A stretch of 64,000 nt of DNA from Verrucomicrobiia bacterium (GTDB lineage Bacteria > Verrucomicrobiota > Verrucomicrobiia > Palsa-1439): assembly GCA_022072455.1 (NCBI GenBank), contig JAJVHY010000001.1, positions 76,990 through 140,989 of the forward strand, read 5' to 3'. Each line of letters opens with the position of its first letter. The stretch's first letter is position 1. Positions 1 to 64,000 of the stretch are shown piece by piece. The notes under the pieces were generated by a model. It worked only from the letters and a program-made list of their open reading frames with translations, was not told where the DNA came from and searched no databases. The translations under genes and the position numbers were made by a program.

Positions 1-1060
1 TGACCGGCTTCTCCAGCAACACGACTTCCCCATCCTGCAGACCAGCCGTGATCTCGCAGAAATTATAATCGGTGGCGCCGACCGTCACGACGCGTCGTTC
101 CGGAACCGTCCCGCGGCGGACATAAACAACTTTCTCCCGACCCTCCGCAAACACCGCTGACACCGGCACCGCCACCGTTCCCACCGCTGTCGCCACCGGA
201 AAAGTCAGGTTGGCATTCATGCCGGGCCGGATCCGGGCATCACCTTGCGTGATCAGCACCTCGACGCTGAAACCTTTGATCCCATTCCGCACCGTCGCGA
301 TGGGCGCAATCAACGTCACCCGCCCCGCCATCTTCGCGTCCACCAATGAATCCACGCGGATTTCCGCCGCCTGGCCCACCGCGATCCGCGTGATATCCAC
401 TTGCGACACATGCGACCGGATTACCAACGCATTCAAATCCGCAAAGGTCATCAACTCCGTCCCCTGCGAAACGCTCGTCGCCCCTGACACCACCTGGCCC
501 TTGCTCACCGGCAACGTCAACACCGTCCCATCAAACGGGGCCAGGATCCGCACCTTCTGCAATTTATCCTCGACCGTCTGCAACCGCCGCTGGGCGCGTT
601 CAAAATCATTCTGCGCGAGATCTTGCGCCGTCTTGGCGTTTTCAAAAACCTCTTTCGAGACGAGATTGCTCGTGAACAATTCCTGGTTGCGAACAAAGTC
701 GCGCCGCGATTTGGCGAGCTGCAATTTCGCCCCCTCAATTTCGGTCTGCGCTCCCTGCTTCTCCGTCAACAAGTCGGTATCATCCAGCGCCAACAACAAC
801 TCCCCCCGTTTGACAACCTGCCCTACCCCGACTTCGATGCGTTGAATCTTGCCGCTCACCTCGGCTTTGACCGCCACTTGATTCGCCGGATTGATTTCGC
901 CGACCGACTCGACCACCACCTTAATATCGCGCCGCTCCGCGCGCACGGAATCGCTGGCCGGCACCGCCGCCTTCGCCCCCGGTGGCTCTCCGCGGCGCAA
1001 CCCCAACCACGCCGCCGCCGCGACGGCGAGCACCGCCACTCCAATCAATACTTTCTTCAT
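1..1060 (-). CDS. Efflux transporter periplasmic adaptor subunit (membrane fusion protein, HlyD/MacA-like). Partial: the C-terminus lies beyond the left window edge.
   Basis: Reverse-strand ATG is at 1058-1060. I translated it as MKKVLIGVAVLAVAAAAWLGLRRGE... (signal/anchor), with a biotinyl-lipoyl-like hairpin (VKAEVSGKIQRIEVGVGQVVKRGELLLALD), a coiled-coil segment, and beta-barrel motifs (ILAPFDGTV, IRPGM). It is open to position 1 in that frame. It is absent from the ORF track because no stop lies inside the window. Confidence 0.7.
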   Translation of the reverse strand, partial: MKKVLIGVAVLAVAAAAWLGLRRGEPPGAKAAVPASDSVRAERRDIKVVVESVGEINPANQVAVKAEVSGKIQRIEVGVGQVVKRGELLLALDDTDLLTEKQGAQTEIEGAKLQLAKSRRDFVRNQELFTSNLVSKEVFENAKTAQDLAQNDFERAQRRLQTVEDKLQKVRILAPFDGTVLTLPVSKGQVVSGATSVSQGTELMTFADLNALVIRSHVSQVDITRIAVGQAAEIRVDSLVDAKMAGRVTLIAPIATVRNGIKGFSVEVLITQGDARIRPGMNANLTFPVATAVGTVAVPVSAVFAEGREKVVYVRRGTVPERRVVTVGATDYNFCEITAGLQDGEVVLLEKPV

Positions 1061-1359
1061 GTCGCACCGACTATAGAAGTGGGTGACGGCCCTGTCCACG
1101 ATTTACCGGTGCCCCTTCAGGCTCAGACTGGTTGCCAAAAGCATTTCCCTAATGGCCGTGCGCTCGCCGCCGCGAAGCTCGCAGAGACACTTCCGCTATT
1201 TTGGCGGAACGCGGCCGAGTGGACGGACGGCGCGGTGCACCGTGCCTTCCAGAGTCAGATTTCGGAAATGACTTTCCGCAATTGACCCGGAGCGTACTGG
1301 GAATTTCTTATTGCCGCGGCGACAAGATTCATCCGGCAGCGCCCTTTCCCAACAGAATC

Positions 1360-4300
1360 TCAAACTCTCTTGCGGCGGCGGGCTATTCCCAGCAGCACGG
1401 CCAATCCGAAACCAACAAGTCCAACCGTGGCCGGTTCGGGGATCAGAATCACGGCGATTTGGTTCCCGTTATAGTCATAATCGACCGTGTACCCCACCGG
1501 CAGGCCATTGGTCACACTGAACGTTCCAAACAAGTTGCCGTAACTCGCAATCACGTACGTCTCCCCCGTCACACCACCGACCGCCGTCAAATCCAGTGTG
1601 GCCCCCGCCAAAGTCAAGTCGCCCACGACGATCAGTTGATCGTTGCCGCCATCGCCGAACTCCGCTTGATACGTCCCGGTCAGCGTCAGATCGTTGCTGA
1701 ACACCAACGTCCCGATGCTCAACCCCGGCGTCAGATTGCCGGCGATGGTGGTGTTGCCCACCACGCTCCCAGTCCCGCGCAACGTGCCGGCAATCGTCTT
1801 CGCGCCCGCGCCGGTCACCACCCCGCTTCGCAGCGTCAACGTCCCGGCCACGTGCAATCCGCTCTGGAAATCCGCCGTCGCGGCCACGATCTCGGCCAGA
1901 CCGTTGTTGGTGAAGTTGCCCGCGATCGCCGCGACCGTGTTGCTGGCGAGGAAGGTGCCCGCGCTGCCTATCGTAATGTCAGCACCGCTGGCGTTGGCGT
2001 AGGCCGTCGGGCCGTTGACCATCACGAGGCGAACGTAGTTCGAGGGACTCCCGGCCACGGTGTCGAAGGTGTAGGTCTGGCTAACCGCGGCCGCGGTGTT
2101 GGAGGCATTGTTCAACTGGAACGTGTTGGCCCCGGCAAACCGAATTTTGCTGATCTGGTTGGCCACAGTGTTGGTCACGTTCGCAACACCTGTCGCGCGG
2201 AAACTGATCGTGCCATCGGTGATCGCGATGTCACCCGGCACTTGCGACGTAATCGTCGGCGCGGCGGTGAACTGATAGGTCGCATTGCGGTTGCTGATGG
2301 TGTTGCCCGTGGTGCCTGCGCCAATGGTCAGACCGGTGGCTTGAAGCACACCACCATCCTTGACCAGTACCGAATTGCTGTTGGCGCCGGCCAAGGCACC
2401 GACGGTTACGCCGGCGACGTACGCCGTGGCGTTGCTGACCAGCAGTTGATTGCCGGTGGCAGCGCTGCCGTTGCCGACGGTCAGGTTGCCGGCGAAGAAC
2501 TCAGCACTGTCCGCGACGGTCACACTGTTCGCCTTCCCCAGTACCCCGACGACGACGGTGCCGCCGTTGCTAAAGACCGAACCGCTGCCGGTCACGAGCA
2601 CACTGTTGTTGCTGCTGTTGACTGAACTGCTGCCCAGCCCGGTGCCGGAGGTCAGATTAATCACCTTGCCGCCATTGCTGACGAGGACGTTATCACCGAT
2701 CACGGTGCCGGTATCGCCCATCCGAATCGCATAGCCCCCCGAGTTACCGGTATTCGTCACGACCGCGCCACCGGTCACGATCAACTCGTTGTCGTAATAC
2801 ACCCCACCGCCGCCGGCCCCGAGTACGGTGTAGGACGCCGTCAACCCGGCATTGTCAGCCACAGTCACGTAGTTGCTGCTGGAAGACAGTCCCAACCACA
2901 GGGCGGTACCCGTTAACTGCGAGCCGGCACCGGTGACGAGAATTGACCCATTTGGTCCCGTGGACGAAGTGTCAAAGTAGCCGGGATAGATCGAGGTCAA
3001 GTAGACTTTCGCCTGATTGCTGATCACCAGCGAAGCGCCCGCGCTGATGGAGGCTAGCCCACCGGTCAAGGTCGAGTTGGGATCCGTGACGAGGATCGTG
3101 TTGGTGCCGGAATAGCGGAGCTGCGTCGCCACCACGTGACCACCGTCGCTGACGACCAGCGCGCCGTTGACACCACTCAGGCTGATCTGACCGGAATTGG
3201 TGAGGATGCCGCCGCCGGTGACGGTCAGGCTGTTGCTGTGCGCGGTGGCACCGTTGCCGATGACGATGGCATAAAAACCGCCCAGGTCCCACATGCCATT
3301 GGCAGTGACGAGGACGCGATTACTCGATCCGCCGTTACCGATGTAGCTGGTGCCGGCCGAGCCGCCGCTCTGGTTCTTCAGCGTGGCGTTGGTAATGGTC
3401 ATCGTATTATAGCTCGCGCCCGCAGCCGCGCCGATGGACATGGCGGCAATGCCATACTGATTGCTGGTGGTCAGGGTACTCGCCAACCCCGCGCTGCCAA
3501 GTGTGAGGCTGTTGCTGTTGGCCCCGCTGGAGTTGCCGACGATCACCGGGCTGTTCGCAAAGTACCGGCCACCGTCTTCGATGGTCACGGAGTTGTACTT
3601 GGCGCCACCAGACGAACCAATGTACAGCGAACTACCCCAGACATTCGCATTGCTCCACACCGACCCGCTGCCGGTAACGATAACCCGGTTGCTCTGGCCA
3701 CCGCTGCCCCCGACGATCATAATCCCGTCGTTCGCACCGGTCCCGCCGACAGTGACGAGGGCGCCGCTGTTGCTGATGATGATGCTGTTGCCACGGGTGC
3801 CGCCAGACCCAACGCCGAACCCATAGCCCGCCCCTGCCCCACCGCCGTGGAGGGCGTTCGACCAAACGGAGCCGGGATCGGTCACGAGCACCGTGTTGCT
3901 GCCGCCGAAGGCCCCGACCTGTGATGTCCCGCTCCGCATCAGAACCGATCCGCCGTCGGCAATGGTCATCTGGTTGCTGATGCCAGATCCATAACCAACT
4001 GTAAACGCCGTGCTGAAGGCCGCGCTGCTTTTCAGGACGGACCCGGTCCCGGTCACCGTCAACGTGTTGTTGCTGCCGGCGCCAAAACCGAGGTTAAAAG
4101 TGCCGGCACCACTATCCCGCATCGCCACCACCCCGCCATTGGTGATCAGGAGCGAGCTGTACGAACCGTTTTGCGCTCCGCCCCCCGTGCCGCCCCCAAC
4201 CGATGCCCAATAGATGTTACTCATCACGCCACCGTTGACGGTAAGCGAATTACTGATCGCGGTGAGGCCGTCGCTGCCAATGACCAGGAACGTCGCCAAA

Positions 4301-5301
4301 TCGCCGCGCAAATTCCACGTGGTGTTCGCCAGGACGGTCACCGAGTTGTTTGTCGCGCCAAACAGCGCGTTGCCATTATTGCCAATGTTAAGACCGCTGC
4401 TCCAGAGGTTGGCGTTGGTGACAACCATGGAGTTGTCACTGCCCCCACCTTTGCCGACGTTGACTGCGCCGTTGGAGACGGTGACCGCCGCGCCACTACC
4501 GCCGACGGTGTAATAGTTGTTACTGGCACCGGGCGCATTGCCGATCGTGATCGCCCCGCTTTGGAAGCTGCTGCCATCGCGAATCACCAACCCATTGCCG
4601 CGGGAGGCCCCGCTATTGCCGATCGTCACCGCCCCAATATTGGTGACGTTCGCCCCGGCCGTGATGGTTAAGCTATTCCCGGTAGCGGCCCCGGTGCCGA
4701 TGGTCAGCGCTTGATTGTTCAGTGACCAAACTCCGCCCAGACCGGGTCCGCTGAGGCTGCTGACGGTGGCATTGACGTTGGAGCTGCCATTGCCAATGGT
4801 CAATGCGCCCCCACTGAAAAGTTGACCGCCCTCGTTGAGGTAAATCGCGCCGTTGTTGCCGAGCCACGTGAACGAGGTGATGCCGGTGACCACACCGCCA
4901 TTGTCAACCTGCAACCGGCCGCCACTGCCCATCACGAAAGTGGTGTTCGTCAGGATTACGCCGGTCCCAGCCGTGTTATTCGTGACGATCAACCACGCGG
5001 CACCCAGCGCATTGGAAATGGCCAGTGTGCTGATTGTGGCTGTCAGCGACGAATCAAGAATGGTGGCAGCCGAGCCGCTAAACTGATTGGTCAGATAAGC
5101 CGCGTCAATACCAGCACTGCCGGGATAGGTGCTGACCGGTTGCCCCCAGAGAATGCCATTGGTCCAATACCCGGTCGAATCCGCGACGGTGTTTGTCCAA
5201 CTATAGGAAACCGCCTGCACTGGCAGCGCAAGAGCGAACATCGCCCCACAAATCAGCGCGAGTATCAAGCGACGTGTCCGCTGTAAATAAGTCTTCAACA
5301 T
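1360..5301 (-). CDS. Giant secreted beta-helical repeat protein with a C-terminal PEP-CTERM sorting signal (putative exosortase substrate; adhesin-like).
   Basis: The track ORF is 1360..5337. The likely start is the internal Met at 5299-5301 (MLKTYLQRTRRLILALICGAMFALALPVQA reads as a signal peptide). It has hundreds of Gly/Thr/Asn/Ser-rich beta-strand repeats. The C-terminus is ...DYDYNGNQIAVILIPEPATVGLVGFGLAVLLGIARRRKRV, i.e. PEP motif, TM helix and Arg cluster. Confidence 0.85.
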   Translation of the reverse strand: MLKTYLQRTRRLILALICGAMFALALPVQAVSYSWTNTVADSTGYWTNGILWGQPVSTYPGSAGIDAAYLTNQFSGSAATILDSSLTATISTLAISNALGAAWLIVTNNTAGTGVILTNTTFVMGSGGRLQVDNGGVVTGITSFTWLGNNGAIYLNEGGQLFSGGALTIGNGSSNVNATVSSLSGPGLGGVWSLNNQALTIGTGAATGNSLTITAGANVTNIGAVTIGNSGASRGNGLVIRDGSSFQSGAITIGNAPGASNNYYTVGGSGAAVTVSNGAVNVGKGGGSDNSMVVTNANLWSSGLNIGNNGNALFGATNNSVTVLANTTWNLRGDLATFLVIGSDGLTAISNSLTVNGGVMSNIYWASVGGGTGGGAQNGSYSSLLITNGGVVAMRDSGAGTFNLGFGAGSNNTLTVTGTGSVLKSSAAFSTAFTVGYGSGISNQMTIADGGSVLMRSGTSQVGAFGGSNTVLVTDPGSVWSNALHGGGAGAGYGFGVGSGGTRGNSIIISNSGALVTVGGTGANDGIMIVGGSGGQSNRVIVTGSGSVWSNANVWGSSLYIGSSGGAKYNSVTIEDGGRYFANSPVIVGNSSGANSNSLTLGSAGLASTLTTSNQYGIAAMSIGAAAGASYNTMTITNATLKNQSGGSAGTSYIGNGGSSNRVLVTANGMWDLGGFYAIVIGNGATAHSNSLTVTGGGILTNSGQISLSGVNGALVVSDGGHVVATQLRYSGTNTILVTDPNSTLTGGLASISAGASLVISNQAKVYLTSIYPGYFDTSSTGPNGSILVTGAGSQLTGTALWLGLSSSSNYVTVADNAGLTASYTVLGAGGGGVYYDNELIVTGGAVVTNTGNSGGYAIRMGDTGTVIGDNVLVSNGGKVINLTSGTGLGSSSVNSSNNSVLVTGSGSVFSNGGTVVVGVLGKANSVTVADSAEFFAGNLTVGNGSAATGNQLLVSNATAYVAGVTVGALAGANSNSVLVKDGGVLQATGLTIGAGTTGNTISNRNATYQFTAAPTITSQVPGDIAITDGTISFRATGVANVTNTVANQISKIRFAGANTFQLNNASNTAAAVSQTYTFDTVAGSPSNYVRLVMVNGPTAYANASGADITIGSAGTFLASNTVAAIAGNFTNNGLAEIVAATADFQSGLHVAGTLTLRSGVVTGAGAKTIAGTLRGTGSVVGNTTIAGNLTPGLSIGTLVFSNDLTLTGTYQAEFGDGGNDQLIVVGDLTLAGATLDLTAVGGVTGETYVIASYGNLFGTFSVTNGLPVGYTVDYDYNGNQIAVILIPEPATVGLVGFGLAVLLGIARRRKRV
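1435..1953. repeat. 519-bp segment that is nucleotide-identical to 5452..5970 (copy A; 3' coding end of PEP-CTERM gene 1).
   Basis: Direct line-by-line comparison of the two regions shows no mismatch (offset 4017 bp). This also explains the identical spurious plus-strand ORFs 1694..2002 and 5711..5974. Confidence 0.9.
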
Positions 5302-5373
5302 CTGTTGTGTCTCCCTCTCCTCATGACCGCACCTCAATCGGAACAGGACAATACCCCGCCCAACAACACAAGT

Positions 5374-8300
5374 CTACACCCGCATCCGCCGGAAATGACA
5401 AAATATCCCGAGCACGACAAGCCCCAGGACGACCAAAGCCAGCGCACCGGGTTCGGGGATCAGAATCACGGCGATTTGGTTCCCGTTATAGTCATAATCG
5501 ACCGTGTACCCCACCGGCAGGCCATTGGTCACACTGAACGTTCCAAACAAGTTGCCGTAACTCGCAATCACGTACGTCTCCCCCGTCACACCACCGACCG
5601 CCGTCAAATCCAGTGTGGCCCCCGCCAAAGTCAAGTCGCCCACGACGATCAGTTGATCGTTGCCGCCATCGCCGAACTCCGCTTGATACGTCCCGGTCAG
5701 CGTCAGATCGTTGCTGAACACCAACGTCCCGATGCTCAACCCCGGCGTCAGATTGCCGGCGATGGTGGTGTTGCCCACCACGCTCCCAGTCCCGCGCAAC
5801 GTGCCGGCAATCGTCTTCGCGCCCGCGCCGGTCACCACCCCGCTTCGCAGCGTCAACGTCCCGGCCACGTGCAATCCGCTCTGGAAATCCGCCGTCGCGG
5901 CCACGATCTCGGCCAGACCGTTGTTGGTGAAGTTGCCCGCGATCGCCGCGACCGTGTTGCTGGCGAGGAACTGACCACCCGCCCCAATCGTCACGCCGCC
6001 GTTCCGATATGCCGTGTGCCCGTTGACCATCTCCAACCGCGCGTAATTCGTCGCGCCCAAACCGGTATCGAATGTGTAGGACTGTCCAAACAACGTCGTG
6101 TTCGATGCCGCATTGAGCCGAAACGCATTTGCGCCGGCAAAGCTGATGTTCGAGAGTTGATTGCCACCGCCCCAGTTGGCGTAGACGTTGGCGTTGGTGA
6201 TCGCGCGGAAACTGATGACGCCATCGGTCAGCGCAATCTGGCCGGCCCCGTTGGGCGCAACGGTCGGCGCGTTGGTCGTGAACTGGAACGTGCCGGCAAG
6301 GTTGCTGATGGTGTTGCCGGTACTGCCAAAGAAATTACTCAACAAGTTGGCTTCGAGCAGACCGCCCGACACCAACAATGAGTTCCCCACCGCGCCGGCG
6401 CTGCCGACGACAACGTTGCTGCCATAATACGCGGCCCCGGCATTCACGAGAAGTTGGTTATCGGTCGCACCGTTCGCGCCAACGGTCGTCACGCGCACAT
6501 TCGTAACAACCACGCCGGAACCGAGGGTGAACAGATTGGATTGCGCCAAACCGTTGCCGACCGCGATATTACCGGCGCGGAGATTCCAGAGGACTGCGCC
6601 TTGCGCCGCGACAGCGTTGTTCGACGAACCACTGCCGACCTGCAAGCCCCCGGTCGCCAGCAACGCATTGGATGCCGTCAGCGAATTCTGGCTGCCGCCT
6701 AACGCGCCGATGGTCAACAGCGCGACGTTGGAGAACACGCTGACGGTCTCGCCGCCGATCACTTGCAAACTGTTGTTACTCGCGCTCCGCCCCGTGCCCA
6801 CCGTCACGGCACCAATGCCAATATAGGCGCCGCCGTTGGCGATCGTCAGCCGATTGCCGATGGTGTTGGTCATCCCAATGATGAATGTGCCGGTATTGGT
6901 CACCACCGAGCCGGCATCGGTCACGGTAACCGAGTTGTACCGGTTCACCGGGCCGGTACTGGTGCCGGTATTGGTGTAGCCATTACCAGCGAGGATGCCG
7001 CCGGTCTGCCACAAGCCGCCATTGGTGACGATGACTTGCATGTAGTTGTTGTTCGAGAACGCCGGGTTGCCGGATTCGCCGCCCAGGAACGCCATGCCGG
7101 TATTGATCCAGCGCGAACCGGGATCGGTCACGGTGATGGTGTTGCTGTTGACGCCGTAGAGCGGATTGGCGCCGGCCCGGCGGCCCATGTACGTATCAGT
7201 GCTGAAGACAGCGCCGCCATTTTCAATCAGTAACTTGCTTCGGGCACTGGCCCCGTTTACGCCCAAGCCGAGTTGCAGACTGCGGTCGCCGGTCACCCGC
7301 AGCACCGAATCGGTGCCGGTCACAATCGTGAACGCGCCGTCGCCCCGATCGCCGATCAGATAACCGCCATTGACGACCGAGCCGGCGAACAACACGCCGC
7401 CGTTACTGACAATCACCCCGCTGCCGCCATCAATTCCAAACTGGAAGTACCACTGCGTATTTGCAAAGTAATTCGACCAGACCGAGCCGGCCCCACTCAC
7501 GAGCGCAGTGACCGTGTTGGCAGCCGTGCTGCCCAGCATGACGGCCTTCGCGACGAGTTGACCGCTGTTGAGCACGTCGAGCCGTGCGCCGTTGCCGGTA
7601 AGATTGAGGTTGCTGGCGTTGGTGAAGACTGAACCGGGGCCGTCCACGAGAATTCTGCCATTGGCACCGACCGAAGCATTGCCGGTGGTGCTGTTAAAAA
7701 GTTTCGCGCCGTTGCTGACGACAATCGAGCCTCCCGCGCCGATGGCGAATGAACTTAAGCTGCTGGCAGTGGTCGCCACCAGGTTGGAACCGCCGAGCAT
7801 CACCCACTGGCCGCCGACGGTGAACGACCGATTCGACGCCACCAGAATCTGCGCCGCCAACGCCGTTGGCGCGTTGCTGGTGATCAACGTGCCGGCGTTG
7901 AAGTTGAAATGCGAGTTAGTGACCCCACCCGCGACGTTGTTGGTCACCAGCAGTTGATCCACTGCCAGCGTGCTGCCGGCATTCAGCGTCAACGTCCCCA
8001 ACCCGGTCGCCCCCACCACCAACCGCGCCGTGGTGGCCGCGTTGGTCACGGTTAATGCGGCCCCGCTGTCCAACTGCAACGCACCCACACCGCCGATCCA
8101 CACGTCGTCGGACGCCGTATTCACAAACGCGCCATTGCCCACCACGAGGGTGCCGTTGAGGCTCGTCACCCCGGCCTGTGTGTTCGTCAATCCATTCCGC
8201 ACCACGACCAGCCCGCCGGCAAACGCCAACTGCGCGCCGATATCGAGTGTGACCCCCTCGTTAAAGACCAGTGCCGCGCCCGGCCCGGCTCGGAACAAGC

Positions 8301-9420
8301 CCGCCCCCGAGACCGGCCCCGCCAACACCAACCGCGCCGCATTCGTCGCCAGCATCAACCCGTCGTTGACGATCCCGGTCGCCGCCACGACGAACACCCC
8401 GGTATTCGTCGCGACCACCGTCCCGTCATTCCGAAACGCGCCGGCCGTGACCTGATTGGTCCCGACCGCGCTCGTGCTCTCCCCGACCAACTGCCCGGCA
8501 TTGATCACATCTCCGGCCGTCGTCAACCAGTTCCGCAACCCGCCGCTGCTGCTCGTGTTCACCAGATAAATCGTGCCGGCGCTATTATTCGTGACCGCCG
8601 CCCCCGCGCCGCTGCCGGTCACACTCAAAATGTTCGTCACCCCCACTGCCGTCGTCGCATTGGAGATCGTGACCAGGCCGGCATTGACCAACTGGTTGGA
8701 AAAAACAGCGACGCGCGTATTGTTCGCGACGCCCCCGGCCACAAACGTGTGGATGGTCCCGGTATTGTAGAACGCATTCAAGCCACCGGCACCCGTGCCC
8801 ACCTGCACCACCAACCCGGTATCCCCCGCCGCTCCGGCATTGCTCAACAAAAACCGGATCGTCCCGGCATTGGTGACTTGCCGGCTGCTCGACCCGCTCG
8901 CCAACAGCAACCGCGCAAACCCACTCGCCGCGCCGTTGGTGATGTACGTCTCCGCCCCGTTGACGAATTCCCCCGCCACGTTCAACGTGCTCACCCCGGT
9001 GCCGCTGTTGAAACTCAGCGCCGCGTTGTCCACCATCGTCAGCGCGCCGTTCGAAAACGTGCCCACCGATCCCTGTGTGCCGATTCCAAACTGCACCACC
9101 GAATTGCTCCCCAACCAAGTCGCCCCCGTCACCCGGTACACATTGTTACTCAACAACAACGTGTGCTTCACGTTACCGGCAACACTGTTGGAAATGACGA
9201 GCGTGGCGTTCGTCGTCGTCAGCATGTTGTTGGTGATGATGATGAACGCAGAAATCGCGTTGGTGATGAACACATCATCCGCCGCCGTCGGCACCGAGCC
9301 CAATGACCAAGCCGTCGCGGTATTGCTGTAAAGCCGACTGACCGTACCCGTCCAAGAATTATTGCCAAGAACCGCCGGTGTGAACAGAACCGCCGCCACA
9401 AGTCCAAGAAGATAACGCAT
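5374..9420 (-). CDS. Giant secreted beta-helical repeat protein with a C-terminal PEP-CTERM sorting signal. Tandem paralog of 1360..5301.
   Basis: N-terminal signal peptide MRYLLGLVAAVLFTPAVLG. Same repeat architecture as the upstream paralog. The C-terminus ...IPEPGALALVVLGLVVLGIFCHFRRMRV is a PEP-CTERM. The last ~330 aa are near-identical to the paralog. Confidence 0.85.
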   Translation of the reverse strand: MRYLLGLVAAVLFTPAVLGNNSWTGTVSRLYSNTATAWSLGSVPTAADDVFITNAISAFIIITNNMLTTTNATLVISNSVAGNVKHTLLLSNNVYRVTGATWLGSNSVVQFGIGTQGSVGTFSNGALTMVDNAALSFNSGTGVSTLNVAGEFVNGAETYITNGAASGFARLLLASGSSSRQVTNAGTIRFLLSNAGAAGDTGLVVQVGTGAGGLNAFYNTGTIHTFVAGGVANNTRVAVFSNQLVNAGLVTISNATTAVGVTNILSVTGSGAGAAVTNNSAGTIYLVNTSSSGGLRNWLTTAGDVINAGQLVGESTSAVGTNQVTAGAFRNDGTVVATNTGVFVVAATGIVNDGLMLATNAARLVLAGPVSGAGLFRAGPGAALVFNEGVTLDIGAQLAFAGGLVVVRNGLTNTQAGVTSLNGTLVVGNGAFVNTASDDVWIGGVGALQLDSGAALTVTNAATTARLVVGATGLGTLTLNAGSTLAVDQLLVTNNVAGGVTNSHFNFNAGTLITSNAPTALAAQILVASNRSFTVGGQWVMLGGSNLVATTASSLSSFAIGAGGSIVVSNGAKLFNSTTGNASVGANGRILVDGPGSVFTNASNLNLTGNGARLDVLNSGQLVAKAVMLGSTAANTVTALVSGAGSVWSNYFANTQWYFQFGIDGGSGVIVSNGGVLFAGSVVNGGYLIGDRGDGAFTIVTGTDSVLRVTGDRSLQLGLGVNGASARSKLLIENGGAVFSTDTYMGRRAGANPLYGVNSNTITVTDPGSRWINTGMAFLGGESGNPAFSNNNYMQVIVTNGGLWQTGGILAGNGYTNTGTSTGPVNRYNSVTVTDAGSVVTNTGTFIIGMTNTIGNRLTIANGGAYIGIGAVTVGTGRSASNNSLQVIGGETVSVFSNVALLTIGALGGSQNSLTASNALLATGGLQVGSGSSNNAVAAQGAVLWNLRAGNIAVGNGLAQSNLFTLGSGVVVTNVRVTTVGANGATDNQLLVNAGAAYYGSNVVVGSAGAVGNSLLVSGGLLEANLLSNFFGSTGNTISNLAGTFQFTTNAPTVAPNGAGQIALTDGVISFRAITNANVYANWGGGNQLSNISFAGANAFRLNAASNTTLFGQSYTFDTGLGATNYARLEMVNGHTAYRNGGVTIGAGGQFLASNTVAAIAGNFTNNGLAEIVAATADFQSGLHVAGTLTLRSGVVTGAGAKTIAGTLRGTGSVVGNTTIAGNLTPGLSIGTLVFSNDLTLTGTYQAEFGDGGNDQLIVVGDLTLAGATLDLTAVGGVTGETYVIASYGNLFGTFSVTNGLPVGYTVDYDYNGNQIAVILIPEPGALALVVLGLVVLGIFCHFRRMRV
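5452..5970. repeat. 519-bp segment that is nucleotide-identical to 1435..1953 (copy B; 3' coding end of PEP-CTERM gene 2).
   Basis: Same comparison as copy A. The copies diverge immediately outside these coordinates (ccggttcgggg vs ccgggttcgggg on the left; gaaggtgcc vs gaactgacc on the right). Confidence 0.9.
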
Positions 9421-9762
9421 TTTACGAGAAAAAAGCCCCTTTCATATACCTCGTCTCACACAATGATAAAATATCTACGTCGCGCACCCGGGCATGTCAA
9501 GCCAAACGGGCCACGTCCGAAGATCAACCAGAACGGTTCCCCTCCAAAGTGGAACTGTGTTTCAAGTACGAACGCGAGAATAGCTTCTAAACACTGGAAG
9601 AGATTCTCGCCGATGCTTTCGGCGTAGACATTGCGGAGGATTTTCCGTGCCTCATTTCCTGAAGTGTTATTTTGGCGATGTCGCTGGTTGGGACTACCCG
9701 CCGGGGGGTTCAAAGGCCGGCTAGATTCATCGAAATCTCCGACGACATCAAAATGTGAGCGG
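9421..9762 (-). promoter_or_regulatory. Long (~340 bp), comparatively AT-richer leader/promoter region upstream of PEP-CTERM gene 2.
   Basis: Intergenic region between the rhomboid-like stop (TAA at 9763-9765, reverse strand) and the gene-2 ATG (9418-9420). No convincing ORF; the small ORF 9456..9713 (-) was rejected. Confidence 0.3.
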
Positions 9763-10469
9763 TTAAGGCGCTAAGCGCGTTGTGGTAGGCCACCGGAAAA
9801 TCAAGGCCAATCCGACTCCGGCAATCACCCCGCCGGCATGAGCGACGTTGTCAATTCGCGGTTCCAACCCGCCGATCACCAAGTCCGCCAGCACGATCAG
9901 ACCCAACACCCGCAACAAGTGCCGGCGCGCCGCAGCCAAGATCGCTCCGCGCAACCGGTACACCGTCACCCCAAACGCGCCGACCAGTCCAAATACCCCG
10001 CCACTCGCGCCACCGCCAACCGCGCCTGCATCGCCGCGCCGAGTGTGCCCCAGGATTCGACGCCCTCGTAAAACGCAATCGCCGCCGGCCACTGTTGCGT
10101 CCCGGTCAACGACCACAACCGCCACAAACGGATCTCACCACGCAACGCCCCCGGCACCTCCGCCGTGTCGGGCGGCTCCGCGGCGCCGCACCGCGCCACG
10201 CGACGCCACCGTTGCGCCGCCGGTAACCGTCCGGCTTTTGCACACCGCACCGCTTGCCGGTTGGCGAGCCGGGGCAACACGATCAGGACCAGAAACAAAC
10301 CCCACGCCCACGCCGCAGCACCGGTAAACAACGCCGCCACTGCCGCCACGAACACGACGAGATGCCGGAGAATCGGCACGACCAACCAGCGCGACGCTTC
10401 GCGCAGCAGCAGCAGTGCCGGCAACGCCGTCAGGATCACCAACGGATAGACCCAAAGCCGGTCGGTCAC
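9763..10469 (-). pseudogene. Rhomboid-family intramembrane serine protease, apparently split by a frameshift (real or a sequencing artefact).
   Basis: ORF 9763..10125 (-) carries the catalytic GxSG motif (GGGASGGVFGLVGAFG) and the His motif (NVAHAGGVIAGVGLALIF) about 51 residues apart, i.e. TM4-TM6 of a rhomboid. The overlapping ORF 9966..10469 (-) in another frame encodes hydrophobic helices of TM1-TM2 type. Their combined length (~235 aa) equals a normal rhomboid core. Only 2 bp separate its start from the upstream L,D-transpeptidase stop. Confidence 0.4.
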
Positions 10470-10927
10470 GGGAGAATCGTCACGTCATCGCCGATTTCGA
10501 GCAGGTCGTAGAGGCGCGCGATGTGTTCGGCTGGCACCGCGATGCAGCCGTGCGTCCACGTGACGTTGGGACATGGCCCGTGGATGCCGACTTCGCCGCC
10601 GAGCGCCGTTTTCCAAGGCGGACATTTCCGCGTGGCGATGGCCTGCCGGATTTCGTCGGCTTCAGCGGGCGAGATGAGCCGGTCACGCACGCCGCGGTCG
10701 GCGTCTTCCGCGGTGGGATAACTCAAGCCGAGAAACCGGTGATACTTACTGTCGGGATTCTTGTAGCAAACGTAGAACTCGCCCTCGGGTGTGGCGAGAT
10801 CGCCTTCACGGATTTTGTCGGCGGGATTTTTGCCGAGCACGGCCGGCAGTCTCAGCACTTCCTCGTCGCCATCGTACACGATCAATATGCGCGCGTGTTT
10901 GGTGATGACCACGTGCCGGGCGCTCAT
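10466..10927 (-). CDS. L,D-transpeptidase (YkuD/ErfK) catalytic-domain protein.
   Basis: 153 aa. Conserved His/Cys catalytic pair context (GIHGPCPNVTWTHGCIAVPAEHI). The start overlaps the upstream stop (tcat at 10924-10927, i.e. ATGA on the reverse strand). Confidence 0.65.
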   Translation of the reverse strand: MSARHVVITKHARILIVYDGDEEVLRLPAVLGKNPADKIREGDLATPEGEFYVCYKNPDSKYHRFLGLSYPTAEDADRGVRDRLISPAEADEIRQAIATRKCPPWKTALGGEVGIHGPCPNVTWTHGCIAVPAEHIARLYDLLEIGDDVTILP

Positions 10928-11205
10928 GACAACCGGTCAATCTGTGCCGCCAACTCGAAATCTTTCTGCGTCAATCCCCCGGCGCTGTGGGTCGTCAGGA
11001 TGATTTTGACGTGTTTGTACCGGGACAACTGCACGTCGGGATGATGATCCAGCGCGTCGGCGACCGGCGCGAGTTTCGCGATGAATTGCGTCGCCGCAGT
11101 GAACCCGGCAAAGACGAATTCCTTCGTGATGGTGTTGCCCTCGCGCGTCCAAGTGCCGAGACGCCCGGCGATTTCGGCGTCGGAGAGTTGGGGCGAGGTT
11201 GTCAC
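10924..11205 (-). CDS. phhB: Pterin-4-alpha-carbinolamine dehydratase (4a-hydroxytetrahydrobiopterin dehydratase, PCD/DCoH family).
   Basis: PCD signature ...EFVFAGFTAATQFIAKLAPVADALDHHPDVQLSRYKHVKIILTTHSAGGLT. The track ORF (to 11325) has a low-complexity N-terminal extension. GTG at 11203-11205 overlaps the upstream TGA (GTGA) and is the more plausible start (~93 aa). Confidence 0.7.
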   Translation of the reverse strand: MTTSPQLSDAEIAGRLGTWTREGNTITKEFVFAGFTAATQFIAKLAPVADALDHHPDVQLSRYKHVKIILTTHSAGGLTQKDFELAAQIDRLS

Positions 11206-12188
11206 GGCGCGAGTTTGCGGTCGAGGGCCGGGATGGGATTGATTTGGCGTTCCGTCTCGACGGGGGGCGCGGGGACTGGGACCGGCGCGCTGGAGCCGAC
11301 CATCGGCCGGTTGGACTTGAGCCACGCCGCCGCCGCCAGGCGGATTTGGAGGACCGCGAGCGGTTGCGGTGAGACGCCATGGTTGAAATAGATCGTCGCG
11401 TCCACCCGGTAATTGTCATCACTCCAAACCAGCAGCCGGCGCTGGGCAAAGGCCGCGAGTTTTTTGGCGACGGAATCATTGCCCAACCCCAACCCACCCA
11501 AACCCGCTGTGGAGTTTTCGGGGCCGGCATCGCGTTGATCGGTGGGCGGACCAAATTGCGCCTCCAACTGCGTCTGCACGGTGGCCAGTGGAACGAGCCG
11601 TTCGCGCATCACCAAGGTGAAATCCTTGAGGACGCCATCGTAAAAATGCGCCGTGAGACGCTGGATCTCATCCGCCGGATGCGCGACGTAAATTTCCGGC
11701 TGCATCCCGCGGGTGTTCTGCAACACCAGATTGAAGCGGTGCTCCAATTCGTCACGGCGCGTCTCAAGGCGGATGCCGGCAAATTGAACCAGTTCGGTTG
11801 CCACCGCCTGATCGGGATTGAAGATCGGCGCCGCGGACTTGGAGTGGTTGTTGGTCGGCACCGGCAACGATTGGGCGTCGTCCGTCAGATAAATCGGCGT
11901 GCGTTCAAACGGTTCGCTGACCAGGTAGAACCAGAATGGCGAGAACAAGGCCAGCCCCAGAATAATCCCCGCCGTATACAGCACCGGCCGGGGAATCGGA
12001 TCGAACACCCGCTGCAAGGCGTGCCGGTGTTTCTTGTGCAATACCTCGTCCGCCTCCTCCTCCAGGCGCCGGTGCGATTGCTTGGGCAACAACATCATGA
12101 CGCCACACTTGGGACACTGCACCTCTTTCAACGGTCCCACGGACGGAACAGTCAGATGCGCCTGGCAATTTTTACAGCGAAGTTCCAT
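11202..12188 (-). CDS. Zinc-ribbon (CxxC...CxxC) membrane-anchored protein of unknown function.
   Basis: The track ORF 11202..12902 has a ~238-aa N-terminal extension that overlaps the divergent FHA gene and looks like a GC-rich artefact. The internal Met at 12186-12188 gives MELRCKNCQAHLTVPSVGPLKEVQCPKCGVMMLLP (zinc ribbon), then one TM helix (LYTAGIILGLALFSPFWFYLV) and a ~250-aa extracytoplasmic domain. Confidence 0.5.
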   Translation of the reverse strand: MELRCKNCQAHLTVPSVGPLKEVQCPKCGVMMLLPKQSHRRLEEEADEVLHKKHRHALQRVFDPIPRPVLYTAGIILGLALFSPFWFYLVSEPFERTPIYLTDDAQSLPVPTNNHSKSAAPIFNPDQAVATELVQFAGIRLETRRDELEHRFNLVLQNTRGMQPEIYVAHPADEIQRLTAHFYDGVLKDFTLVMRERLVPLATVQTQLEAQFGPPTDQRDAGPENSTAGLGGLGLGNDSVAKKLAAFAQRRLLVWSDDNYRVDATIYFNHGVSPQPLAVLQIRLAAAAWLKSNRPMVGSSAPVPVPAPPVETERQINPIPALDRKLAP

Positions 12189-12263
12189 CGGGCCGCCAGT
12201 GTACCGACCCGCCGGCAAAAATCCACGTGAAATCTTCGCCAATGTGCTACACTCCGCCCCGGC
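12189..12263. promoter_or_regulatory. Divergent promoter region between the zinc-ribbon operon (-) and the FHA/kinase operon (+).
   Basis: 75-bp non-coding gap between divergent start codons. No motif was scored; this is positional inference only. Confidence 0.3.
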
Positions 12264-13154
12264 ATGTATCGGCTGACTTTTCAGTCCCGCGACGCAACCC
12301 GCGCCCCGTTCACCGGCGACGCGGCCCCCGTCACCATTGGCCGCGCGGCCGGCTGCACCCTCCAACTCACCGCGGCCGGCCTCCACGACCACCACGCGAC
12401 CCTCGACCGCCGGGCCGACGGCTATTACCTCCGCGACCTTGTTGGCAGTCGCACCGTCCGCGTCAACGATCAGGCGATCAACGACCACCGGCTCAGCAGC
12501 GGTGACGAGATCGAGATCGGCGCTGTCCGCATGCACTTTCACATCATCCACGACACCCCCGGCAGCCGCCGCGCGTTCGACATCTGGCAAGCCGTGGCCG
12601 GCGCTGCCGTGCTCCTCCTGGTGCTCGGTCAAATCGGGTTCTTGGGCTGGATCTTCGCGCAACCGCATCCGCGCAACATGAAACTCGACATCGTCAAAGG
12701 CAAACAAGCCAAAGCCCTGAACGCCGCCCCGGTCGTCCCGCCGCCCACTGAGCCGGTCCCGCTTGCACCACTCGTCCCGCTCACCCCCGCTCCCGCCGTT
12801 GCCGCCCCACCGCCTGTCTTGAACCGGCAACTCAAAATCACCCGCGTTGACCGCGTGGAAGGCCGCGCCGACGTCACGTGGCGCATCCAAATCAAAGCCC
12901 AAGTCCGCGACCGGCAGCTCGATTCATCCGCCGTCCAGATCATCGTCCACTGCTACTCCGCGGGAAACCAGTTGATCGCCACACAGGAAGCGCCGCGCCC
13001 AGCCGCGTGGGAAAATTTCTCCAGCAAACAAATCCCGGTCCGCGTCAACCTCGCCCCAGCCCGCTGCGCCGGCTGCGTGGTGCGCACGTACTACCGGCAA
13101 CAATTACAGGACATCTGGGCGTCGGCGCCAGCACTGGCGACACCCGCCCCGTAA
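12264..13154 (+). CDS. FHA-domain protein with a central TM segment and a Pro/Ala-rich linker.
   Basis: N-terminal FHA signature (VTIGRAAGCTLQL...HATLDRRADGYYLRDLVGSRTVRVNDQAI...LSSGDEIEIGAVRMHF), then a TM helix (AVAGAAVLLLVLGQIGFLGWIF) and a PPPTEPVPLAPLVP linker. Confidence 0.75.
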   Translation: MYRLTFQSRDATRAPFTGDAAPVTIGRAAGCTLQLTAAGLHDHHATLDRRADGYYLRDLVGSRTVRVNDQAINDHRLSSGDEIEIGAVRMHFHIIHDTPGSRRAFDIWQAVAGAAVLLLVLGQIGFLGWIFAQPHPRNMKLDIVKGKQAKALNAAPVVPPPTEPVPLAPLVPLTPAPAVAAPPPVLNRQLKITRVDRVEGRADVTWRIQIKAQVRDRQLDSSAVQIIVHCYSAGNQLIATQEAPRPAAWENFSSKQIPVRVNLAPARCAGCVVRTYYRQQLQDIWASAPALATPAP

Positions 13155-13161
13155 CAATCTT

Positions 13162-14604
13162 ATGGCCGAAAACCTCGTTGGTCGGACTCTGGGTGCCTAT
13201 CAGATCGAAGCCGAAATCGGCGTCAGCCGGTGGGGCGGTGTTTACCGGGCCACCCAAAGCTCGATGAACCGCACCGTCGCCCTCAAGACCGTCTCCGCCG
13301 AAATGGCCGCTGTCTCGGGCCGCACCACGCATTTCCTCGAAGAAATGCAGGCCGCCGCCCAGATCTCCCACAGCAACATCGTCACCATCTACGAAGCCGG
13401 CTGCATCGACGGCATCAACTTCTGCGCGATGGAATACATCAACGGCCCCGCCCTCGCCGATTTCCTCCGCAACGGCAAAGTTGTCGACGAACAACACCTC
13501 CTCCAAACCATACACAGCGTCGCCCGCGCCCTCGATTTCCTCTGGCAAAAGAAAATCCCCCACCAACCCCTCGAAGCCAAAAATATCCTCGTGGACGCCC
13601 GCGGCACTGTCAAACTCATCAACGTCCTCCCCCTCGACAACATGCCGGTCGAATCCATGAAAGACGATATGCTCACCGTCGGCCTCGTCCTCGCCAACCT
13701 CGCCAACAGCATCAGCCCCGTCACCAAACGCACTGGCGAACTCGTCGAACGCATGGTCGCCGCCGCCGGCCGCAAACCCTTCATCTCCCTGGCCGATCTC
13801 GCCCAAACCGCCGCCGACCTCGAACGCGAACTCTTCCCGCCGCCGTCCGCGGCCGGAGCCGCCACCCCCGCGCCCGAGAAAAAGATCAACAAAGTCGGCC
13901 TCGTCCTCGCCATCCTCGTCGGCATCGCTTCGGCCAGCGGATTGTATTGGTGGCGCACCGCCGCCCTCCGCCAACCCCCACCGGTCACCCGGCCCGCCGA
14001 CTTCGGCACCATGGCCCGCGTTCCCGGCGGCACCGTCGGCAAAAAGAACGTCAAAGACTTCTTCCTCGACCGCTACCCGGTCACCATCGGCGACTACAAA
14101 ATATTCCTCGACGCCGTCACCGCCGGCGTCACCCTCAAGGAACACACCTTTGCCCCCCGCAAAAAAAATCACACTCCCGACAACTGGGACAAAATCCTCG
14201 CGGGCATCCAACAGGGCCGCCCCTTGGATGTCGGCAATCGCCAGCTCTGGCTCACGTGGGATTCCCCGGTCATCGGCGTGGATTGGTACGACGCCTACGC
14301 CTACGCCAACTGGCGCGGCAAGCGGTTGCCCAGTGACGAAGAATGGGACCGCGCCACCCGGCAATCCACTCAGACACCCGCGCCGGCCCCCACCAATCAA
14401 ACCGAAGTCTACGCCAACCCGGCCGATAAAAGTCCGGACGGCATCAGCGGACTCACCGGCAAACTCAGCCAATGGATCGGCACCTCCCCGACCCATTCCA
14501 CCGCCATCATCCGCGGCGGCAGACAATCCCGCACCGAAATCAACCGCGAAACCCGGTCCGACACCGTCGGATTCCGTTGCGCGGCGGACAAAGAAGTCAA
14601 GTAA
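13162..14604 (+). CDS. Ser/Thr protein-kinase-like domain (degenerate; predicted pseudokinase), TM helix, and C-terminal FGE-sulfatase (formylglycine-generating-enzyme-like) domain.
   Basis: Kinase subdomains are recognisable (G-rich loop IGVSRWGGVY, VALK, HSNIVTIYEAG) but the catalytic loop reads HQPLEAKNILVD instead of HRDxxxxN, and no DFG is found. TM helix VGLVLAILVGIASASGLYWW. The C-terminal FGE domain has ...GVDWYDAYAYANWRGKRLPSDEEWDRA...GFRCA. Confidence 0.75.
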   Translation: MAENLVGRTLGAYQIEAEIGVSRWGGVYRATQSSMNRTVALKTVSAEMAAVSGRTTHFLEEMQAAAQISHSNIVTIYEAGCIDGINFCAMEYINGPALADFLRNGKVVDEQHLLQTIHSVARALDFLWQKKIPHQPLEAKNILVDARGTVKLINVLPLDNMPVESMKDDMLTVGLVLANLANSISPVTKRTGELVERMVAAAGRKPFISLADLAQTAADLERELFPPPSAAGAATPAPEKKINKVGLVLAILVGIASASGLYWWRTAALRQPPPVTRPADFGTMARVPGGTVGKKNVKDFFLDRYPVTIGDYKIFLDAVTAGVTLKEHTFAPRKKNHTPDNWDKILAGIQQGRPLDVGNRQLWLTWDSPVIGVDWYDAYAYANWRGKRLPSDEEWDRATRQSTQTPAPAPTNQTEVYANPADKSPDGISGLTGKLSQWIGTSPTHSTAIIRGGRQSRTEINRETRSDTVGFRCAADKEVK

Positions 14605-14691
14605 CGGCCAAAATTGTCGCGCCAAATCTCAGCTTTGCGCGACCTGCCCAGCGCCGGCTGACCGGGCACACCCAGTGCTCACCTAGACGAC

Positions 14692-15063
14692 ATGCACCAT
14701 ATCAAAATCGTCACCCAGCGGCACCGCGACAGCGAAATCATCCATGTGACTGGCGGTCTGGACGACACCAACTTTGCCAACCTGGCCGGTCTGCTCACCA
14801 CCCATCTCCGAGACGGACGGCGCACCGGCGCAGTCCCGCAATTTGTGGTTGAGTGCAGCGAAGTCAACTACATCGGCAGCGTCGAACTCAAAGCCCTCCT
14901 CGATCTCGCGCACATCGCCCGCTCCCACGGTGGCGACATCAAACTCGCCCACCTCGCCCCGACCATCGAACAAGTCGCCAACCTCATCGCCAACGGCGAC
15001 CCCCTCGAATGTCACCCCGACGTCAACACCGCCCTTGCCGCCTTCGAACAAGTCCCGGCGTAA
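14692..15063 (+). CDS. STAS-domain protein (anti-sigma-factor antagonist, SpoIIAA-like).
   Basis: 123 aa with the STAS pattern (IHVTGGLDDTNFANLAGLL...FVVECSEVNYIGSVELKALLDLAHIARSHGGDIKLAHL). Confidence 0.65.
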   Translation: MHHIKIVTQRHRDSEIIHVTGGLDDTNFANLAGLLTTHLRDGRRTGAVPQFVVECSEVNYIGSVELKALLDLAHIARSHGGDIKLAHLAPTIEQVANLIANGDPLECHPDVNTALAAFEQVPA

Positions 15064-15066
15064 TCG

Positions 15067-16074
15067 TTACCGGTACGTCAACAACTCAACCCACTCCCGG
15101 CCGCTCACACTCAACCGCCACCCGCTGCCGGCGCGTTCGAGCAGTTGCCGGCAGGCGGTGCTTTCTGCCACCGCGCCATCCACGCGCTGTAAAACCGGTT
15201 GGCCGCGCTGCAATTGCCGCTGCGCCGCGGCGCCAATCTCCTCCGCCGACCGCGGCCACACCGCCACCGGCATCCCCCAACCCGTCACCGCCACTTCATA
15301 TGCGACTGGCGCGGCCTGATTGCCGCGCAATTGTTCCGGATGCCTCTCGACCCACCGGAGCGGGCGCGCCCCAACCAACACCGTAAACGCCACCGGCTGG
15401 CGCGCCACATACTCCGCGAAATTCAACTTTCGATTCGCCGCGTACGCCCGCAAAAATGCCGCGGGATCCAGTCCCACCAAATTCCGCCCATTAAAATTCC
15501 CAAACGGCGGCGCCTTGGGATCGCGTTTCGCGTACCACGCGCGAAAATTCGGATTCAACATCAGATTGATCTCGAAGTGCAAATGCGCCCGGTCCGGCGT
15601 GATGCCTTCCTTGGTATTCGTCGACCGTCCCACCCGGCCGAGCACCTGCCCCTTTTGCACCGACTGCCCAACGGCCAACCCGCCGGCCACATCCCGCAGA
15701 TGCGCGTACAACGTGAAAACTTCCACCCCATCCCACACATGCTCCAGCACCACATACCGGCCGTAATTTGAGAGACCGGGTTTGCTGTTGATGAACGCCA
15801 CCGTACCCTCGCCCACCGCGTGGACTGGGTCAATGGATTCACCGCGCGCATCGCGCTGCAAACATTTGATGTCAATCCCCTCGTGAAACCGCCGGCCGCC
15901 CCGGCGGACACACCCAAACGAACCGGACTCGACGGTGCCTTCGACGGTCGGCTGATAAAAATCCGCGTCCCGCCCCCGCAGCAACGCGTCATTGGCCGTC
16001 GGCAGACACAAATCCACCGCTCCCGCGTGAGTCGCGCTCACCAGCAACAGAATGACCCAGCCCCCGATCTTCAC
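15067..16074 (-). CDS. M23-family metallopeptidase (LytM-like peptidoglycan endopeptidase), secreted.
   Basis: Signal peptide MKIGGWVILLLVSATHAGA. M23 motifs FHEGIDI, YGRYVVLEH and TPDRAHLHFEI. GTG start overlaps the upstream stop (GTGA at 16071-16074). Confidence 0.8.
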   Translation of the reverse strand: MKIGGWVILLLVSATHAGAVDLCLPTANDALLRGRDADFYQPTVEGTVESGSFGCVRRGGRRFHEGIDIKCLQRDARGESIDPVHAVGEGTVAFINSKPGLSNYGRYVVLEHVWDGVEVFTLYAHLRDVAGGLAVGQSVQKGQVLGRVGRSTNTKEGITPDRAHLHFEINLMLNPNFRAWYAKRDPKAPPFGNFNGRNLVGLDPAAFLRAYAANRKLNFAEYVARQPVAFTVLVGARPLRWVERHPEQLRGNQAAPVAYEVAVTGWGMPVAVWPRSAEEIGAAAQRQLQRGQPVLQRVDGAVAESTACRQLLERAGSGWRLSVSGREWVELLTYR

Positions 16075-16553
16075 GGCCGCAATCGCACATCTCCGGTATC
16101 GCGGGGCCGCCCGGCCAACTTATTCAACGCCGCCACCACTTCCTTCGTCACCTCTTCGGGCATGTGGCCCACGAACACCAACCGGCCATCCAAAATGGCG
16201 CGCTCCACCTCCACTGTTGCCGCGATCTTGTCGTCCACCAGCACGGCCAGCATTTGCCCGCGCAACCGCAACGTCACCTCCGCGAGCTTCGACCGACCGG
16301 GGACATCAAATTGCACGATCACGGTGTTCCCTTCGGGCGATACTTCGAGCCACGCCGCGTCAACATCGCGTTCGCTGAGGCTCGGGTAGGGGTTGATTGA
16401 GAGAGGCAACCCGGTTTCTGGTGCCCGGACAGTTCGCGCCCAAGCCGTCGGTAGATTCCCCGGCACTTGTTCATGAATCCGGAGCGTGTGCACCGGCCCC
16501 GCGCACCCCGTCAACGCCGCCGCTGCCAAAAATAAAAAAATAAATCGCCGCAT
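16071..16553 (-). CDS. Lipoprotein of unknown function.
   Basis: Lipobox MRRFIFLFLAAAALTGCA. 160 aa. Translationally coupled to the downstream M23 peptidase. Confidence 0.5.
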   Translation of the reverse strand: MRRFIFLFLAAAALTGCAGPVHTLRIHEQVPGNLPTAWARTVRAPETGLPLSINPYPSLSERDVDAAWLEVSPEGNTVIVQFDVPGRSKLAEVTLRLRGQMLAVLVDDKIAATVEVERAILDGRLVFVGHMPEEVTKEVVAALNKLAGRPRDTGDVRLRP

Positions 16554-16642
16554 GCGCCCGCTCTTCTACGCCGGCCATTTCCTGAACGCAAGCAAACGAA
16601 ACACTCGCCATCCCGCGCGGGCTGTGCTACAAATTGCCGCAC

Positions 16643-19600
16643 ATGAAAGTGGATCCCCGTTTCCTCAAGGAGGAAGGCGCCGAGGTTTTCACCGGCAACG
16701 AATTGTTGATCAAAGGCGCTCTCGAAGTCGAGGGGGGGACGCATTTGCTCACCGGTTATCCCGGCTCGCCCGTGGCTGGCTTTTTCGACTCGATGGAATC
16801 CATCGCCGCCCTGCTCAAAGGCAAGGGCATCCGCGCTTGCATCGCCAACAACGAGGCTCTCGGCGCGGCCATGCTGAACGGCTCGCAAATGGGACCGCTG
16901 CGCGGCATTTGCGCGATGAAATCCGTCGGGCTCCACGTCGCGGCGGATGCGTTGGCGCTCGGCACGCTGGCCGGCGCGCATCCCGACGGCGGCGCGCTGG
17001 TAATTGTCGGCGACGATCCGTGGAGTGATTCCACCCAGGTTCCGGCCGATTCCCGGTATTTGTGTAAGCATATCTTCATGCCGGTCATGGAACCGGCCAC
17101 CAACCAGGAACTCAAAGACTGGATTGATCTCGGCTTCAAACTTTCGCGGGAAGCCAATGTCTTCATCGGCTACCTCGTCACCACCAATCAGGCTGACGGC
17201 GGCGGCAGTGTGTCGTGCCGGCGCAATCATTTTCCGGAACTCAACGCGATCAACAAGTTCAGCATTGATACCGCCGCGATTGATTTCGAACGCACCGTCC
17301 TCCTGCCGCCGCGCACTTGGCTGCGCGAACAAGGGATGCCGGAACGATTCAATCGCCTTTTCGCCAGCGCCCGCCGGCATGGCGTCAATCGCATAATCAA
17401 CGCCCGCGAAAATCCTCGCTGGCGCGCCGAGATCGGGTTCGTCGCCACCGGGCTGGGCTTCTCGTACCTCCAACACGCGCTCCACGAACTCGGCGTAGCC
17501 GACCAGGTACCCATTCTCAAACTCGGCATCAGTTATCCAATTGACCCGCAACTTGTCGAAGAATTTACCCAGCAAGTCCGCAGCATCTTCGTCGTCGAAG
17601 AACGCCGCGGGTTCATGGAAGAGCAGATCAGCGAGATCGTCAGCAAGCTGAACCAAAACGCCACGAGCGCCAATCGCACGAACGTCTGGGGCAAAGAATT
17701 CCCCGCCGGCCTCGCCGGCATCCCGGCGACGCGCGGGTTCAATCCGAGCATCCTGATTGAACGCCTCGCACCCCTCGGCAAGTTTTTCCACGACCCGAAT
17801 CTCAGTCTGAACGAAGCTCGCATCGAATGCGCCGTCGAACTCGTCCAGAAGACCGGGACGTTCGACATCCAGATTCCACCCCGCACGCCGACGTTCTGTC
17901 CCGGCTGTCCGCATCGTGACAGCGCGAGCGTGTTGATCGAGATGAAGAAGCAGTTCCGCGACGAGAAGTACATGCGGCGGGAACACAAGCGCGGGCCGGT
18001 CGATGTCGTGTTCCATGGCGATACCGGCTGCTACACGATGTTGATGTTCGAGCCGACCAAAGATCTGATGCACAATTATTCCGGCATGGGTCTCGGTGGC
18101 GGCACCGGGGCCGGCATCGATCCGTTCATCACGAACAAACAGGTCGTGTTTCTCGGGGACTCCACTTTCTTCCACTCCGGCATGCTCGGCATCTCGAATG
18201 CCTTGAAGCAAGGCCAGGACATCACCTACATCATCCTCGACAACGCCACGACCGCCATGACCGGCCATCAGCCCACCCCGTCGATGGACGTGGATATCGT
18301 CGGCGAGCCGACCTACAAGCAGGGCATTGACGGCATCGTCGAAGCGATGCTTGGGCAGGGCGTCCATGTCGTCCGCGCCAATCCCGCCTACCGGGAAACG
18401 TGGCGCGGGCTGCTCGAAGAAACCATTCTGCGTGACGGCGTGAAAGTAATCGTCGCCGACAAGGAATGTGGCATCACCTATCACCGGCGCGAGACCCGGC
18501 AGGAACGTCAGGAGATTCGCGAGAGCGGTTTCCTTCACGAGAAACGCTACGTCAACGTCAACCCGGACGTCTGTGAACACTGCCTCGAATGCACGCTGGC
18601 GACCGGTTGCCCTGGCCTCACGTTTGTCGAGACGCCGTTCGGCGCGAAAGTGCAGACCGACCTGTCGTGGTGCGTGGCCGACACAGCCTGCACGAAGATT
18701 TACGCCTGCCCGTCCTTCGAGGAAATCACCATCGTCCGCACTCAGAAACCACCCGCGCCGATTGACTCGATTGACCTCAACAACTTGCCAGTGCCTCAAC
18801 CCCGGCAATTCGATGACGTGTGGCACTGTCATCTCGCCGGCGTCGGCGGCCAAGGCATCGGCGTCTGCACGGCGACGATTGTGCGCGCGGGTTTCAAGCA
18901 GGGCTACAACGTTTTATTCTGCGACAAGAAGGGGCTGGCGATTCGGAACGGCGGGGTTTTCTCGCAAGTCACCTTCACGAAGAACGGCAGCCATGCCTCC
19001 GTGCTGATCCCGTACGGCCAAGCCGATCTTGTCATCGGTGTGGACCCGCTCGAAGCCTGCCGGAGCCTCGACCCGAAGGGCAACCTCCGCGTCGGCTCAC
19101 CGGAACGCACCAGCGCAGTCGTCAATTCATTCAAGACCCCGACGATCCTCACGCTCCTTGGTAAAGATAATTTCAACGTCGCCGAAGTCGAAGCGACGAT
19201 CCAGAAGTACACCCGCCCCGACGACTACTTCGGCCTCAACGTCGCTGGCATCAGCGAGCATTTCTTCGGCACGAAGCTCTACGCCAACGTCGTCATGCTC
19301 GGCATCGCGTTCCAACGCGGCCTGCTCCCGATCTCGCTCGATAACATCGAGTGGGGCTTGCGCGAAACCATGGGCAGCGCTGCCGCCGACAATCTCAAGG
19401 CGTTGTCGCTTGGCCGCAAACTCGTCCTCGAACCCGACCTCGCCCACAAACACGAGTTGCACGAGACATACGAAGAATTCGTCAGCGAACGCATGGACGT
19501 CCTCAAGCGCAACCACCGCTGGGGCCGCCGCTGGGCGCTCGATTTCGCCCAACTCGTCCGCCGCAGCGAGCAGAACATCAAGCTCGGCGACCAAACCGCC

Positions 19601-20299
19601 CGCGACCTCGTCTGGCGTTTGTACGACTTGGTTGAATTCGGCACCGGCGACTTCGCGAAGCAATACCTCGACCTTGTTGAAAAAGTGTATGCACAGGATT
19701 CAGCCGACCGGGATTACGCCGCGACCAAGGCCGTCATCTGGAATTTGCACAAGGCGATGATCATCAAAGACGAGGTCTACGTCGCCCACCTCTTAACGAG
19801 CGAAGAAAAGACCCGCCGCGACAACCACCGCTACCACGTCGATGCCAAGCGCGGCGACAAAATCATCTACCACCACATCAACCGGCCCGAATTCAACATC
19901 CTCGGCCGCGATATCCGGTTCAAGATGAGCCCGGAGAAGTGGCAGTTTAATCTACTGAAACACATGCGCTGGCTCCGGAAGTGGATGCCCGCCTGGCACC
20001 GCCGCGAACGCGAATTCCGCGACTGGTACATCGGCTTGGTGGAAAACTTCGTGCAATCAGCGATCAGCCATCAGCCGTCAGCCAACGCCGAAGCCGAACG
20101 AAGTGAGACACGGTCCTCCGCAACCCGAGAGCAGACAGCCGAAAGCTATAGCCGCTGGACAGCGGCGCTCCGCTGCGTCGAGCCGGTCAAAGGCTACCGC
20201 GAAGTCCGGTATCCGAAGATGGAAGAAGCGAAGCGGAAGGTGGAGACGTTGTTGAATTCAAACACTCCGGCCACGACAAAACAGTCCGTGCTTGTCTAG
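16643..20299 (+). CDS. Indolepyruvate:ferredoxin oxidoreductase family protein (fused alpha/beta 2-oxoacid:ferredoxin oxidoreductase).
   Basis: ~1218 aa. The IOR N-terminus reads MKVDPRFLKEEGAEVFTGNELLIKGALEVEGG...TGYPGSP (the track ORF starts at TTG 16634; ATG 16643 is preferred). It has a TPP-binding region, a ferredoxin-like Cys cluster (CEHCLECTLATGCPG) and a C-terminal beta-like domain. The long antisense ORF 16511..18853 is judged an artefact. Confidence 0.85.
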   Translation: MKVDPRFLKEEGAEVFTGNELLIKGALEVEGGTHLLTGYPGSPVAGFFDSMESIAALLKGKGIRACIANNEALGAAMLNGSQMGPLRGICAMKSVGLHVAADALALGTLAGAHPDGGALVIVGDDPWSDSTQVPADSRYLCKHIFMPVMEPATNQELKDWIDLGFKLSREANVFIGYLVTTNQADGGGSVSCRRNHFPELNAINKFSIDTAAIDFERTVLLPPRTWLREQGMPERFNRLFASARRHGVNRIINARENPRWRAEIGFVATGLGFSYLQHALHELGVADQVPILKLGISYPIDPQLVEEFTQQVRSIFVVEERRGFMEEQISEIVSKLNQNATSANRTNVWGKEFPAGLAGIPATRGFNPSILIERLAPLGKFFHDPNLSLNEARIECAVELVQKTGTFDIQIPPRTPTFCPGCPHRDSASVLIEMKKQFRDEKYMRREHKRGPVDVVFHGDTGCYTMLMFEPTKDLMHNYSGMGLGGGTGAGIDPFITNKQVVFLGDSTFFHSGMLGISNALKQGQDITYIILDNATTAMTGHQPTPSMDVDIVGEPTYKQGIDGIVEAMLGQGVHVVRANPAYRETWRGLLEETILRDGVKVIVADKECGITYHRRETRQERQEIRESGFLHEKRYVNVNPDVCEHCLECTLATGCPGLTFVETPFGAKVQTDLSWCVADTACTKIYACPSFEEITIVRTQKPPAPIDSIDLNNLPVPQPRQFDDVWHCHLAGVGGQGIGVCTATIVRAGFKQGYNVLFCDKKGLAIRNGGVFSQVTFTKNGSHASVLIPYGQADLVIGVDPLEACRSLDPKGNLRVGSPERTSAVVNSFKTPTILTLLGKDNFNVAEVEATIQKYTRPDDYFGLNVAGISEHFFGTKLYANVVMLGIAFQRGLLPISLDNIEWGLRETMGSAAADNLKALSLGRKLVLEPDLAHKHELHETYEEFVSERMDVLKRNHRWGRRWALDFAQLVRRSEQNIKLGDQTARDLVWRLYDLVEFGTGDFAKQYLDLVEKVYAQDSADRDYAATKAVIWNLHKAMIIKDEVYVAHLLTSEEKTRRDNHRYHVDAKRGDKIIYHHINRPEFNILGRDIRFKMSPEKWQFNLLKHMRWLRKWMPAWHRREREFRDWYIGLVENFVQSAISHQPSANAEAERSETRSSATREQTAESYSRWTAALRCVEPVKGYREVRYPKMEEAKRKVETLLNSNTPATTKQSVLV

Positions 20300-20386
20300 C
20301 GTCTGGTAGCCGGGTTGCTATCACGGTCGTGGCAACGACTATTGTCAACCGCAGGAAGGTTTCTAACCTCGAAATAAAGCAACCCG

Positions 20387-21142
20387 ATGGACAGGCAAAA
20401 GACAATCGAAGTCGAGTATCACAAGCGACCCGAATACAAAGCCCGGTTAAATTCAGCGAGTTGCATACTCAACATTGGAAAAGAATTACAGAGTCAGTCC
20501 ATGCAGTTTGCGCATCGGACAACGAGAGTTCTTTTCTACTTGAACATGGTTCTACGTGTATGTCCGAGGACTATCCACGAGAATGTTCGTAATTACGTCA
20601 TTCGCAAAATCCAAATTCAACAACGGAAGGCTCTCTTCGGTGGGTACGGATATCTGTTTCAAGCATCGGCTGTCTTCTCCGCCTTTGCTCTAAATGGATT
20701 TCTTGATTATTGCGCCACAAATCCAACTGGAAACATGCCTGAGACTCAAAATAAGCCCAACGGAGAATTTATGCCGTACCGTCAGAAACTGGAGGTGCTC
20801 TACAGACACTACTGCATAGATATCGAACCCGACTGGAACAAGGAGCCATTTATCTGGTTCGACGACTGTTTATCCCGCAAGAAGAACGACACTGTAATGC
20901 GAGACAGAATTGCCCACCCATTGCCAAGTCATGCACCAAACCATTTAAAGAAGACATTTACGGTTGCCCAAGAGGTGGATGTCGCAATGTTTCTGACGGG
21001 CAAATCAAAGTTCGACTGGGAGTATGACGCCGAAAAGGCGAGCAAACTCTATGAAGCGGTAAGTGAATTCATTCAGCAGGTTAACTCTGGCGCCGCTTTA
21101 CCCTTTCTGCCTGAGGGTTTCACCGCATCTGCGAAATCTTGA
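20387..21142 (+). CDS. Hypothetical protein encoded in an AT-richer islet. No recognisable family.
   Basis: 251-aa ORF. Its codon usage and composition (many A/T-ending codons, Lys/Asn/Ile/Phe-rich) contrast with the flanking genes. I recognised no motifs. The start is uncertain (Met1 or the internal MQFAHRTTR). Confidence 0.45.
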   Translation: MDRQKTIEVEYHKRPEYKARLNSASCILNIGKELQSQSMQFAHRTTRVLFYLNMVLRVCPRTIHENVRNYVIRKIQIQQRKALFGGYGYLFQASAVFSAFALNGFLDYCATNPTGNMPETQNKPNGEFMPYRQKLEVLYRHYCIDIEPDWNKEPFIWFDDCLSRKKNDTVMRDRIAHPLPSHAPNHLKKTFTVAQEVDVAMFLTGKSKFDWEYDAEKASKLYEAVSEFIQQVNSGAALPFLPEGFTASAKS

Positions 21143-21272
21143 TTCAGATGTAACTCTGGTGAAGGTGCGACGTCGGCATTTTCATTTTAGTAAATCACAT
21201 CAGCCTAAGCGCAGCGACTCAGTCTGAACACACTCGTTGCCCCGTTGCCAACGCGCGGCGCACCTGTTTTAA

Positions 21273-21782
21273 CTCCGCTCCCTGCAGGCGACCATCCTTC
21301 ACACCGACGGCGAGTGTTCGGGCAATCCCGGTCCCGGCGGGTGGGCCGTCATCGTCCGCGTGGGCGCTCACGTCCAGGAACTTTTAGGGAGTGAACCGGC
21401 CACCACCAATAACCGGATGGAATTGCGCACGGCGATTGAAGGGTTGCGCGCGTTGGGCCAATTGCACGCAGTCGAAGTGTTCACCGATTCGGTGTACCTC
21501 AAGGACGGCATCACCAAATGGAAGCGCAACGGTTGGCGCACCGCGGCGAAAGAGCCGGTCAAGAACACGGATCTCTGGCGCGAATTGGACGAAGTCACCG
21601 GGCCGCATCACATCCAGTGGCGTTGGCTCAAAAGCCACGCCGGTCATCGCGATAACTGGCGTTGTGACCAACTCGCCCGCGAACAGATTGCCCGTCTCCG
21701 GCAGCCGTTCCCGACGCCCCCTGCCAAACTAGCCTCACCGGCAAAGCCCGCCGTGCCGGTCCAATGTGAGTTATCGTTCTAG
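21273..21782 (+). CDS. rnhA: Ribonuclease HI.
   Basis: In-frame translation ...LQATILHTDGECSGNPGPGGWAVIVRVGAHVQELLGSEPATTNNRMELRTAIEGL...FTDSVYLKDGITKWKRNGWRTAAKEPVKNTDLWRELD...HIQWRWLKSHAGHRDNWRCDQLAR matches RNase HI catalytic blocks (TDGxC, NNRMEL, DS, HxG..N..D). The frame is open only from the TAA at 21270-21272, with no ATG upstream of the catalytic Asp. The start is probably CTG 21282 or another non-canonical codon. The track ORF (GTG 21360) would lack the catalytic N-terminus. Confidence 0.75.
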   Translation, partial: LRSLQATILHTDGECSGNPGPGGWAVIVRVGAHVQELLGSEPATTNNRMELRTAIEGLRALGQLHAVEVFTDSVYLKDGITKWKRNGWRTAAKEPVKNTDLWRELDEVTGPHHIQWRWLKSHAGHRDNWRCDQLAREQIARLRQPFPTPPAKLASPAKPAVPVQCELSF

Positions 21783-21902
21783 CACTCCTTGGAGGGCTAC
21801 GCTCCCTCGTGACCGCAACCCCCGAACGGACTCGACGGAGCGCGTCGTTCCACCAACCTCGCCGCACTTGCCTCATCGCGCAGCATCACCTAATCTCGCC
21901 CC

Positions 21903-22172
21903 ATGCCTGAGTACCTGTTGACGAAGGACGCCGTGACGCCGTTCGAAGATCTGACGGCCGGTGCCGATCCCGAAAAAGTCGTCGCGTGGAAGCGTAGTAG
22001 CAAACTCGACGCGGCCAGGTGCGGCTACGATTGGATCGTGGTGCGCTCGGAGTCAACGAACGACGCCCGGCGGAAAGTCGAATTGCCGCTAGAAGCCGCC
22101 CGGCTGGAATTGAGCCGGGTATTCACAATACCGGCATTCGCCGCCTGGGTTCGCGCCGCCGCGATTGTATAA
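21903..22172 (+). CDS. Small hypothetical protein (89 aa).
   Basis: ORF with local codon bias, directly upstream of the nucleoside hydrolase (17-bp gap). No motifs recognised. Confidence 0.3.
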   Translation: MPEYLLTKDAVTPFEDLTAGADPEKVVAWKRSSKLDAARCGYDWIVVRSESTNDARRKVELPLEAARLELSRVFTIPAFAAWVRAAAIV

Positions 22173-22189
22173 TAACGAATGTATTGCTG

Positions 22190-23155
22190 ATGAAGACCAA
22201 CCAATTGCCACAGCTTACCGATGCGCGTCGCTTGGCCCGGCTGGAGCCGCCCACCGGCAAGGTGCGCATGGTTCTCGACACCGACACGTACAACGAGATC
22301 GACGACCAGTTTGCGTTGGTGTACGCGCTGCTCTCACCGGAGCGCGTGCAGTGCGAGGCGGTCTATGCGGCGCCGTTTCATAATGACCGGTCGAGTGGCC
22401 CCGCCGATGGCATGGAGAAGAGCTACGCAGAGATCGGTCGCGTGCTGGAACGGTTGGGCAAGACACCGGCCGGCTTCGCCTTCAAAGGCGCGACCCACTG
22501 GCTGGGATCTGTGGACAAGCCGGTTCGCAGTCCGGCCGTTGACAATCTGATCGCCCGCGCCAAGGCCGCCGGTGACGAGCCGTTGTACGTGGTTGCGATC
22601 GCGGCCATCACGAATGTCGTCTCCGCGATCCTGCTCGCGCCGGAGATCATGGAGAAGATTGTGGTCGTCTGGCTCGGCGGTCAGCCGCAACACTGGCCCC
22701 GCGCCACCGAGTTCAACCTCGAACAGGATGTCTTGGCGGCGCGGGTGCTCTTCGATTGCGGGGTGCCGCTCGTGCATGTGCCGTGTCTGTCGGTGGCCGA
22801 ACAATTGCGCACGACGCAGGCCGAGTTGGCGCGCTTCATGAAGGGCCACAATACGATTGGCGATTACCTGTATCAGATTTATTCGGATTACTTCCCCGAT
22901 CACTTCGCGCGCTCAAAGGTCATCTGGGATCTCAGCGCGGTGGCGTGGTTGATCAATCCGGCCTGGCTGCCGAGTGCGTTGGTGTTCAGCCCGCTGCTGC
23001 GACGCGACTGGCGCGATTTACCGCACACCCCCGGGATGCGCCGCGAACATACGTGGAGTCACGACTCCGCGCGACACCTCATCCGGGAAATCCGCGCCGT
23101 GCAGCGCGACGCCATTTTTGGCGATCTCTTCCGCAAGATTGCGCAACACCCATGA
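22190..23155 (+). CDS. Inosine-uridine-preferring nucleoside hydrolase family protein.
   Basis: Internal Met at 22190 (MKTNQLPQL...). N-terminal Asp cluster LDTDTYNEIDDQFALVYAL (DxDxxxDD fingerprint), ~321 aa. The track ORF 22019 start adds an Arg-rich extension that looks spurious. Confidence 0.75.
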   Translation: MKTNQLPQLTDARRLARLEPPTGKVRMVLDTDTYNEIDDQFALVYALLSPERVQCEAVYAAPFHNDRSSGPADGMEKSYAEIGRVLERLGKTPAGFAFKGATHWLGSVDKPVRSPAVDNLIARAKAAGDEPLYVVAIAAITNVVSAILLAPEIMEKIVVVWLGGQPQHWPRATEFNLEQDVLAARVLFDCGVPLVHVPCLSVAEQLRTTQAELARFMKGHNTIGDYLYQIYSDYFPDHFARSKVIWDLSAVAWLINPAWLPSALVFSPLLRRDWRDLPHTPGMRREHTWSHDSARHLIREIRAVQRDAIFGDLFRKIAQHP

Positions 23156-23778
23156 GCGAGACGGTCACCGTCAGCAAGCTTTCGAACCGGCAATTCATCG
23201 AGCAATACGCCAAGCCCGGTTGCGTCGGGCTCGTCGGCGGCACGACGCTCATCGAGAAAATGATCCGCCGCGCCGGCCGGCATCTTGATGAGAACAGGCG
23301 GTGGAGCTTGTGGTCGCACGCGCTCATCTTCGAGGGCAAACGCGTCGATGGCCACCAGTGGGTCATTGAGTCTGACCTCGATATCCACAGCAAACACATC
23401 CGCCTCGGCGTGCAGGAAAACCGGGCGGACAAATATTTCGACACCGAAACCTTCCCTTCCCTCGCCGTCCTCGATTTCGGGCTGAATGAACAACAGACCA
23501 ACGCCGTGCTCGGCTCCGCGCTTTCAATGGCGGCGAACCGGGCGCGTTACTCCTTGCGCGAACTCATCGGCACCGCAGTAGCATTACGCAACCCGTGGAT
23601 TCGCGAACGCAAGAACCTGTTGGCCCGCCGGCGCTCGATGTATTGCTCCGGTTTTGTGCAGTATGTCTTTCAACGGGCCGGGATCGATCTCGTGCCGGGC
23701 GTCCATCCCTCGCACAATTCGCCCGAGGACATTTCCCGGACGCCCGTGCCGCACACGACGTATTTGTTGCGGCGTTAA
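23152..23778 (+). CDS. Hypothetical protein, possibly a permuted papain-like (YiiX/C92-like) hydrolase.
   Basis: ATG at 23152 overlaps the upstream stop (ATGA). 208 aa, MSETVTVSKLSNRQFIEQYAKPG... A Cys in the context RRRSMYCSGFVQYVF resembles papain-fold nucleophile motifs. Weak. Confidence 0.35.
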   Translation: MSETVTVSKLSNRQFIEQYAKPGCVGLVGGTTLIEKMIRRAGRHLDENRRWSLWSHALIFEGKRVDGHQWVIESDLDIHSKHIRLGVQENRADKYFDTETFPSLAVLDFGLNEQQTNAVLGSALSMAANRARYSLRELIGTAVALRNPWIRERKNLLARRRSMYCSGFVQYVFQRAGIDLVPGVHPSHNSPEDISRTPVPHTTYLLRR

Positions 23779-23828
23779 CTGTAGCCGAGGCGTGAGCCTC
23801 GGCCGAAGCTTACGCTTCGGCTACAGAC
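23779..23828. terminator. Nested GC-rich hairpins between convergent genes (putative bidirectional terminator).
   Basis: ctgtagccgaggcgtgagcctcggccgaagcttacgcttcggctacag. The outer arms are ctgtagccgaggc / gcttcggctacag. The inner hairpins are GCCGAGGC-gtga-GCCTCGGC and CGAAGC-ttac-GCTTCG. No clear U-tract. Confidence 0.45.
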
Positions 23829-23831
23829 ACC

Positions 23832-26153
23832 TCATCGTATTTCCACCTCGTACCACAACGTCTTGCACTCCGGTCCGATTTGGAAATACCCATTGTTCAC
23901 TATGGCCACTTGGCCGATCCGTTTTCCGCGTTCATCCAAAACCCACACCCGGGCCGCGCCCGGCATCTCGATTCTGGCCGCGACGCCTTGCACGAGTGAC
24001 GGCGCCTTACCCCAATTGAGTCCGACGGAATTTTTCTCCGCGTTCTTCCACAGCATGCCGGTGTTCTCCGCGCTGCCGGTGGCGGTGATAAGCCAATGGT
24101 TTGGGTGCATCTCCGTGAAGGCGATCACACTCCACTTGGTCAACGGCCGGACCGCGATGTCGCCGAGTTTATATTCGTTACCGCCGCTATAGCCGATGAC
24201 CGCGCGCGAGCGCGGCGTGTTCACCGTGACGACGCCACGCTCCCAAGCGAACGCGCCGGTATTGGTAAGCGCCGGCGGTTGGATGCCGGTGTCGCCAATG
24301 CCCCACGCGTGATTGGTCGGCAAGGTGGCGATTTCCTTTTCCTTGTTTGGACGGGCTGCGACCAATTCATTGCCGGGCGGCACATCGCCGCGGACGAACA
24401 TCGCAACCGCCGCCGGCAGCGTCGCCATCTGGGTAGGATGCTGGTCAATGTCAAAGAAGCCGGTGATCTGGCGCGCGTCCCAGTTGTCTTTGCGGTGTGA
24501 ATACGCAAACGCGAACACTGCGTCCCAGTCTTGCCAGCCGGCGTAAGCTGCCAACAACGGGAAGGCTTCACTGTTGTGGCTGTTCGGCGCCGGATGATTG
24601 TACTCAGTCACGCAGAACGGCTTGCCGGCGACGCGCTTGGTCGCGAGCCCCGGCAACGTGCCGCCAAGGGAATCGACCATGCTCTTGTTTTCCACAGTCC
24701 AGTTGTCTTGGTCCCACGCCTTGCCGGGAAAATGCGGGTGCTTCCAGTACGCGTGCGCATCCACCGCGTCGAGTCGCGCCTGAATTGCCGGCGTGCTGCA
24801 ACCGACGATAGTGCCGATGATGTTGGCGTGAACTTTCAGATCATCTTTCAGATACCGGTACATCGTCTGCCAATAGCGGTCTTCGGTCTCCCAGAGAAAA
24901 CGGAACCAATCGCGTTTTCCTTCGGCAGTACCGCCGCCGAACGCGACCGAGCCCAGCGTCTCACAACCGATTTGTCCGCCCGGCCGCAGCGAGATGTCGC
25001 TGAACCAAACGCTGCCAATCCGTTGACCAAGGTTGCCGAGATTGACACGCGCGTTGGTGTCCGACTGCGACGCCAGAAAGGTAAACCGGAGGGTCTGCCA
25101 GTTCGTCGTCAGCTTGGCGTGAGTGCTCAGACCGATGGCATGCCACGGGGCGTGTGCCTGCATCAGATCCACAGAAATATCACACGGCTTGTCCGCCTTG
25201 GTGCGGAAGGTCAACGTGTAGAGTTGGCCCTGTTTGACATTCAGCCGTGGAAAATTGTACTGCACATGCCAGCCTTCGCGGCCGGTCGCGGTGACGGTGA
25301 TCTGGCCATTGGACACGGTCGCCTGCGCGCCTTGATGCTGCTCCAAGTACCACCACGTGCTCAGCATTTCATTGCCCAGTGGTTCATCGACGGCTTTCCA
25401 CGCGGTGCGGAGTTTTTCGGTCGTGGTGTAGCGGTTCTTGAGCCAATCGTTCCATTGTCCGCGCAACTTGCCGGCATAGCTCTCCGGTAAATGGTCAAGC
25501 CGGCCCCCGAGTGCGGCGTGGATGAGGCCGTTCTCGTTGTTGATTTCAACCATGGCGACGGCGGGATCGTGCGTGTACGGGAGACCGGTGTAGGCGTTGG
25601 TGTTCGTAAGGAGTTGCCGGGCGTAGTCCTTTTGGAGGTCGAGCATGGCTGGGTCGAAGAAGCCGAGAATGTGTTGGTCTTTCAAATCCATTTTCTCAAT
25701 CCGGTAATTGCGGAGGACGAGGAGATTGATGTTGGCGTAGATGCCGTGTCGCTTGAGTTGCGCGATGAGGTAGTCGAGCCGGTCGAGCGCGGCGGGATCG
25801 AGCTGGCCGCCTTTGAGCAGCGGCGACCAACCTTCGGAGTCCATGTGGTGGAAACGGACACAGTTGATGCCGAACTTCGCCATGCGCGCGGCGATCTTGT
25901 CGGCATCGGCATGCGTCGGGAATACAGCCGGGGCGACGAGGTTGACACCGAAGAATTTTACCCGCCGCTTGCCGGCGTAGAAATGACCGTCACGCGCGAC
26001 GACGAAGCCGTCTTGGCCGGCGGGTTTCACGAGCCAGTCGCTGACGTTGACGATGTTCGTGCTGGCGTCGTCCCACGGGAGGACGAACGGGAAAAGTGGT
26101 TCGGCGGCATGCGTGAGCAGAGGAAAGAACAGGAGGAAGAGACTCAAGCGCAT
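23832..26153 (-). CDS. Secreted glycoside hydrolase, GH5-like (cellulase-superfamily TIM barrel) with additional beta-sandwich domains.
   Basis: Internal Met at 26151-26153 gives the signal peptide MRLSLFLLFFPLLTHAAEP. Motifs GINCVRFHHMD, VEINNENG (acid/base Glu context) and FCVTEYNH (nucleophile Glu context). ~773 aa. The track ORF start (26357) overlaps the next gene and is rejected. Confidence 0.6.
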   Translation of the reverse strand: MRLSLFLLFFPLLTHAAEPLFPFVLPWDDASTNIVNVSDWLVKPAGQDGFVVARDGHFYAGKRRVKFFGVNLVAPAVFPTHADADKIAARMAKFGINCVRFHHMDSEGWSPLLKGGQLDPAALDRLDYLIAQLKRHGIYANINLLVLRNYRIEKMDLKDQHILGFFDPAMLDLQKDYARQLLTNTNAYTGLPYTHDPAVAMVEINNENGLIHAALGGRLDHLPESYAGKLRGQWNDWLKNRYTTTEKLRTAWKAVDEPLGNEMLSTWWYLEQHQGAQATVSNGQITVTATGREGWHVQYNFPRLNVKQGQLYTLTFRTKADKPCDISVDLMQAHAPWHAIGLSTHAKLTTNWQTLRFTFLASQSDTNARVNLGNLGQRIGSVWFSDISLRPGGQIGCETLGSVAFGGGTAEGKRDWFRFLWETEDRYWQTMYRYLKDDLKVHANIIGTIVGCSTPAIQARLDAVDAHAYWKHPHFPGKAWDQDNWTVENKSMVDSLGGTLPGLATKRVAGKPFCVTEYNHPAPNSHNSEAFPLLAAYAGWQDWDAVFAFAYSHRKDNWDARQITGFFDIDQHPTQMATLPAAVAMFVRGDVPPGNELVAARPNKEKEIATLPTNHAWGIGDTGIQPPALTNTGAFAWERGVVTVNTPRSRAVIGYSGGNEYKLGDIAVRPLTKWSVIAFTEMHPNHWLITATGSAENTGMLWKNAEKNSVGLNWGKAPSLVQGVAARIEMPGAARVWVLDERGKRIGQVAIVNNGYFQIGPECKTLWYEVEIR

Positions 26154-26239
26154 GCCGGAGCAATACTCCGATTCCTGACTGACCGGCAAGCGGATCTTCC
26201 GCAGATGACAGACCGCCGAAATTCCGCTACACACACACC

Positions 26240-27220
26240 ATGAGCCAAAAAACGACCGTCGCTTGCCTGCGCGAAGTCGGCATCCCGGAACAAGTGGTGC
26301 GGATCGAGGAATGGGAATTACCGGCACTCCAACCGGGCCAGATTCTCGTCGAGCCACTCATCTCCCCTATCAACCCGGCTGATTTGAATATTTTGACCGG
26401 CACTTACGGCAGCAAGCCCACCTTGCCGGTCGTACTCGGCAATGAAGGCGTCGGCGTGGTGACGGCGGGCAGCTTGCCGGCAGGGCAGCGGGTCCTCGCG
26501 CCGATGCAACTCGGCTGGTGGTGTACCGCCCGGATTCTGAACGCGGCGGAGGTCTTCCCCATTCCGGCCGAGATCCCGGCCGAAGTCGCCGCGATGCTCG
26601 CGGTCAATCCGCCGACGGCTTACCGGATGTTGATGGATTTCGTCGAACTCAAGCCCGGCGATTGGCTCATCCAAAATGCCGCAAACTCCGGCGTGGGCCG
26701 GTGCGTGATCGCGATCGCCAAGGCCAAAGGGTTTCACACCATCAACGTCGTCCGCCGCAAGGAACTCATCCCGGAGTTGGAAGCATTGGGCGCCGACCTC
26801 GTGCTCACCGACGAAACGCCCGTCGCGAAGCAAATCACGGGGAAAGAAATCAAACTCGCCCTGAACGCCGTCGGCGGCGAGAGCGCCCGGCAAATTGCGA
26901 AAACGCTCGCGCCCCACGGCACGCACGTGACTTATGGCGCGATGGGCCGCGAGCCCTTGCGCCTCGACAACGGCCTCTTGATCTTCCGTGATATCCGGTT
27001 CCGCGGCTTTTGGGTCAGCGACTGGTACCGGCACGCGACGCGCGCGGACATCATCGCGATGTTCACCGAACTCCGGCCACTGATTCACGCCGGCAAGTTC
27101 AATGTCCCGATTGAACAAACGTATCCGCTGGTCAAAATCCGCGAAGCCCTCGCACATGCCGCCCGCGCCGAGCGCACCGGTAAAATTCTTCTTTCGATGA
27201 AAGCCGCGGCACCGGCTTGA
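26240..27220 (+). CDS. MDR-superfamily NAD(P)H-dependent enoyl reductase/quinone oxidoreductase (trans-2-enoyl-CoA reductase-like).
   Basis: ISPINPADLNILTGTYGSKPTLPVVLGNEGVGVV resembles the MECR/ETR substrate-domain motif. The Rossmann segment is IQNAANSGVGRCVIAIAKAKGFHTINVVRR. Confidence 0.65.
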   Translation: MSQKTTVACLREVGIPEQVVRIEEWELPALQPGQILVEPLISPINPADLNILTGTYGSKPTLPVVLGNEGVGVVTAGSLPAGQRVLAPMQLGWWCTARILNAAEVFPIPAEIPAEVAAMLAVNPPTAYRMLMDFVELKPGDWLIQNAANSGVGRCVIAIAKAKGFHTINVVRRKELIPELEALGADLVLTDETPVAKQITGKEIKLALNAVGGESARQIAKTLAPHGTHVTYGAMGREPLRLDNGLLIFRDIRFRGFWVSDWYRHATRADIIAMFTELRPLIHAGKFNVPIEQTYPLVKIREALAHAARAERTGKILLSMKAAAPA

Positions 27221-27253
27221 CGCCCTGATTGTCGTCCCCCCATACTCGCGCCC

Positions 27254-28621
27254 ATGACTACACCCTTGCGGGCCGGCGCAGCAAAAACCAACATCTCACC
27301 CGCGCTGGGCATTCAGATTGCCGGCGACATTGGCCGTTACCGGCCTTGCACGGGCGTGGCCGACCCCATCTACGCTCGGGCGTTGGCGCTCGAAACGGAG
27401 GGCCGTAAGTTCTGCCTGCTGTCGCTGGATTTGCTGGCGATTGATGATGCTTGGACGGAGGAAATTCGCCGGCGCGCAGCCCAGACGTATGGGTTGCCGG
27501 CGGAGGCGGTGATGATTCACGTCACCCAAAACCACGGCGCGCCGTGCTTGGGGAATCATTTTTGCCGGGATTCGTGCCGGTTGATTCCCGAAAAACATGC
27601 GTGGTTGCGCGGCGGCGATCTCCGGTACAACGAGCCGGCGGCTGCTGGTGCATTGGACGCGATGGGGCGCGCGTTGGGGCAGCTCACGCCGGTCACCGTT
27701 GCGGCCGGGCGCGCCATCGACGGCCGGGTCGCGTTCACGCGCCGGTATGTGATGCGCGACGGCACCGCGCTTTGCCAGCCACCGATTTGCGACCCGAACA
27801 TTTTACAGGTGGAAGGCCCGGCCGACCCCGAAGTCAGCGTCGTCACGTTGACCGCGGCGAACGGCCAAGTGGTGGCGGCGTTGTTGCATCACACCTGTCA
27901 TCCCTGCAACGGATTTTGGGGGAATGAAGCGATGCCCGACTGGCCGGGCGCGTGGTGTACGGAAATGGAGGCGCACTTCGGCCCCGGCTGCACGCCGCTG
28001 GTTGTCAACGGCTGCTGCGGCAACATCATTCACCGCAACTATCTCAATCCCGACGAGCCGGAACTCAAGGATTACCGGCTGCTCGGCCGCCAACTGGCCG
28101 AATCCACCAAACGGGCGTTGGCGCGGTTGACGCCGATTCCCGCCGCGCCGGTCAGGTGGGCGAGTGAAATCCTGTCGCTGCCCCGCCGGCCAGTGCCCAC
28201 TGATGTGCTGGCCAAGGCACAGCAACTTCTCCGCGCCAATCCGGAACCGATTTGGAAGGACGAAATTCGCGTGACCTGGGAATGGGTGTACGCGGTGGGC
28301 ATTGTGGACATCGCCGAGGAGCAATCCCGGCCGTTCCCGTATGAATTGCAGGGATTGCGGATCGGTGACTTCGCGTTGCTGGCAGTCGGCGGGGAACCGT
28401 TCGCCGAAACGCAGTTGGGCATCAAGCGCGAGTCGCCGTTCGCGTTCACCCAACTCGCCCACATGAGCAACGGGTTTGTCGGCTACATTCCGACGAAACG
28501 CGCGCTGGCCGGCGGCGGGTACGAGACAAACATCGGCCGCGGCTCGCGGTTGCACGCCGACTGCGCGGAGTTGATCGAGCAGGCCGGGGTGAAGTTTCTC
28601 CAGAAATTGAGGCAGCCATGA
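27254..28621 (+). CDS. Neutral/alkaline ceramidase-like family protein (paralog 1 of 3).
   Basis: 455 aa with ceramidase-N-domain-like blocks (AAKTNISPALGIQIAGDIGRY; LLSLDLLAID; HVTQNHGAP; VNGCCGNIIHRN; GYIPTKRALAGGGYE). 4-bp ATGA overlap with the next paralog. Confidence 0.5.
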   Translation: MTTPLRAGAAKTNISPALGIQIAGDIGRYRPCTGVADPIYARALALETEGRKFCLLSLDLLAIDDAWTEEIRRRAAQTYGLPAEAVMIHVTQNHGAPCLGNHFCRDSCRLIPEKHAWLRGGDLRYNEPAAAGALDAMGRALGQLTPVTVAAGRAIDGRVAFTRRYVMRDGTALCQPPICDPNILQVEGPADPEVSVVTLTAANGQVVAALLHHTCHPCNGFWGNEAMPDWPGAWCTEMEAHFGPGCTPLVVNGCCGNIIHRNYLNPDEPELKDYRLLGRQLAESTKRALARLTPIPAAPVRWASEILSLPRRPVPTDVLAKAQQLLRANPEPIWKDEIRVTWEWVYAVGIVDIAEEQSRPFPYELQGLRIGDFALLAVGGEPFAETQLGIKRESPFAFTQLAHMSNGFVGYIPTKRALAGGGYETNIGRGSRLHADCAELIEQAGVKFLQKLRQP

Positions 28622-29982
28622 CAACAGCACTTCGGGTCGGCGCGGCGAAGGCAGATATTTCACCCGTCAACGGCATCCAGATTGCCGGCGACATCGGACG
28701 ATACCGGCCTTGCACGGGAATCATTGCGCCGATTTATGCGCGGGCATTGGTGCTGGAACAAGCTGGCCGGCGCTTTTGCGTGCTCACGTTGGATTTGTTG
28801 TCCATTGATGATCCGTGGGCCAAGGAGGTTCGCCGGCGGGTGGCCGCCAAGTTCGGAATTCCACCGGCGGCGTTGTTGATTCATCCGACGCAAAATCATG
28901 CGGCCCCGGCACTCGGCCATTACGAATGCCGGGATTCGTGCCGGATCATCCCGGAGAAATATCCGTGGCTCCGCGGCGGCGACCCGCGTTACAACGAACC
29001 CGCCGTTGCCGGCATCCTCGCAGCCATCGGTGAAGCGCTCGCGAAGTTGTCCCCGGTCACAATCGCCGCCGGGCGCGCCATTGATAATCGCGTGGCGTTC
29101 AACCGCCGTTATGTGATGCGCGACGGCACAGCTCTCTGCCAACCAGCAGTATGTGACCCCAACATCCTGCACGTCGAAGGACCGATTGACCCGGAAGTTG
29201 GTGTTGTCACTTTTACCGGCGGAAATGGGCAGGTCGTCGCGGCGTTGTTGCATCACACCTGTCATCCCTGCACTGGTTTTGCCGGGAATGAAGCCCATCC
29301 CGATTGGCCCGGCGCTTGGTGCAATGAGATGGAGACGCACTTCGGGTCGGCTTGCACGCCCTTGGTCATCAATGGTTGTTGTGGGAATATCATCCACCGG
29401 AATTTTCTGAATCCGGACGAAGAGTTAAACCAAGATTATCGGCTCTTTGGGCGGCAACTGGCCGAGTCCACTGAAGTTGCGTTGCATAATATGGCGCCGA
29501 TCAGCGGCGCGCCGTTGGGCTGGGCCAGTGAAGTGGTCCCGGTCCCGCGCCGGCAACTGTCACCGGAATTGCTGGCAGAGGTCAGCCAACTCCTGCGCGA
29601 CCATCCGGAACCGCTTTGGAGCGATAACATCCGGGTCAACCACGACTGGGTATATGCCGTCGGGATTACGGATCTCGCGGAACTGATCCAGGCCGAACCC
29701 AACGAACCCTACGAAATTCAAGCAGTGCGGGTTGGCGAGTTTGCGTTGCTTGGGTTGATGGGTGAGCCGTTTGTCGAAGCGCAACTCAACATCAAACGCG
29801 AGTCGCCATTTGCCTTCACCCAAGTCGCCCACATGTGCAACGGCTACGTCGGCTACATTCCCACCCGGCATGCGTTGGCGCGAGGTGGCTACGAAACGCG
29901 AACCGGGTGGAGTTCCCGGCTGGCTCCCGAAGCGCTCGAAATGATTGGGAGCACGGCGGGGCGGCTGCTCCGCTCGCTATGA
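28618..29982 (+). CDS. Neutral/alkaline ceramidase-like family protein (paralog 2 of 3).
   Basis: 454 aa, with the same blocks as paralog 1 (AAKADISPVNGIQIAGDIGRY; HPTQNHAAP; INGCCGNIIHRN; GYIPTRHALARGGYE). Confidence 0.5.
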   Translation: MTTALRVGAAKADISPVNGIQIAGDIGRYRPCTGIIAPIYARALVLEQAGRRFCVLTLDLLSIDDPWAKEVRRRVAAKFGIPPAALLIHPTQNHAAPALGHYECRDSCRIIPEKYPWLRGGDPRYNEPAVAGILAAIGEALAKLSPVTIAAGRAIDNRVAFNRRYVMRDGTALCQPAVCDPNILHVEGPIDPEVGVVTFTGGNGQVVAALLHHTCHPCTGFAGNEAHPDWPGAWCNEMETHFGSACTPLVINGCCGNIIHRNFLNPDEELNQDYRLFGRQLAESTEVALHNMAPISGAPLGWASEVVPVPRRQLSPELLAEVSQLLRDHPEPLWSDNIRVNHDWVYAVGITDLAELIQAEPNEPYEIQAVRVGEFALLGLMGEPFVEAQLNIKRESPFAFTQVAHMCNGYVGYIPTRHALARGGYETRTGWSSRLAPEALEMIGSTAGRLLRSL

Positions 29983-30884
29983 AGCGCAGCGTTTGGCCCT
30001 ACGTCCTGCTGACGCTGGCACCGCTGTTCTGGTCCGGCAACGTCGTTCTCGCGCGCGCGGTGCGCGGTGACATTGCGCCGATGGCATTGATCGTCTGGCG
30101 GTGGACAATTGCGTTGGCAATTTTGCTGCCGCTGACAGGAGCGGAGCTATGGCGGCAACGCCGCGCCCTCCGCGCGCATTGGAGAATTCTCGGAGTGTTG
30201 GGGTTTCTGGGGACATTTCTTTACCAAGCCTTGTCGTATCAGGCGCTGACGGCCACGACAGCCCTCAACGCGTTGTTGATCACGGCCACTGCGCCGTTGT
30301 TAACGGCGTTGCTCCACTGGCTCGTCTACCGGGAAACCATCACGCGCCGGTTGGGCGTGGCGATTTGTCTGTCGCTGGTGGGAGTGGGAATCGTGATCAG
30401 CCGGGGTGATGTTCAACTTCTGCTGGGGCTGCGGTTGAACCCCGGCGACCTGCTGATGCTGGCGGCCACGCTGGTGTGGGCAGGGTATTGCATTCTTCTC
30501 GAACGCTACCGGCCAGCGGGGGTCAGCTCGACCGGCTTGGTCAGCGTGTTGGCGTTGGTGGGGTTGGTGTTTGCCTTGCCGGTTTATCTCTGGCAAAGCG
30601 GCGGCGGAGTTGGATTCACCATGGTGTGGCCAAATATCCTGACCCTGCTGTACATGGGCGTGTTTGCGTCCGTGCTGGGCTACTTATGTTGGAACGAAGG
30701 CGTGCGGCGCGGTGGCGCGAATCTGGCGGGATTGTTTTACAATCTATTGCCGGTCTTTGGCGTGGGCTTGGCGATCGTGTTTCTCGGTGAGGATTTTACC
30801 TTGTACCATGGCATCGGCGCGGCGCTGGTCTTTGGTGGAATCGTGTTGGGAACGCACGCTCACCACAATTCCGGTTCGGCGTAA
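29979..30884 (+). CDS. EamA/DMT-family transporter (10-TMS drug/metabolite exporter).
   Basis: Internal Met at 29979 overlaps the upstream stop (ATGA). Two EamA-like halves with ~10 hydrophobic helices (..PLFWSGNVVLARAV.., ..LVWAGYCILLERY..). Confidence 0.7.
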   Translation: MKRSVWPYVLLTLAPLFWSGNVVLARAVRGDIAPMALIVWRWTIALAILLPLTGAELWRQRRALRAHWRILGVLGFLGTFLYQALSYQALTATTALNALLITATAPLLTALLHWLVYRETITRRLGVAICLSLVGVGIVISRGDVQLLLGLRLNPGDLLMLAATLVWAGYCILLERYRPAGVSSTGLVSVLALVGLVFALPVYLWQSGGGVGFTMVWPNILTLLYMGVFASVLGYLCWNEGVRRGGANLAGLFYNLLPVFGVGLAIVFLGEDFTLYHGIGAALVFGGIVLGTHAHHNSGSA

Positions 30885-30951
30885 ACACGCACCGGTATTT
30901 CCGGCCGGTGCCCGCCCGGGTTGCTGACTCTACACCGGGCACGGAAATGGT

Positions 30952-32229
30952 ATGCTGGGAACTCCGATGAATATCCTCTACCTTCACTCGCATGATACCG
31001 GCCGGTTCATCCAGCCGTACGGTCACGCCATCCCGACACCGCACCTGCAGCAACTCGCGGAAGAAGGCGTGTTGTTCCGGCAAGCCTTCTGCGCCGCACC
31101 GACATGTTCGCCGAGCCGGGCGGCATTGCTGACCGGCCAATATCCGCATTCCTGTGGGATGCTCGGTCTGACGCACCGGGGATTTGCAATCACCGACTAC
31201 GGTCAGCACCTCGTGCAGGCGTTGAAGAAACACGGTTTCCAGACAGCATTGGCGGGAGTTCAACACGAAGCCAAGCCGGTTGATCGCATCGGCTACGATC
31301 AATTGCTTTGCCCGGACCGCAGCCAGGCCGCGCAAGTCGCCCCGGCCGCGGTCCCCTTTCTCGAAGCGAAACCACAGTCACCGTTCTTTCTGGCGGTCGG
31401 CTTTAGTGAGACGCACCGGGTCTTTCCACCCGCCGAGGCCGACCCACGCTATTGTTTACCGCCGGCGTTTCTGCCGGATACGCCGGCGGTGCGGGCGGAC
31501 GTGGCTGCCTTCAAGACAAGTGCACGGCACATGGATAACGGTGTTGGGCGAGTGCTCGAAGCGTTGCAGCGCACCGGGTTGGCGGACGACACGTTGGTCA
31601 TTTCCACCACGGATCACGGCATTCCGTGGCCCAGCGCCAAATGCACACTCACCGACCAAGGCATCGGCGTGAGTCTAATCATGCGTGGACCGGGCGGGTT
31701 TACCGGCGGGAAGGTGGTGGACGCGCTGGTCTCACAAATTGATCTGGTGCCGACGATTTGTGAATTGCTCGGCATCGAGCGGTTCCCGTGGTTGCAGGGT
31801 GTGTCGTTGTTGCCGGCACTCGGCGGCAAGGAAGTGCGCACCGAGGTTTTTGCAGAGGTGACATTCCACGCCTGTTATGAACCGCAACGATGTGTGCGGA
31901 CGAAGCGGTGGAAATACATCCGGTTTTTCGACGATTATCCGGCGCTGGTCGCCGGGAATATCGACCGCAGTCCGAGCAAGACGTTGTGGTTGGAGCACGG
32001 CTGGAAGGAGCGCCCCCGAGCCGCCGAACAGTTGTACGATTTGGTTTTCGATCCCGGTGAAACAAATAACCTGGCCGGCCAACAGCCCGAAATTCTCCGA
32101 GACTTGCGCGCCCGACTCGACCGCTGGATGCGCGAGACGAATGATCCGTTGTTGAATGGCCCGGTTCCCCCACCACCCGGTGCAACAATCACGCCGCGCG
32201 AAGCCGTGCATCCCGACGGCAAGCCATAA
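30952..32229 (+). CDS. Sulfatase (arylsulfatase family, formylglycine-dependent).
   Basis: Canonical signature CAAPTCSPSRAALLTGQYPHSCG (C-x-P-S-R), N-terminal MNILYLHSHDTG, and metal-binding/active-site blocks (TTDHGIPW). The start is ATG 30952 or 30967. No obvious signal peptide. Confidence 0.9.
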   Translation: MLGTPMNILYLHSHDTGRFIQPYGHAIPTPHLQQLAEEGVLFRQAFCAAPTCSPSRAALLTGQYPHSCGMLGLTHRGFAITDYGQHLVQALKKHGFQTALAGVQHEAKPVDRIGYDQLLCPDRSQAAQVAPAAVPFLEAKPQSPFFLAVGFSETHRVFPPAEADPRYCLPPAFLPDTPAVRADVAAFKTSARHMDNGVGRVLEALQRTGLADDTLVISTTDHGIPWPSAKCTLTDQGIGVSLIMRGPGGFTGGKVVDALVSQIDLVPTICELLGIERFPWLQGVSLLPALGGKEVRTEVFAEVTFHACYEPQRCVRTKRWKYIRFFDDYPALVAGNIDRSPSKTLWLEHGWKERPRAAEQLYDLVFDPGETNNLAGQQPEILRDLRARLDRWMRETNDPLLNGPVPPPPGATITPREAVHPDGKP

Positions 32230-32269
32230 TCCCGGACGAATACGAACGCGCCGGCACCCATGATTTAAC

Positions 32270-33265
32270 TCACCACAGTTCCGGTTCGGCGAAAACGCTC
32301 TGCGAAACTTCGGCAGCAGTGGAATACCGGACGGTCACGGCGCCGCGCGCGGCGATGCGCTCGACGTGTTCGAGGCAGGCGACCATTTCCGCTGTGACCG
32401 GCGCGCGCATGTCGTTGCGTTCCAGAAAACAGTCATGCACGCCCAATGGCACACAACTGCTGCGGCCAGTCACGCGCACCAATTCGGCGTGGAAATCAAG
32501 CAGGTTCTGCCGCGACACAGGCTGGCGGTGGAGATAGAGTTGCCGGATGTCTTGGTCGGCGACGAGCGGAACTTCAACAAGGCGGTCGAGGTAAGGGCCG
32601 GGGCCGGGCAGGATTGAATCGCGTTGCACCCGATAGGGCCGGGTGAGTGGGGTGATGTTTTCGCCCCATTCCAGGAGTTCGTACCAGCACGGATGATGCG
32701 AGATTTCGGGAATGCCAGGCGGGATCACCTGCCCGGCAAAACTCGTGGTGAATCCGCACTTTTCAAGAAACGCTTGGATGGCGGGGTTTGTGGCTGAATA
32801 ACCGGCACAGAACGTCACCGGTCGCGCCAGGTCGTGCTCGGCAAAAGCCGCCACACTATTCCCGATGATGACTGCTTGCTCTGTCTGCGGATAGCCGGTG
32901 AGCAGCACGTCGTACCCACCGCCATTCTCACCGGTCGTCCCGCGCGGCTCCGCGCGGGGGGTCAGACCGAGCGCTTCAATGAACGAATCGAACAGATGCG
33001 TATGCAAGCCGATATCCGTTCGCGGCTGGCGAGCGCGCAACTTTTGCAGGTACGGCACGAACACCGCACCGCATTCGCGTTTTGCGCCAGAGCCAATGAG
33101 GTGGATGGGATTAAACATATGCGTCCACACCACCTGCGGACACCGGTCGGTCAGCAACTCGAACCCCTCGACGCATTGCTGGGCGCGGTCAGCTCCCATA
33201 CAAAAGCCTTCAAAATTCGAGTAGACGACGATGTGTAAAACCGCTGGTGATTTTTTGCTCGACAT
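32270..33265 (-). CDS. Hypothetical protein. The only minus-strand gene inside the plus-strand catabolic array.
   Basis: 331-aa ORF with good GC3 bias. No motif assigned with confidence (HTHLFD-containing; possibly carbohydrate esterase/deacetylase-like). Confidence 0.4.
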   Translation of the reverse strand: MSSKKSPAVLHIVVYSNFEGFCMGADRAQQCVEGFELLTDRCPQVVWTHMFNPIHLIGSGAKRECGAVFVPYLQKLRARQPRTDIGLHTHLFDSFIEALGLTPRAEPRGTTGENGGGYDVLLTGYPQTEQAVIIGNSVAAFAEHDLARPVTFCAGYSATNPAIQAFLEKCGFTTSFAGQVIPPGIPEISHHPCWYELLEWGENITPLTRPYRVQRDSILPGPGPYLDRLVEVPLVADQDIRQLYLHRQPVSRQNLLDFHAELVRVTGRSSCVPLGVHDCFLERNDMRAPVTAEMVACLEHVERIAARGAVTVRYSTAAEVSQSVFAEPELW

Positions 33266-33342
33266 GCCTGGGGCCTTTCAATAGAGACGCATATCTCTTG
33301 ATAAAATATGAACGCATCCGATTGTCAAAACCATTTTGCGTG

Positions 33343-33936
33343 ATGCCACCCAGGATCTACATCCTCGGTGATTCGATCTCCCTGGGCTATACGCCAGAAG
33401 TCGCCACTCTACTGGCCAACCGCGCCATAGTCACGCACAACCCCGGCAACGCCATGTTCTCCGCATTCGGCCGGCGCTCCCTGCCCGATTGGCTCGGTTC
33501 TTCCCGGTACGATGTGATCCATTTCAACTGGGGCATCTGGGATTTGCACCGACTCCAGCCGTCAGCCGACCCGCTCGAACCGAGCGTGAACGCCTTCCTT
33601 CGCGAGGGCGTCCGCCGCACCACGCCCGAGCAGTATGCCGCGAACCTCGAAGCCATCATCGCCATTCTCAAAAACACCGGCGCAAAACTCATTTGGGCCA
33701 CGACCACCCCGTTGCGTGACAATGGCGAACTGTGTTGCATCCCGGTGGAGGTCGTGCACTATAATTCCGTTGCCCACCGGATCATGACGGCACACCACAT
33801 CCCGATCAACGACCTGTACTCGCGCGCCTTGCCGGAACTCGACCGGCTGCTGTCGCCCGACGGCTGTCATTTCACTGCGGATGGCTACCGGTACCTTGGG
33901 GCGTGCGTGGCCGGTGAAATTGCGAAAGTTCTATGA
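33343..33936 (+). CDS. SGNH/GDSL-family hydrolase.
   Basis: Internal Met at 33343. Block I IYILGDSISLGY (GDS), block V DGCHFT (DxxH). ~197 aa. Confidence 0.65.
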   Translation: MPPRIYILGDSISLGYTPEVATLLANRAIVTHNPGNAMFSAFGRRSLPDWLGSSRYDVIHFNWGIWDLHRLQPSADPLEPSVNAFLREGVRRTTPEQYAANLEAIIAILKNTGAKLIWATTTPLRDNGELCCIPVEVVHYNSVAHRIMTAHHIPINDLYSRALPELDRLLSPDGCHFTADGYRYLGACVAGEIAKVL

Positions 33937-35102
33937 CAACCGGCCGCCACGAATTTGCGGACCGCTGGCAGGCCAACGCGCAGTTGGCGTGGGACACCTT
34001 GGCGATGAAACCCACCCGGGGCATCGGGACGTGGGAGTTTCAGACGATGCAATGGTCACAATTGGAGGAGCTGTCCGGCAATCTGCCCGGCAGTTATCCC
34101 CAAGAGCCGGTTCGCGTGTACCGGGAATTCATGCTCAAGGGCGGCGTCTCGTATCTCGACCAGTGGATACCGGAGAATCCGTTGTCCATGAAAGATCAGG
34201 GCTATACCGCCGACACCGCGCGCAGCGCGACCGGCGGCGCGGAGGCAATCGTCTGCGACGGAATGCCGATTGATTCGCCTGAAGACGTCGTCGCGCACAT
34301 GGAGAAGTATCTCATCCCGCGCTGGCAACACCACCTCCAAGCAATCGAACTCGACCCCGACGCCGTCGTCCGCAAACTCATTGACGAGGAACTCGCCGTC
34401 CAGCGTCTCTTCGGCCCGAACATGCTGAAAGGGCCGTACGTTTTCAGTTTCCCGGCCTTCCGCTATTTCGAGTACGGCTACCAAAACTATTTCATGGCCT
34501 ACGCACTCTACCCGGAAATCATCGAACGCGACTTCAAACTCGCCGCCGATTGCTCCGCCGCCTACAACCGGTGCGTCGCACGCGCCATCCTCGAGGCCGG
34601 TCTGCCGCGAATGCTACGCCTCGACCACGACATGGCGGATTCGCGCGGGATGCTGGTGGATGTGCACTCGCTGGATCGGATTTGGTTTCCGCATTTTGTC
34701 CGCGCCATCCAACCGTTCTTCGACGCCGACATCCGACTGATCTGGCATTGCGACGGCAACCTGATGGACATGGTGCCGCGTCTGCTCGAAGTCGGCATCA
34801 GCGGTTTCCAAGGCTTCCAATACGAAGACGGCATGGATTACCCGGCGATCTGCAAGATGAAAGACAGCGCCGGCAACCCGCTCTTCATTATCGCCGGCGT
34901 TTCGGTGACCCGGACGCTGCCGCACGGCACCGCTGCCGCTGTCCGCGACGAACTGCGATGGCTCGTCGAGAACGGCCCACCGGTCGGCCTCTTGCTGGGC
35001 TGCACCAGTTCGATCACGCCCGGTGTGCCGCTCGAAAATCTGCGCGCCCTCATTGACGGGTTCCGGTACTATCGCGAACACGGTCGTCAAGGAATTTCAT
35101 GA
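33933..35102 (+). CDS. Uroporphyrinogen-decarboxylase (URO-D)/MtaA-like family protein, paralog A.
   Basis: 389 aa. ~50-60% identical by eye to the ORF at 42971..44089 (shared blocks DQWIPENPLSM, FMAYALYPE, LDHDIADSRG, IWHCDGNLM, GFQGFQYEDGMDY, FRYYREHGR). The family assignment is by pattern and is tentative. Confidence 0.5.
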   Translation: MTTGRHEFADRWQANAQLAWDTLAMKPTRGIGTWEFQTMQWSQLEELSGNLPGSYPQEPVRVYREFMLKGGVSYLDQWIPENPLSMKDQGYTADTARSATGGAEAIVCDGMPIDSPEDVVAHMEKYLIPRWQHHLQAIELDPDAVVRKLIDEELAVQRLFGPNMLKGPYVFSFPAFRYFEYGYQNYFMAYALYPEIIERDFKLAADCSAAYNRCVARAILEAGLPRMLRLDHDMADSRGMLVDVHSLDRIWFPHFVRAIQPFFDADIRLIWHCDGNLMDMVPRLLEVGISGFQGFQYEDGMDYPAICKMKDSAGNPLFIIAGVSVTRTLPHGTAAAVRDELRWLVENGPPVGLLLGCTSSITPGVPLENLRALIDGFRYYREHGRQGIS

Positions 35103-36028
35103 AAACCACCCTCGCCGCCGCCCAAATCCTCTGCGCCAACTCCCGCGTCATGCAGCGCCTCGCCCACGACCCCGTGCAGCGCAACGAACATTTCAAAAAG
35201 TACAACATCAACGCCTCGACGTTCGACGAAGCCTACGTTCGCGCGCACGGCGAAGAATATCTGACCTACCTCGAACAACAAGTCCACGCCGTCGCGAACC
35301 GCAACATTGACCTGCTCCTGTTGCCGGAGTTTTGTTTCCAACCGGCGGTCGTCGCCGGTGTGCATCCGACGATCCCGGTCAATCCGACCGCCCGCGCCGA
35401 TGCGCTCCGTGTATTCACCTGGTCCGGCCAACTCTTCACCCGCTGGCTCCGCCGGCAAGCCAAACAGACCGGGATGCTGCTGGCTGCCGCCAGTTTCACC
35501 GTCCGCGCCGGCAAGATCTACAATACCGGTCTGCTGGCCGACGAACGCGGCGATCTCGTCCTCCGGTACGAGAAAATTCATCTGCCGTATGACGAGAAGG
35601 AGACGGTCGAATTCGGCCGCAAGTACACCGTGGCCGACACGCGGCTGGGGCGGATTGGGTTTGCGATCTGTTACGACATTCAGTATCCCGAAGACACGGC
35701 CTGCCTCGCCACGCTGGGCGTGCAGATCATCCTGCATCCGTCGGCCGGATACGCGATACCGGGTGAACCAGACGACATGGCGCAGGCGCGGCTCCGTGTA
35801 CGGGCGACCGACACCCATGCGGCCTTGGTTTACGCCTGTTTTGCCAACGACAACACCGGCTGCCGGGATTCCGCGGTCATCGCGCCCAACGGCGAAGTGA
35901 AAGCCTGCGTGACCGGAACGGCGGTGGGGTTTGCGGTTGGCGAAGTGGCCATCGAAGCCCCGGCCGATTGGATCGCGAAACGGCGCGACCACCGGCGGCC
36001 GCAGACTTACCGGCTTTTACTCAAGTGA
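35099..36028 (+). CDS. Carbon-nitrogen hydrolase (nitrilase-superfamily amidase).
   Basis: Catalytic triad contexts LLLLPE (Glu), RYEKIHL (Lys) and GFAICYD (Cys). ATGA overlap with the upstream gene. Confidence 0.8.
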   Translation: MKTTLAAAQILCANSRVMQRLAHDPVQRNEHFKKYNINASTFDEAYVRAHGEEYLTYLEQQVHAVANRNIDLLLLPEFCFQPAVVAGVHPTIPVNPTARADALRVFTWSGQLFTRWLRRQAKQTGMLLAAASFTVRAGKIYNTGLLADERGDLVLRYEKIHLPYDEKETVEFGRKYTVADTRLGRIGFAICYDIQYPEDTACLATLGVQIILHPSAGYAIPGEPDDMAQARLRVRATDTHAALVYACFANDNTGCRDSAVIAPNGEVKACVTGTAVGFAVGEVAIEAPADWIAKRRDHRRPQTYRLLLK

Positions 36029-36066
36029 CGCCAACTTTTCAAAAACTCTGCACGCCCGGCCAGAAC

Positions 36067-37944
36067 ATGTTCTGCATCTGGGCGGCCCCATACGCGCCCC
36101 CCATCGGCGGCGCCCCCGCCCAAGTCTTCTTCGGCGAATGGACCGGCACGACCAATGGCGCGGACTTGATCGCGCAGGAAGTGGACTCCGACCGGCAGAC
36201 GATTCTCGGGTTCGACGGGATTGATTCGACGCAATGCCTGTGCGTGGACCCGTACCGGCCCATTCTGTGGTTGCACGACCGGCTGGCGTTGCGCGCGATC
36301 GACCGACTCACGCTCGAAGCCAACGTCGTCTGCCAATTCCCAATGCAGTACAGCATGGATGTGGACCGGCAAAAGCGCGTTTGGTTTGCACAAACCCGGT
36401 CGCTCCACTGTTTCGATCCCGCGACGGGCGAACTCACCCCCTACCCTGACGTCACGCCCGACGAATTTTTTTATGCGCCCGGCACCCACATGTCGCTCGG
36501 GGTCGCGCCGGACGGACGCATCTGGACGAGTCAGCATCCGATTGCGTGTTTGGCAGTGTTTGACCCGGTGACTCGGAAAACGCGCGTCGTTTGGGGAACT
36601 CCCGGCAAGTCGGAAGACCCGCGGCGCGTCGTGGCGGCGGTTGGCCTGCCGGTGATCATCGGCGATCTGGTCTGGGCCGGTAACGTCTTCGCGGATGCGC
36701 GGACGGCTGAACTCGTCGACCCGCCATTCAGCGGTTACACCTTGTTGACACGCGGCAACTGGCAACGAACGCCCACCGCGTTGTTGGATTGCGGCGGCCG
36801 GGCGTTGGTCCGGCAAAAGCGGCGTATCGGCTGGCTCGAAGCCAAAAGTGGACGCTTCGATTTGATCGGCGATTTGCCGGCAGATGCCCCCCTCCGGGAC
36901 GATTGGTCGTTGCACGGAGAGCGGACGCTGGTGGCCGGGGAAATGCGGGTGGATCTCGTCGCGCAGAAAACGACGCGCGTCCAACTGCGCGGGCCGTACC
37001 AACATCCGCAGGGAATGTTCCAGTGGAACGTCGGGCCGGACGGGAAATTCTACGGGAGTTGTTACAGCCATGAAATGTGGGAAGTGGATCAAGCCGGCAA
37101 CTTCAAGAACCACGGCGACATCGTCCACGTTCACGGCGGCGAATTGCATTTCTTCACGAATTGGCAAAACAAGATGTTCGTCGCGAGCTACACGCACTCG
37201 GTGTTGACGCGCGTGGACGTGACGCAGCCGACAGACAATTGGGGCACGGAAGCGGCCAACAATCCCCGGCATATTTTGAACCTGAATCGGGAGCACGACG
37301 GGCAGCATCGACCGAGCGCGATCGTGGCGACTCACGACGACAAGATTTTTTACATCAGCCGCGCGGATTATTGCACGCGCCGGGAAGGCGTGTTGGCGGC
37401 GGTGAACGCGGTGACGGAGCAAGTGTTGCACATCGAAGACCCATTGGTGGCCGGCGAGCAGCCGTGGAGTCTGGCCGCGTCGCCGACGCGCCGGGAGATT
37501 TATATCGGGACAAACCGGGCGACGTTCGTTGTTTGGGACACCGAGGCGATGAAGATCAAGCGTACGATCCGCATCCCCCCGCGGCCCGGCGACGGCGCGA
37601 TGACTTCGGCGATGTGTGAAGTCGGGACGATTCGGTTTCTGGGCGCGGTTGGCGATTTGGTTGTCGGCAACATTTTCGGCGGTGGGTTCGAGATGTTCAC
37701 GTATCACGCGGATACCGGCGTGCTGGACTTGCCGGTGGCGCATCCGCAGGGGCGGGTGTTTGGGATTTTTCCCGCGCCCCGCCGGCAGGCGTTGCTGTTG
37801 CGGATCAACGGCGCGCTCTACGAATTTGACGGCACCACCAGACTGCTTTACCCGGAACCATTGCCGGGATTTGAAACCATCGAAGGGCCGAATGGTCGAC
37901 TCTACATCGCGGACAAATTGAGCATTTATGCAGAAACCAATTGA
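36067..37944 (+). CDS. Beta-propeller-like repeat protein of unknown function (paralog 1 of 3).
   Basis: Start at the internal Met 36067 (the track ORF start overlaps the upstream gene). Recurrent blade-like DG[KR][FI][YW] elements (DGRIWTSQ, DGKFYGSCY). Weaker similarity to the next two genes. The antisense ORF 36007..37743 is judged an artefact. Confidence 0.55.
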   Translation: MFCIWAAPYAPPIGGAPAQVFFGEWTGTTNGADLIAQEVDSDRQTILGFDGIDSTQCLCVDPYRPILWLHDRLALRAIDRLTLEANVVCQFPMQYSMDVDRQKRVWFAQTRSLHCFDPATGELTPYPDVTPDEFFYAPGTHMSLGVAPDGRIWTSQHPIACLAVFDPVTRKTRVVWGTPGKSEDPRRVVAAVGLPVIIGDLVWAGNVFADARTAELVDPPFSGYTLLTRGNWQRTPTALLDCGGRALVRQKRRIGWLEAKSGRFDLIGDLPADAPLRDDWSLHGERTLVAGEMRVDLVAQKTTRVQLRGPYQHPQGMFQWNVGPDGKFYGSCYSHEMWEVDQAGNFKNHGDIVHVHGGELHFFTNWQNKMFVASYTHSVLTRVDVTQPTDNWGTEAANNPRHILNLNREHDGQHRPSAIVATHDDKIFYISRADYCTRREGVLAAVNAVTEQVLHIEDPLVAGEQPWSLAASPTRREIYIGTNRATFVVWDTEAMKIKRTIRIPPRPGDGAMTSAMCEVGTIRFLGAVGDLVVGNIFGGGFEMFTYHADTGVLDLPVAHPQGRVFGIFPAPRRQALLLRINGALYEFDGTTRLLYPEPLPGFETIEGPNGRLYIADKLSIYAETN

Positions 37945-39721
37945 TCACGGAATTGCAGTTTACAGTGGCACCTGCTTATCCATGAAGCCGTGGCGCGACC
38001 CGGCCACGGGACGCGATTATGTGTACGTGGGCATCATCAGCACCACGTCGCTCGTGGTGCAGATCGATGTGGCCACAGGGCGGTCGCGGTCGTTCTACCT
38101 GCCGCCGCCGTGCGAGGGGCCGCGGGGAATGGCGCTTACCCTGGACGGCGATCTGCTCGTCACCAGCACGAGCGGGCATTTGTGCCGGATTAATCCGCAG
38201 ACCGGCAAGGTCTGGGTGACCGCCACCGCCGGCAAGTGGCTCTGGACCATTGACCGGGGCATGGATGGAAAGTTCTACCTCGGGGCATCACCCGACTCGC
38301 AACTCTACCGGTATGACGCCACGTCGGAGCAACTCGAAGACCTCGGATCACTCGGCTTCGGCCAGGCGTACCTGCGCAGACTCGTCGGCGGCGATGACGG
38401 CTACGTCTATTGTTCACTAGGCAGCTCGGCGTCGCAGATTGCGGCGTATCACATCGCGACCGGACGAATCACAGGGTTGCTGCCGAAGTCGGAGATCCGA
38501 CCGTACTTTCTCGACGTCTTCGGGCGGGCCGATGACGGCCAGATTTATGTGGTGACCAATCGCAATCACGCTTTTCGCATCGCGCATGGCGCGCTGTTTC
38601 CGGCCGGTGACCCGGAGGAAGTGAAGCAGCGGCTGCGGCTGCACTCGTACTGGGTCGGCTGCCACGCGTTGCCGGATGGGCGGCCGGTGCGGCCGTTGGA
38701 CCCGGACGCGATCCGCGTCGGTGACAAAATCATCCGGTACAAGTACAAGACCGGCGGCGCGAACATTTTTCATCTGGCCGAAGGCCCGCATCAGACGGTG
38801 TATGGCAGCACCATCATGCCGTTGTATCTGCTCCGGTATACACCCAAGACGAAACGCTTGGAGAACCTCGGCCGCGGCGCGCCGGACAATGGTGAGGCCT
38901 ACTCGTTCGGCCACTGCGACGGCAAATTGTATTATGCGAATTATCCATCCGGAAATCTGATGGTCTACGATCCGGCCAAGCCGCTTCACAACGACCCGCC
39001 AGGTGAGATGAAGTGGAAGACCAATCCCATCTGGCTCGGCAACCTCGGCATCGGCAATTGCCGGCCACGCGCGCTGTGCATTGACGCGAGGAAACGCATC
39101 TGGGTTGGTGGCGTACCGGAGTACGGATACCGGCATGGCGGGCTGGCGTGTTACGACATTCGCCGGAAGAAGCTTTCCATCTTCGACAAGATCATCCCGG
39201 ACCAGAGCATTGACGCGTTGGCGGCAACGGACGACGTCTTGTATGGTGGGACCAATATCGGCCGGGGTGGCGGCATGGAAGTGGTGGCGAAGGAGTCGTT
39301 TCTTTTCGCATGGGACACACGGGCGCATACGGTGCGCTGGAAACTCAAGTTGTTCCCCGGGATGCGAAGCATGAGCAACCTCCTCTACCGCGACGGAAAA
39401 CTGTACGGCACGAGCGGATTCAAGTTTTTCTGTTTCGATCCACAGAAACGCGCACTGGATTATCTGATTGATTCCGCGATCTCCGGCCCGCGCGAACACT
39501 CGCTCTGTTTCGGCCCTGACGGCAATCTCTACGGCATCACCTGGATGGTGCTGTTCCGCTGGCGGCCAGCGACCGGGCAGATTGAGGAGTTGTACCGGTG
39601 CAAGGGCGCCGACGCCAAAGCGTATCCCGGCGGTTCCCTGTTCCACCGCGGCGCAATCATCATCGGGGGCCGGTACTATTTCTCCTGCGGCCCGAAAATC
39701 ATGTCGCTACCACTTCCATGA
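37928..39721 (+). CDS. Beta-propeller-like repeat protein of unknown function (paralog 2 of 3).
   Basis: 597 aa. Repeated DGKFY / DGKLYY / DGKLYG / DGNLYG blade motifs. ~60% identical to the next gene (e.g. MPLYLLRYTPKTKRLENLGRGAPDNGEAYSFGH, ITWMVLFRWRP, FHRGAIIIGGRYYFSCG). Confidence 0.6.
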   Translation: MQKPIDHGIAVYSGTCLSMKPWRDPATGRDYVYVGIISTTSLVVQIDVATGRSRSFYLPPPCEGPRGMALTLDGDLLVTSTSGHLCRINPQTGKVWVTATAGKWLWTIDRGMDGKFYLGASPDSQLYRYDATSEQLEDLGSLGFGQAYLRRLVGGDDGYVYCSLGSSASQIAAYHIATGRITGLLPKSEIRPYFLDVFGRADDGQIYVVTNRNHAFRIAHGALFPAGDPEEVKQRLRLHSYWVGCHALPDGRPVRPLDPDAIRVGDKIIRYKYKTGGANIFHLAEGPHQTVYGSTIMPLYLLRYTPKTKRLENLGRGAPDNGEAYSFGHCDGKLYYANYPSGNLMVYDPAKPLHNDPPGEMKWKTNPIWLGNLGIGNCRPRALCIDARKRIWVGGVPEYGYRHGGLACYDIRRKKLSIFDKIIPDQSIDALAATDDVLYGGTNIGRGGGMEVVAKESFLFAWDTRAHTVRWKLKLFPGMRSMSNLLYRDGKLYGTSGFKFFCFDPQKRALDYLIDSAISGPREHSLCFGPDGNLYGITWMVLFRWRPATGQIEELYRCKGADAKAYPGGSLFHRGAIIIGGRYYFSCGPKIMSLPLP

Positions 39722-41475
39722 AGAACCTCCAAGATCACGGCGTCGCGGTTTACAACGGCTATTGTCGGTCCTACAAAGCCTGGCGCGATCACATGACCGG
39801 CCGGGATTACGTCTACGCCGGCATCTTCGGTACGCCTTCGCTGATCGTGCAACTTGACGTCGTCACCGGCCGCTGCCGGCAATTTGCGCTGCCGAAGGGT
39901 TGTTATGGTCCGTGGGGATTGGAGTTCACAGTGGAAGGCCATGTGCTGGCCACCAGTTGCGAAGGCAAGCTGTGCCGGCTGAATCCGCGAACCGGCAAAC
40001 TCTGGGTCACCGCGAAGACCGATCAGTGGTTGTGGGATATCACCCACGGCGCTGACGGTAAATTTTACCTCGCCACGTCGCCTGAAGCCCATCTGATCCG
40101 GTACGACGCGGCGACAGAAAAGATTGAAGACCTCGGCCGGATGGATCCAAAACTAAAACACCTGCGTTCGGTCGTTGGTGGTGACGACGGGTATGTTTAT
40201 GGCGGCCTCGGTATCGAACGCACGCAGGTTGTGGCGTATCACATCGCCACTGGTCGCACGACCGCGTTGCTGCCGAAAGCTGACTGCGGAAGAGATTTTG
40301 CCAGCGTTGGCCGCCGGGAAGATGGCAAGATTTACGCGCGCGCCGTCACCGGTAATACCTACCGGCTGGCGCACGGTGCGGCGTTCCCGGCGAAGAAGGC
40401 GAATTTTGCGGCGCCGACTCTGCCGGATGGCCGCGCGATTTCGGTGATTGATCCGGAGATCATTTGCGTGGGCGACCGGCGTTATCCGCTCCAATACAAG
40501 TCCGACGGCACCGGCATTTTTCACCTCGCCGCCGGGCCAAATCAAACGGTGTACGGCAGCACGATCATGCCGCTGTACCTATTCCGCTACACGCCGAAGA
40601 CGAAGAAGCTGGAGAATCTGGGACGCGGCGCGCCGGACAATGGCGAGGCGTATTCGTTTGGGCACGTGGACGGCAAGCTCTACTACGGCTGTTACAGTTT
40701 CGGCAGTCTGATGTGTTACGACCCGGCCAAGCCGTGGAACGGCGACATGAAGTGGAAAACCAATCCCCGGTTGGTCACCAACCTCGGCGTTGGCCATAAT
40801 CGCCCGCGCGCGATGTGCATTGACGCGCAGAAACGCATCTGGATCGCCGGCAACCCCGAATACGGCGCGCACCACGGCGGGCTTGGTTGCTACAACACGA
40901 TCGCCAAGAAATACGTCAACCAACCAGTCGTCATCCCGGATCAAAGCATCTGGGCACTGGCCGCCAACGAAACCGGGGATGTCATCTACGGCGGAACAAC
41001 CATCGGGCGCGGTTCAGGAACAGACCCGGTCACGAAGGAAGCGCACCTGATCGCATGGGACGCGCGCCGTCGAAAACTGTTGTGGAAGCAGGCAGCCGTA
41101 CCGGGTGCGGTGGAATATTCCAATTTGCTTTTCCGTGACGGCAAACTCTACGGCACAACCAGCAAACCGTTCACATTCTTCTGTTTTGATCCGCAGAAAC
41201 GCGCGATGGACTACCTCCTGCCATCGGAGATTTCCGGCGTCCGCGAACAATCCATGTGTTTCGGGCCTGACGGCAACATCTATGGCATCACCTGGATGGT
41301 GTTGTTCCGCTGGCGGCCGGAGTCCGGGCAGATCGAGGAACTGTACCGGTGCACGGGCCGGGCTGCCAAACCGTTTGGCGGTTCGTTGTTTCATCGCGGC
41401 GCCATCATCATTGACGGCCGGTATTATTTCTCGTGTGGCGCCAAAGTCATGTCCTTACCGGTGGACTGTCTATGA
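39718..41475 (+). CDS. Beta-propeller-like repeat protein of unknown function (paralog 3 of 3).
   Basis: Internal Met at 39718 overlaps the upstream stop (ATGA). 585 aa, collinear with the previous paralog. Confidence 0.6.
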   Translation: MKNLQDHGVAVYNGYCRSYKAWRDHMTGRDYVYAGIFGTPSLIVQLDVVTGRCRQFALPKGCYGPWGLEFTVEGHVLATSCEGKLCRLNPRTGKLWVTAKTDQWLWDITHGADGKFYLATSPEAHLIRYDAATEKIEDLGRMDPKLKHLRSVVGGDDGYVYGGLGIERTQVVAYHIATGRTTALLPKADCGRDFASVGRREDGKIYARAVTGNTYRLAHGAAFPAKKANFAAPTLPDGRAISVIDPEIICVGDRRYPLQYKSDGTGIFHLAAGPNQTVYGSTIMPLYLFRYTPKTKKLENLGRGAPDNGEAYSFGHVDGKLYYGCYSFGSLMCYDPAKPWNGDMKWKTNPRLVTNLGVGHNRPRAMCIDAQKRIWIAGNPEYGAHHGGLGCYNTIAKKYVNQPVVIPDQSIWALAANETGDVIYGGTTIGRGSGTDPVTKEAHLIAWDARRRKLLWKQAAVPGAVEYSNLLFRDGKLYGTTSKPFTFFCFDPQKRAMDYLLPSEISGVREQSMCFGPDGNIYGITWMVLFRWRPESGQIEELYRCTGRAAKPFGGSLFHRGAIIIDGRYYFSCGAKVMSLPVDCL

Positions 41476-42974
41476 AACTGGTGGCCCTCGGGCTGGTGAT
41501 GATGGCGACCGCGGTCACAGCCGAAGTGACATTGCATCCGGTATTCTCAGAGAATGCGGTCTTGCAACAGGGCGTCCCGCTGCCGGTCTGGGGGACGGCG
41601 GCAGATGGTGAAAAGGTGACGGTGAAATTTGCCGGTCAGGAAGCGACCGCCACCGCACAGGCGGGACGCTGGCAGGTGGAATTGAAACCACTCACGGCCG
41701 GCGGACCGTTCGCATTGACGGTGACCGGTGCAAACTCGATCACGTTGACCAACATTCTCGTCGGCGAGGTGTGGCTCTGCAGCGGTCAATCGAACATGGA
41801 ATGGCCGTTGCGGGGTGCCGCCACCGGCAAAGAAGACGCTGCACAGGCGAATGATCCGCAGTTGCGATTATTGACGGTGCCGTACCGCCGGAAAATGGAG
41901 CCGCAGACGACACTGGAAAAAGCAACCTGGCACGCGGCCACACCGCGAACCGTCATCGATTTTTCCGGGCTGGCCTACTATTTCGGCCGGGACTTGCGCG
42001 CGGCGCGCCAAGTGCCGGTGGGATTGATTGTGGCAGCGGTCGGCGGTACGACTGTGGAAGCGTGGATGCCGCCCGTGGCATACCAGACCGAACCGTTCCT
42101 AAAACCGATTTTCGCAGACTATCAAAAGCGCTTGGCGGAGTACCCACGACTACTCGCCGAGTTCCAGCGTCAGCAGCCCGAATTGATGGCCAAGCACGAG
42201 TTGGCCGTCGCGGCGGCCAAAGAAGCCGGGCGCCCGATTCCACTCAAACCGGTGGCCCCAGGCGACCCGACCCAGAACAACCTTTGGCCCGCCGGGATGT
42301 ACAACGGCATGATCGCGCCTTTGCTCCCGTTCCCGATCCGCGGGGTGATCTGGTACCAGGGCGAGAGCTGTCACGACCGCGACAAGTATCGCCAGTTGTT
42401 TGGCACGATGATCCGTTATTGGCGGCAAGCGTGGCCGGGCGGGGCTTTCCCATTTCTCTACGTGCAACTCGCCGCCTATTTTCACAATGGCAATCTCCCT
42501 TTTGTTCAAGAAGCGCAGTTCCGAACGCTGGCCGATGTGACGAACACCGCGATGGTCGTCACGACCGATTGCGGTGACCCACACGACATCCATCCCAAGC
42601 AGAAAGAGCCGGTCGGCGCGCGGTTGGCATTGGCGGCGCGGGCGCTGGCCTATGGCGAGAAAATCGAGTACTCCGGACCGCTGTATGCCGGAGTAAAGTT
42701 CGATGGGCCGCGCGCGGTCATCTCGTTCACGCACCTGGGTGGCGGACTGGAGGCGCGCGGCGGCGAGTTGAAAGGTTTCACAATTGCCGGCGCGGACAAG
42801 AAATTTGTGCCGGCCACGGCCACGGTTGACGGCGACCACGTGATCGTCACGAGCCCGGCCGTCGCGGAACCGATCGCAGTCCGGCATGGCTGGTCGAGTG
42901 TGCCGGACGTGAATCTCTACAACCGCGCCGGGCTGCCCGCGGCGCCGTTCCGAACCGATGGAGCGACAAATTGA
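41472..42974 (+). CDS. Sialate O-acetylesterase-like (SASA/DUF303) carbohydrate esterase, secreted.
   Basis: Internal Met at 41472 (ATGA overlap). Signal peptide MKLVALGLVMMATAVTA. GQSN catalytic-Ser block VWLCSGQSNMEWP. ~500 aa. Confidence 0.75.
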   Translation: MKLVALGLVMMATAVTAEVTLHPVFSENAVLQQGVPLPVWGTAADGEKVTVKFAGQEATATAQAGRWQVELKPLTAGGPFALTVTGANSITLTNILVGEVWLCSGQSNMEWPLRGAATGKEDAAQANDPQLRLLTVPYRRKMEPQTTLEKATWHAATPRTVIDFSGLAYYFGRDLRAARQVPVGLIVAAVGGTTVEAWMPPVAYQTEPFLKPIFADYQKRLAEYPRLLAEFQRQQPELMAKHELAVAAAKEAGRPIPLKPVAPGDPTQNNLWPAGMYNGMIAPLLPFPIRGVIWYQGESCHDRDKYRQLFGTMIRYWRQAWPGGAFPFLYVQLAAYFHNGNLPFVQEAQFRTLADVTNTAMVVTTDCGDPHDIHPKQKEPVGARLALAARALAYGEKIEYSGPLYAGVKFDGPRAVISFTHLGGGLEARGGELKGFTIAGADKKFVPATATVDGDHVIVTSPAVAEPIAVRHGWSSVPDVNLYNRAGLPAAPFRTDGATN

Positions 42975-44089
42975 AAACTGAAAATACACAGTTGGCCTTG
43001 GATGCGATTTTAGGCAAGCCCACGAAAGGAATTCCGTCGTGGTTGATCAACCCGATGGAGCACACGGTGATAGATCGCCTCGCCGGTAAGCCGCTGGGGA
43101 CCTACCGGCAGGCGCCGGTGCCGACGTACTTGGCGATGCAGAAAGCCATCGGGACCGGCATGGTGGATCAGTGGATTCCGGAAAATCCACTGAGCATGGG
43201 AGCCGAGGGGTATTCGGCCGATACACACCGGACAGCGACCATGGGGGTCGAGGAAATCATCTGTGATGGGATCCGAATTGACTCACCGGAAGCGGTCATT
43301 GAACACCTCGAAAAGTTCGTTTTTCCCTACTTGGAGAACGCGACGGTCGATGCCGACGCGCATGTCCGGTCGTTAATCACCGCTGAAGCTGCCGTGCAAA
43401 CGGTGTTGGCGCCGGAGATTTTGAAAGTCCCGTATGGAGTCGTCGAGTTCCCCTACCTGCCCTATTACACCTACGGCTACACGAATTTTTTCATGGCCTA
43501 CGCGCTCTACCCGGAGGTGATGGAACGGCTTTTCGCACGGCAAGCCGACCGGGCGGTACGCATCAATCGTGCCGTCGCGCGCGCGTACGTGGAAGGTGGA
43601 TTGCCGCCGTTGTGCCGGTTGGATCACGACATCGCTGATTCGCGCGGGACATTGGTGGACGTGACGTCGCTGGACCGGATTTGGTTTCCGCATTTCGCGC
43701 GTGCCATTGAGCCGTTGCTCAAGGCGAACGTCAGATTGATCTGGCACTGCGACGGCAACCTGATGGCGATGGTGCCGCGTTTGCTCGCAGTCGGCTTGGG
43801 TGGATTTCAAGGGTTTCAGTACGAAGATGGGATGGATTACGAAAAGATTTGCGCCCTGAAGACGCGCGACGGGGCCCCGTTGCTGATCATTGCCGGCGTG
43901 TCGGTGACGCGGACGTTGCCGTTCGGCACGCCGGCCGATGTTCGGAAGGAAATGCAGTGGCTCGTGGAACATGGCCCGGCCACGGGATTGTTTCTGGGCG
44001 GCAGCAGTTCGATCGCCCCCGGGGTGCCGTGGGACAACCTCGTGGCACTGGTGGAGGGTTTTCGGTATTACCGGGAACACGGCCGATGA
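42971..44089 (+). CDS. URO-D/MtaA-like family protein, paralog B.
   Basis: TTG start overlaps the upstream TGA. 372 aa, collinear with 33933..35102. Confidence 0.5.
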   Translation: MKTENTQLALDAILGKPTKGIPSWLINPMEHTVIDRLAGKPLGTYRQAPVPTYLAMQKAIGTGMVDQWIPENPLSMGAEGYSADTHRTATMGVEEIICDGIRIDSPEAVIEHLEKFVFPYLENATVDADAHVRSLITAEAAVQTVLAPEILKVPYGVVEFPYLPYYTYGYTNFFMAYALYPEVMERLFARQADRAVRINRAVARAYVEGGLPPLCRLDHDIADSRGTLVDVTSLDRIWFPHFARAIEPLLKANVRLIWHCDGNLMAMVPRLLAVGLGGFQGFQYEDGMDYEKICALKTRDGAPLLIIAGVSVTRTLPFGTPADVRKEMQWLVEHGPATGLFLGGSSSIAPGVPWDNLVALVEGFRYYREHGR

Positions 44090-44895
44090 GTTTGATTCAG
44101 ACAATCCAAGACATCCCGTATGCCAAATACGGCGACCGCAAGCTGTTGTTGGATCTGTACTTACCGGCGCCGGCTAAGCAACCACGCCCGGCCGTTCTTT
44201 GTGTTGTCGGCGGCGGCTGGCGGTTTTCGGACAAGACCGGTTACGTCGAAGCCGGCACGGCATTGGCGCAGACCGGTTACGTCGCCGCCGCACTGACGTA
44301 CCGGGTCAGCAGTGAAGTCATCGCCCCCGGCAATGTCCACGACTGCAAAGCCGCCGTGCGTTGGCTGCGGGCCAACGGGACGAAGTACGGGATTGACCCG
44401 GCGCGCATCGGTGCGATGGGCAGTTCGGCAGGCGGGCACTTGGTGGCGTTGTTGGGCACGACCAATGGCTGCCCAGAACTTGAAGGCACCGGCGGGAACC
44501 CCGGCCAATCGAGCGCCGTCCAGGCAGTGTGCGATTTCTGCGGGCCCTCGGATTTGACGCGCATCGCCCAGCCGGAGATTCGCAAACAGTTCGCGCTGCT
44601 CTACGAGGTGACCGCTGCCTATCTCGGTGGTCCGGTCGAGGAACGCACGGCATTGGCGCATCTGGTCAGCCCATTGCATCACGCGTCGCCGGCAACTGTA
44701 CCGATGTTGATCATTCATGGTACCAAAGATGAAGTCGTCCCGGTTGACGAGAGCATCATTTTGTATGACGCACTGAAGAAAAACAGAACGGACGTCACCC
44801 TCCACCTGGCCAAGGGGGCGAACCACGGGTTGCCGTGGGAAACGCATGCGCAGAAAGTCCTGGCCTTTTTTCGGAGAACTCTTGAAAGGAGATAA
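44086..44895 (+). CDS. Alpha/beta-hydrolase-fold esterase/lipase.
   Basis: Internal Met at 44086 (ATGA overlap). Oxyanion-hole context VVGGGW, nucleophile elbow GSSAGGHL, C-terminal His context ANHGL. ~269 aa. Confidence 0.75.
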   Translation: MSLIQTIQDIPYAKYGDRKLLLDLYLPAPAKQPRPAVLCVVGGGWRFSDKTGYVEAGTALAQTGYVAAALTYRVSSEVIAPGNVHDCKAAVRWLRANGTKYGIDPARIGAMGSSAGGHLVALLGTTNGCPELEGTGGNPGQSSAVQAVCDFCGPSDLTRIAQPEIRKQFALLYEVTAAYLGGPVEERTALAHLVSPLHHASPATVPMLIIHGTKDEVVPVDESIILYDALKKNRTDVTLHLAKGANHGLPWETHAQKVLAFFRRTLERR

Positions 44896-44898
44896 CCC

Positions 44899-46368
44899 AT
44901 GGCAGATTTAACTCCCGGCGAGAAACGCTGGACAATTATTCACGGCGGCGAAAAACAGGCACTCGCCGAACTGCATCGCGGCGTCGCGATGTTTTTGAAC
45001 TACGTGCTACCGGTGCGCGGCGCGACGGAAGTGGATCTGAAAAGCTGGAAGCCACTCGGTTCACCCGACCGCCGGTATCAACCGCCGGTCGAACACGCGA
45101 TCGTGATCGGCACGAGGACGAGCAACCGAATCATCGCGGACCTGCTGGCGCGCCATGCCGTGCCGGCGCCGACGGCGGCCCAGGGATTCACCTTGTGGAT
45201 CGGGAATTACCGGGAGAATCGGCTCATCGTCGTGGCGGGGTTTGATGCGGCCGGTCTGTATTTTGGCGTGCAAGAACTGCTGGCGATGTTGTCGGACAAT
45301 TACGCACCGCTCGACAAGCCGCAGCAACGCCGCGAATCACTGGTGAAATTAGCGGACACATCGCGCGTCGAAGCACCAGTCGTGAAGGAACGCGGCATCT
45401 GGACATGGGGCTACGTGATCTACGATTACCGGCGGTTTCTCGACAACATGGCGCGGTTGAAGTTCAACATGCTGACGATTTGGAACTCCGAGGCGCCGGT
45501 CAATCTTACGGAGATTTGTGACTACGCCCACGCGCGCGGCATCAAGGTCATCGCCGGCTTCAACTGGGGTTGGGGCTACAAGCGCGATATTTCGAGCTCG
45601 GACGGCCGGGCGTTCATCAAGAAACTCGCGCTTGATGCGTACCGCGAAGAATACCTGAGCACTCCGCTCGACGGGATTTATTTCCAGACCGAGACGGAGC
45701 ACAAGACGCAAGAGATCAATGGCCGGTCAGTCGCGGCGTGGTGTTGCGACATGGTCAACGAAATCTCGAACGAGTTTTACGCGATCAACCCGCAGCTCTC
45801 GATTCAGTTTGGGCTGCACGCGACTTCGATCCGGTCACACTACACCGATCTGGCCGGTCTCGACCCGCGCATCATCATCACTTGGGAAGATGCCGGCGCG
45901 TTGCCGTATTCGTACCAGCCCAATCCTGAGTTTGATGACAGTTACGAGAATACGCTCGCGTACTCGAAACAACTCGCCGCCTTCCGCCCCGGCACGCCGT
46001 TCGCACTGGTGCCGAAGGGTTGGCTATCGTTGCGTTGGAACGATGAGTTCGCGAAACACGGCCCGTTGCTGCTCGGCGAACGCGACTCGGCGTATCTCCG
46101 CGAGCGCCTCGAAGCCCGGCAAGGCGAGTTAAATGCGATTAATTCCGGTTGGTTTCGTCATTTTCCACTGGCCGCGCGGTTTTACCGGGAAGTTTCCGGG
46201 ATCAACTCCAACGTCTGGGCCACGGCCTTGATCGAGGACGTGATGTTTGACGCGAAAATCCAACCCAGCATGTCCTTGCTCGGCGAGATGCTATGGAATC
46301 CGCACCAACCCGACAATGAAATCCTCGCGCGCGCCATGCGTCCGTACGTAACTCCCACAACCGTCTAG
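44899..46368 (+). CDS. Hypothetical protein, possibly a TIM-barrel glycosidase-like enzyme.
   Basis: 489 aa. KFNMLTIWNSE and HARGIKVIAGFNWGWGY are reminiscent of glycoside-hydrolase beta-strand ends. No family assigned. Confidence 0.35.
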   Translation: MADLTPGEKRWTIIHGGEKQALAELHRGVAMFLNYVLPVRGATEVDLKSWKPLGSPDRRYQPPVEHAIVIGTRTSNRIIADLLARHAVPAPTAAQGFTLWIGNYRENRLIVVAGFDAAGLYFGVQELLAMLSDNYAPLDKPQQRRESLVKLADTSRVEAPVVKERGIWTWGYVIYDYRRFLDNMARLKFNMLTIWNSEAPVNLTEICDYAHARGIKVIAGFNWGWGYKRDISSSDGRAFIKKLALDAYREEYLSTPLDGIYFQTETEHKTQEINGRSVAAWCCDMVNEISNEFYAINPQLSIQFGLHATSIRSHYTDLAGLDPRIIITWEDAGALPYSYQPNPEFDDSYENTLAYSKQLAAFRPGTPFALVPKGWLSLRWNDEFAKHGPLLLGERDSAYLRERLEARQGELNAINSGWFRHFPLAARFYREVSGINSNVWATALIEDVMFDAKIQPSMSLLGEMLWNPHQPDNEILARAMRPYVTPTTV

Positions 46369-46376
46369 ATGCTGCC

Positions 46377-47687
46377 ATGAATTACCGAATGCCAAAAAGT
46401 TTCCAATGGGGCGTGGCCTCGGCCGCCTATCAAGTCGAAGGCGGCTGGAATGCCGGCGGACGCGGGCCGTCCATCTGGGACACGTGGTGCCATAAAAACA
46501 ACCGCGTCTCCGGTGACAATGCGTGTTTCAGCTATCAGCGGTGGCGGGAAGACGTCCAACTGTTGAAGAACCTCGGCGTGCAAGCGTACCGGTTCTCGAT
46601 CAGCTGGCCGCGCGTGTTGCCGACGGGGCGCGCGCCAATCAACCAGCGGGGATTGGATTACTACGACCGGCTGGTGGATGCATTGTTGCAGAACAAGATC
46701 AAGCCGTTCGTGACGCTGTATCACTGGGACTTGCCACAGGCACTGGAAGATACCGGCGGGTGGCAGTCACGCGAAACGGCGTACGCGTATGCCGATTATG
46801 CGCGGTTGATGGTCGAACGGCTGGGTGACCGGGTGACGAACTGGATGACGTTCAACGAAATCCCGACCGGCATCGGCAAAGGCTACGAACTCGGCATCTA
46901 CGCGCCCGCCTTGAAAGTGAAACCGAAAGCGCTCGCGCTGATTTATCATCACGTCCTCGTCGCGCAAGGTCTCGGCATCCGCGCCATGCGCGCGGCGCGG
47001 CCGGGGCAAATCATCGGCATCGCGCATGACCCGTTCACACCGGTGCCGGTAATTGAAGACGCCGCGCACATCAAAGCCTGCGCGGTCGCCTACGAACGAC
47101 TCAACGCGTATTTGATGGACCCAATGTTCCGCGGGACGTATCCGAAATTCCTGCCAGTGTTCCCCGAAGTGAAGACCGGCGATATGAAACTGGTTTCCGA
47201 ACCACTGGACTTCGTCGGCTTGAACATCTACTCCGGCCTCTACACCGAACCTGGCAAGGACGGCTACCAATTGGTGAAATTCCCGACGCACTACCCGACT
47301 TCCGAAGGCTTGGACTGGCTGCGATTCATCCCGCAAGCACTCTACTGGGCCACACGCCATGTGGACGAGCGCTACGGCGTGAAAGCCATCTACATCACCG
47401 AAAACGGTTGGTCGAGCGACCGGCAGCGCGATGTCGCCGATTGGTGTAACGACGTTGACCGGATTCTTTACCTGCGTTGCTACCTCCGCGAACTGCACCA
47501 CGCGATCTCGGAAGGCATCCCGGTGCGCGGGTATTTCCTGTGGTCGTTGCTCGACAATTTTGAATGGGCGAGCGGTTACTCGAAAGGGCTGGGCTTGTAC
47601 TACGTGAACCACAAGACGGGTGAACGCCGTCCGAAACGCAGTGCCGGCTGGTACAAAACTGTCGTGCATGCCAATACCGTCGTATGA
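46377..47687 (+). CDS. bglA: GH1-family beta-glucosidase/beta-glycosidase.
   Basis: N-terminal FQWGVASAAYQVEGG, acid/base TFNEI, nucleophile YITENGW, C-terminal LWSLLDNFEWASGY. Confidence 0.9.
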   Translation: MNYRMPKSFQWGVASAAYQVEGGWNAGGRGPSIWDTWCHKNNRVSGDNACFSYQRWREDVQLLKNLGVQAYRFSISWPRVLPTGRAPINQRGLDYYDRLVDALLQNKIKPFVTLYHWDLPQALEDTGGWQSRETAYAYADYARLMVERLGDRVTNWMTFNEIPTGIGKGYELGIYAPALKVKPKALALIYHHVLVAQGLGIRAMRAARPGQIIGIAHDPFTPVPVIEDAAHIKACAVAYERLNAYLMDPMFRGTYPKFLPVFPEVKTGDMKLVSEPLDFVGLNIYSGLYTEPGKDGYQLVKFPTHYPTSEGLDWLRFIPQALYWATRHVDERYGVKAIYITENGWSSDRQRDVADWCNDVDRILYLRCYLRELHHAISEGIPVRGYFLWSLLDNFEWASGYSKGLGLYYVNHKTGERRPKRSAGWYKTVVHANTVV

Positions 47688-48829
47688 AATACAAACCGAA
47701 CTGGCCGGAAACACAGGCGCGGTTGATCAAGTTGTGGAATTGTGAGCCGACTGACCGGCCGTGCATTGCGACGGCTGTTTCCCGCCGGGTCGCGGCCGTG
47801 GCCCGACCGGCGGATCACTATGACGACTTTGACTGGGGACAGGAACCACCGGCCAGCGATGAAGCCCGTTGGCTTGATGCGGATTGGGTCACCCGGCATG
47901 CGCTTGGAACCATGACCAACACGTGGTGGGGCGGCGAGGCCATCCCGTCGTATTTGTTGATGGCCGGCTGGCTCGCGTCACTGGGAGGCCGGCCGCAGTT
48001 CGATCTGCGGACGATTTGGTTCGATCAGTTTCCGGTTGATTTCACCAAACCCCACCCGTTCCACCATCAACCCAACGACCGGTGGTATCAGCGGTTCGCG
48101 CAGTTGTATCTGACGCTGGCCAAAATCGCCGGCAAGGATGATTTCCTCCTCGGCGGTCCGGGCATTTTGCCGGCCCATGATCTTCTGTCCATGCACATGG
48201 GAACGCAAAATTTTCTCCTCGCCTTGATGGACGAGCCGGGGTGGATGCGGCAGGCGATTGTTGAGGGCGCGCAGGAACTGATCCACGTGCGACGGGACCT
48301 GCGCCGGCAAATCGAGGGAATACACGATTTCTGGTATGGCAACGCCGGCTGGATGGCGTTCTGGGCACCGCAGCCTTACATCCCGACGCAATCAGATGTG
48401 TCGTGCATGTTGTCGCCGGAGCTGTTCGAGGAATTTGTGATCCCGGAACTCGATCTGCTCGGAAACGAATTTGGCGCGATGTGGTATCACCTGGATGGGA
48501 GCGATGCGCTGCAGCATCTGCCACGGTTGCTCTCGTTGCCGTACCTCCGCGTCGTGCAGTACGTGCCGCGGCCAATCGAGCCACCCAATGGCGTCGCTCA
48601 TTTGCCGATGTACCGGCAGATTCAGGCGGCGGGCCGGATCGTGCACATTCAAGTCACGCCGGACCAAGTCGAACCACTCTGCCGTGCACTTGATCCCAGC
48701 CGGCTGATGTTGGAAGTGTCGTGGCTGTGCCAAACACCTGCTGAAGCCACCGAACTACTGGCAGCAGCGAAACGCTGGTCGTCCGCCAGATGTCAACTGC
48801 CGCCTTTTCATTTGACCAGCCAAAGCTAA
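47684..48829 (+). CDS. Hypothetical protein, possibly URO-D-like fold.
   Basis: 381 aa. ATGA overlap with the GH1 gene. A WYHLDGSDALQHLPRLLSLPYLRVVQY block parallels IWHCDGNLM..LLEVGISGFQ of the URO-D-like paralogs. Weak. Confidence 0.4.
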   Translation: MKYKPNWPETQARLIKLWNCEPTDRPCIATAVSRRVAAVARPADHYDDFDWGQEPPASDEARWLDADWVTRHALGTMTNTWWGGEAIPSYLLMAGWLASLGGRPQFDLRTIWFDQFPVDFTKPHPFHHQPNDRWYQRFAQLYLTLAKIAGKDDFLLGGPGILPAHDLLSMHMGTQNFLLALMDEPGWMRQAIVEGAQELIHVRRDLRRQIEGIHDFWYGNAGWMAFWAPQPYIPTQSDVSCMLSPELFEEFVIPELDLLGNEFGAMWYHLDGSDALQHLPRLLSLPYLRVVQYVPRPIEPPNGVAHLPMYRQIQAAGRIVHIQVTPDQVEPLCRALDPSRLMLEVSWLCQTPAEATELLAAAKRWSSARCQLPPFHLTSQS

Positions 48830-48882
48830 TCGGAATATTCTGCGTCAGGTCGCCCGGTAAAATATCAACCAGAGGTATCGCC

Positions 48883-49602
48883 ATGCCGTTAAGCCCGCAA
48901 CAAGTCGCAACTTATCACCGTGACGGGGTCTTGCCGTTGGGGCGAGTGATCGAGCCAGTTCTGGTCGAAGAAGCCCGCACCCATCTCGAAGCGCTCCGCG
49001 CGAAGAACCTGATGGATAACCCCTCCGCCGGAACTGCTCGTCGAACCTTCCGGATGCTTGACACCCGAAAACGCGACCCGTGGTTTCAGACCATCTTCAC
49101 CCACCCTGCTGTTCTCGACGCCGCAGAAGCGGTGCTGGGCCCTGACATCCAACTCTTTCAGGACAATATTTTCTACAAACCCGCGCGCGACGGCGACGCC
49201 ACCGCGTGGCATCAAGACAACATCTGGTGGCAAGCCAATCCGCCCAACATGCTCACCATCTGGATCGCGCTGGACGACGTGGATGCCTCCAACGGTGCCG
49301 TGCAATACATTCCCGGCAGTCAGACCAATCTGATCGAACCTGAGACCCCGGTTCAAGATGTCAACGGCCTCCAATACAAAGCCCTCTCGCCAGCCCAGAT
49401 CAAACAGATCGAACAGCAGCAGTCGGTGACATTCGTCGTCCCGGCTGGTCATGCGGTGATGCATCACTGCCAAACCTTGCACGGCGCACCGCCCAATAAC
49501 TCCGACCGGCTTCGCCGTGGTTACACCGTTCATCTAGCCCAAACCGGCGTCGTGAAACTCGACCCGTCAACCAATCCAGTCCTCAGGGGCCGCCCCGCAT
49601 AA
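48883..49602 (+). CDS. Phytanoyl-CoA dioxygenase (PhyH)-family Fe(II)/2-oxoglutarate oxygenase.
   Basis: Internal Met at 48883. ATAWHQDNIWWQANPPNMLTIWIALDDVDASNGAVQYIPGSQ (HxD ... ) and a distal His (AVMHHCQTLHGAPPN). Confidence 0.7.
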   Translation: MPLSPQQVATYHRDGVLPLGRVIEPVLVEEARTHLEALRAKNLMDNPSAGTARRTFRMLDTRKRDPWFQTIFTHPAVLDAAEAVLGPDIQLFQDNIFYKPARDGDATAWHQDNIWWQANPPNMLTIWIALDDVDASNGAVQYIPGSQTNLIEPETPVQDVNGLQYKALSPAQIKQIEQQQSVTFVVPAGHAVMHHCQTLHGAPPNNSDRLRRGYTVHLAQTGVVKLDPSTNPVLRGRPA

Positions 49603-49607
49603 CCACC

Positions 49608-50732
49608 ATGAATCACAGCGCCCGGGTGGCGGATTTGCTGGAGCGGATGCGCTCTGCCGAGGGCTTGGCACCGGTGGATCTCGAGCGATTTTGGGCAGAT
49701 CAGGACCGGGCTTTGGCCGCCCCCTTTGGTGCGGATATTCCCCAAGTTCCGCTCGGCATAATGATGGGCCGCGAATGTGTTTTCGATGAGCTGGCAATTC
49801 CAGAAACACCGGCCAACTGGCATAAGTTAATTCACGACGCCGAATGGTACGCCGAGACGGCGCGGGCTTACAATGACAAGGCGGAACGAATCGTCGGACG
49901 CCGACTTCTGACAGAACGCATGCCGGCTCCACAGCTGGCCACAAAACAACTCCACGATATTTTCGAATCGCGGTACGTCTGGCACAACGAATCGTATTGG
50001 CTCGAACAATCCGTCCACGGCGAGGACGAACTCCAACGCCTGCTTGATCGGGTGGACCAGCGGCTCGCCAACTTGCGTGAGTTTCTCGCCCTACCTCCCG
50101 GCGTTGCACCCTACCGCCACCAACGTGGCCCGGTCACTTTTGCGACCTCGATTTTCGGCGTGGAAGACCTGCTCTACCTCATTCTTGACAATCCATCACT
50201 CGCCGGCCGGTTCCGCGACACGATCCTGCGTGCGATGCTCGGTCTCGCGGAAGTTTACGACGAGGCCGCCGGCCAGTCGCCGCATGGGTTTTCATTTTTC
50301 GACGACAATTCGTGTCTGCTCACTCCGGAAATGTATGAATTCTTTGGCTATCCGATTTTACAGGCGATTTTTGCGAAGTACGCCCCCGCTCCCGGTGACC
50401 GGCGTTACCAGCACTCCGACTCGCCGATGGGCCATCTCTTGCCAATCCTAGCGCGCCTGAACTTCACCGCCGTCAACTTTGGCCCAACGCTCACTGTCTC
50501 CGAAATCCGGCACCACCTGCCCCACACGGTTATCGAAGGTCAACTCGCGCCATTCACTTTCAGCCGAAACGAAGAAGAAAAAATCGTCCGCGAATTTTTC
50601 CGGGACTTCGACCAAGCCCGCGCCAAACGCGGCCTGATCTTTGCCACTGCCGGCTCCGTCAACAACGGCTCACGGCTGACCGGCATGCGTTTGCTGATGG
50701 CCGCAATTCAAAAATACGGCAGGTACGACTAA
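49608..50732 (+). CDS. Hypothetical protein (possibly URO-D-like fold).
   Basis: 374 aa. No confident motif. QHSDSPMGHLLPILARLNFTAVNFGP parallels the HxDG...L block of the other URO-D-like genes. Confidence 0.4.
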   Translation: MNHSARVADLLERMRSAEGLAPVDLERFWADQDRALAAPFGADIPQVPLGIMMGRECVFDELAIPETPANWHKLIHDAEWYAETARAYNDKAERIVGRRLLTERMPAPQLATKQLHDIFESRYVWHNESYWLEQSVHGEDELQRLLDRVDQRLANLREFLALPPGVAPYRHQRGPVTFATSIFGVEDLLYLILDNPSLAGRFRDTILRAMLGLAEVYDEAAGQSPHGFSFFDDNSCLLTPEMYEFFGYPILQAIFAKYAPAPGDRRYQHSDSPMGHLLPILARLNFTAVNFGPTLTVSEIRHHLPHTVIEGQLAPFTFSRNEEEKIVREFFRDFDQARAKRGLIFATAGSVNNGSRLTGMRLLMAAIQKYGRYD

Positions 50733-51466
50733 TGAACCTGCCGCATTTGCTGAAACAGTGGCGGACCAGACAGGACGGCATTCGCGTCGTCGCCTTCGGG
50801 TCGAGCAATACGGAGATTGGCTGGCACAGCGATGGCCACCACGGCTGGCCGTGTTGGCTCTCGTGCATCTTCCGCGCCTCTGTCGGCAGGCACGTCCAAA
50901 TGCTGAACGCCGGCATCGGCGGCGATACGGCGGCCGGTCTGCTCAAGCGGATCACCCGCGACGTTCTGCCGATTCAACCCCACCTCGTCATCATCACAAT
51001 TGGCGGCAACGACTACTTTCAACAGCACCCACTCGCCGAGTTTGAGACCAACCTCCGCCAACTCGAATCCATCTTGCATCGGACTGGGGCGGTAGTCGCG
51101 TTTCAGACTTACTACGCGTTACTGCCGGACGCCGGCGCTGGCGCCGGCAACTACGACATCGGCTTCAGCGCGTATATGGATGTTGTCCGCACCGTCGCGT
51201 CAACGACGGAGGCCGGCTTGATTGACCAGTTTGCGTGGTTCACGGCCTGGCAACAAACTGATCTGGCCTCATATCGGACCATCATGCGCGATGGGGCGCA
51301 CTTGAAACCCGTCGGCAACGCGCTCTTCGGCACCTTGGCCGGACGCGTCTGCGGTTGCTGGGATCCGGCAGTACCGGCGGACTTGCCGGTAGCTGATTTC
51401 TTAGCGACGCTCGAAAAGTGTGGTGCGCCACGTCGCAATCTCGAACTACAATGGGAAAAACCATGA
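50732..51466 (+). CDS. SGNH-family hydrolase.
   Basis: Block I VVAFGSSNTE, block III IGGNDY, block V DGAHL. 244 aa. Confidence 0.6.
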   Translation: MNLPHLLKQWRTRQDGIRVVAFGSSNTEIGWHSDGHHGWPCWLSCIFRASVGRHVQMLNAGIGGDTAAGLLKRITRDVLPIQPHLVIITIGGNDYFQQHPLAEFETNLRQLESILHRTGAVVAFQTYYALLPDAGAGAGNYDIGFSAYMDVVRTVASTTEAGLIDQFAWFTAWQQTDLASYRTIMRDGAHLKPVGNALFGTLAGRVCGCWDPAVPADLPVADFLATLEKCGAPRRNLELQWEKP

Positions 51467-52260
51467 ATAACCAAATCACAGTCACCGACGCCCAACGCCA
51501 GCAATACGCTGCCGATGGCTACTTCATCACCGATGTCGTGTTCGACGAAGCAACGCTCGCCGGCATCCGGCAGGAGTTCAAACGCATGTGGGCCGAAGAA
51601 ATCGAAAAAGCGAAACAGTCCGGCGAGAAACTCGCACTCGACTGGGCGATGTACCGGCCGCACATGGCGCAGCTTGATCATCGCAGCCCGACCTGCCACG
51701 CGTTTTGTCATCACCCAGTCTTCGCCGACCTCTGTCGCCAAACCATCGGCCCCGATGCCGACCTCGTCTGGAATCAAGCCATTGTCAAAGCCGCGATGCC
51801 GAAGCAACGCAATGCCGATACTTGGGACAACGTCTTTGGCTGGCACCAGGATATTTGGTACGCGCTCAACAACGTCAAAGGCGCAAAAGAAATCTACAAC
51901 ATGGACGTACTCCGCGAACCGAATAACGCCATCACCTGCTGGTGCGCCATCAGTCGCACGACCGTGGACAACGGCACGCTTTGGGTCGTGCCAGGCGCGC
52001 ACAAGAACGGCCTCATTCACCACAACATGCACGAAGCCCGAAAGGAATGGCAGGCGCAATTGGATACAGCGTACCGCATCCCGGTCGTCCTCCGCCCCGG
52101 TCAGGTGCTCGTCTTCAACAAATACCTCCCGCACTGCAGCGGCACGAACAACTCCGACGAAACGCGCATGGCCTACCAAATCGGCTACACCGCGCCGGGC
52201 CTCTACCTCAAACCATCCGCCGACAACGCCCCATTGATGCGGGCTGGAAAATTGTCATGA
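51463..52260 (+). CDS. Phytanoyl-CoA dioxygenase (PhyH)-family oxygenase, second copy.
   Basis: Internal Met at 51463 (ATGA overlap). FGWHQDIWYAL..., CWCAISRTTVDNGTLWVVPGAH. Confidence 0.7.
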   Translation: MNNQITVTDAQRQQYAADGYFITDVVFDEATLAGIRQEFKRMWAEEIEKAKQSGEKLALDWAMYRPHMAQLDHRSPTCHAFCHHPVFADLCRQTIGPDADLVWNQAIVKAAMPKQRNADTWDNVFGWHQDIWYALNNVKGAKEIYNMDVLREPNNAITCWCAISRTTVDNGTLWVVPGAHKNGLIHHNMHEARKEWQAQLDTAYRIPVVLRPGQVLVFNKYLPHCSGTNNSDETRMAYQIGYTAPGLYLKPSADNAPLMRAGKLS

Positions 52261-53513
52261 GCGCCCTCCTCTGCGGCGCCGCCGAAGCCGACTTCACCCC
52301 CGCTCCCGGCCTGCAACTGCTCGGGCAGATGCACCAACGCATTGCGAAATACAAACGCGATCCGCTCACCGCCAACGCCATCGCCTTCCGGCAAGGCCGC
52401 GAGACCGTGGTGCTGGTGTCTGTCGACATCTGCATGCTCAATGACGCGTTCGTCCGCCGGGTCCAAAAACGTTTCCCGCACCGGCTGTTATTACACAGCA
52501 CACACACGCACGTCGCGCCCACCGTGTTTGATTTACTGACGGCCCAGGCCGATCCGCATTTCGTCCGGGCCGTCGAAGCCGCGATCCTCGCTTCCGCCAA
52601 ACACGCCATCAAGAATTTGAAACCCGCCGAACTCTTCAGCGGCACCGGCCAGATGGACCAAATGGGCTGGAACCGCCGCGCCATGTTTCGCGATGGCACA
52701 AGCCGGATGTACAGCAATTCCACGCAACGTGGTTTCATCGGCCTCGAAGGCCCGCGCGACCCGGCCCTGCCGGTCTTGTACATCCCCGGTCAGGCCGTCC
52801 TCGTCAATTTTGCCACTCATCCGAATTGCCTCGAAGGCGATTCCTTCTACAGCGCCGACTTGCCGGGGGAAGTCCGCCGGCAACTCAAAGCTGCGCTGGG
52901 TGAAAAGGTCGTGGTCGTCTATCTCACCGGCGCTGCCGGCAACACCGCCCCGAGTATTCTCGATCCGTTCGAGCCGAAACAACCATGGCGCGGTGAAGCC
53001 GGTGTCAGACGTTCCGGCCAATACCTTGCCGGCGAAGCCTTGACAGTCATCGCCAGCGCGGTGCAGCCGATGAAATCGCCGCGATTACGCGTTGTCCAAA
53101 CACAACTGCCGATCCCGGTTCGTCCCTGGCCAAAGGCCGGCTCGATTACCGATCCATTCCCGCGCCTCGCCAAATGGAAGCCGGCCCGAAAATATTACGA
53201 AGATTCCCAAGCCAATTGGCCGCCCCCCGCCGCGCCGGTAATGCTGAATGTCATCCGCATCGGCGATACGGTGATCTGCACGAACCCAGCCGAGCTGTTT
53301 GTCGAGTTCGGTTTGGAAATCCGCCGCAACTCCCCGGCGCGCGTCACATTCATCAGCGAACTCACCGACGGCTACTGCGGCTACGTCTGCACCAAGAAAG
53401 CGTATTCGCGCGGCGGGTATGAAACATGGCCGGCCCCGACGAGCAAGCTCGCGCACTCGGCCGGGCCGCAGTTCGTCGCAGCAACGCGCAAGTTGTTGAA
53501 GCGCGCTTTTTAG
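52257..53513 (+). CDS. Neutral/alkaline ceramidase-like family protein (paralog 3 of 3).
   Basis: Internal Met at 52257 (ATGA overlap; the track ORF start 51942 overlaps the upstream gene). Blocks collinear with 27254/28618 (LLGQMHQRI..., LLHSTHTHVAP, SELTDGYCGYVCTKKAYSRGGYE). Confidence 0.5.
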   Translation: MSALLCGAAEADFTPAPGLQLLGQMHQRIAKYKRDPLTANAIAFRQGRETVVLVSVDICMLNDAFVRRVQKRFPHRLLLHSTHTHVAPTVFDLLTAQADPHFVRAVEAAILASAKHAIKNLKPAELFSGTGQMDQMGWNRRAMFRDGTSRMYSNSTQRGFIGLEGPRDPALPVLYIPGQAVLVNFATHPNCLEGDSFYSADLPGEVRRQLKAALGEKVVVVYLTGAAGNTAPSILDPFEPKQPWRGEAGVRRSGQYLAGEALTVIASAVQPMKSPRLRVVQTQLPIPVRPWPKAGSITDPFPRLAKWKPARKYYEDSQANWPPPAAPVMLNVIRIGDTVICTNPAELFVEFGLEIRRNSPARVTFISELTDGYCGYVCTKKAYSRGGYETWPAPTSKLAHSAGPQFVAATRKLLKRAF

Positions 53514-54229
53514 TCGGACAGCGTTTCGGAGTTCTGCCGGTTGTAGACCTGATAGTATTTATCGAACCATTCGCGCGGGGTCTTTGGATCAGACGGCAAA
53601 TCGGACAAAGGACTGCGCCGGGCGATCAGCGCGGTAAGGAGGCCGCTACTAAAGTAACCGCTGTAATGACTGCGAAGCGAGATCCCCTGATTGTCCACTG
53701 CGATTATTTTAGCAGTGATGTTCTGAGGCAGCGCGCCGGCCACTCTGGCCCATTCCGGGAGATCAATGAGGAAAACAATTGCAGCAACATCGGCGTGTCG
53801 ATTCAGAATCTGTTTCAGGGCCGCACTGGAGCAGCCCGACACCATCGGTTCGTCGGGATCAAACTCGACTACCTCAGAGCCAGCAATCGTGACTCCTTTC
53901 TGCTGCTTCAATTCGGCCTGGAAGGCTTCCCACCGGTAATCCCGTGGCACGTCCACGCCCACCGGATCGTGATCTGTAACGATGATGAGCCGGCCTTGAT
54001 GATGAACGGCATCGAGTGTTTCCCTGGCCAACGCTTCGCCGATGCCCGCAGCCGCGCCGATGATGGGAGCGCGGTCGATCTTGTGTGTGGCCGGCTGGAG
54101 TCGCCGCCAAATGGAAGCCAGCGCGATCACAAGTACCAGAGTGGCGACGACGACTAGAATTTTCCGTTGCACGAGGTCAGTTGGGGTATGACGCACCGGG
54201 GTATTGGTTGTCATACCATTGAGTTTCAC
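53510..54229 (-). CDS. Hypothetical membrane-anchored protein, last gene of the PEP-CTERM/pseudopilin operon.
   Basis: 239-aa ORF with an N-terminal TM helix (ILVVVATLVLVIALASIW). The true start is probably downstream of 54229 to avoid overlap with the DUF1559 gene. Confidence 0.4.
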   Translation of the reverse strand: MKLNGMTTNTPVRHTPTDLVQRKILVVVATLVLVIALASIWRRLQPATHKIDRAPIIGAAAGIGEALARETLDAVHHQGRLIIVTDHDPVGVDVPRDYRWEAFQAELKQQKGVTIAGSEVVEFDPDEPMVSGCSSAALKQILNRHADVAAIVFLIDLPEWARVAGALPQNITAKIIAVDNQGISLRSHYSGYFSSGLLTALIARRSPLSDLPSDPKTPREWFDKYYQVYNRQNSETLSD

Positions 54230-55283
54230 CGCCGTTAGAGGACACGTTCAAAACTCCCTTGCCATCGGTCCAGAACAGACCACCGGGCGTGCCGTTGGGC
54301 CCGGTTCTATGCATATCCTTGCTGTACTGCAGTAACGTCGTTTTGGTGACGCGATCAACGTGGCCATCCACAAAGAGCACGTTCATGCCCAGATTGTGCC
54401 AAGCCGCGACAAAGGCATTGCAGTCGTTTCGCAACCAAATTCGTGGGTCAGGGTTGACGCCGGTCCAAGCGATGTTCCACGCATTCGTCACCTGCAAAGG
54501 AGTCAGTCCGGTGGCTCCTCCATAGGGAAGCGTGTACCCCCACGCGCCGCCGTTCGCCTGCCCCCATGGGTTCGCCAAGCCAAATGACGAACCATCGAGG
54601 GGAATTTCGCCGAGCAGCATTGCCGAGCTGCCGTAATTGAGGTCGCTCATGTTGACACGCCGCGACCAATTCTGGGGACTGGTGGGACCCGCACCACAAC
54701 TACTGGCGCCGCCGCAGCGCCAGGTCAGCGGGAAAAGATCGAGGTTCATCTGATAGTTGCTCGCCGAGAGCCGGTAACCGCCGCCAGGATAGCGCCAGGC
54801 GTTCGCCGGGCATTGGAGCAGCTTCGAGTAGGATGCATAGGTCGAGGTGACGCTCGAAGGACAACACCCGCCAATGCCACACGTATTGCATGCAATCCGC
54901 TTTTGCAGCACGCTCAACGGGCAACCCAAATACGGTGCAATCACGTAGTTCCAGCCGCCGGCGTTCTTGGTTGGGTCGGAGCTGGTGACGCAATACGCCG
55001 TGCCTTGATAGGTGGGACAGTACGATTCGCCGTTAGCGCCGGGCGCGTTGGTGCAAGCGCATTCGGGGTTAGCATAGGGATAGGCGCCATTATTGTCGTT
55101 CAAGTATCCCGAGAAACCCACGCCGAGTTGGCGTTCGTTATTGGCGCACTGTGCGTCTTTGCTGCGCGCCTTGGCTGTGGCGAGCGCCGGCATGAGCAGG
55201 GCCGCCAAAACGGCGATAAGAGTGACCACCACCAACAGTTCCACAAGCGTAAAGCCCCTTTGGAACAACGGTCGCTTTTTCAT
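54177..55283 (-). CDS. Prepilin-type N-terminal cleavage/methylation-domain protein with DUF1559 (H-X9-DG) C-terminal region.
   Basis: Internal Met at 55283: MKKRPLFQRGFTLVELLVVVTLIAVLAALLMPALA (class III signal with the G-F-T-L-V-E motif). Cys-rich middle. C-terminal NVLFVDGHVDRV. Confidence 0.8.
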   Translation of the reverse strand: MKKRPLFQRGFTLVELLVVVTLIAVLAALLMPALATAKARSKDAQCANNERQLGVGFSGYLNDNNGAYPYANPECACTNAPGANGESYCPTYQGTAYCVTSSDPTKNAGGWNYVIAPYLGCPLSVLQKRIACNTCGIGGCCPSSVTSTYASYSKLLQCPANAWRYPGGGYRLSASNYQMNLDLFPLTWRCGGASSCGAGPTSPQNWSRRVNMSDLNYGSSAMLLGEIPLDGSSFGLANPWGQANGGAWGYTLPYGGATGLTPLQVTNAWNIAWTGVNPDPRIWLRNDCNAFVAAWHNLGMNVLFVDGHVDRVTKTTLLQYSKDMHRTGPNGTPGGLFWTDGKGVLNVSSNGGETQWYDNQYPGASYPN

Positions 55284-55284
55284 G

Positions 55285-55974
55285 TCACCGTCCGAAATTC
55301 GCAATGTCGTCCACCGCGCTGAGCCGGTTGGTCCACATCGGATTATACCACGGGTAAATATTGTAGCCGCACACCCCGGTCAAAATGAAAACGCCCCCCG
55401 GAATATATGTGAAATGATCTGGGCCAAACGACCACAAGTCGAAGCTGGCGACGTTCACTTGTCCACCGCGCACAGAGCCAACGTTCTGAGCGTTAGTACT
55501 CAGGCATGGATTCATGTTGGTGAAGGCCGTGCTGGGTGAGTTGTAATAAATGAATGGCGTCCCCCAAGCATCGCAAATGTTGATCGGGGCGACACCGGTA
55601 ATGCCCGTCAACGCGTCGGAAATGCCGGATAGATTTTTCTGCAACTGGTTGGGAGGAAATTTCAGATAGGCTTTTTGACCGCCGACACTGGACAGCGAGG
55701 TGTAGAGCAGCCAATTGTTGGTGGCCTGCCAAAATCCATTCGCTGAAAGCCGAATCGGAGTGGTGACGGGATAATAACCCCAGTCGCTCTTATAACTATC
55801 CAGCGCGGCTTCGATGGCACCGATCTGACTCTGAGTCGCCGTGATCGCCATCCGTTTCTGCGCATAACTGGAGATGCCAATGGTAACTGCGGCCAAGAGC
55901 AAAACGATGAGAATCACCGTCATCAATTCGATCAGTGTGAACCCCCGCCGGCAAAAGTCGCGCCGGCTGGTCAT
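55285..55974 (-). CDS. Type II secretion/type IV pilus-like pseudopilin (GspG-like).
   Basis: Internal Met at 55972-55974 overlaps the giant-gene stop (ATGA). MTSRRDFCRRGFTLIELMTVILIVLLLAAVTIGISSYAQKRMAITATQSQIGAIEAALDSYKSDWGYYP is the prepilin leader plus the conserved Glu at position 5 of the mature pseudopilin. Confidence 0.7.
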   Translation of the reverse strand: MTSRRDFCRRGFTLIELMTVILIVLLLAAVTIGISSYAQKRMAITATQSQIGAIEAALDSYKSDWGYYPVTTPIRLSANGFWQATNNWLLYTSLSSVGGQKAYLKFPPNQLQKNLSGISDALTGITGVAPINICDAWGTPFIYYNSPSTAFTNMNPCLSTNAQNVGSVRGGQVNVASFDLWSFGPDHFTYIPGGVFILTGVCGYNIYPWYNPMWTNRLSAVDDIANFGR

Positions 55975-58900
55975 TGTGCCGTTCCTGAATGCGAGCGCCT
56001 CCGCCGCGCGATCCACATCGTCAGCATTCCGCCCAGACACAACAGCAACATGCTCGGCTCAGGCACCACGCTTACCGGCGTCTGACCCGAAACAACTCCA
56101 AACTCCATCACATATCCGCCCGGCACGAATGTCGAACTCGCCACCGTTTGCACGTATGCGAGTGTTCCGCCTCCGTGCACGACAAAAGTCGCGTTCGCCA
56201 GCCGGCCATCGAAGTTGCCGGCTTGGTCGGTGTAGAAACCGCCGCGGAAAACATTCGTGACGCCGTCCACCAGCGCCGTCTGTATGTACAAATCCACCAC
56301 ATTCACGCCGGTCAGGTTGGCCGTGAACGGCGCAGCATTCGTGAGCCGCAGCACGTCATTGAAACTGCTGTAGCTCGCCAGATTCAAACTCGTAAACTCA
56401 AAACTGAAATCCATACCCAACGTCGGGTCCACTGCCCCGGCCGTTAACACCCCCGGACTGCTTCCCGGCGCGACCCGCCCTGCCCCGCTCAACGCCCGGG
56501 CAATTACGCCCGTCCCACCCAACGTCGTCCCGCCCGCCAAAACAAACGCACCATCGCCGGCTACCTGACCATTCACCACCAGCGTCCCGGCATTCACCGT
56601 CGTGGCGCCGCTGTACGTGCTGTTGCCGGCCAATACCAACGTGCCGTTGCCCGTCTTGCTCAATCCGCCGTTCGACAAAGCCCCGAGCAACGTCGCTGTC
56701 CGCACCACTTGCACCGTGCGCACGCCGCTGTTCAAATCAATCGCGTTGGCAAAGTAAACATCCCCATTCGCGGTGCTGGAACCGAAGATCAACGCACTCC
56801 CATTCGGCACGAATGCGCCCGCGCCCCACATCAACGGCGCGCCGCCGCTCAGGTTCACGACCAGACTTCCGCCGGCCGCGCTGAACCCGCCGCTGCCCGT
56901 CCATTGCACCGCCCCGGCCACCGTCCCGGTTGCCCGCACGAAATTGCCCGCGGTCTCCAGCACGCCGCCGGTCAACTTCAGATTGCTCGCCGTCGGCAAC
57001 CCCACGCCATCCGTCGCCCGCAACGTGCCGCTCACGATTTCCGTGATGCCGCTATACGTATTGGCGCCGGTCAGCGTCAGCATGCGCGGGCCTTGTTTGA
57101 TCAGACCCAGTGTGCTGTCCGAACCGCTGATCACGCCGTTGGCGATCATGTTGTTGCTCGCGGTATTGAAGCCGCGTGAACCGCCCTCCAACACCTGCGG
57201 CAGATTGATGGTCTGCGTGTTCGCGCTGAGATTGACCACGTTGCCGACGAGATTGACCGCATTCGTCCCCGCCGCCATGCCGTTGAGCACGAACGCCCCG
57301 GCGCTATTGGTGAACACGATCCCGGCAAAGCGCGTGTTCGACGCAAAATTGTTCGTGTTATTGACCTTCGTATTCCCGTCGAAAAGCAATCGATCAAACT
57401 CAACCGGGGCCGGGCCGCTGCCCCCACCCCAGTTCGCCGCGTTGGTCCACCACGTGTCGCCCATGGGCGACCCCGGATTCCAGCCGCCGTTGGTGCCGCC
57501 GATGGTCAACGTCACAAACCCGCCCGCCACCCCGAAATTGTAGATCCGATTGTTCGCCTGATTGCCGACAGTGAACGCGGTGACCCCGGTCCCGCCGATG
57601 CTGCCGGTATATTGAATGAGGTTGTACACGCCCGCCGCGTCGAAGCGCACCGTCGAGTTGTTCGTGTACAGCAGCACCGTCCCGCCATTGATGGTCAAGC
57701 CGCCGGAGTCGGTGACGCTCAGTTTGTCGTTGTTCATGCCGCTCGTGAGAAATTCAAACGGCAAATAGCCGCCGTTCAACGTCAAAACGCCCATCGTCAG
57801 CGTGTCGAGGCTGTCGTTGCCGGCGGTGAGCGTGCCGGCATTGAGCGTCACGTGGCCGGCAATCGTCCCGGTGCCGCTGATGAATCCGCCCGCGCCGGTC
57901 ACCGGACCGGCGACGCCCGTGCCGCTGCTGTTGTTCACCACGAAGTTCCCGTCGCTGTTGACCGTCACCGGCGCCAAGCTCCCCAAGCCGACGCCCGCGC
58001 TGTTGGCAATCGCGAGCGTCCCGGCATTGACGGCGACCGGCGCGGAGAAGGTGCTGTTGCCGGATAGAGTCACCGTGCCGCCCTCTTGTTTGATGAGTTG
58101 GCCGGCGTCACCGACGATTGGACCATTGAGGTTGAAGGTGTTGCCAGCCTCGGCGCTGAGGCGGATCATCCCGCCGATCAACGTGTTCGTGACGGTCGCG
58201 CCGAGCGTGGCGTTGTTGCCCTTGAGAGCGGAATTCGTCACCAAGTTGATGCCCTGGAAGAATTGGTGAGTGCCGTTGCCGAGTTGCAGCGTGGCGTTGT
58301 TGACGCCGTCGCCGACGACAAACGCGGTGCCGTTGCTGTAGGTGCTGCCGGTCAGACCGAGGGTGCCGGCATTGAGCACGACGCGGTTGCCGGCGGTGGT
58401 GGTGATCAGCGAGGTGGCCCAGAACTGGCCGCCATTCAAGACCAGCGCATTGGTGCGGGCGGTGCCGACGCCAATGGTGACGGTGCTGATGTTGGTGACG
58501 ATCCCGCCGGCCCCGATCACCAACTGGTTGTTTGTCGCAACACCCGTCGTCGCGCTCCCGATCGTCAGCGAATTATTCCCGAGCGTCCAAACACTCACAG
58601 CGGTGCTGCCGCTGATGGTCGCTGTATTATTGTTCGCATTCGCGCTGATGCCATTGCCAATGATGACGGCCCCAGCGGAACTGACGCTGCCGCCGTTGGC
58701 GATCACGAGGCTGTCCCAACTTTCCTGTTCGCCGACCGTCAACGAACCGACGTTGCGCAGAACCGCACCGCCGACCACTCCATTGCCGTCCACAAGCAAT
58801 TGATTGGAGCCGATCAACGAGCTGCCACCGCTACCGGAGCCAATCCGGAAATGTTGGGCCGCGTTGTCCCAAACCGAAGTTCCACCACCACTGCCGCCGC

Positions 58901-61900
58901 CCACAATAATTACTGCGTTGGACCGCGCACCATTCGCACCGATTGTCGTTACCGAGGAGCCGCCGCGCGCCACTTTGCCGCCGTTGGTCACGATCAACGA
59001 GTTGTTATAGGCATTGACCGAATTCACTCCGACGTTGATCTGTGCATTGGTCAAGACCGCGCTGCCGGTAATGCCGATGCCATCCACCACCAACGAATTC
59101 GATACCCCGCCAGCGCCCGACCCGACATAAACAAAACGCCCACCGACGTCCCAGCGACTCGGGCTGGCGGCGGTGCCGCCACCCATAATTTGGACGGTGT
59201 TGCTGCCAGCAGCAAACCCGACGTACGCGTCCGCCGTGGCTGCGGTCGTGCCAAACACTCGCCCGCCGTTGGAAATCACCAATGAGTTGAGCGCCGCACC
59301 GTTCGTTCCGACCACCAAGCTACCGTTCACAAACAAGCTGCCGCTGTTCTGAACAGTCAGCGAGTTGCCGATCACGTTGCCGGCGCCGACCGTGAGCGCA
59401 GCGGCGTTCGTCCAATACGAGCCCGTGCCGGTAATGAGCGCCGCTTGATTGCTCCAGCCCCGGCCCAGTGTGTAGGCAATGGAACTCGCAACCGTTCCGT
59501 TGCTGACAGTGAGCGAGTTGGTGCCGATCGCCGAGAGATTCGCCAACGTCAATGTCCCGCCCGAGCCATCCACGAGCACCTGCCCGGTAAATGTATTCGA
59601 GCCTTGGAGGACCAGGTTGTACGCGCCGCCCATTGTCAGTTGGCCAGCGCCGGTGATGTTGCTCGCCAAGATGGCGCTACCGGGCCCCGGTCCGCGAAAC
59701 GCAGTGTCAGCGGCGAGATTGAGCGCGTTGCTGATGATGAAGAGACCGCCGCCCTGTTGGTAAAGCAACGGCGTGGTACCGGCGAACTGGATGGTACCGC
59801 CCGTGAGCGTATTGGTGCCAGTCGAAGCACTGGCGAGGACAATCTGGTTGAGTTGGAAGGTGCCAGCCGTGTCGTTCGATGACGTGTAGCTCGTGGCGCC
59901 GGTCCCGCCAAACTTCAGAATCCGGGCCGGATCGGATGTCGGGCCGGCGAGGTTATTCGTCCAATTCGCGCCAACGCTCCAAGCGCCGGTCGCGCCATTG
60001 CTCCACACAAAGTCGGGCGTGATGCTCAGAGCGGAATAAGTCAGGTAGAGGTTCGCCCCAACCAAGGCCACGCCCCAACTCCCCGGTGCCGGCGCTCCAC
60101 CGATATTGAACGCGTTGGTGTTGACCTGGAAGTCTGATGAGTTGAATCCTGTCTGACTGCCAAAATTCACGAACGCCAGAGTGTAATCGTTGGAAGCGTT
60201 GAAATTAACGGCTGCAGCGGAGTTGCTCATGGAATCGAGATTGACGATGAACGGGTTGCCGTTCGGATTGATCGTCAGCGCGCCGGTGACGTTGAGTAAA
60301 TCCCAGCTTGTGCCGGCGGTGCCGGTGAAGTTTGTCACTTCCAACTGAAAGAAACTGCCGCCATGCCACGTCACATTATCAACTGTGAGCAGGCCGGGAC
60401 TGTTACCGGGCGCGAGCGTGGCGCCGTTGGTGATGACCACACTTTGGCCGCCGCCGGTCAGGAGCGTACCGACTCCCTTGAGCGTGGCATTGCTGCGGAT
60501 CAATAAACCATTGGCGAAGATTTGCGTCCCGACGAGGCTTTGCAGTGTCGCGCGTTGCACGCCGTCGCCGACCGTGAAGACCTGATTGCTGACAAAGGCA
60601 TTCGCCACGCTCAGCGTGCCGCCGTTGAAAAGGATTCGATTCAGGCTGTTGGTGAGCCGCAGGGTGCCGATGTTGGTGATGGCGGCGGTGCCCTCCAAAC
60701 GCAGGACGTTGCCGGTGGTGGCGTTGGCGCCGACCGTGAGCGCGCCGGCCAGCATGTTCCACGTCGTGCCGCTCAGGACGGTGACGGTGTTATTGGAAGA
60801 ATTGGCGCTGCCGATGGTCAGGCCGCCGCTCACGACATTGGCGTTGCTGACCGTCATGGTGTTGAAATCGTTTCCGGCCCCCGCGCCAACTGTGATGAGG
60901 CCGATATTGGAGAACGTGGCACTGGTCACAGTGACCATGTTACTGTTGTTGCCCATACCGAACTGCGACACACCCACGTTGAGCGCGCCGCCGTTGTAAA
61001 ACGTGGCGGCATTCGTGACATCCAGCCAGTTGCCACCGTTATTCGTCACGGCACTACCGGTATGGCTGGCGAGTGCAAAAGCAGAGCCGGTGCTGTACCA
61101 AAGCGAATTCGTGCCGGTCACACGGATGATGTTGTTCCCAGCATAGGTCAGGCTGCCCAGCCCGGTAAACCCGGTGTTCGTGACCACCCCGCCATTGGTG
61201 ACGAGGAATAGATTGTTCGAGCTTGGTGCGGCACCGGACGTGCCACCGCCGATCTGGAAAGCACCCATGACGAGCAAGCCGCCATCGGTCACGGTGACAA
61301 TGTTGCTGCCTCCACCGTTGCTCCCCGAGTTGTAGCCCAGCACCAAGTTCCCAGCTCGGAACACGGAACCGGTTCCGGTCACAGTCAGTTGATTATTGGC
61401 AGTCCAACCCGACTTCCAGCCCAGCGCCCACTGACCGGCGAAGTTCGCCGCGCCGCCATTGCTGATAATCAGGTTATTCGCGTAGCCTCCGGCACCGGAT
61501 GCGATGGCCACTCGGAGGAGACTGTTGGAACCGGTGACCCAGATCGTGTTCGAACTTCCCCCAGTAAACTCAATCTGCCCGGACGATCCGAATTGACCGC
61601 CATCGGCCACCATGAGCGAGTTGCCGGAGCCGCTAAATGTCATCGTCGTGGTGTTGCTGAATGCGCCGCCGGTGGTAATCAGCATCAAATTACTCGTGCC
61701 GCCAATGATCTGGCGCGCGCCGGTCCCGCGCGTAGCCAACCACCCACCATTTGTCACGATCAAGCTGTTGCCGGTCGTCCCACCGACGGTGACGGTGCCA
61801 AAGTTGGTAACGATCCCGCCATTGATGGTCAGGACGTTACCGGTTGCGGAGCCAGATCCGACCGTCAGACTCCCGGCATTGCCGTCCCAAACCGTGTCGG

Positions 61901-63560
61901 CCAGTACCGTGAGTAGATTATTCGACGATCCGTTGCCGACTGTAGTGGTTGCGCCCGCCTTGGTACTGACGACTTCGTTGCTTAGGCGGAGCGTGGTGTT
62001 TCCGCCGCTGACGGTGAAATTTCGCGTAGTCAGATTGCCACCGGCCAGCGTTAGCGTCCCAGCGGTTACCGTAACTCCTCCGCCCACGGTGTAGTCATTG
62101 GTAAGAGTCAGCATCGCGCTCCCAGATTTTTGCAGACTGCCCATGCCGGATATCCCGTGCGCGTAGGTGAGATTGGCAGTGGGAGAAAGGATGACGGTAC
62201 CGTTGTTGATGGTGATATCGCTGGACCACAAGCCCGCATTGGAGAGGACCAACGTTCCGGCGCCTATCTTGGTCAGTCCACCGCCGCCAGAAACCTCCAC
62301 GGCGATCGTCCCGGTGTTGCCGCTGATCATGTACAGCAGCGCTTCGGCAGTACCGAACGCCAGCGAAGCGGGCGCGCCGCCGTTGGTGATGCTGGCGCTG
62401 AGAATCATCCCAGCGGTCGTGCCGTCGCCAATCGTGAGTGTGTTGCCGTTGAGATTGATGTTGGCCACGCTCTTGAGCGCGTACGCCTGTTGATTGGCCA
62501 ACAACGTGGTGGAGACCCCGTTGCTGACGATGTTGGCTGCGCCGAAACTGGTTGTATACATCGCGTTCGTCAGACCGTTCGCGCCGTTGGACACGAAGTC
62601 ACCGCCTTTGGCGTTGGTGACCAGCCAAGGGGCCAGGATGCCGTTGATGAGGTTCGTGCCGTCGGTGAAGAAGATCTTCTCACGCACCCCCAGGCTATTC
62701 GCGGGAAGAACGATCAGAGTTCCCAAGCCTGTGCGTGCCAGTGTGGCGGCGTTCAGGGTATTGGTGACGTTGGCGGTCGCATTGTTTAACTGCAAGGTGG
62801 CCCCGCCGGTGACGGTCAGATTGCTAATGGTCGTGGTGGTGTTGACGGCACCGGCGTTCACGTTCAACGTGGCCGTCACAATCGAAAACGATCCAGCGTT
62901 CGACGGCGCCACTGTGCCGATCTCGATGGGGCCTGTGCCCAACACCGTCCCGCCGCCGCTGCCGGTTAGCGTGCCGTTATTGATCACCAACCCGCTGCTG
63001 AAGCTGTTGGCTCCGTCGGCCAGTGTCAGCGTATAATCGCCGACTTTCGTCCACAGGGCGTCGGCGCCGCTGACGCGACCGTTGATGGTCGTCGTATAAC
63101 CAACGGTCCACGTCTGGGTCGCGCTCAAAACGATGTCATTGTTGAACGTTACGACCGCCGCATCGAAGGTACTAAAGAAGCCACCGGCGCCATTCGTCAA
63201 CGCTCCGGAACCGGGCATGAAAACGACGCGGCCATTGACGGTTGGGCCGAACGTCAGCGAGTTGGCAGAGACACTGAACACCGTCACGGTGGCGATTGGA
63301 GCAAGGCTGACACCTGTGTTGAAAACCGCGTCATTGCCGTTGGTCCAAGTGCCCGGCGTCGTCGTCCCGATGCTGAGGCTCGACCAAGCATTGGAAGATA
63401 CCGACCATCCCACGTTGGTGGATGTTCCCTGAATGCCACCGGCGATTCCGGTATCCCAATATTGCGTCGCCGCCCTCGTCCCCGGCCCGGCTGAACTGCA
63501 GAACGCAGCCCACGCCACCAGGACTATGCGGAAGAACAGCGGCAGTTGGATACGATTCAT
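55971..63560 (-). CDS. Giant (2529 aa) secreted PATR (autotransporter-associated beta-strand) repeat protein with a C-terminal PEP-CTERM signal.
   Basis: Signal peptide MNRIQLPLFFRIVLVAWAAFCSSAG. Dozens of G-x-L-x-x-x-G/NTYSG-type repeats (LTLTGANTYSGITEIVSGTL; LVLAGNSTYSGATTVNAGTL). The C-terminus ...VPEPSMLLLCLGGMLTMWIARRRRSHSGTAQ is a PEP-CTERM. Confidence 0.85.
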   Translation of the reverse strand: MNRIQLPLFFRIVLVAWAAFCSSAGPGTRAATQYWDTGIAGGIQGTSTNVGWSVSSNAWSSLSIGTTTPGTWTNGNDAVFNTGVSLAPIATVTVFSVSANSLTFGPTVNGRVVFMPGSGALTNGAGGFFSTFDAAVVTFNNDIVLSATQTWTVGYTTTINGRVSGADALWTKVGDYTLTLADGANSFSSGLVINNGTLTGSGGGTVLGTGPIEIGTVAPSNAGSFSIVTATLNVNAGAVNTTTTISNLTVTGGATLQLNNATANVTNTLNAATLARTGLGTLIVLPANSLGVREKIFFTDGTNLINGILAPWLVTNAKGGDFVSNGANGLTNAMYTTSFGAANIVSNGVSTTLLANQQAYALKSVANINLNGNTLTIGDGTTAGMILSASITNGGAPASLAFGTAEALLYMISGNTGTIAVEVSGGGGLTKIGAGTLVLSNAGLWSSDITINNGTVILSPTANLTYAHGISGMGSLQKSGSAMLTLTNDYTVGGGVTVTAGTLTLAGGNLTTRNFTVSGGNTTLRLSNEVVSTKAGATTTVGNGSSNNLLTVLADTVWDGNAGSLTVGSGSATGNVLTINGGIVTNFGTVTVGGTTGNSLIVTNGGWLATRGTGARQIIGGTSNLMLITTGGAFSNTTTMTFSGSGNSLMVADGGQFGSSGQIEFTGGSSNTIWVTGSNSLLRVAIASGAGGYANNLIISNGGAANFAGQWALGWKSGWTANNQLTVTGTGSVFRAGNLVLGYNSGSNGGGSNIVTVTDGGLLVMGAFQIGGGTSGAAPSSNNLFLVTNGGVVTNTGFTGLGSLTYAGNNIIRVTGTNSLWYSTGSAFALASHTGSAVTNNGGNWLDVTNAATFYNGGALNVGVSQFGMGNNSNMVTVTSATFSNIGLITVGAGAGNDFNTMTVSNANVVSGGLTIGSANSSNNTVTVLSGTTWNMLAGALTVGANATTGNVLRLEGTAAITNIGTLRLTNSLNRILFNGGTLSVANAFVSNQVFTVGDGVQRATLQSLVGTQIFANGLLIRSNATLKGVGTLLTGGGQSVVITNGATLAPGNSPGLLTVDNVTWHGGSFFQLEVTNFTGTAGTSWDLLNVTGALTINPNGNPFIVNLDSMSNSAAAVNFNASNDYTLAFVNFGSQTGFNSSDFQVNTNAFNIGGAPAPGSWGVALVGANLYLTYSALSITPDFVWSNGATGAWSVGANWTNNLAGPTSDPARILKFGGTGATSYTSSNDTAGTFQLNQIVLASASTGTNTLTGGTIQFAGTTPLLYQQGGGLFIISNALNLAADTAFRGPGPGSAILASNITGAGQLTMGGAYNLVLQGSNTFTGQVLVDGSGGTLTLANLSAIGTNSLTVSNGTVASSIAYTLGRGWSNQAALITGTGSYWTNAAALTVGAGNVIGNSLTVQNSGSLFVNGSLVVGTNGAALNSLVISNGGRVFGTTAATADAYVGFAAGSNTVQIMGGGTAASPSRWDVGGRFVYVGSGAGGVSNSLVVDGIGITGSAVLTNAQINVGVNSVNAYNNSLIVTNGGKVARGGSSVTTIGANGARSNAVIIVGGGSGGGTSVWDNAAQHFRIGSGSGGSSLIGSNQLLVDGNGVVGGAVLRNVGSLTVGEQESWDSLVIANGGSVSSAGAVIIGNGISANANNNTATISGSTAVSVWTLGNNSLTIGSATTGVATNNQLVIGAGGIVTNISTVTIGVGTARTNALVLNGGQFWATSLITTTAGNRVVLNAGTLGLTGSTYSNGTAFVVGDGVNNATLQLGNGTHQFFQGINLVTNSALKGNNATLGATVTNTLIGGMIRLSAEAGNTFNLNGPIVGDAGQLIKQEGGTVTLSGNSTFSAPVAVNAGTLAIANSAGVGLGSLAPVTVNSDGNFVVNNSSGTGVAGPVTGAGGFISGTGTIAGHVTLNAGTLTAGNDSLDTLTMGVLTLNGGYLPFEFLTSGMNNDKLSVTDSGGLTINGGTVLLYTNNSTVRFDAAGVYNLIQYTGSIGGTGVTAFTVGNQANNRIYNFGVAGGFVTLTIGGTNGGWNPGSPMGDTWWTNAANWGGGSGPAPVEFDRLLFDGNTKVNNTNNFASNTRFAGIVFTNSAGAFVLNGMAAGTNAVNLVGNVVNLSANTQTINLPQVLEGGSRGFNTASNNMIANGVISGSDSTLGLIKQGPRMLTLTGANTYSGITEIVSGTLRATDGVGLPTASNLKLTGGVLETAGNFVRATGTVAGAVQWTGSGGFSAAGGSLVVNLSGGAPLMWGAGAFVPNGSALIFGSSTANGDVYFANAIDLNSGVRTVQVVRTATLLGALSNGGLSKTGNGTLVLAGNSTYSGATTVNAGTLVVNGQVAGDGAFVLAGGTTLGGTGVIARALSGAGRVAPGSSPGVLTAGAVDPTLGMDFSFEFTSLNLASYSSFNDVLRLTNAAPFTANLTGVNVVDLYIQTALVDGVTNVFRGGFYTDQAGNFDGRLANATFVVHGGGTLAYVQTVASSTFVPGGYVMEFGVVSGQTPVSVVPEPSMLLLCLGGMLTMWIARRRRSHSGTAQ

Positions 63561-63658
63561 TGCAAGACGTCAGCTCACCGATTGTTTCACTTCGCCCTCA
63601 TATTACATACGTCTCGAAGATTTGGCGTTCCGCTGGTGATTATGATAAGGAAACGAAC

Positions 63659-64000
63659 ATGTCACGAATGCCGAAGAATTCAGCCTCGGGACGGGAAACA
63701 TTCTGGTTCGCCATTCCCGGTCTGCGGTACCTCGGCCGCTCCTACACCGAAACCGCTTGGCCGCCGCTACCGCCCCACCTCTATCCCCCCAGTACAATGG
63801 GGCTGTTCTTCATCGCAAAAGGCAAACAGAATTTCCGGGTTGACCAAAAAGATTACCTCGTGCACGGAGGGGAAATCTTCGTCGTCTTTCCGAACGAGTG
63901 CCACAGCTCGGGCGGCGTGGCGATGGAGAAAAACCTCTTCTACTGGATGCAGATCGACCTCCCCATCGTCTGCCCCGCTCCCCAACCACTGCCGGACGTC
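63659..64000 (+). CDS. AraC/XylS-family transcriptional regulator, N-terminal cupin-like effector domain. Partial at the right edge.
   Basis: Own translation MSRMPKNSASGRETFWFAIPGLRYLGRSYTETAWPPLPPHLYPPSTMGLFFIAKGKQNFRVDQKDYLVHGGEIFVVFPNECHSS..., open to the window end. Cupin-like pattern typical of AraC N-domains. The family call is weak. Confidence 0.4.
   Translation, partial: MSRMPKNSASGRETFWFAIPGLRYLGRSYTETAWPPLPPHLYPPSTMGLFFIAKGKQNFRVDQKDYLVHGGEIFVVFPNECHSSGGVAMEKNLFYWMQIDLPIVCPAPQPLPDV

Follow-up and report, generated by a model that had tools for sequence, protein, structure and literature searches.

A pseudopilin-DUF1559-membrane protein cassette in Verrucomicrobiota and its association with a giant PEP-CTERM protein

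Organization of the operon

On the minus strand of the window (the whole 64-kb stretch of DNA that was analysed), a gene for a giant PEP-CTERM protein directly precedes genes for two pilin-like proteins. Does this arrangement reflect a module built for the giant, as a preliminary description proposed, or a unit that exists independently of it? Four genes are closely packed here: the giant (55971..63560, 2529 aa), an optional leading gene of the operon; gene A (55285..55974), encoding a GspG-type pseudopilin of 229 aa; gene B (54177..55283), encoding a DUF1559/H-X9-DG pilin-like protein of 368 aa; and gene C (53510..54172), encoding a single-pass membrane protein of about 220 aa. The TGA that ends the giant (55973-55971) and the ATG that starts A (55974-55972) overlap in the sequence ATGA, and B starts at 55283, 1 nt past the stop of A. 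The coordinates thus bear out both the ATGA overlap at 55971-55974 and the 1-bp spacing that had been described. Junction distances are -4 nt (giant/A), +1 nt (A/B) and +4 or -38 nt (B/C), the last depending on the start of C: the annotated ATG at 54214 overlaps B by 38 nt, and homologues start at the equivalent of the GTG at 54172, 4 nt past the B stop, with the gene ending at 53510. Scans for promoters and terminators between the operon genes gave nothing above shuffled controls, in agreement with the tight operon claimed earlier. The giant, A, B and C are one operon, divergent from a gene for an AraC-type regulator.

The regulator gene (63659..64000, plus strand) runs off the window, so that only its N-terminal part is present (AraC_binding PF02311, E=2.6e-5). 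The 98-nt divergent intergenic region (63561..63658) is the presumed promoter/operator; no match to the sigma-70 consensus was found in it. It contains the 8-mer GAAGATTT at 63616-63623. The same 8-mer occurs once each in two other cassette loci, L003 and L101, both times in the AraC/operon intergenic region, which makes it a putative operator. AraC genes occupy the same divergent position in these two loci, with two such genes in L101.

A and B are the only two pilin-motif ORFs in the 64-kb window. None of the large ORFs in the window showed an ATPase, platform or secretin domain, as the preliminary description had stated in calling this a non-canonical type II secretion (T2SS) or type IV pilus locus, and no prepilin peptidase was found in the window.

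Properties of the encoded proteins

The giant has a Sec-type signal peptide and a low-complexity beta-helical body rich in G, T, A, N and S, and belongs to the PATR repeat proteins (PF12951, 78.4 bits against a cut-off of 27, in five stretches; TIGR02601, 68.2 bits against 19.85). Residues 2499-2522, VVPEPSMLLLCLGGMLTMWIARRRRS, match the PEP-CTERM model TIGR02595 (20.3 bits, cut-off 16), and the C-terminus runs from PEP motif to transmembrane helix to a basic (Arg) cluster, as in a sorting substrate. Pfam PF07589 does not list this domain, nor does it list the PEP-CTERM proteins of Verrucomicrobium (PMC1569441). A classical autotransporter was considered and rejected, as the Pfam scan returned no barrel family and the C-terminus is a PEP-CTERM anchor. 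In signal peptide, body and C-terminus the giant resembles the PEP-CTERM/exosortase system (PMC1569441); that system, however, is described with no link to pilin-like genes, and the window, 64 kb of the genome, contains no exosortase among its ORFs and no EPS genes.

The leader of A, MTSRRDFCRRG/FTLIELM, is a class III signal peptide (G-1, F+1, E+5), and canonical class III leaders were present in all copies of A and B. A also shows GspG motifs and matches a PulG profile, and its top fold hit is EpsG. Two structure models were of modest confidence (pLDDT 70 and 65); the predicted model of A is closest to EpsG/PulG. The leader is shared with T2SS pseudopilins (GspG major, GspH-K minor), and the motifs and model suggest a likeness to GspG in the globular domain as well. 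The N_methyl, T2SSG and TIGR01710 matches, however, are confined to the N-terminal 62 residues. TIGR01710 reaches 49.4 bits, below its cut-off of 88.85, and aligns with no more than residues 10-71, short of a full-length equivalog, and PF08334 scores 22.9 bits against 21 with no single stretch passing alone. A further differs from T2SS pseudopilins in two insertions in its globular domain, in being multi-copy and variable, and in having a DUF1559 protein and C as partners in place of GspH-K. It stands outside any gsp operon: none with ATPase, platform and secretin surrounds A in the window or in the related loci examined.

B passes the curated cut-offs of both PF07596 (25.6 bits against 23.3) and TIGR04294 (H-X9-DG; 22.5 against 19), confirming its earlier assignment; it has a pilin leader, and its H296 and D306 do not vary across the subfamily alignment. 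It thereby resembles the DUF1559/H-X9-DG families of Planctomycetota and Verrucomicrobiota, which have expanded massively and whose function is unknown (PMC8567305), but belongs to a small, distinct, long subfamily (330-400 aa, about 22 full-length clusters) that has a fixed place in a three-gene cassette. No such arrangement has been described for the family. Beyond the N-terminal helix, B showed no similarity to solved structures by sequence or profile. The Verru_Chthon proteins A-D (TIGR02596, TIGR02599 and relatives) likewise form a repeated multi-gene pilin-like cassette in Verrucomicrobia, but membership of B was rejected (19.7 against a cut-off of 70 and 15.6 against 256.5, N-terminal helix only) and A and C had no match at all, which indicates a different cassette.

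C has one N-terminal hydrophobic helix, an ambiguous membrane orientation (K/R 2.9 vs 2.3 on the two sides) and no match in Pfam or NCBIfam; its family is unnamed and comprises about 540 clusters. In the predicted model its alpha/beta domain is Rossmann-like and looks like a single lobe of a type I periplasmic sugar-binding protein, and the C protein of locus L001 has a weak Peripla_BP_4 match. Assignment to the type I periplasmic binding proteins (Peripla_BP_4) was rejected, as neither a two-lobe fold nor an above-cut-off Pfam score was obtained. Distant homologues without pilin genes (L014, L011) lie beside a sugar-binding protein, an ABC ATPase and a histidine kinase. The earlier label of membrane-anchored hypothetical holds for the anchor; it does not convey that C is the most diagnostic member of the cassette.

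Conservation of the cassette in other loci

At least 16 complete A-B-C triads, all with this gene order, were found in eight contexts, in loci drawn from few metagenomes that are not phylogenetically independent. All named sources are Verrucomicrobiota. Junctions within triads range from -29 to +26 nt; between B and C the distance is -4 to +15 nt in almost all of them. Tandem arrays of three to five triads occur in L004, L018, L100 and ERZ1426827. AraC/GntR regulators or catabolic enzymes adjoin the triads in almost every context, and SSF or MFS transporters lie near cassettes in L013, L004 and L100. B-C pairs without A occur in L013 and L015. The majority of triads have no giant (L003, the four arrays, L006 and L007). 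The conserved unit is A-B-C, and the giant is not part of it; within a clade of uncultured Verrucomicrobiota the cassette is a unit in its own right, amplified to as many as five tandem copies. It provides a concrete starting point for understanding the DUF1559 pilin-like proteins of this phylum, which are so far unexplained.

Divergence between conserved flanks

The window was compared with the orthologous locus L001 of a relative. Amino acid identity is 78-85% for the flanking genes and 65-77% for the giant, but only 47-49% for A-B-C. Nucleotide identity is 77-93% up to the stop of the giant (86-93% in its 3' end), 33-69% across A-B-C and 79-89% from the stop of C, with sharp breakpoints. 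The window triad is nearer to the first triad of the L004 array than to its own positional ortholog; for B, identity is 71% to the former and 50% to the latter. Since A-B-C at 47-49% lies between flanks at 78-85% with sharp breakpoints, the alignments indicate that the cassette was exchanged as a block. Pairwise divergences of the three genes are correlated, strongly so for B and C (Mantel; B-C r=0.77, A-B 0.43, A-C 0.48; all p<=2e-4). This is in keeping with inheritance as a unit, but is also a pattern that linkage alone can produce.

Proposed function and alternative explanations

The reading that we favour, at slightly less than even odds (roughly 45%), is a nutrient-regulated cassette of pilins and a cognate accessory protein that uses machinery encoded elsewhere. 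The regulator would sense a product of the adjacent degradative genes, upon which A and B would be made and processed by a prepilin peptidase encoded elsewhere. C may help to load them onto a general type II secretion or type IV pilus-like machine, likewise encoded elsewhere; assembly of A and B is assumed, since the window holds neither the peptidase nor an ATPase, platform or secretin. The outcome would be a short envelope filament with variable heads, for which we infer a role in exoprotein secretion, display or capture of polymeric substrates. In this locus the same transcript would also deliver the giant beta-helical surface protein as a co-regulated, not obligatory, partner. A precedent comes from Verruconatronum, in which a PulG-like pilin encoded in an alginate-induced operon accounts for 0.51% of the proteome with alginate as substrate and for 0 with others (PMC13274419 Table S3).

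The module proposed in the preliminary description, in which A, B and C would specifically recognise the giant and secrete it across the outer membrane or display it, we consider unlikely. The 4-nt overlap is kept in L001 and recurs independently in L101, where a 1141-aa PEP-CTERM beta-helix gene precedes A, B and C; beta-helix proteins are also encoded upstream of the B-C pairs in L013 and L015. Only 7-8 such beta-helix genes occur in 262 kb of cassette loci, and four of them lie directly upstream of a cassette. The route of PEP-CTERM proteins across the outer membrane is, moreover, unknown (PMC1569441). Most triads, however, lack a giant. Furthermore, the cassette was swapped while the giant was kept, so that the supposed cargo and supposed adaptor do not co-vary; replacement of the cassette beside a retained giant and retained flanks argues against its being dedicated to recognising the giant. 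That the genes adjoin by chance, without functional link, is hardly credible. Both families are strongly expanded in this phylum (V. spinosum has 65 PEP-CTERM proteins, PMC1569441, and Verruconatronum has 67 PulG-like paralogs, PMC13274419), but the 64 kb contain just two pilin-motif ORFs and these lie side by side, A and C come from small, specific families, and coupling to the giant is kept between orthologs about 20% diverged. Chance adjacency is already contradicted by the conserved synteny of the triads.

It is also possible, though doubtful, that B and perhaps C are substrate binders, pilin-anchored or polymerised, that retain polymer or oligomers at the envelope for neighbouring enzymes and transporters in the manner of a bindosome or SusD. 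The predicted sugar-binding-like fold of C, the weak match in L001, the catabolic/CAZyme setting near SSF or MFS transporters, the resemblance of the arrays to tandem susC/D pairs and the abundance of the alginate-induced pilin-like protein are all consistent with capture, as are archaeal sugar-binding proteins, which carry class III signal peptides and use a pilus-like system for assembly (PMC3047682). C, however, is only one lobe with a glycine-rich loop that is not conserved, the globular domain of B showed no similarity to binding proteins, and the cassette differs between loci whose enzymes are 78-85% identical, which is unexpected if it sets substrate specificity. We would assign similarly limited credence to A-B-C being the Verrucomicrobial (through DUF1559, PVC-wide) counterpart of SusC/D or the bindosome, building a glycan-capturing envelope filament; the nutrient-regulated, swappable, pilin-anchored binding subunits and cognate binding-protein-like helper that this entails are no less speculative. 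If true, it would explain the expansion of DUF1559 to dozens or hundreds of copies across degradative loci. Very unlikely, in our view, is that no filament forms and that A, B and C remain inner-membrane proteins, joined in a sensor or co-receptor complex in which the pilin leader is an anchor only. DUF1559 proteins do fractionate with membranes in Tuwongella (PMC8567305), and the histidine kinases and sugar-binding protein beside distant C homologues would suit such a role. A nevertheless retains E+5 in an N-terminus of the GspG polymerisation type and has apparent GspG motifs in its globular domain, and the local regulator is of the cytoplasmic AraC type, not a membrane sensor.

Comparison with known systems

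The archaeal bindosome (Sulfolobus, Bas system; PMC3047682) shares with the cassette pilin-type leaders in sugar-utilisation contexts and a possible binding-protein-like component. It belongs, however, to another domain of life; the A-B-C operon has no ABC transporter, and binding by B or C is putative.

For a nutrient-regulated pilin and accessory cassette, the closest parallels are found in the pilin-accessory cassettes of P. aeruginosa (pilA groups I-V, TfpO/W/X/Y/Z; PMC11841053), in which TfpX/Y/Z are membrane proteins of about 240 aa with variable periplasmic domains. In both systems a gene for a cognate membrane accessory protein (about 220-245 aa) with a variable domain, periplasmic in the Tfp proteins and presumably so in C, directly follows the pilin gene or genes, strongly differing alleles are block-exchanged between conserved flanks, and the assembly machinery is encoded elsewhere. 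C resembles TfpY in lying directly downstream of a pilin gene and in being exchanged with it as a block, with sharp borders. By structure, a TfpY-type assignment was rejected: C has one transmembrane helix in place of the three N-terminal helices of TfpY, a binding-protein-like lobe in place of the TfpY fold, and no detectable homology. Unlike the P. aeruginosa cassettes, A-B-C has no intergenic terminator and pairs a GspG-type pilin-like gene with a DUF1559 one, and it is tandemly amplified and placed in catabolic loci under AraC/GntR control.

Operon structure and gene products

Four closely spaced ORFs occupy positions 53510-63560 on the minus strand, beside a divergent AraC-type gene that starts at 63659 on the opposite strand, 98 nt from the start of the giant. 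The giant (63560..55971, minus strand; 2529 aa) is a PATR/PEP-CTERM protein, and its TGA stop (55973-55971) overlaps the ATG (55974-55972) of A, the GspG-like pseudopilin. The gene for B, the DUF1559/H-X9-DG pilin-like protein, starts at 55283, 1 nt past the stop of A, and is followed by that for the single-pass membrane protein C (53510-54214, minus strand). The deposited start of C, ATG 54214, yields 234 aa and a 38-nt overlap with B. As all C homologues begin at MQRK, equivalent to GTG 54172 in the window (220 aa, 4 nt after the B stop), the start in the annotation probably lies too far upstream.

Promoter and terminator scans between the operon genes gave no signal exceeding shuffled controls, and Rfam and tRNA scans returned no matches. 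A and B, both with prepilin-type leaders, were the only pilin-motif ORFs in the window, and Pfam scans of all large window ORFs detected no pilus or secretion ATPase, platform or secretin. The preliminary description, which had reported the four genes, the overlap of giant and A, the 1-bp gap before B and the lack of an ATPase, platform or secretin in the window, was accurate in every detail. PADLOC returned zero matches, and a reading as a defence system was rejected on that basis.

A (229 aa) has the class III leader MTSRRDFCRRG|FTLIELM. The GspG signatures ALxxYKxDxGxYP, DxWGxP, DLxSxGxD and DDIxNW are conserved in its family, with two insertions between them, and the family profile aligns with PulG residues 1-63 and weakly with the DIFSLGPDG segment of PulG. 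A scored under the GspG equivalog cut-off (49.4 vs 88.85 bits); judged by its sequence, it is GspG-derived and not a housekeeping GspG. B (368 aa, cysteine-rich) scored above the DUF1559 and H-X9-DG cut-offs. This long subfamily has only about 22 full-length relatives in 5.8 billion clustered proteins, and matches beyond these were to the N-terminal helix only. Membership of a Verru_Chthon cassette was ruled out by model scores. In sequence and profile searches against solved structures, A and B matched by the N-terminal helix alone, and C had no significant match.

C (~220 aa) likewise had no Pfam, NCBIfam or PADLOC match. Exhaustive profile searching placed 540 representative clusters in its family with E<=1e-3 as the limit, of which 255 also passed E<=1e-10; almost all are stand-alone proteins of 200-270 aa. 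A structural model of modest confidence (pLDDT 70) has a single transmembrane helix and, after it, a Rossmann-like alpha/beta domain; membrane orientation is weakly indicated by charge (K/R 2.9 on the N-side vs 2.3 on the C-side). The motif GAAAGIG had suggested a dinucleotide-binding Rossmann protein, a candidate rejected because the glycine loop is missing in close homologues. A Peripla_BP_4 match of the C protein of L001, the orthologous locus of a relative, fell below threshold. The C family extends beyond the cassette: a genome scan with C found 8 distant loci, several with C alone or beside ABC or histidine-kinase genes. Two such loci contain distant C relatives (21-27% identity) and no pilin genes (L014 7538-12824 and L011 9941-13006). 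A Peripla_BP_4 sugar-binding protein and a double ABC ATPase directly precede C in L014, and a convergent PAS histidine kinase comes after C in both.

The giant has a Sec-type N-terminus, a body rich in G/T/A/N/S with five PATR matches (PF12951, 78.4 bits; TIGR02601, 68.2 bits) and a canonical C-terminal PEP-CTERM anchor, VVPEPSMLLLCLGGMLTMWIARRRRS (TIGR02595, 20.3 bits vs a cut-off of 16). No large internal duplication was found by self-BLAST.

A conserved three-gene cassette

Comparison with other loci established that the conserved unit is A-B-C, not the giant plus pilins. All-against-all BLAST and family HMMs resolved three distinct families in fixed order, with within-triad junctions of -29 to +26 nt and a canonical leader in every A and B. 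The window derives from a Verrucomicrobiae MAG (locus tags PCFJNLEI_00115-00117), and all named matches were from Verrucomicrobiota. L001 is syntenic with the window: a 2717-aa PATR giant overlaps A by 4 nt, B and C follow, and the same convergent ceramidase-like, PhyH, GDSL and URO-D genes lie downstream. At L003 a divergent AraC gene, A-B-C and a gene for a 731-aa protein are found without a giant; the window has no homologue of the 731-807-aa proteins that trail such cassettes. Other arrangements are A-B adjoining a melibiase (L006); GntR, a B-like gene, A, B and B adjoining a rhamnosidase (L007); a PEP-CTERM protein, a 1375-aa beta-helix protein, B-C-B-C, an SSF transporter and an alginate lyase (L013); and a giant-like 574-aa protein followed by B-C (L015). 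When metagenomes were scanned with the A alignment, none of 80 loci held a true A-B-C triad, the generic pilin N-terminus dominating the matches.

The L007 B-like DUF1559 gene (8496-10004) overlaps A by 4 nt and was called with a 190-aa N-terminal extension, which puts the pilin motif at residue 194; either the start was called wrongly or the protein is an unusual fusion.

Triads are also found in tandem arrays: five in L004 (2632-14634), four in L018 (2413-13164), at least three in L100 (9171-21149) and at least four in the ERZ1426827 contig. These arrays of 3-5 triads look orthologous. Downstream of every array come a ~740-aa protein and a GDSL esterase (and GH109 where the contig reaches), and L004 and L100 have MFS and oxidoreductase genes in common on their other flank. 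In two of the four, triads are separated by toxin-antitoxin, AbiEii and AAA_14-DUF4143 genes, with toxin-antitoxin and AAA_14 insertions in L100 and the ERZ1426827 contig. The triad-array region is dynamic.

Exchange of the cassette as a block

Amino acid identity between the window and L001 is 85% for a flanking 381-aa protein, 81% for the ceramidase-like, 80% for the URO-D-like and 78% for the GDSL protein, and 65-77% for the giant, vs 49, 47 and 48% for A, B and C. Nucleotide identity runs at 77-93% through the end of the giant gene, falls to 33-69% over A-B-C and returns to 79-89% exactly from the C stop. The transitions lie within the conserved leader/helix region of A and the conserved C-terminal tail of C, which from the alignment are plausible recombination anchors. 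The triad closest to that of the window is triad 1 of the L004 array (B, 71%), and the closest to that of L001 is triad 3 of the same array (B, 76%). Among 14 triads, divergence was strongly correlated between B and C (Mantel r=0.77) and also between A and B (0.43) and A and C (0.48), with p<=2e-4 for all three pairs. Together, the breakpoints, the L004 affinities and the correlated divergence indicate that the triad moves and diverges as a block. The B-C correlation is no proof of physical interaction, as linkage alone could yield it. Since the cassette was swapped while the enzymes and the giant were conserved, it is argued to set specificity for neither. The swap is compatible with an exposed structure subject to diversifying selection, or with a set of interchangeable cassette types.

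Association with the giant

The coupling of giant to A recurs. It is seen in L001 and also at an independent locus, L101, where a pair of AraC genes diverges from the gene for a G/T/N-rich PEP-CTERM protein of 1141 aa; A, B, C and PhyH follow, and here, too, the large gene and A share 4 nt. Across the cassette loci, 262 kb in all, 7-8 beta-helix genes were counted (~3% of genes), four of them directly upstream of a cassette, which suggests an association beyond chance, from few cases and related loci. The preliminary description had gone further and proposed a module dedicated to surface display or secretion of the giant. That interpretation is only partly supported: most triads have no giant at all, and cassette and giant do not co-vary, which speaks against a dedicated module. 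The link is real but facultative.

Beta-helix proteins without PEP-CTERM lie upstream of the B-C pairs of L013 (2500-6627) and L015 (7404-9128). Their C-terminal ends are similar (RFYRVRVLLP and RIYRVRTP, respectively) and may represent an unrecognised sorting or fold motif. Two PEP-CTERM paralogs in tandem (1325 and 1348 aa), whose C-terminal regions are almost the same (…NGLPVGYTVDYDYNGNQIAVILIPEP…), are encoded on the minus strand of the window at 1360-5337 and 5374-9420, a position unrelated to the pilin cassette.

Regulation and genomic context

The 8-mer GAAGATTT, a candidate operator on sequence grounds, is present in the AraC/operon intergenic region of the window (63616-63623), of L003 (9941) and of L101 (3106). 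It is the sole copy in L003 and in L101, and the L101 copy lies within the inverted repeat CAGAAGATTTTTTCTG. Its orientation relative to the operon in the window is unlike that in the others.

The operon end meets head-on a catabolic same-strand cluster of ~27 kb (26240-53513, plus strand), the distal part of which is syntenic in L001. Among its products are the esterases GDSL, SASA and BD-FAE, as well as GH1, sulfatase and CN-hydrolase proteins, together with Zn-ADH, two ceramidase-like and two URO-D-like proteins, PhyH, PQQ-like propellers and an EamA transporter. Other cassettes neighbour GH109, rhamnosidase, melibiase, alginate lyase, GDSL esterases and MFS/SSF transporters, with AraC or GntR regulators nearby. 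Elsewhere in the window, on the plus strand, an FHA-domain protein (12264-13154) precedes a Ser/Thr protein kinase that carries a fused FGE-sulfatase (formylglycine-generating-enzyme-like) domain (13162-14604).

Previous work offers related cases. In cultured Verruconatronum, a PulG-like pilin, one of 67 PulG-like paralogs in the genome, lies inside an alginate-induced lyase operon and accounts for 0.51% of the proteome on alginate, being absent on other substrates (PMC13274419). The planctomycete Tuwongella has a greatly expanded set of N_methyl+DUF1559 proteins, which are membrane-associated and often have genes for secreted proteins alongside (PMC8567305). Our literature search found no paper on the A-B-C cassette or on a PEP-CTERM/pilin-like gene link.

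Proposed function and comparison with known systems

Of the paralogous families of Planctomycetota and Verrucomicrobiota that still lack an explanation, the DUF1559/H-X9-DG pilin-like proteins form some of the largest. The locus bears on two open questions, namely uptake or secretion at the unusual envelopes of these phyla without SusC/D systems, and the path of PEP-CTERM proteins to the cell surface. It offers a compact, testable unit made up of two pilins, one GspG-like and one DUF1559, and a member of an unnamed helper family (~540 clusters), with a dedicated regulator, repeated amplification and exchange, and sometimes translational coupling to a PEP-CTERM giant. Its main interest is that the enigmatic DUF1559 paralog expansion gains a defined module open to specific experiments.

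The evidence is entirely computational and contextual, drawn from loci of a few metagenomes and from models of modest confidence. We propose that a prepilin peptidase would cut A and B and that both would then be fed into a type II secretion or type IV pilus-like machine whose genes lie elsewhere. C, the membrane protein that in this blockwise amplified and exchanged cassette always comes after B, would serve as their cognate accessory factor. The resulting filament might push out or display co-expressed exoproteins, the giant included, or it might hold substrate, as the archaeal bindosome does (PMC3047682).

The closest working analogue of A-B-C is the pilin-accessory cassette of P. aeruginosa, in which every pilin group has a membrane accessory protein of its own, ~240 aa long and variable in its periplasmic domain; this protein interacts with pilins and promotes assembly but is absent from the fibre (PMC11841053). 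Unlike that protein, C has one transmembrane helix and a different fold, and the comparison is therefore one of working alike, not of membership. The cassette is best described, as far as sequence comparison goes, as a new, swappable pseudopilin-plus-accessory unit, which in this lineage has come to lie downstream of a PEP-CTERM giant, with an AraC-type regulator in control.
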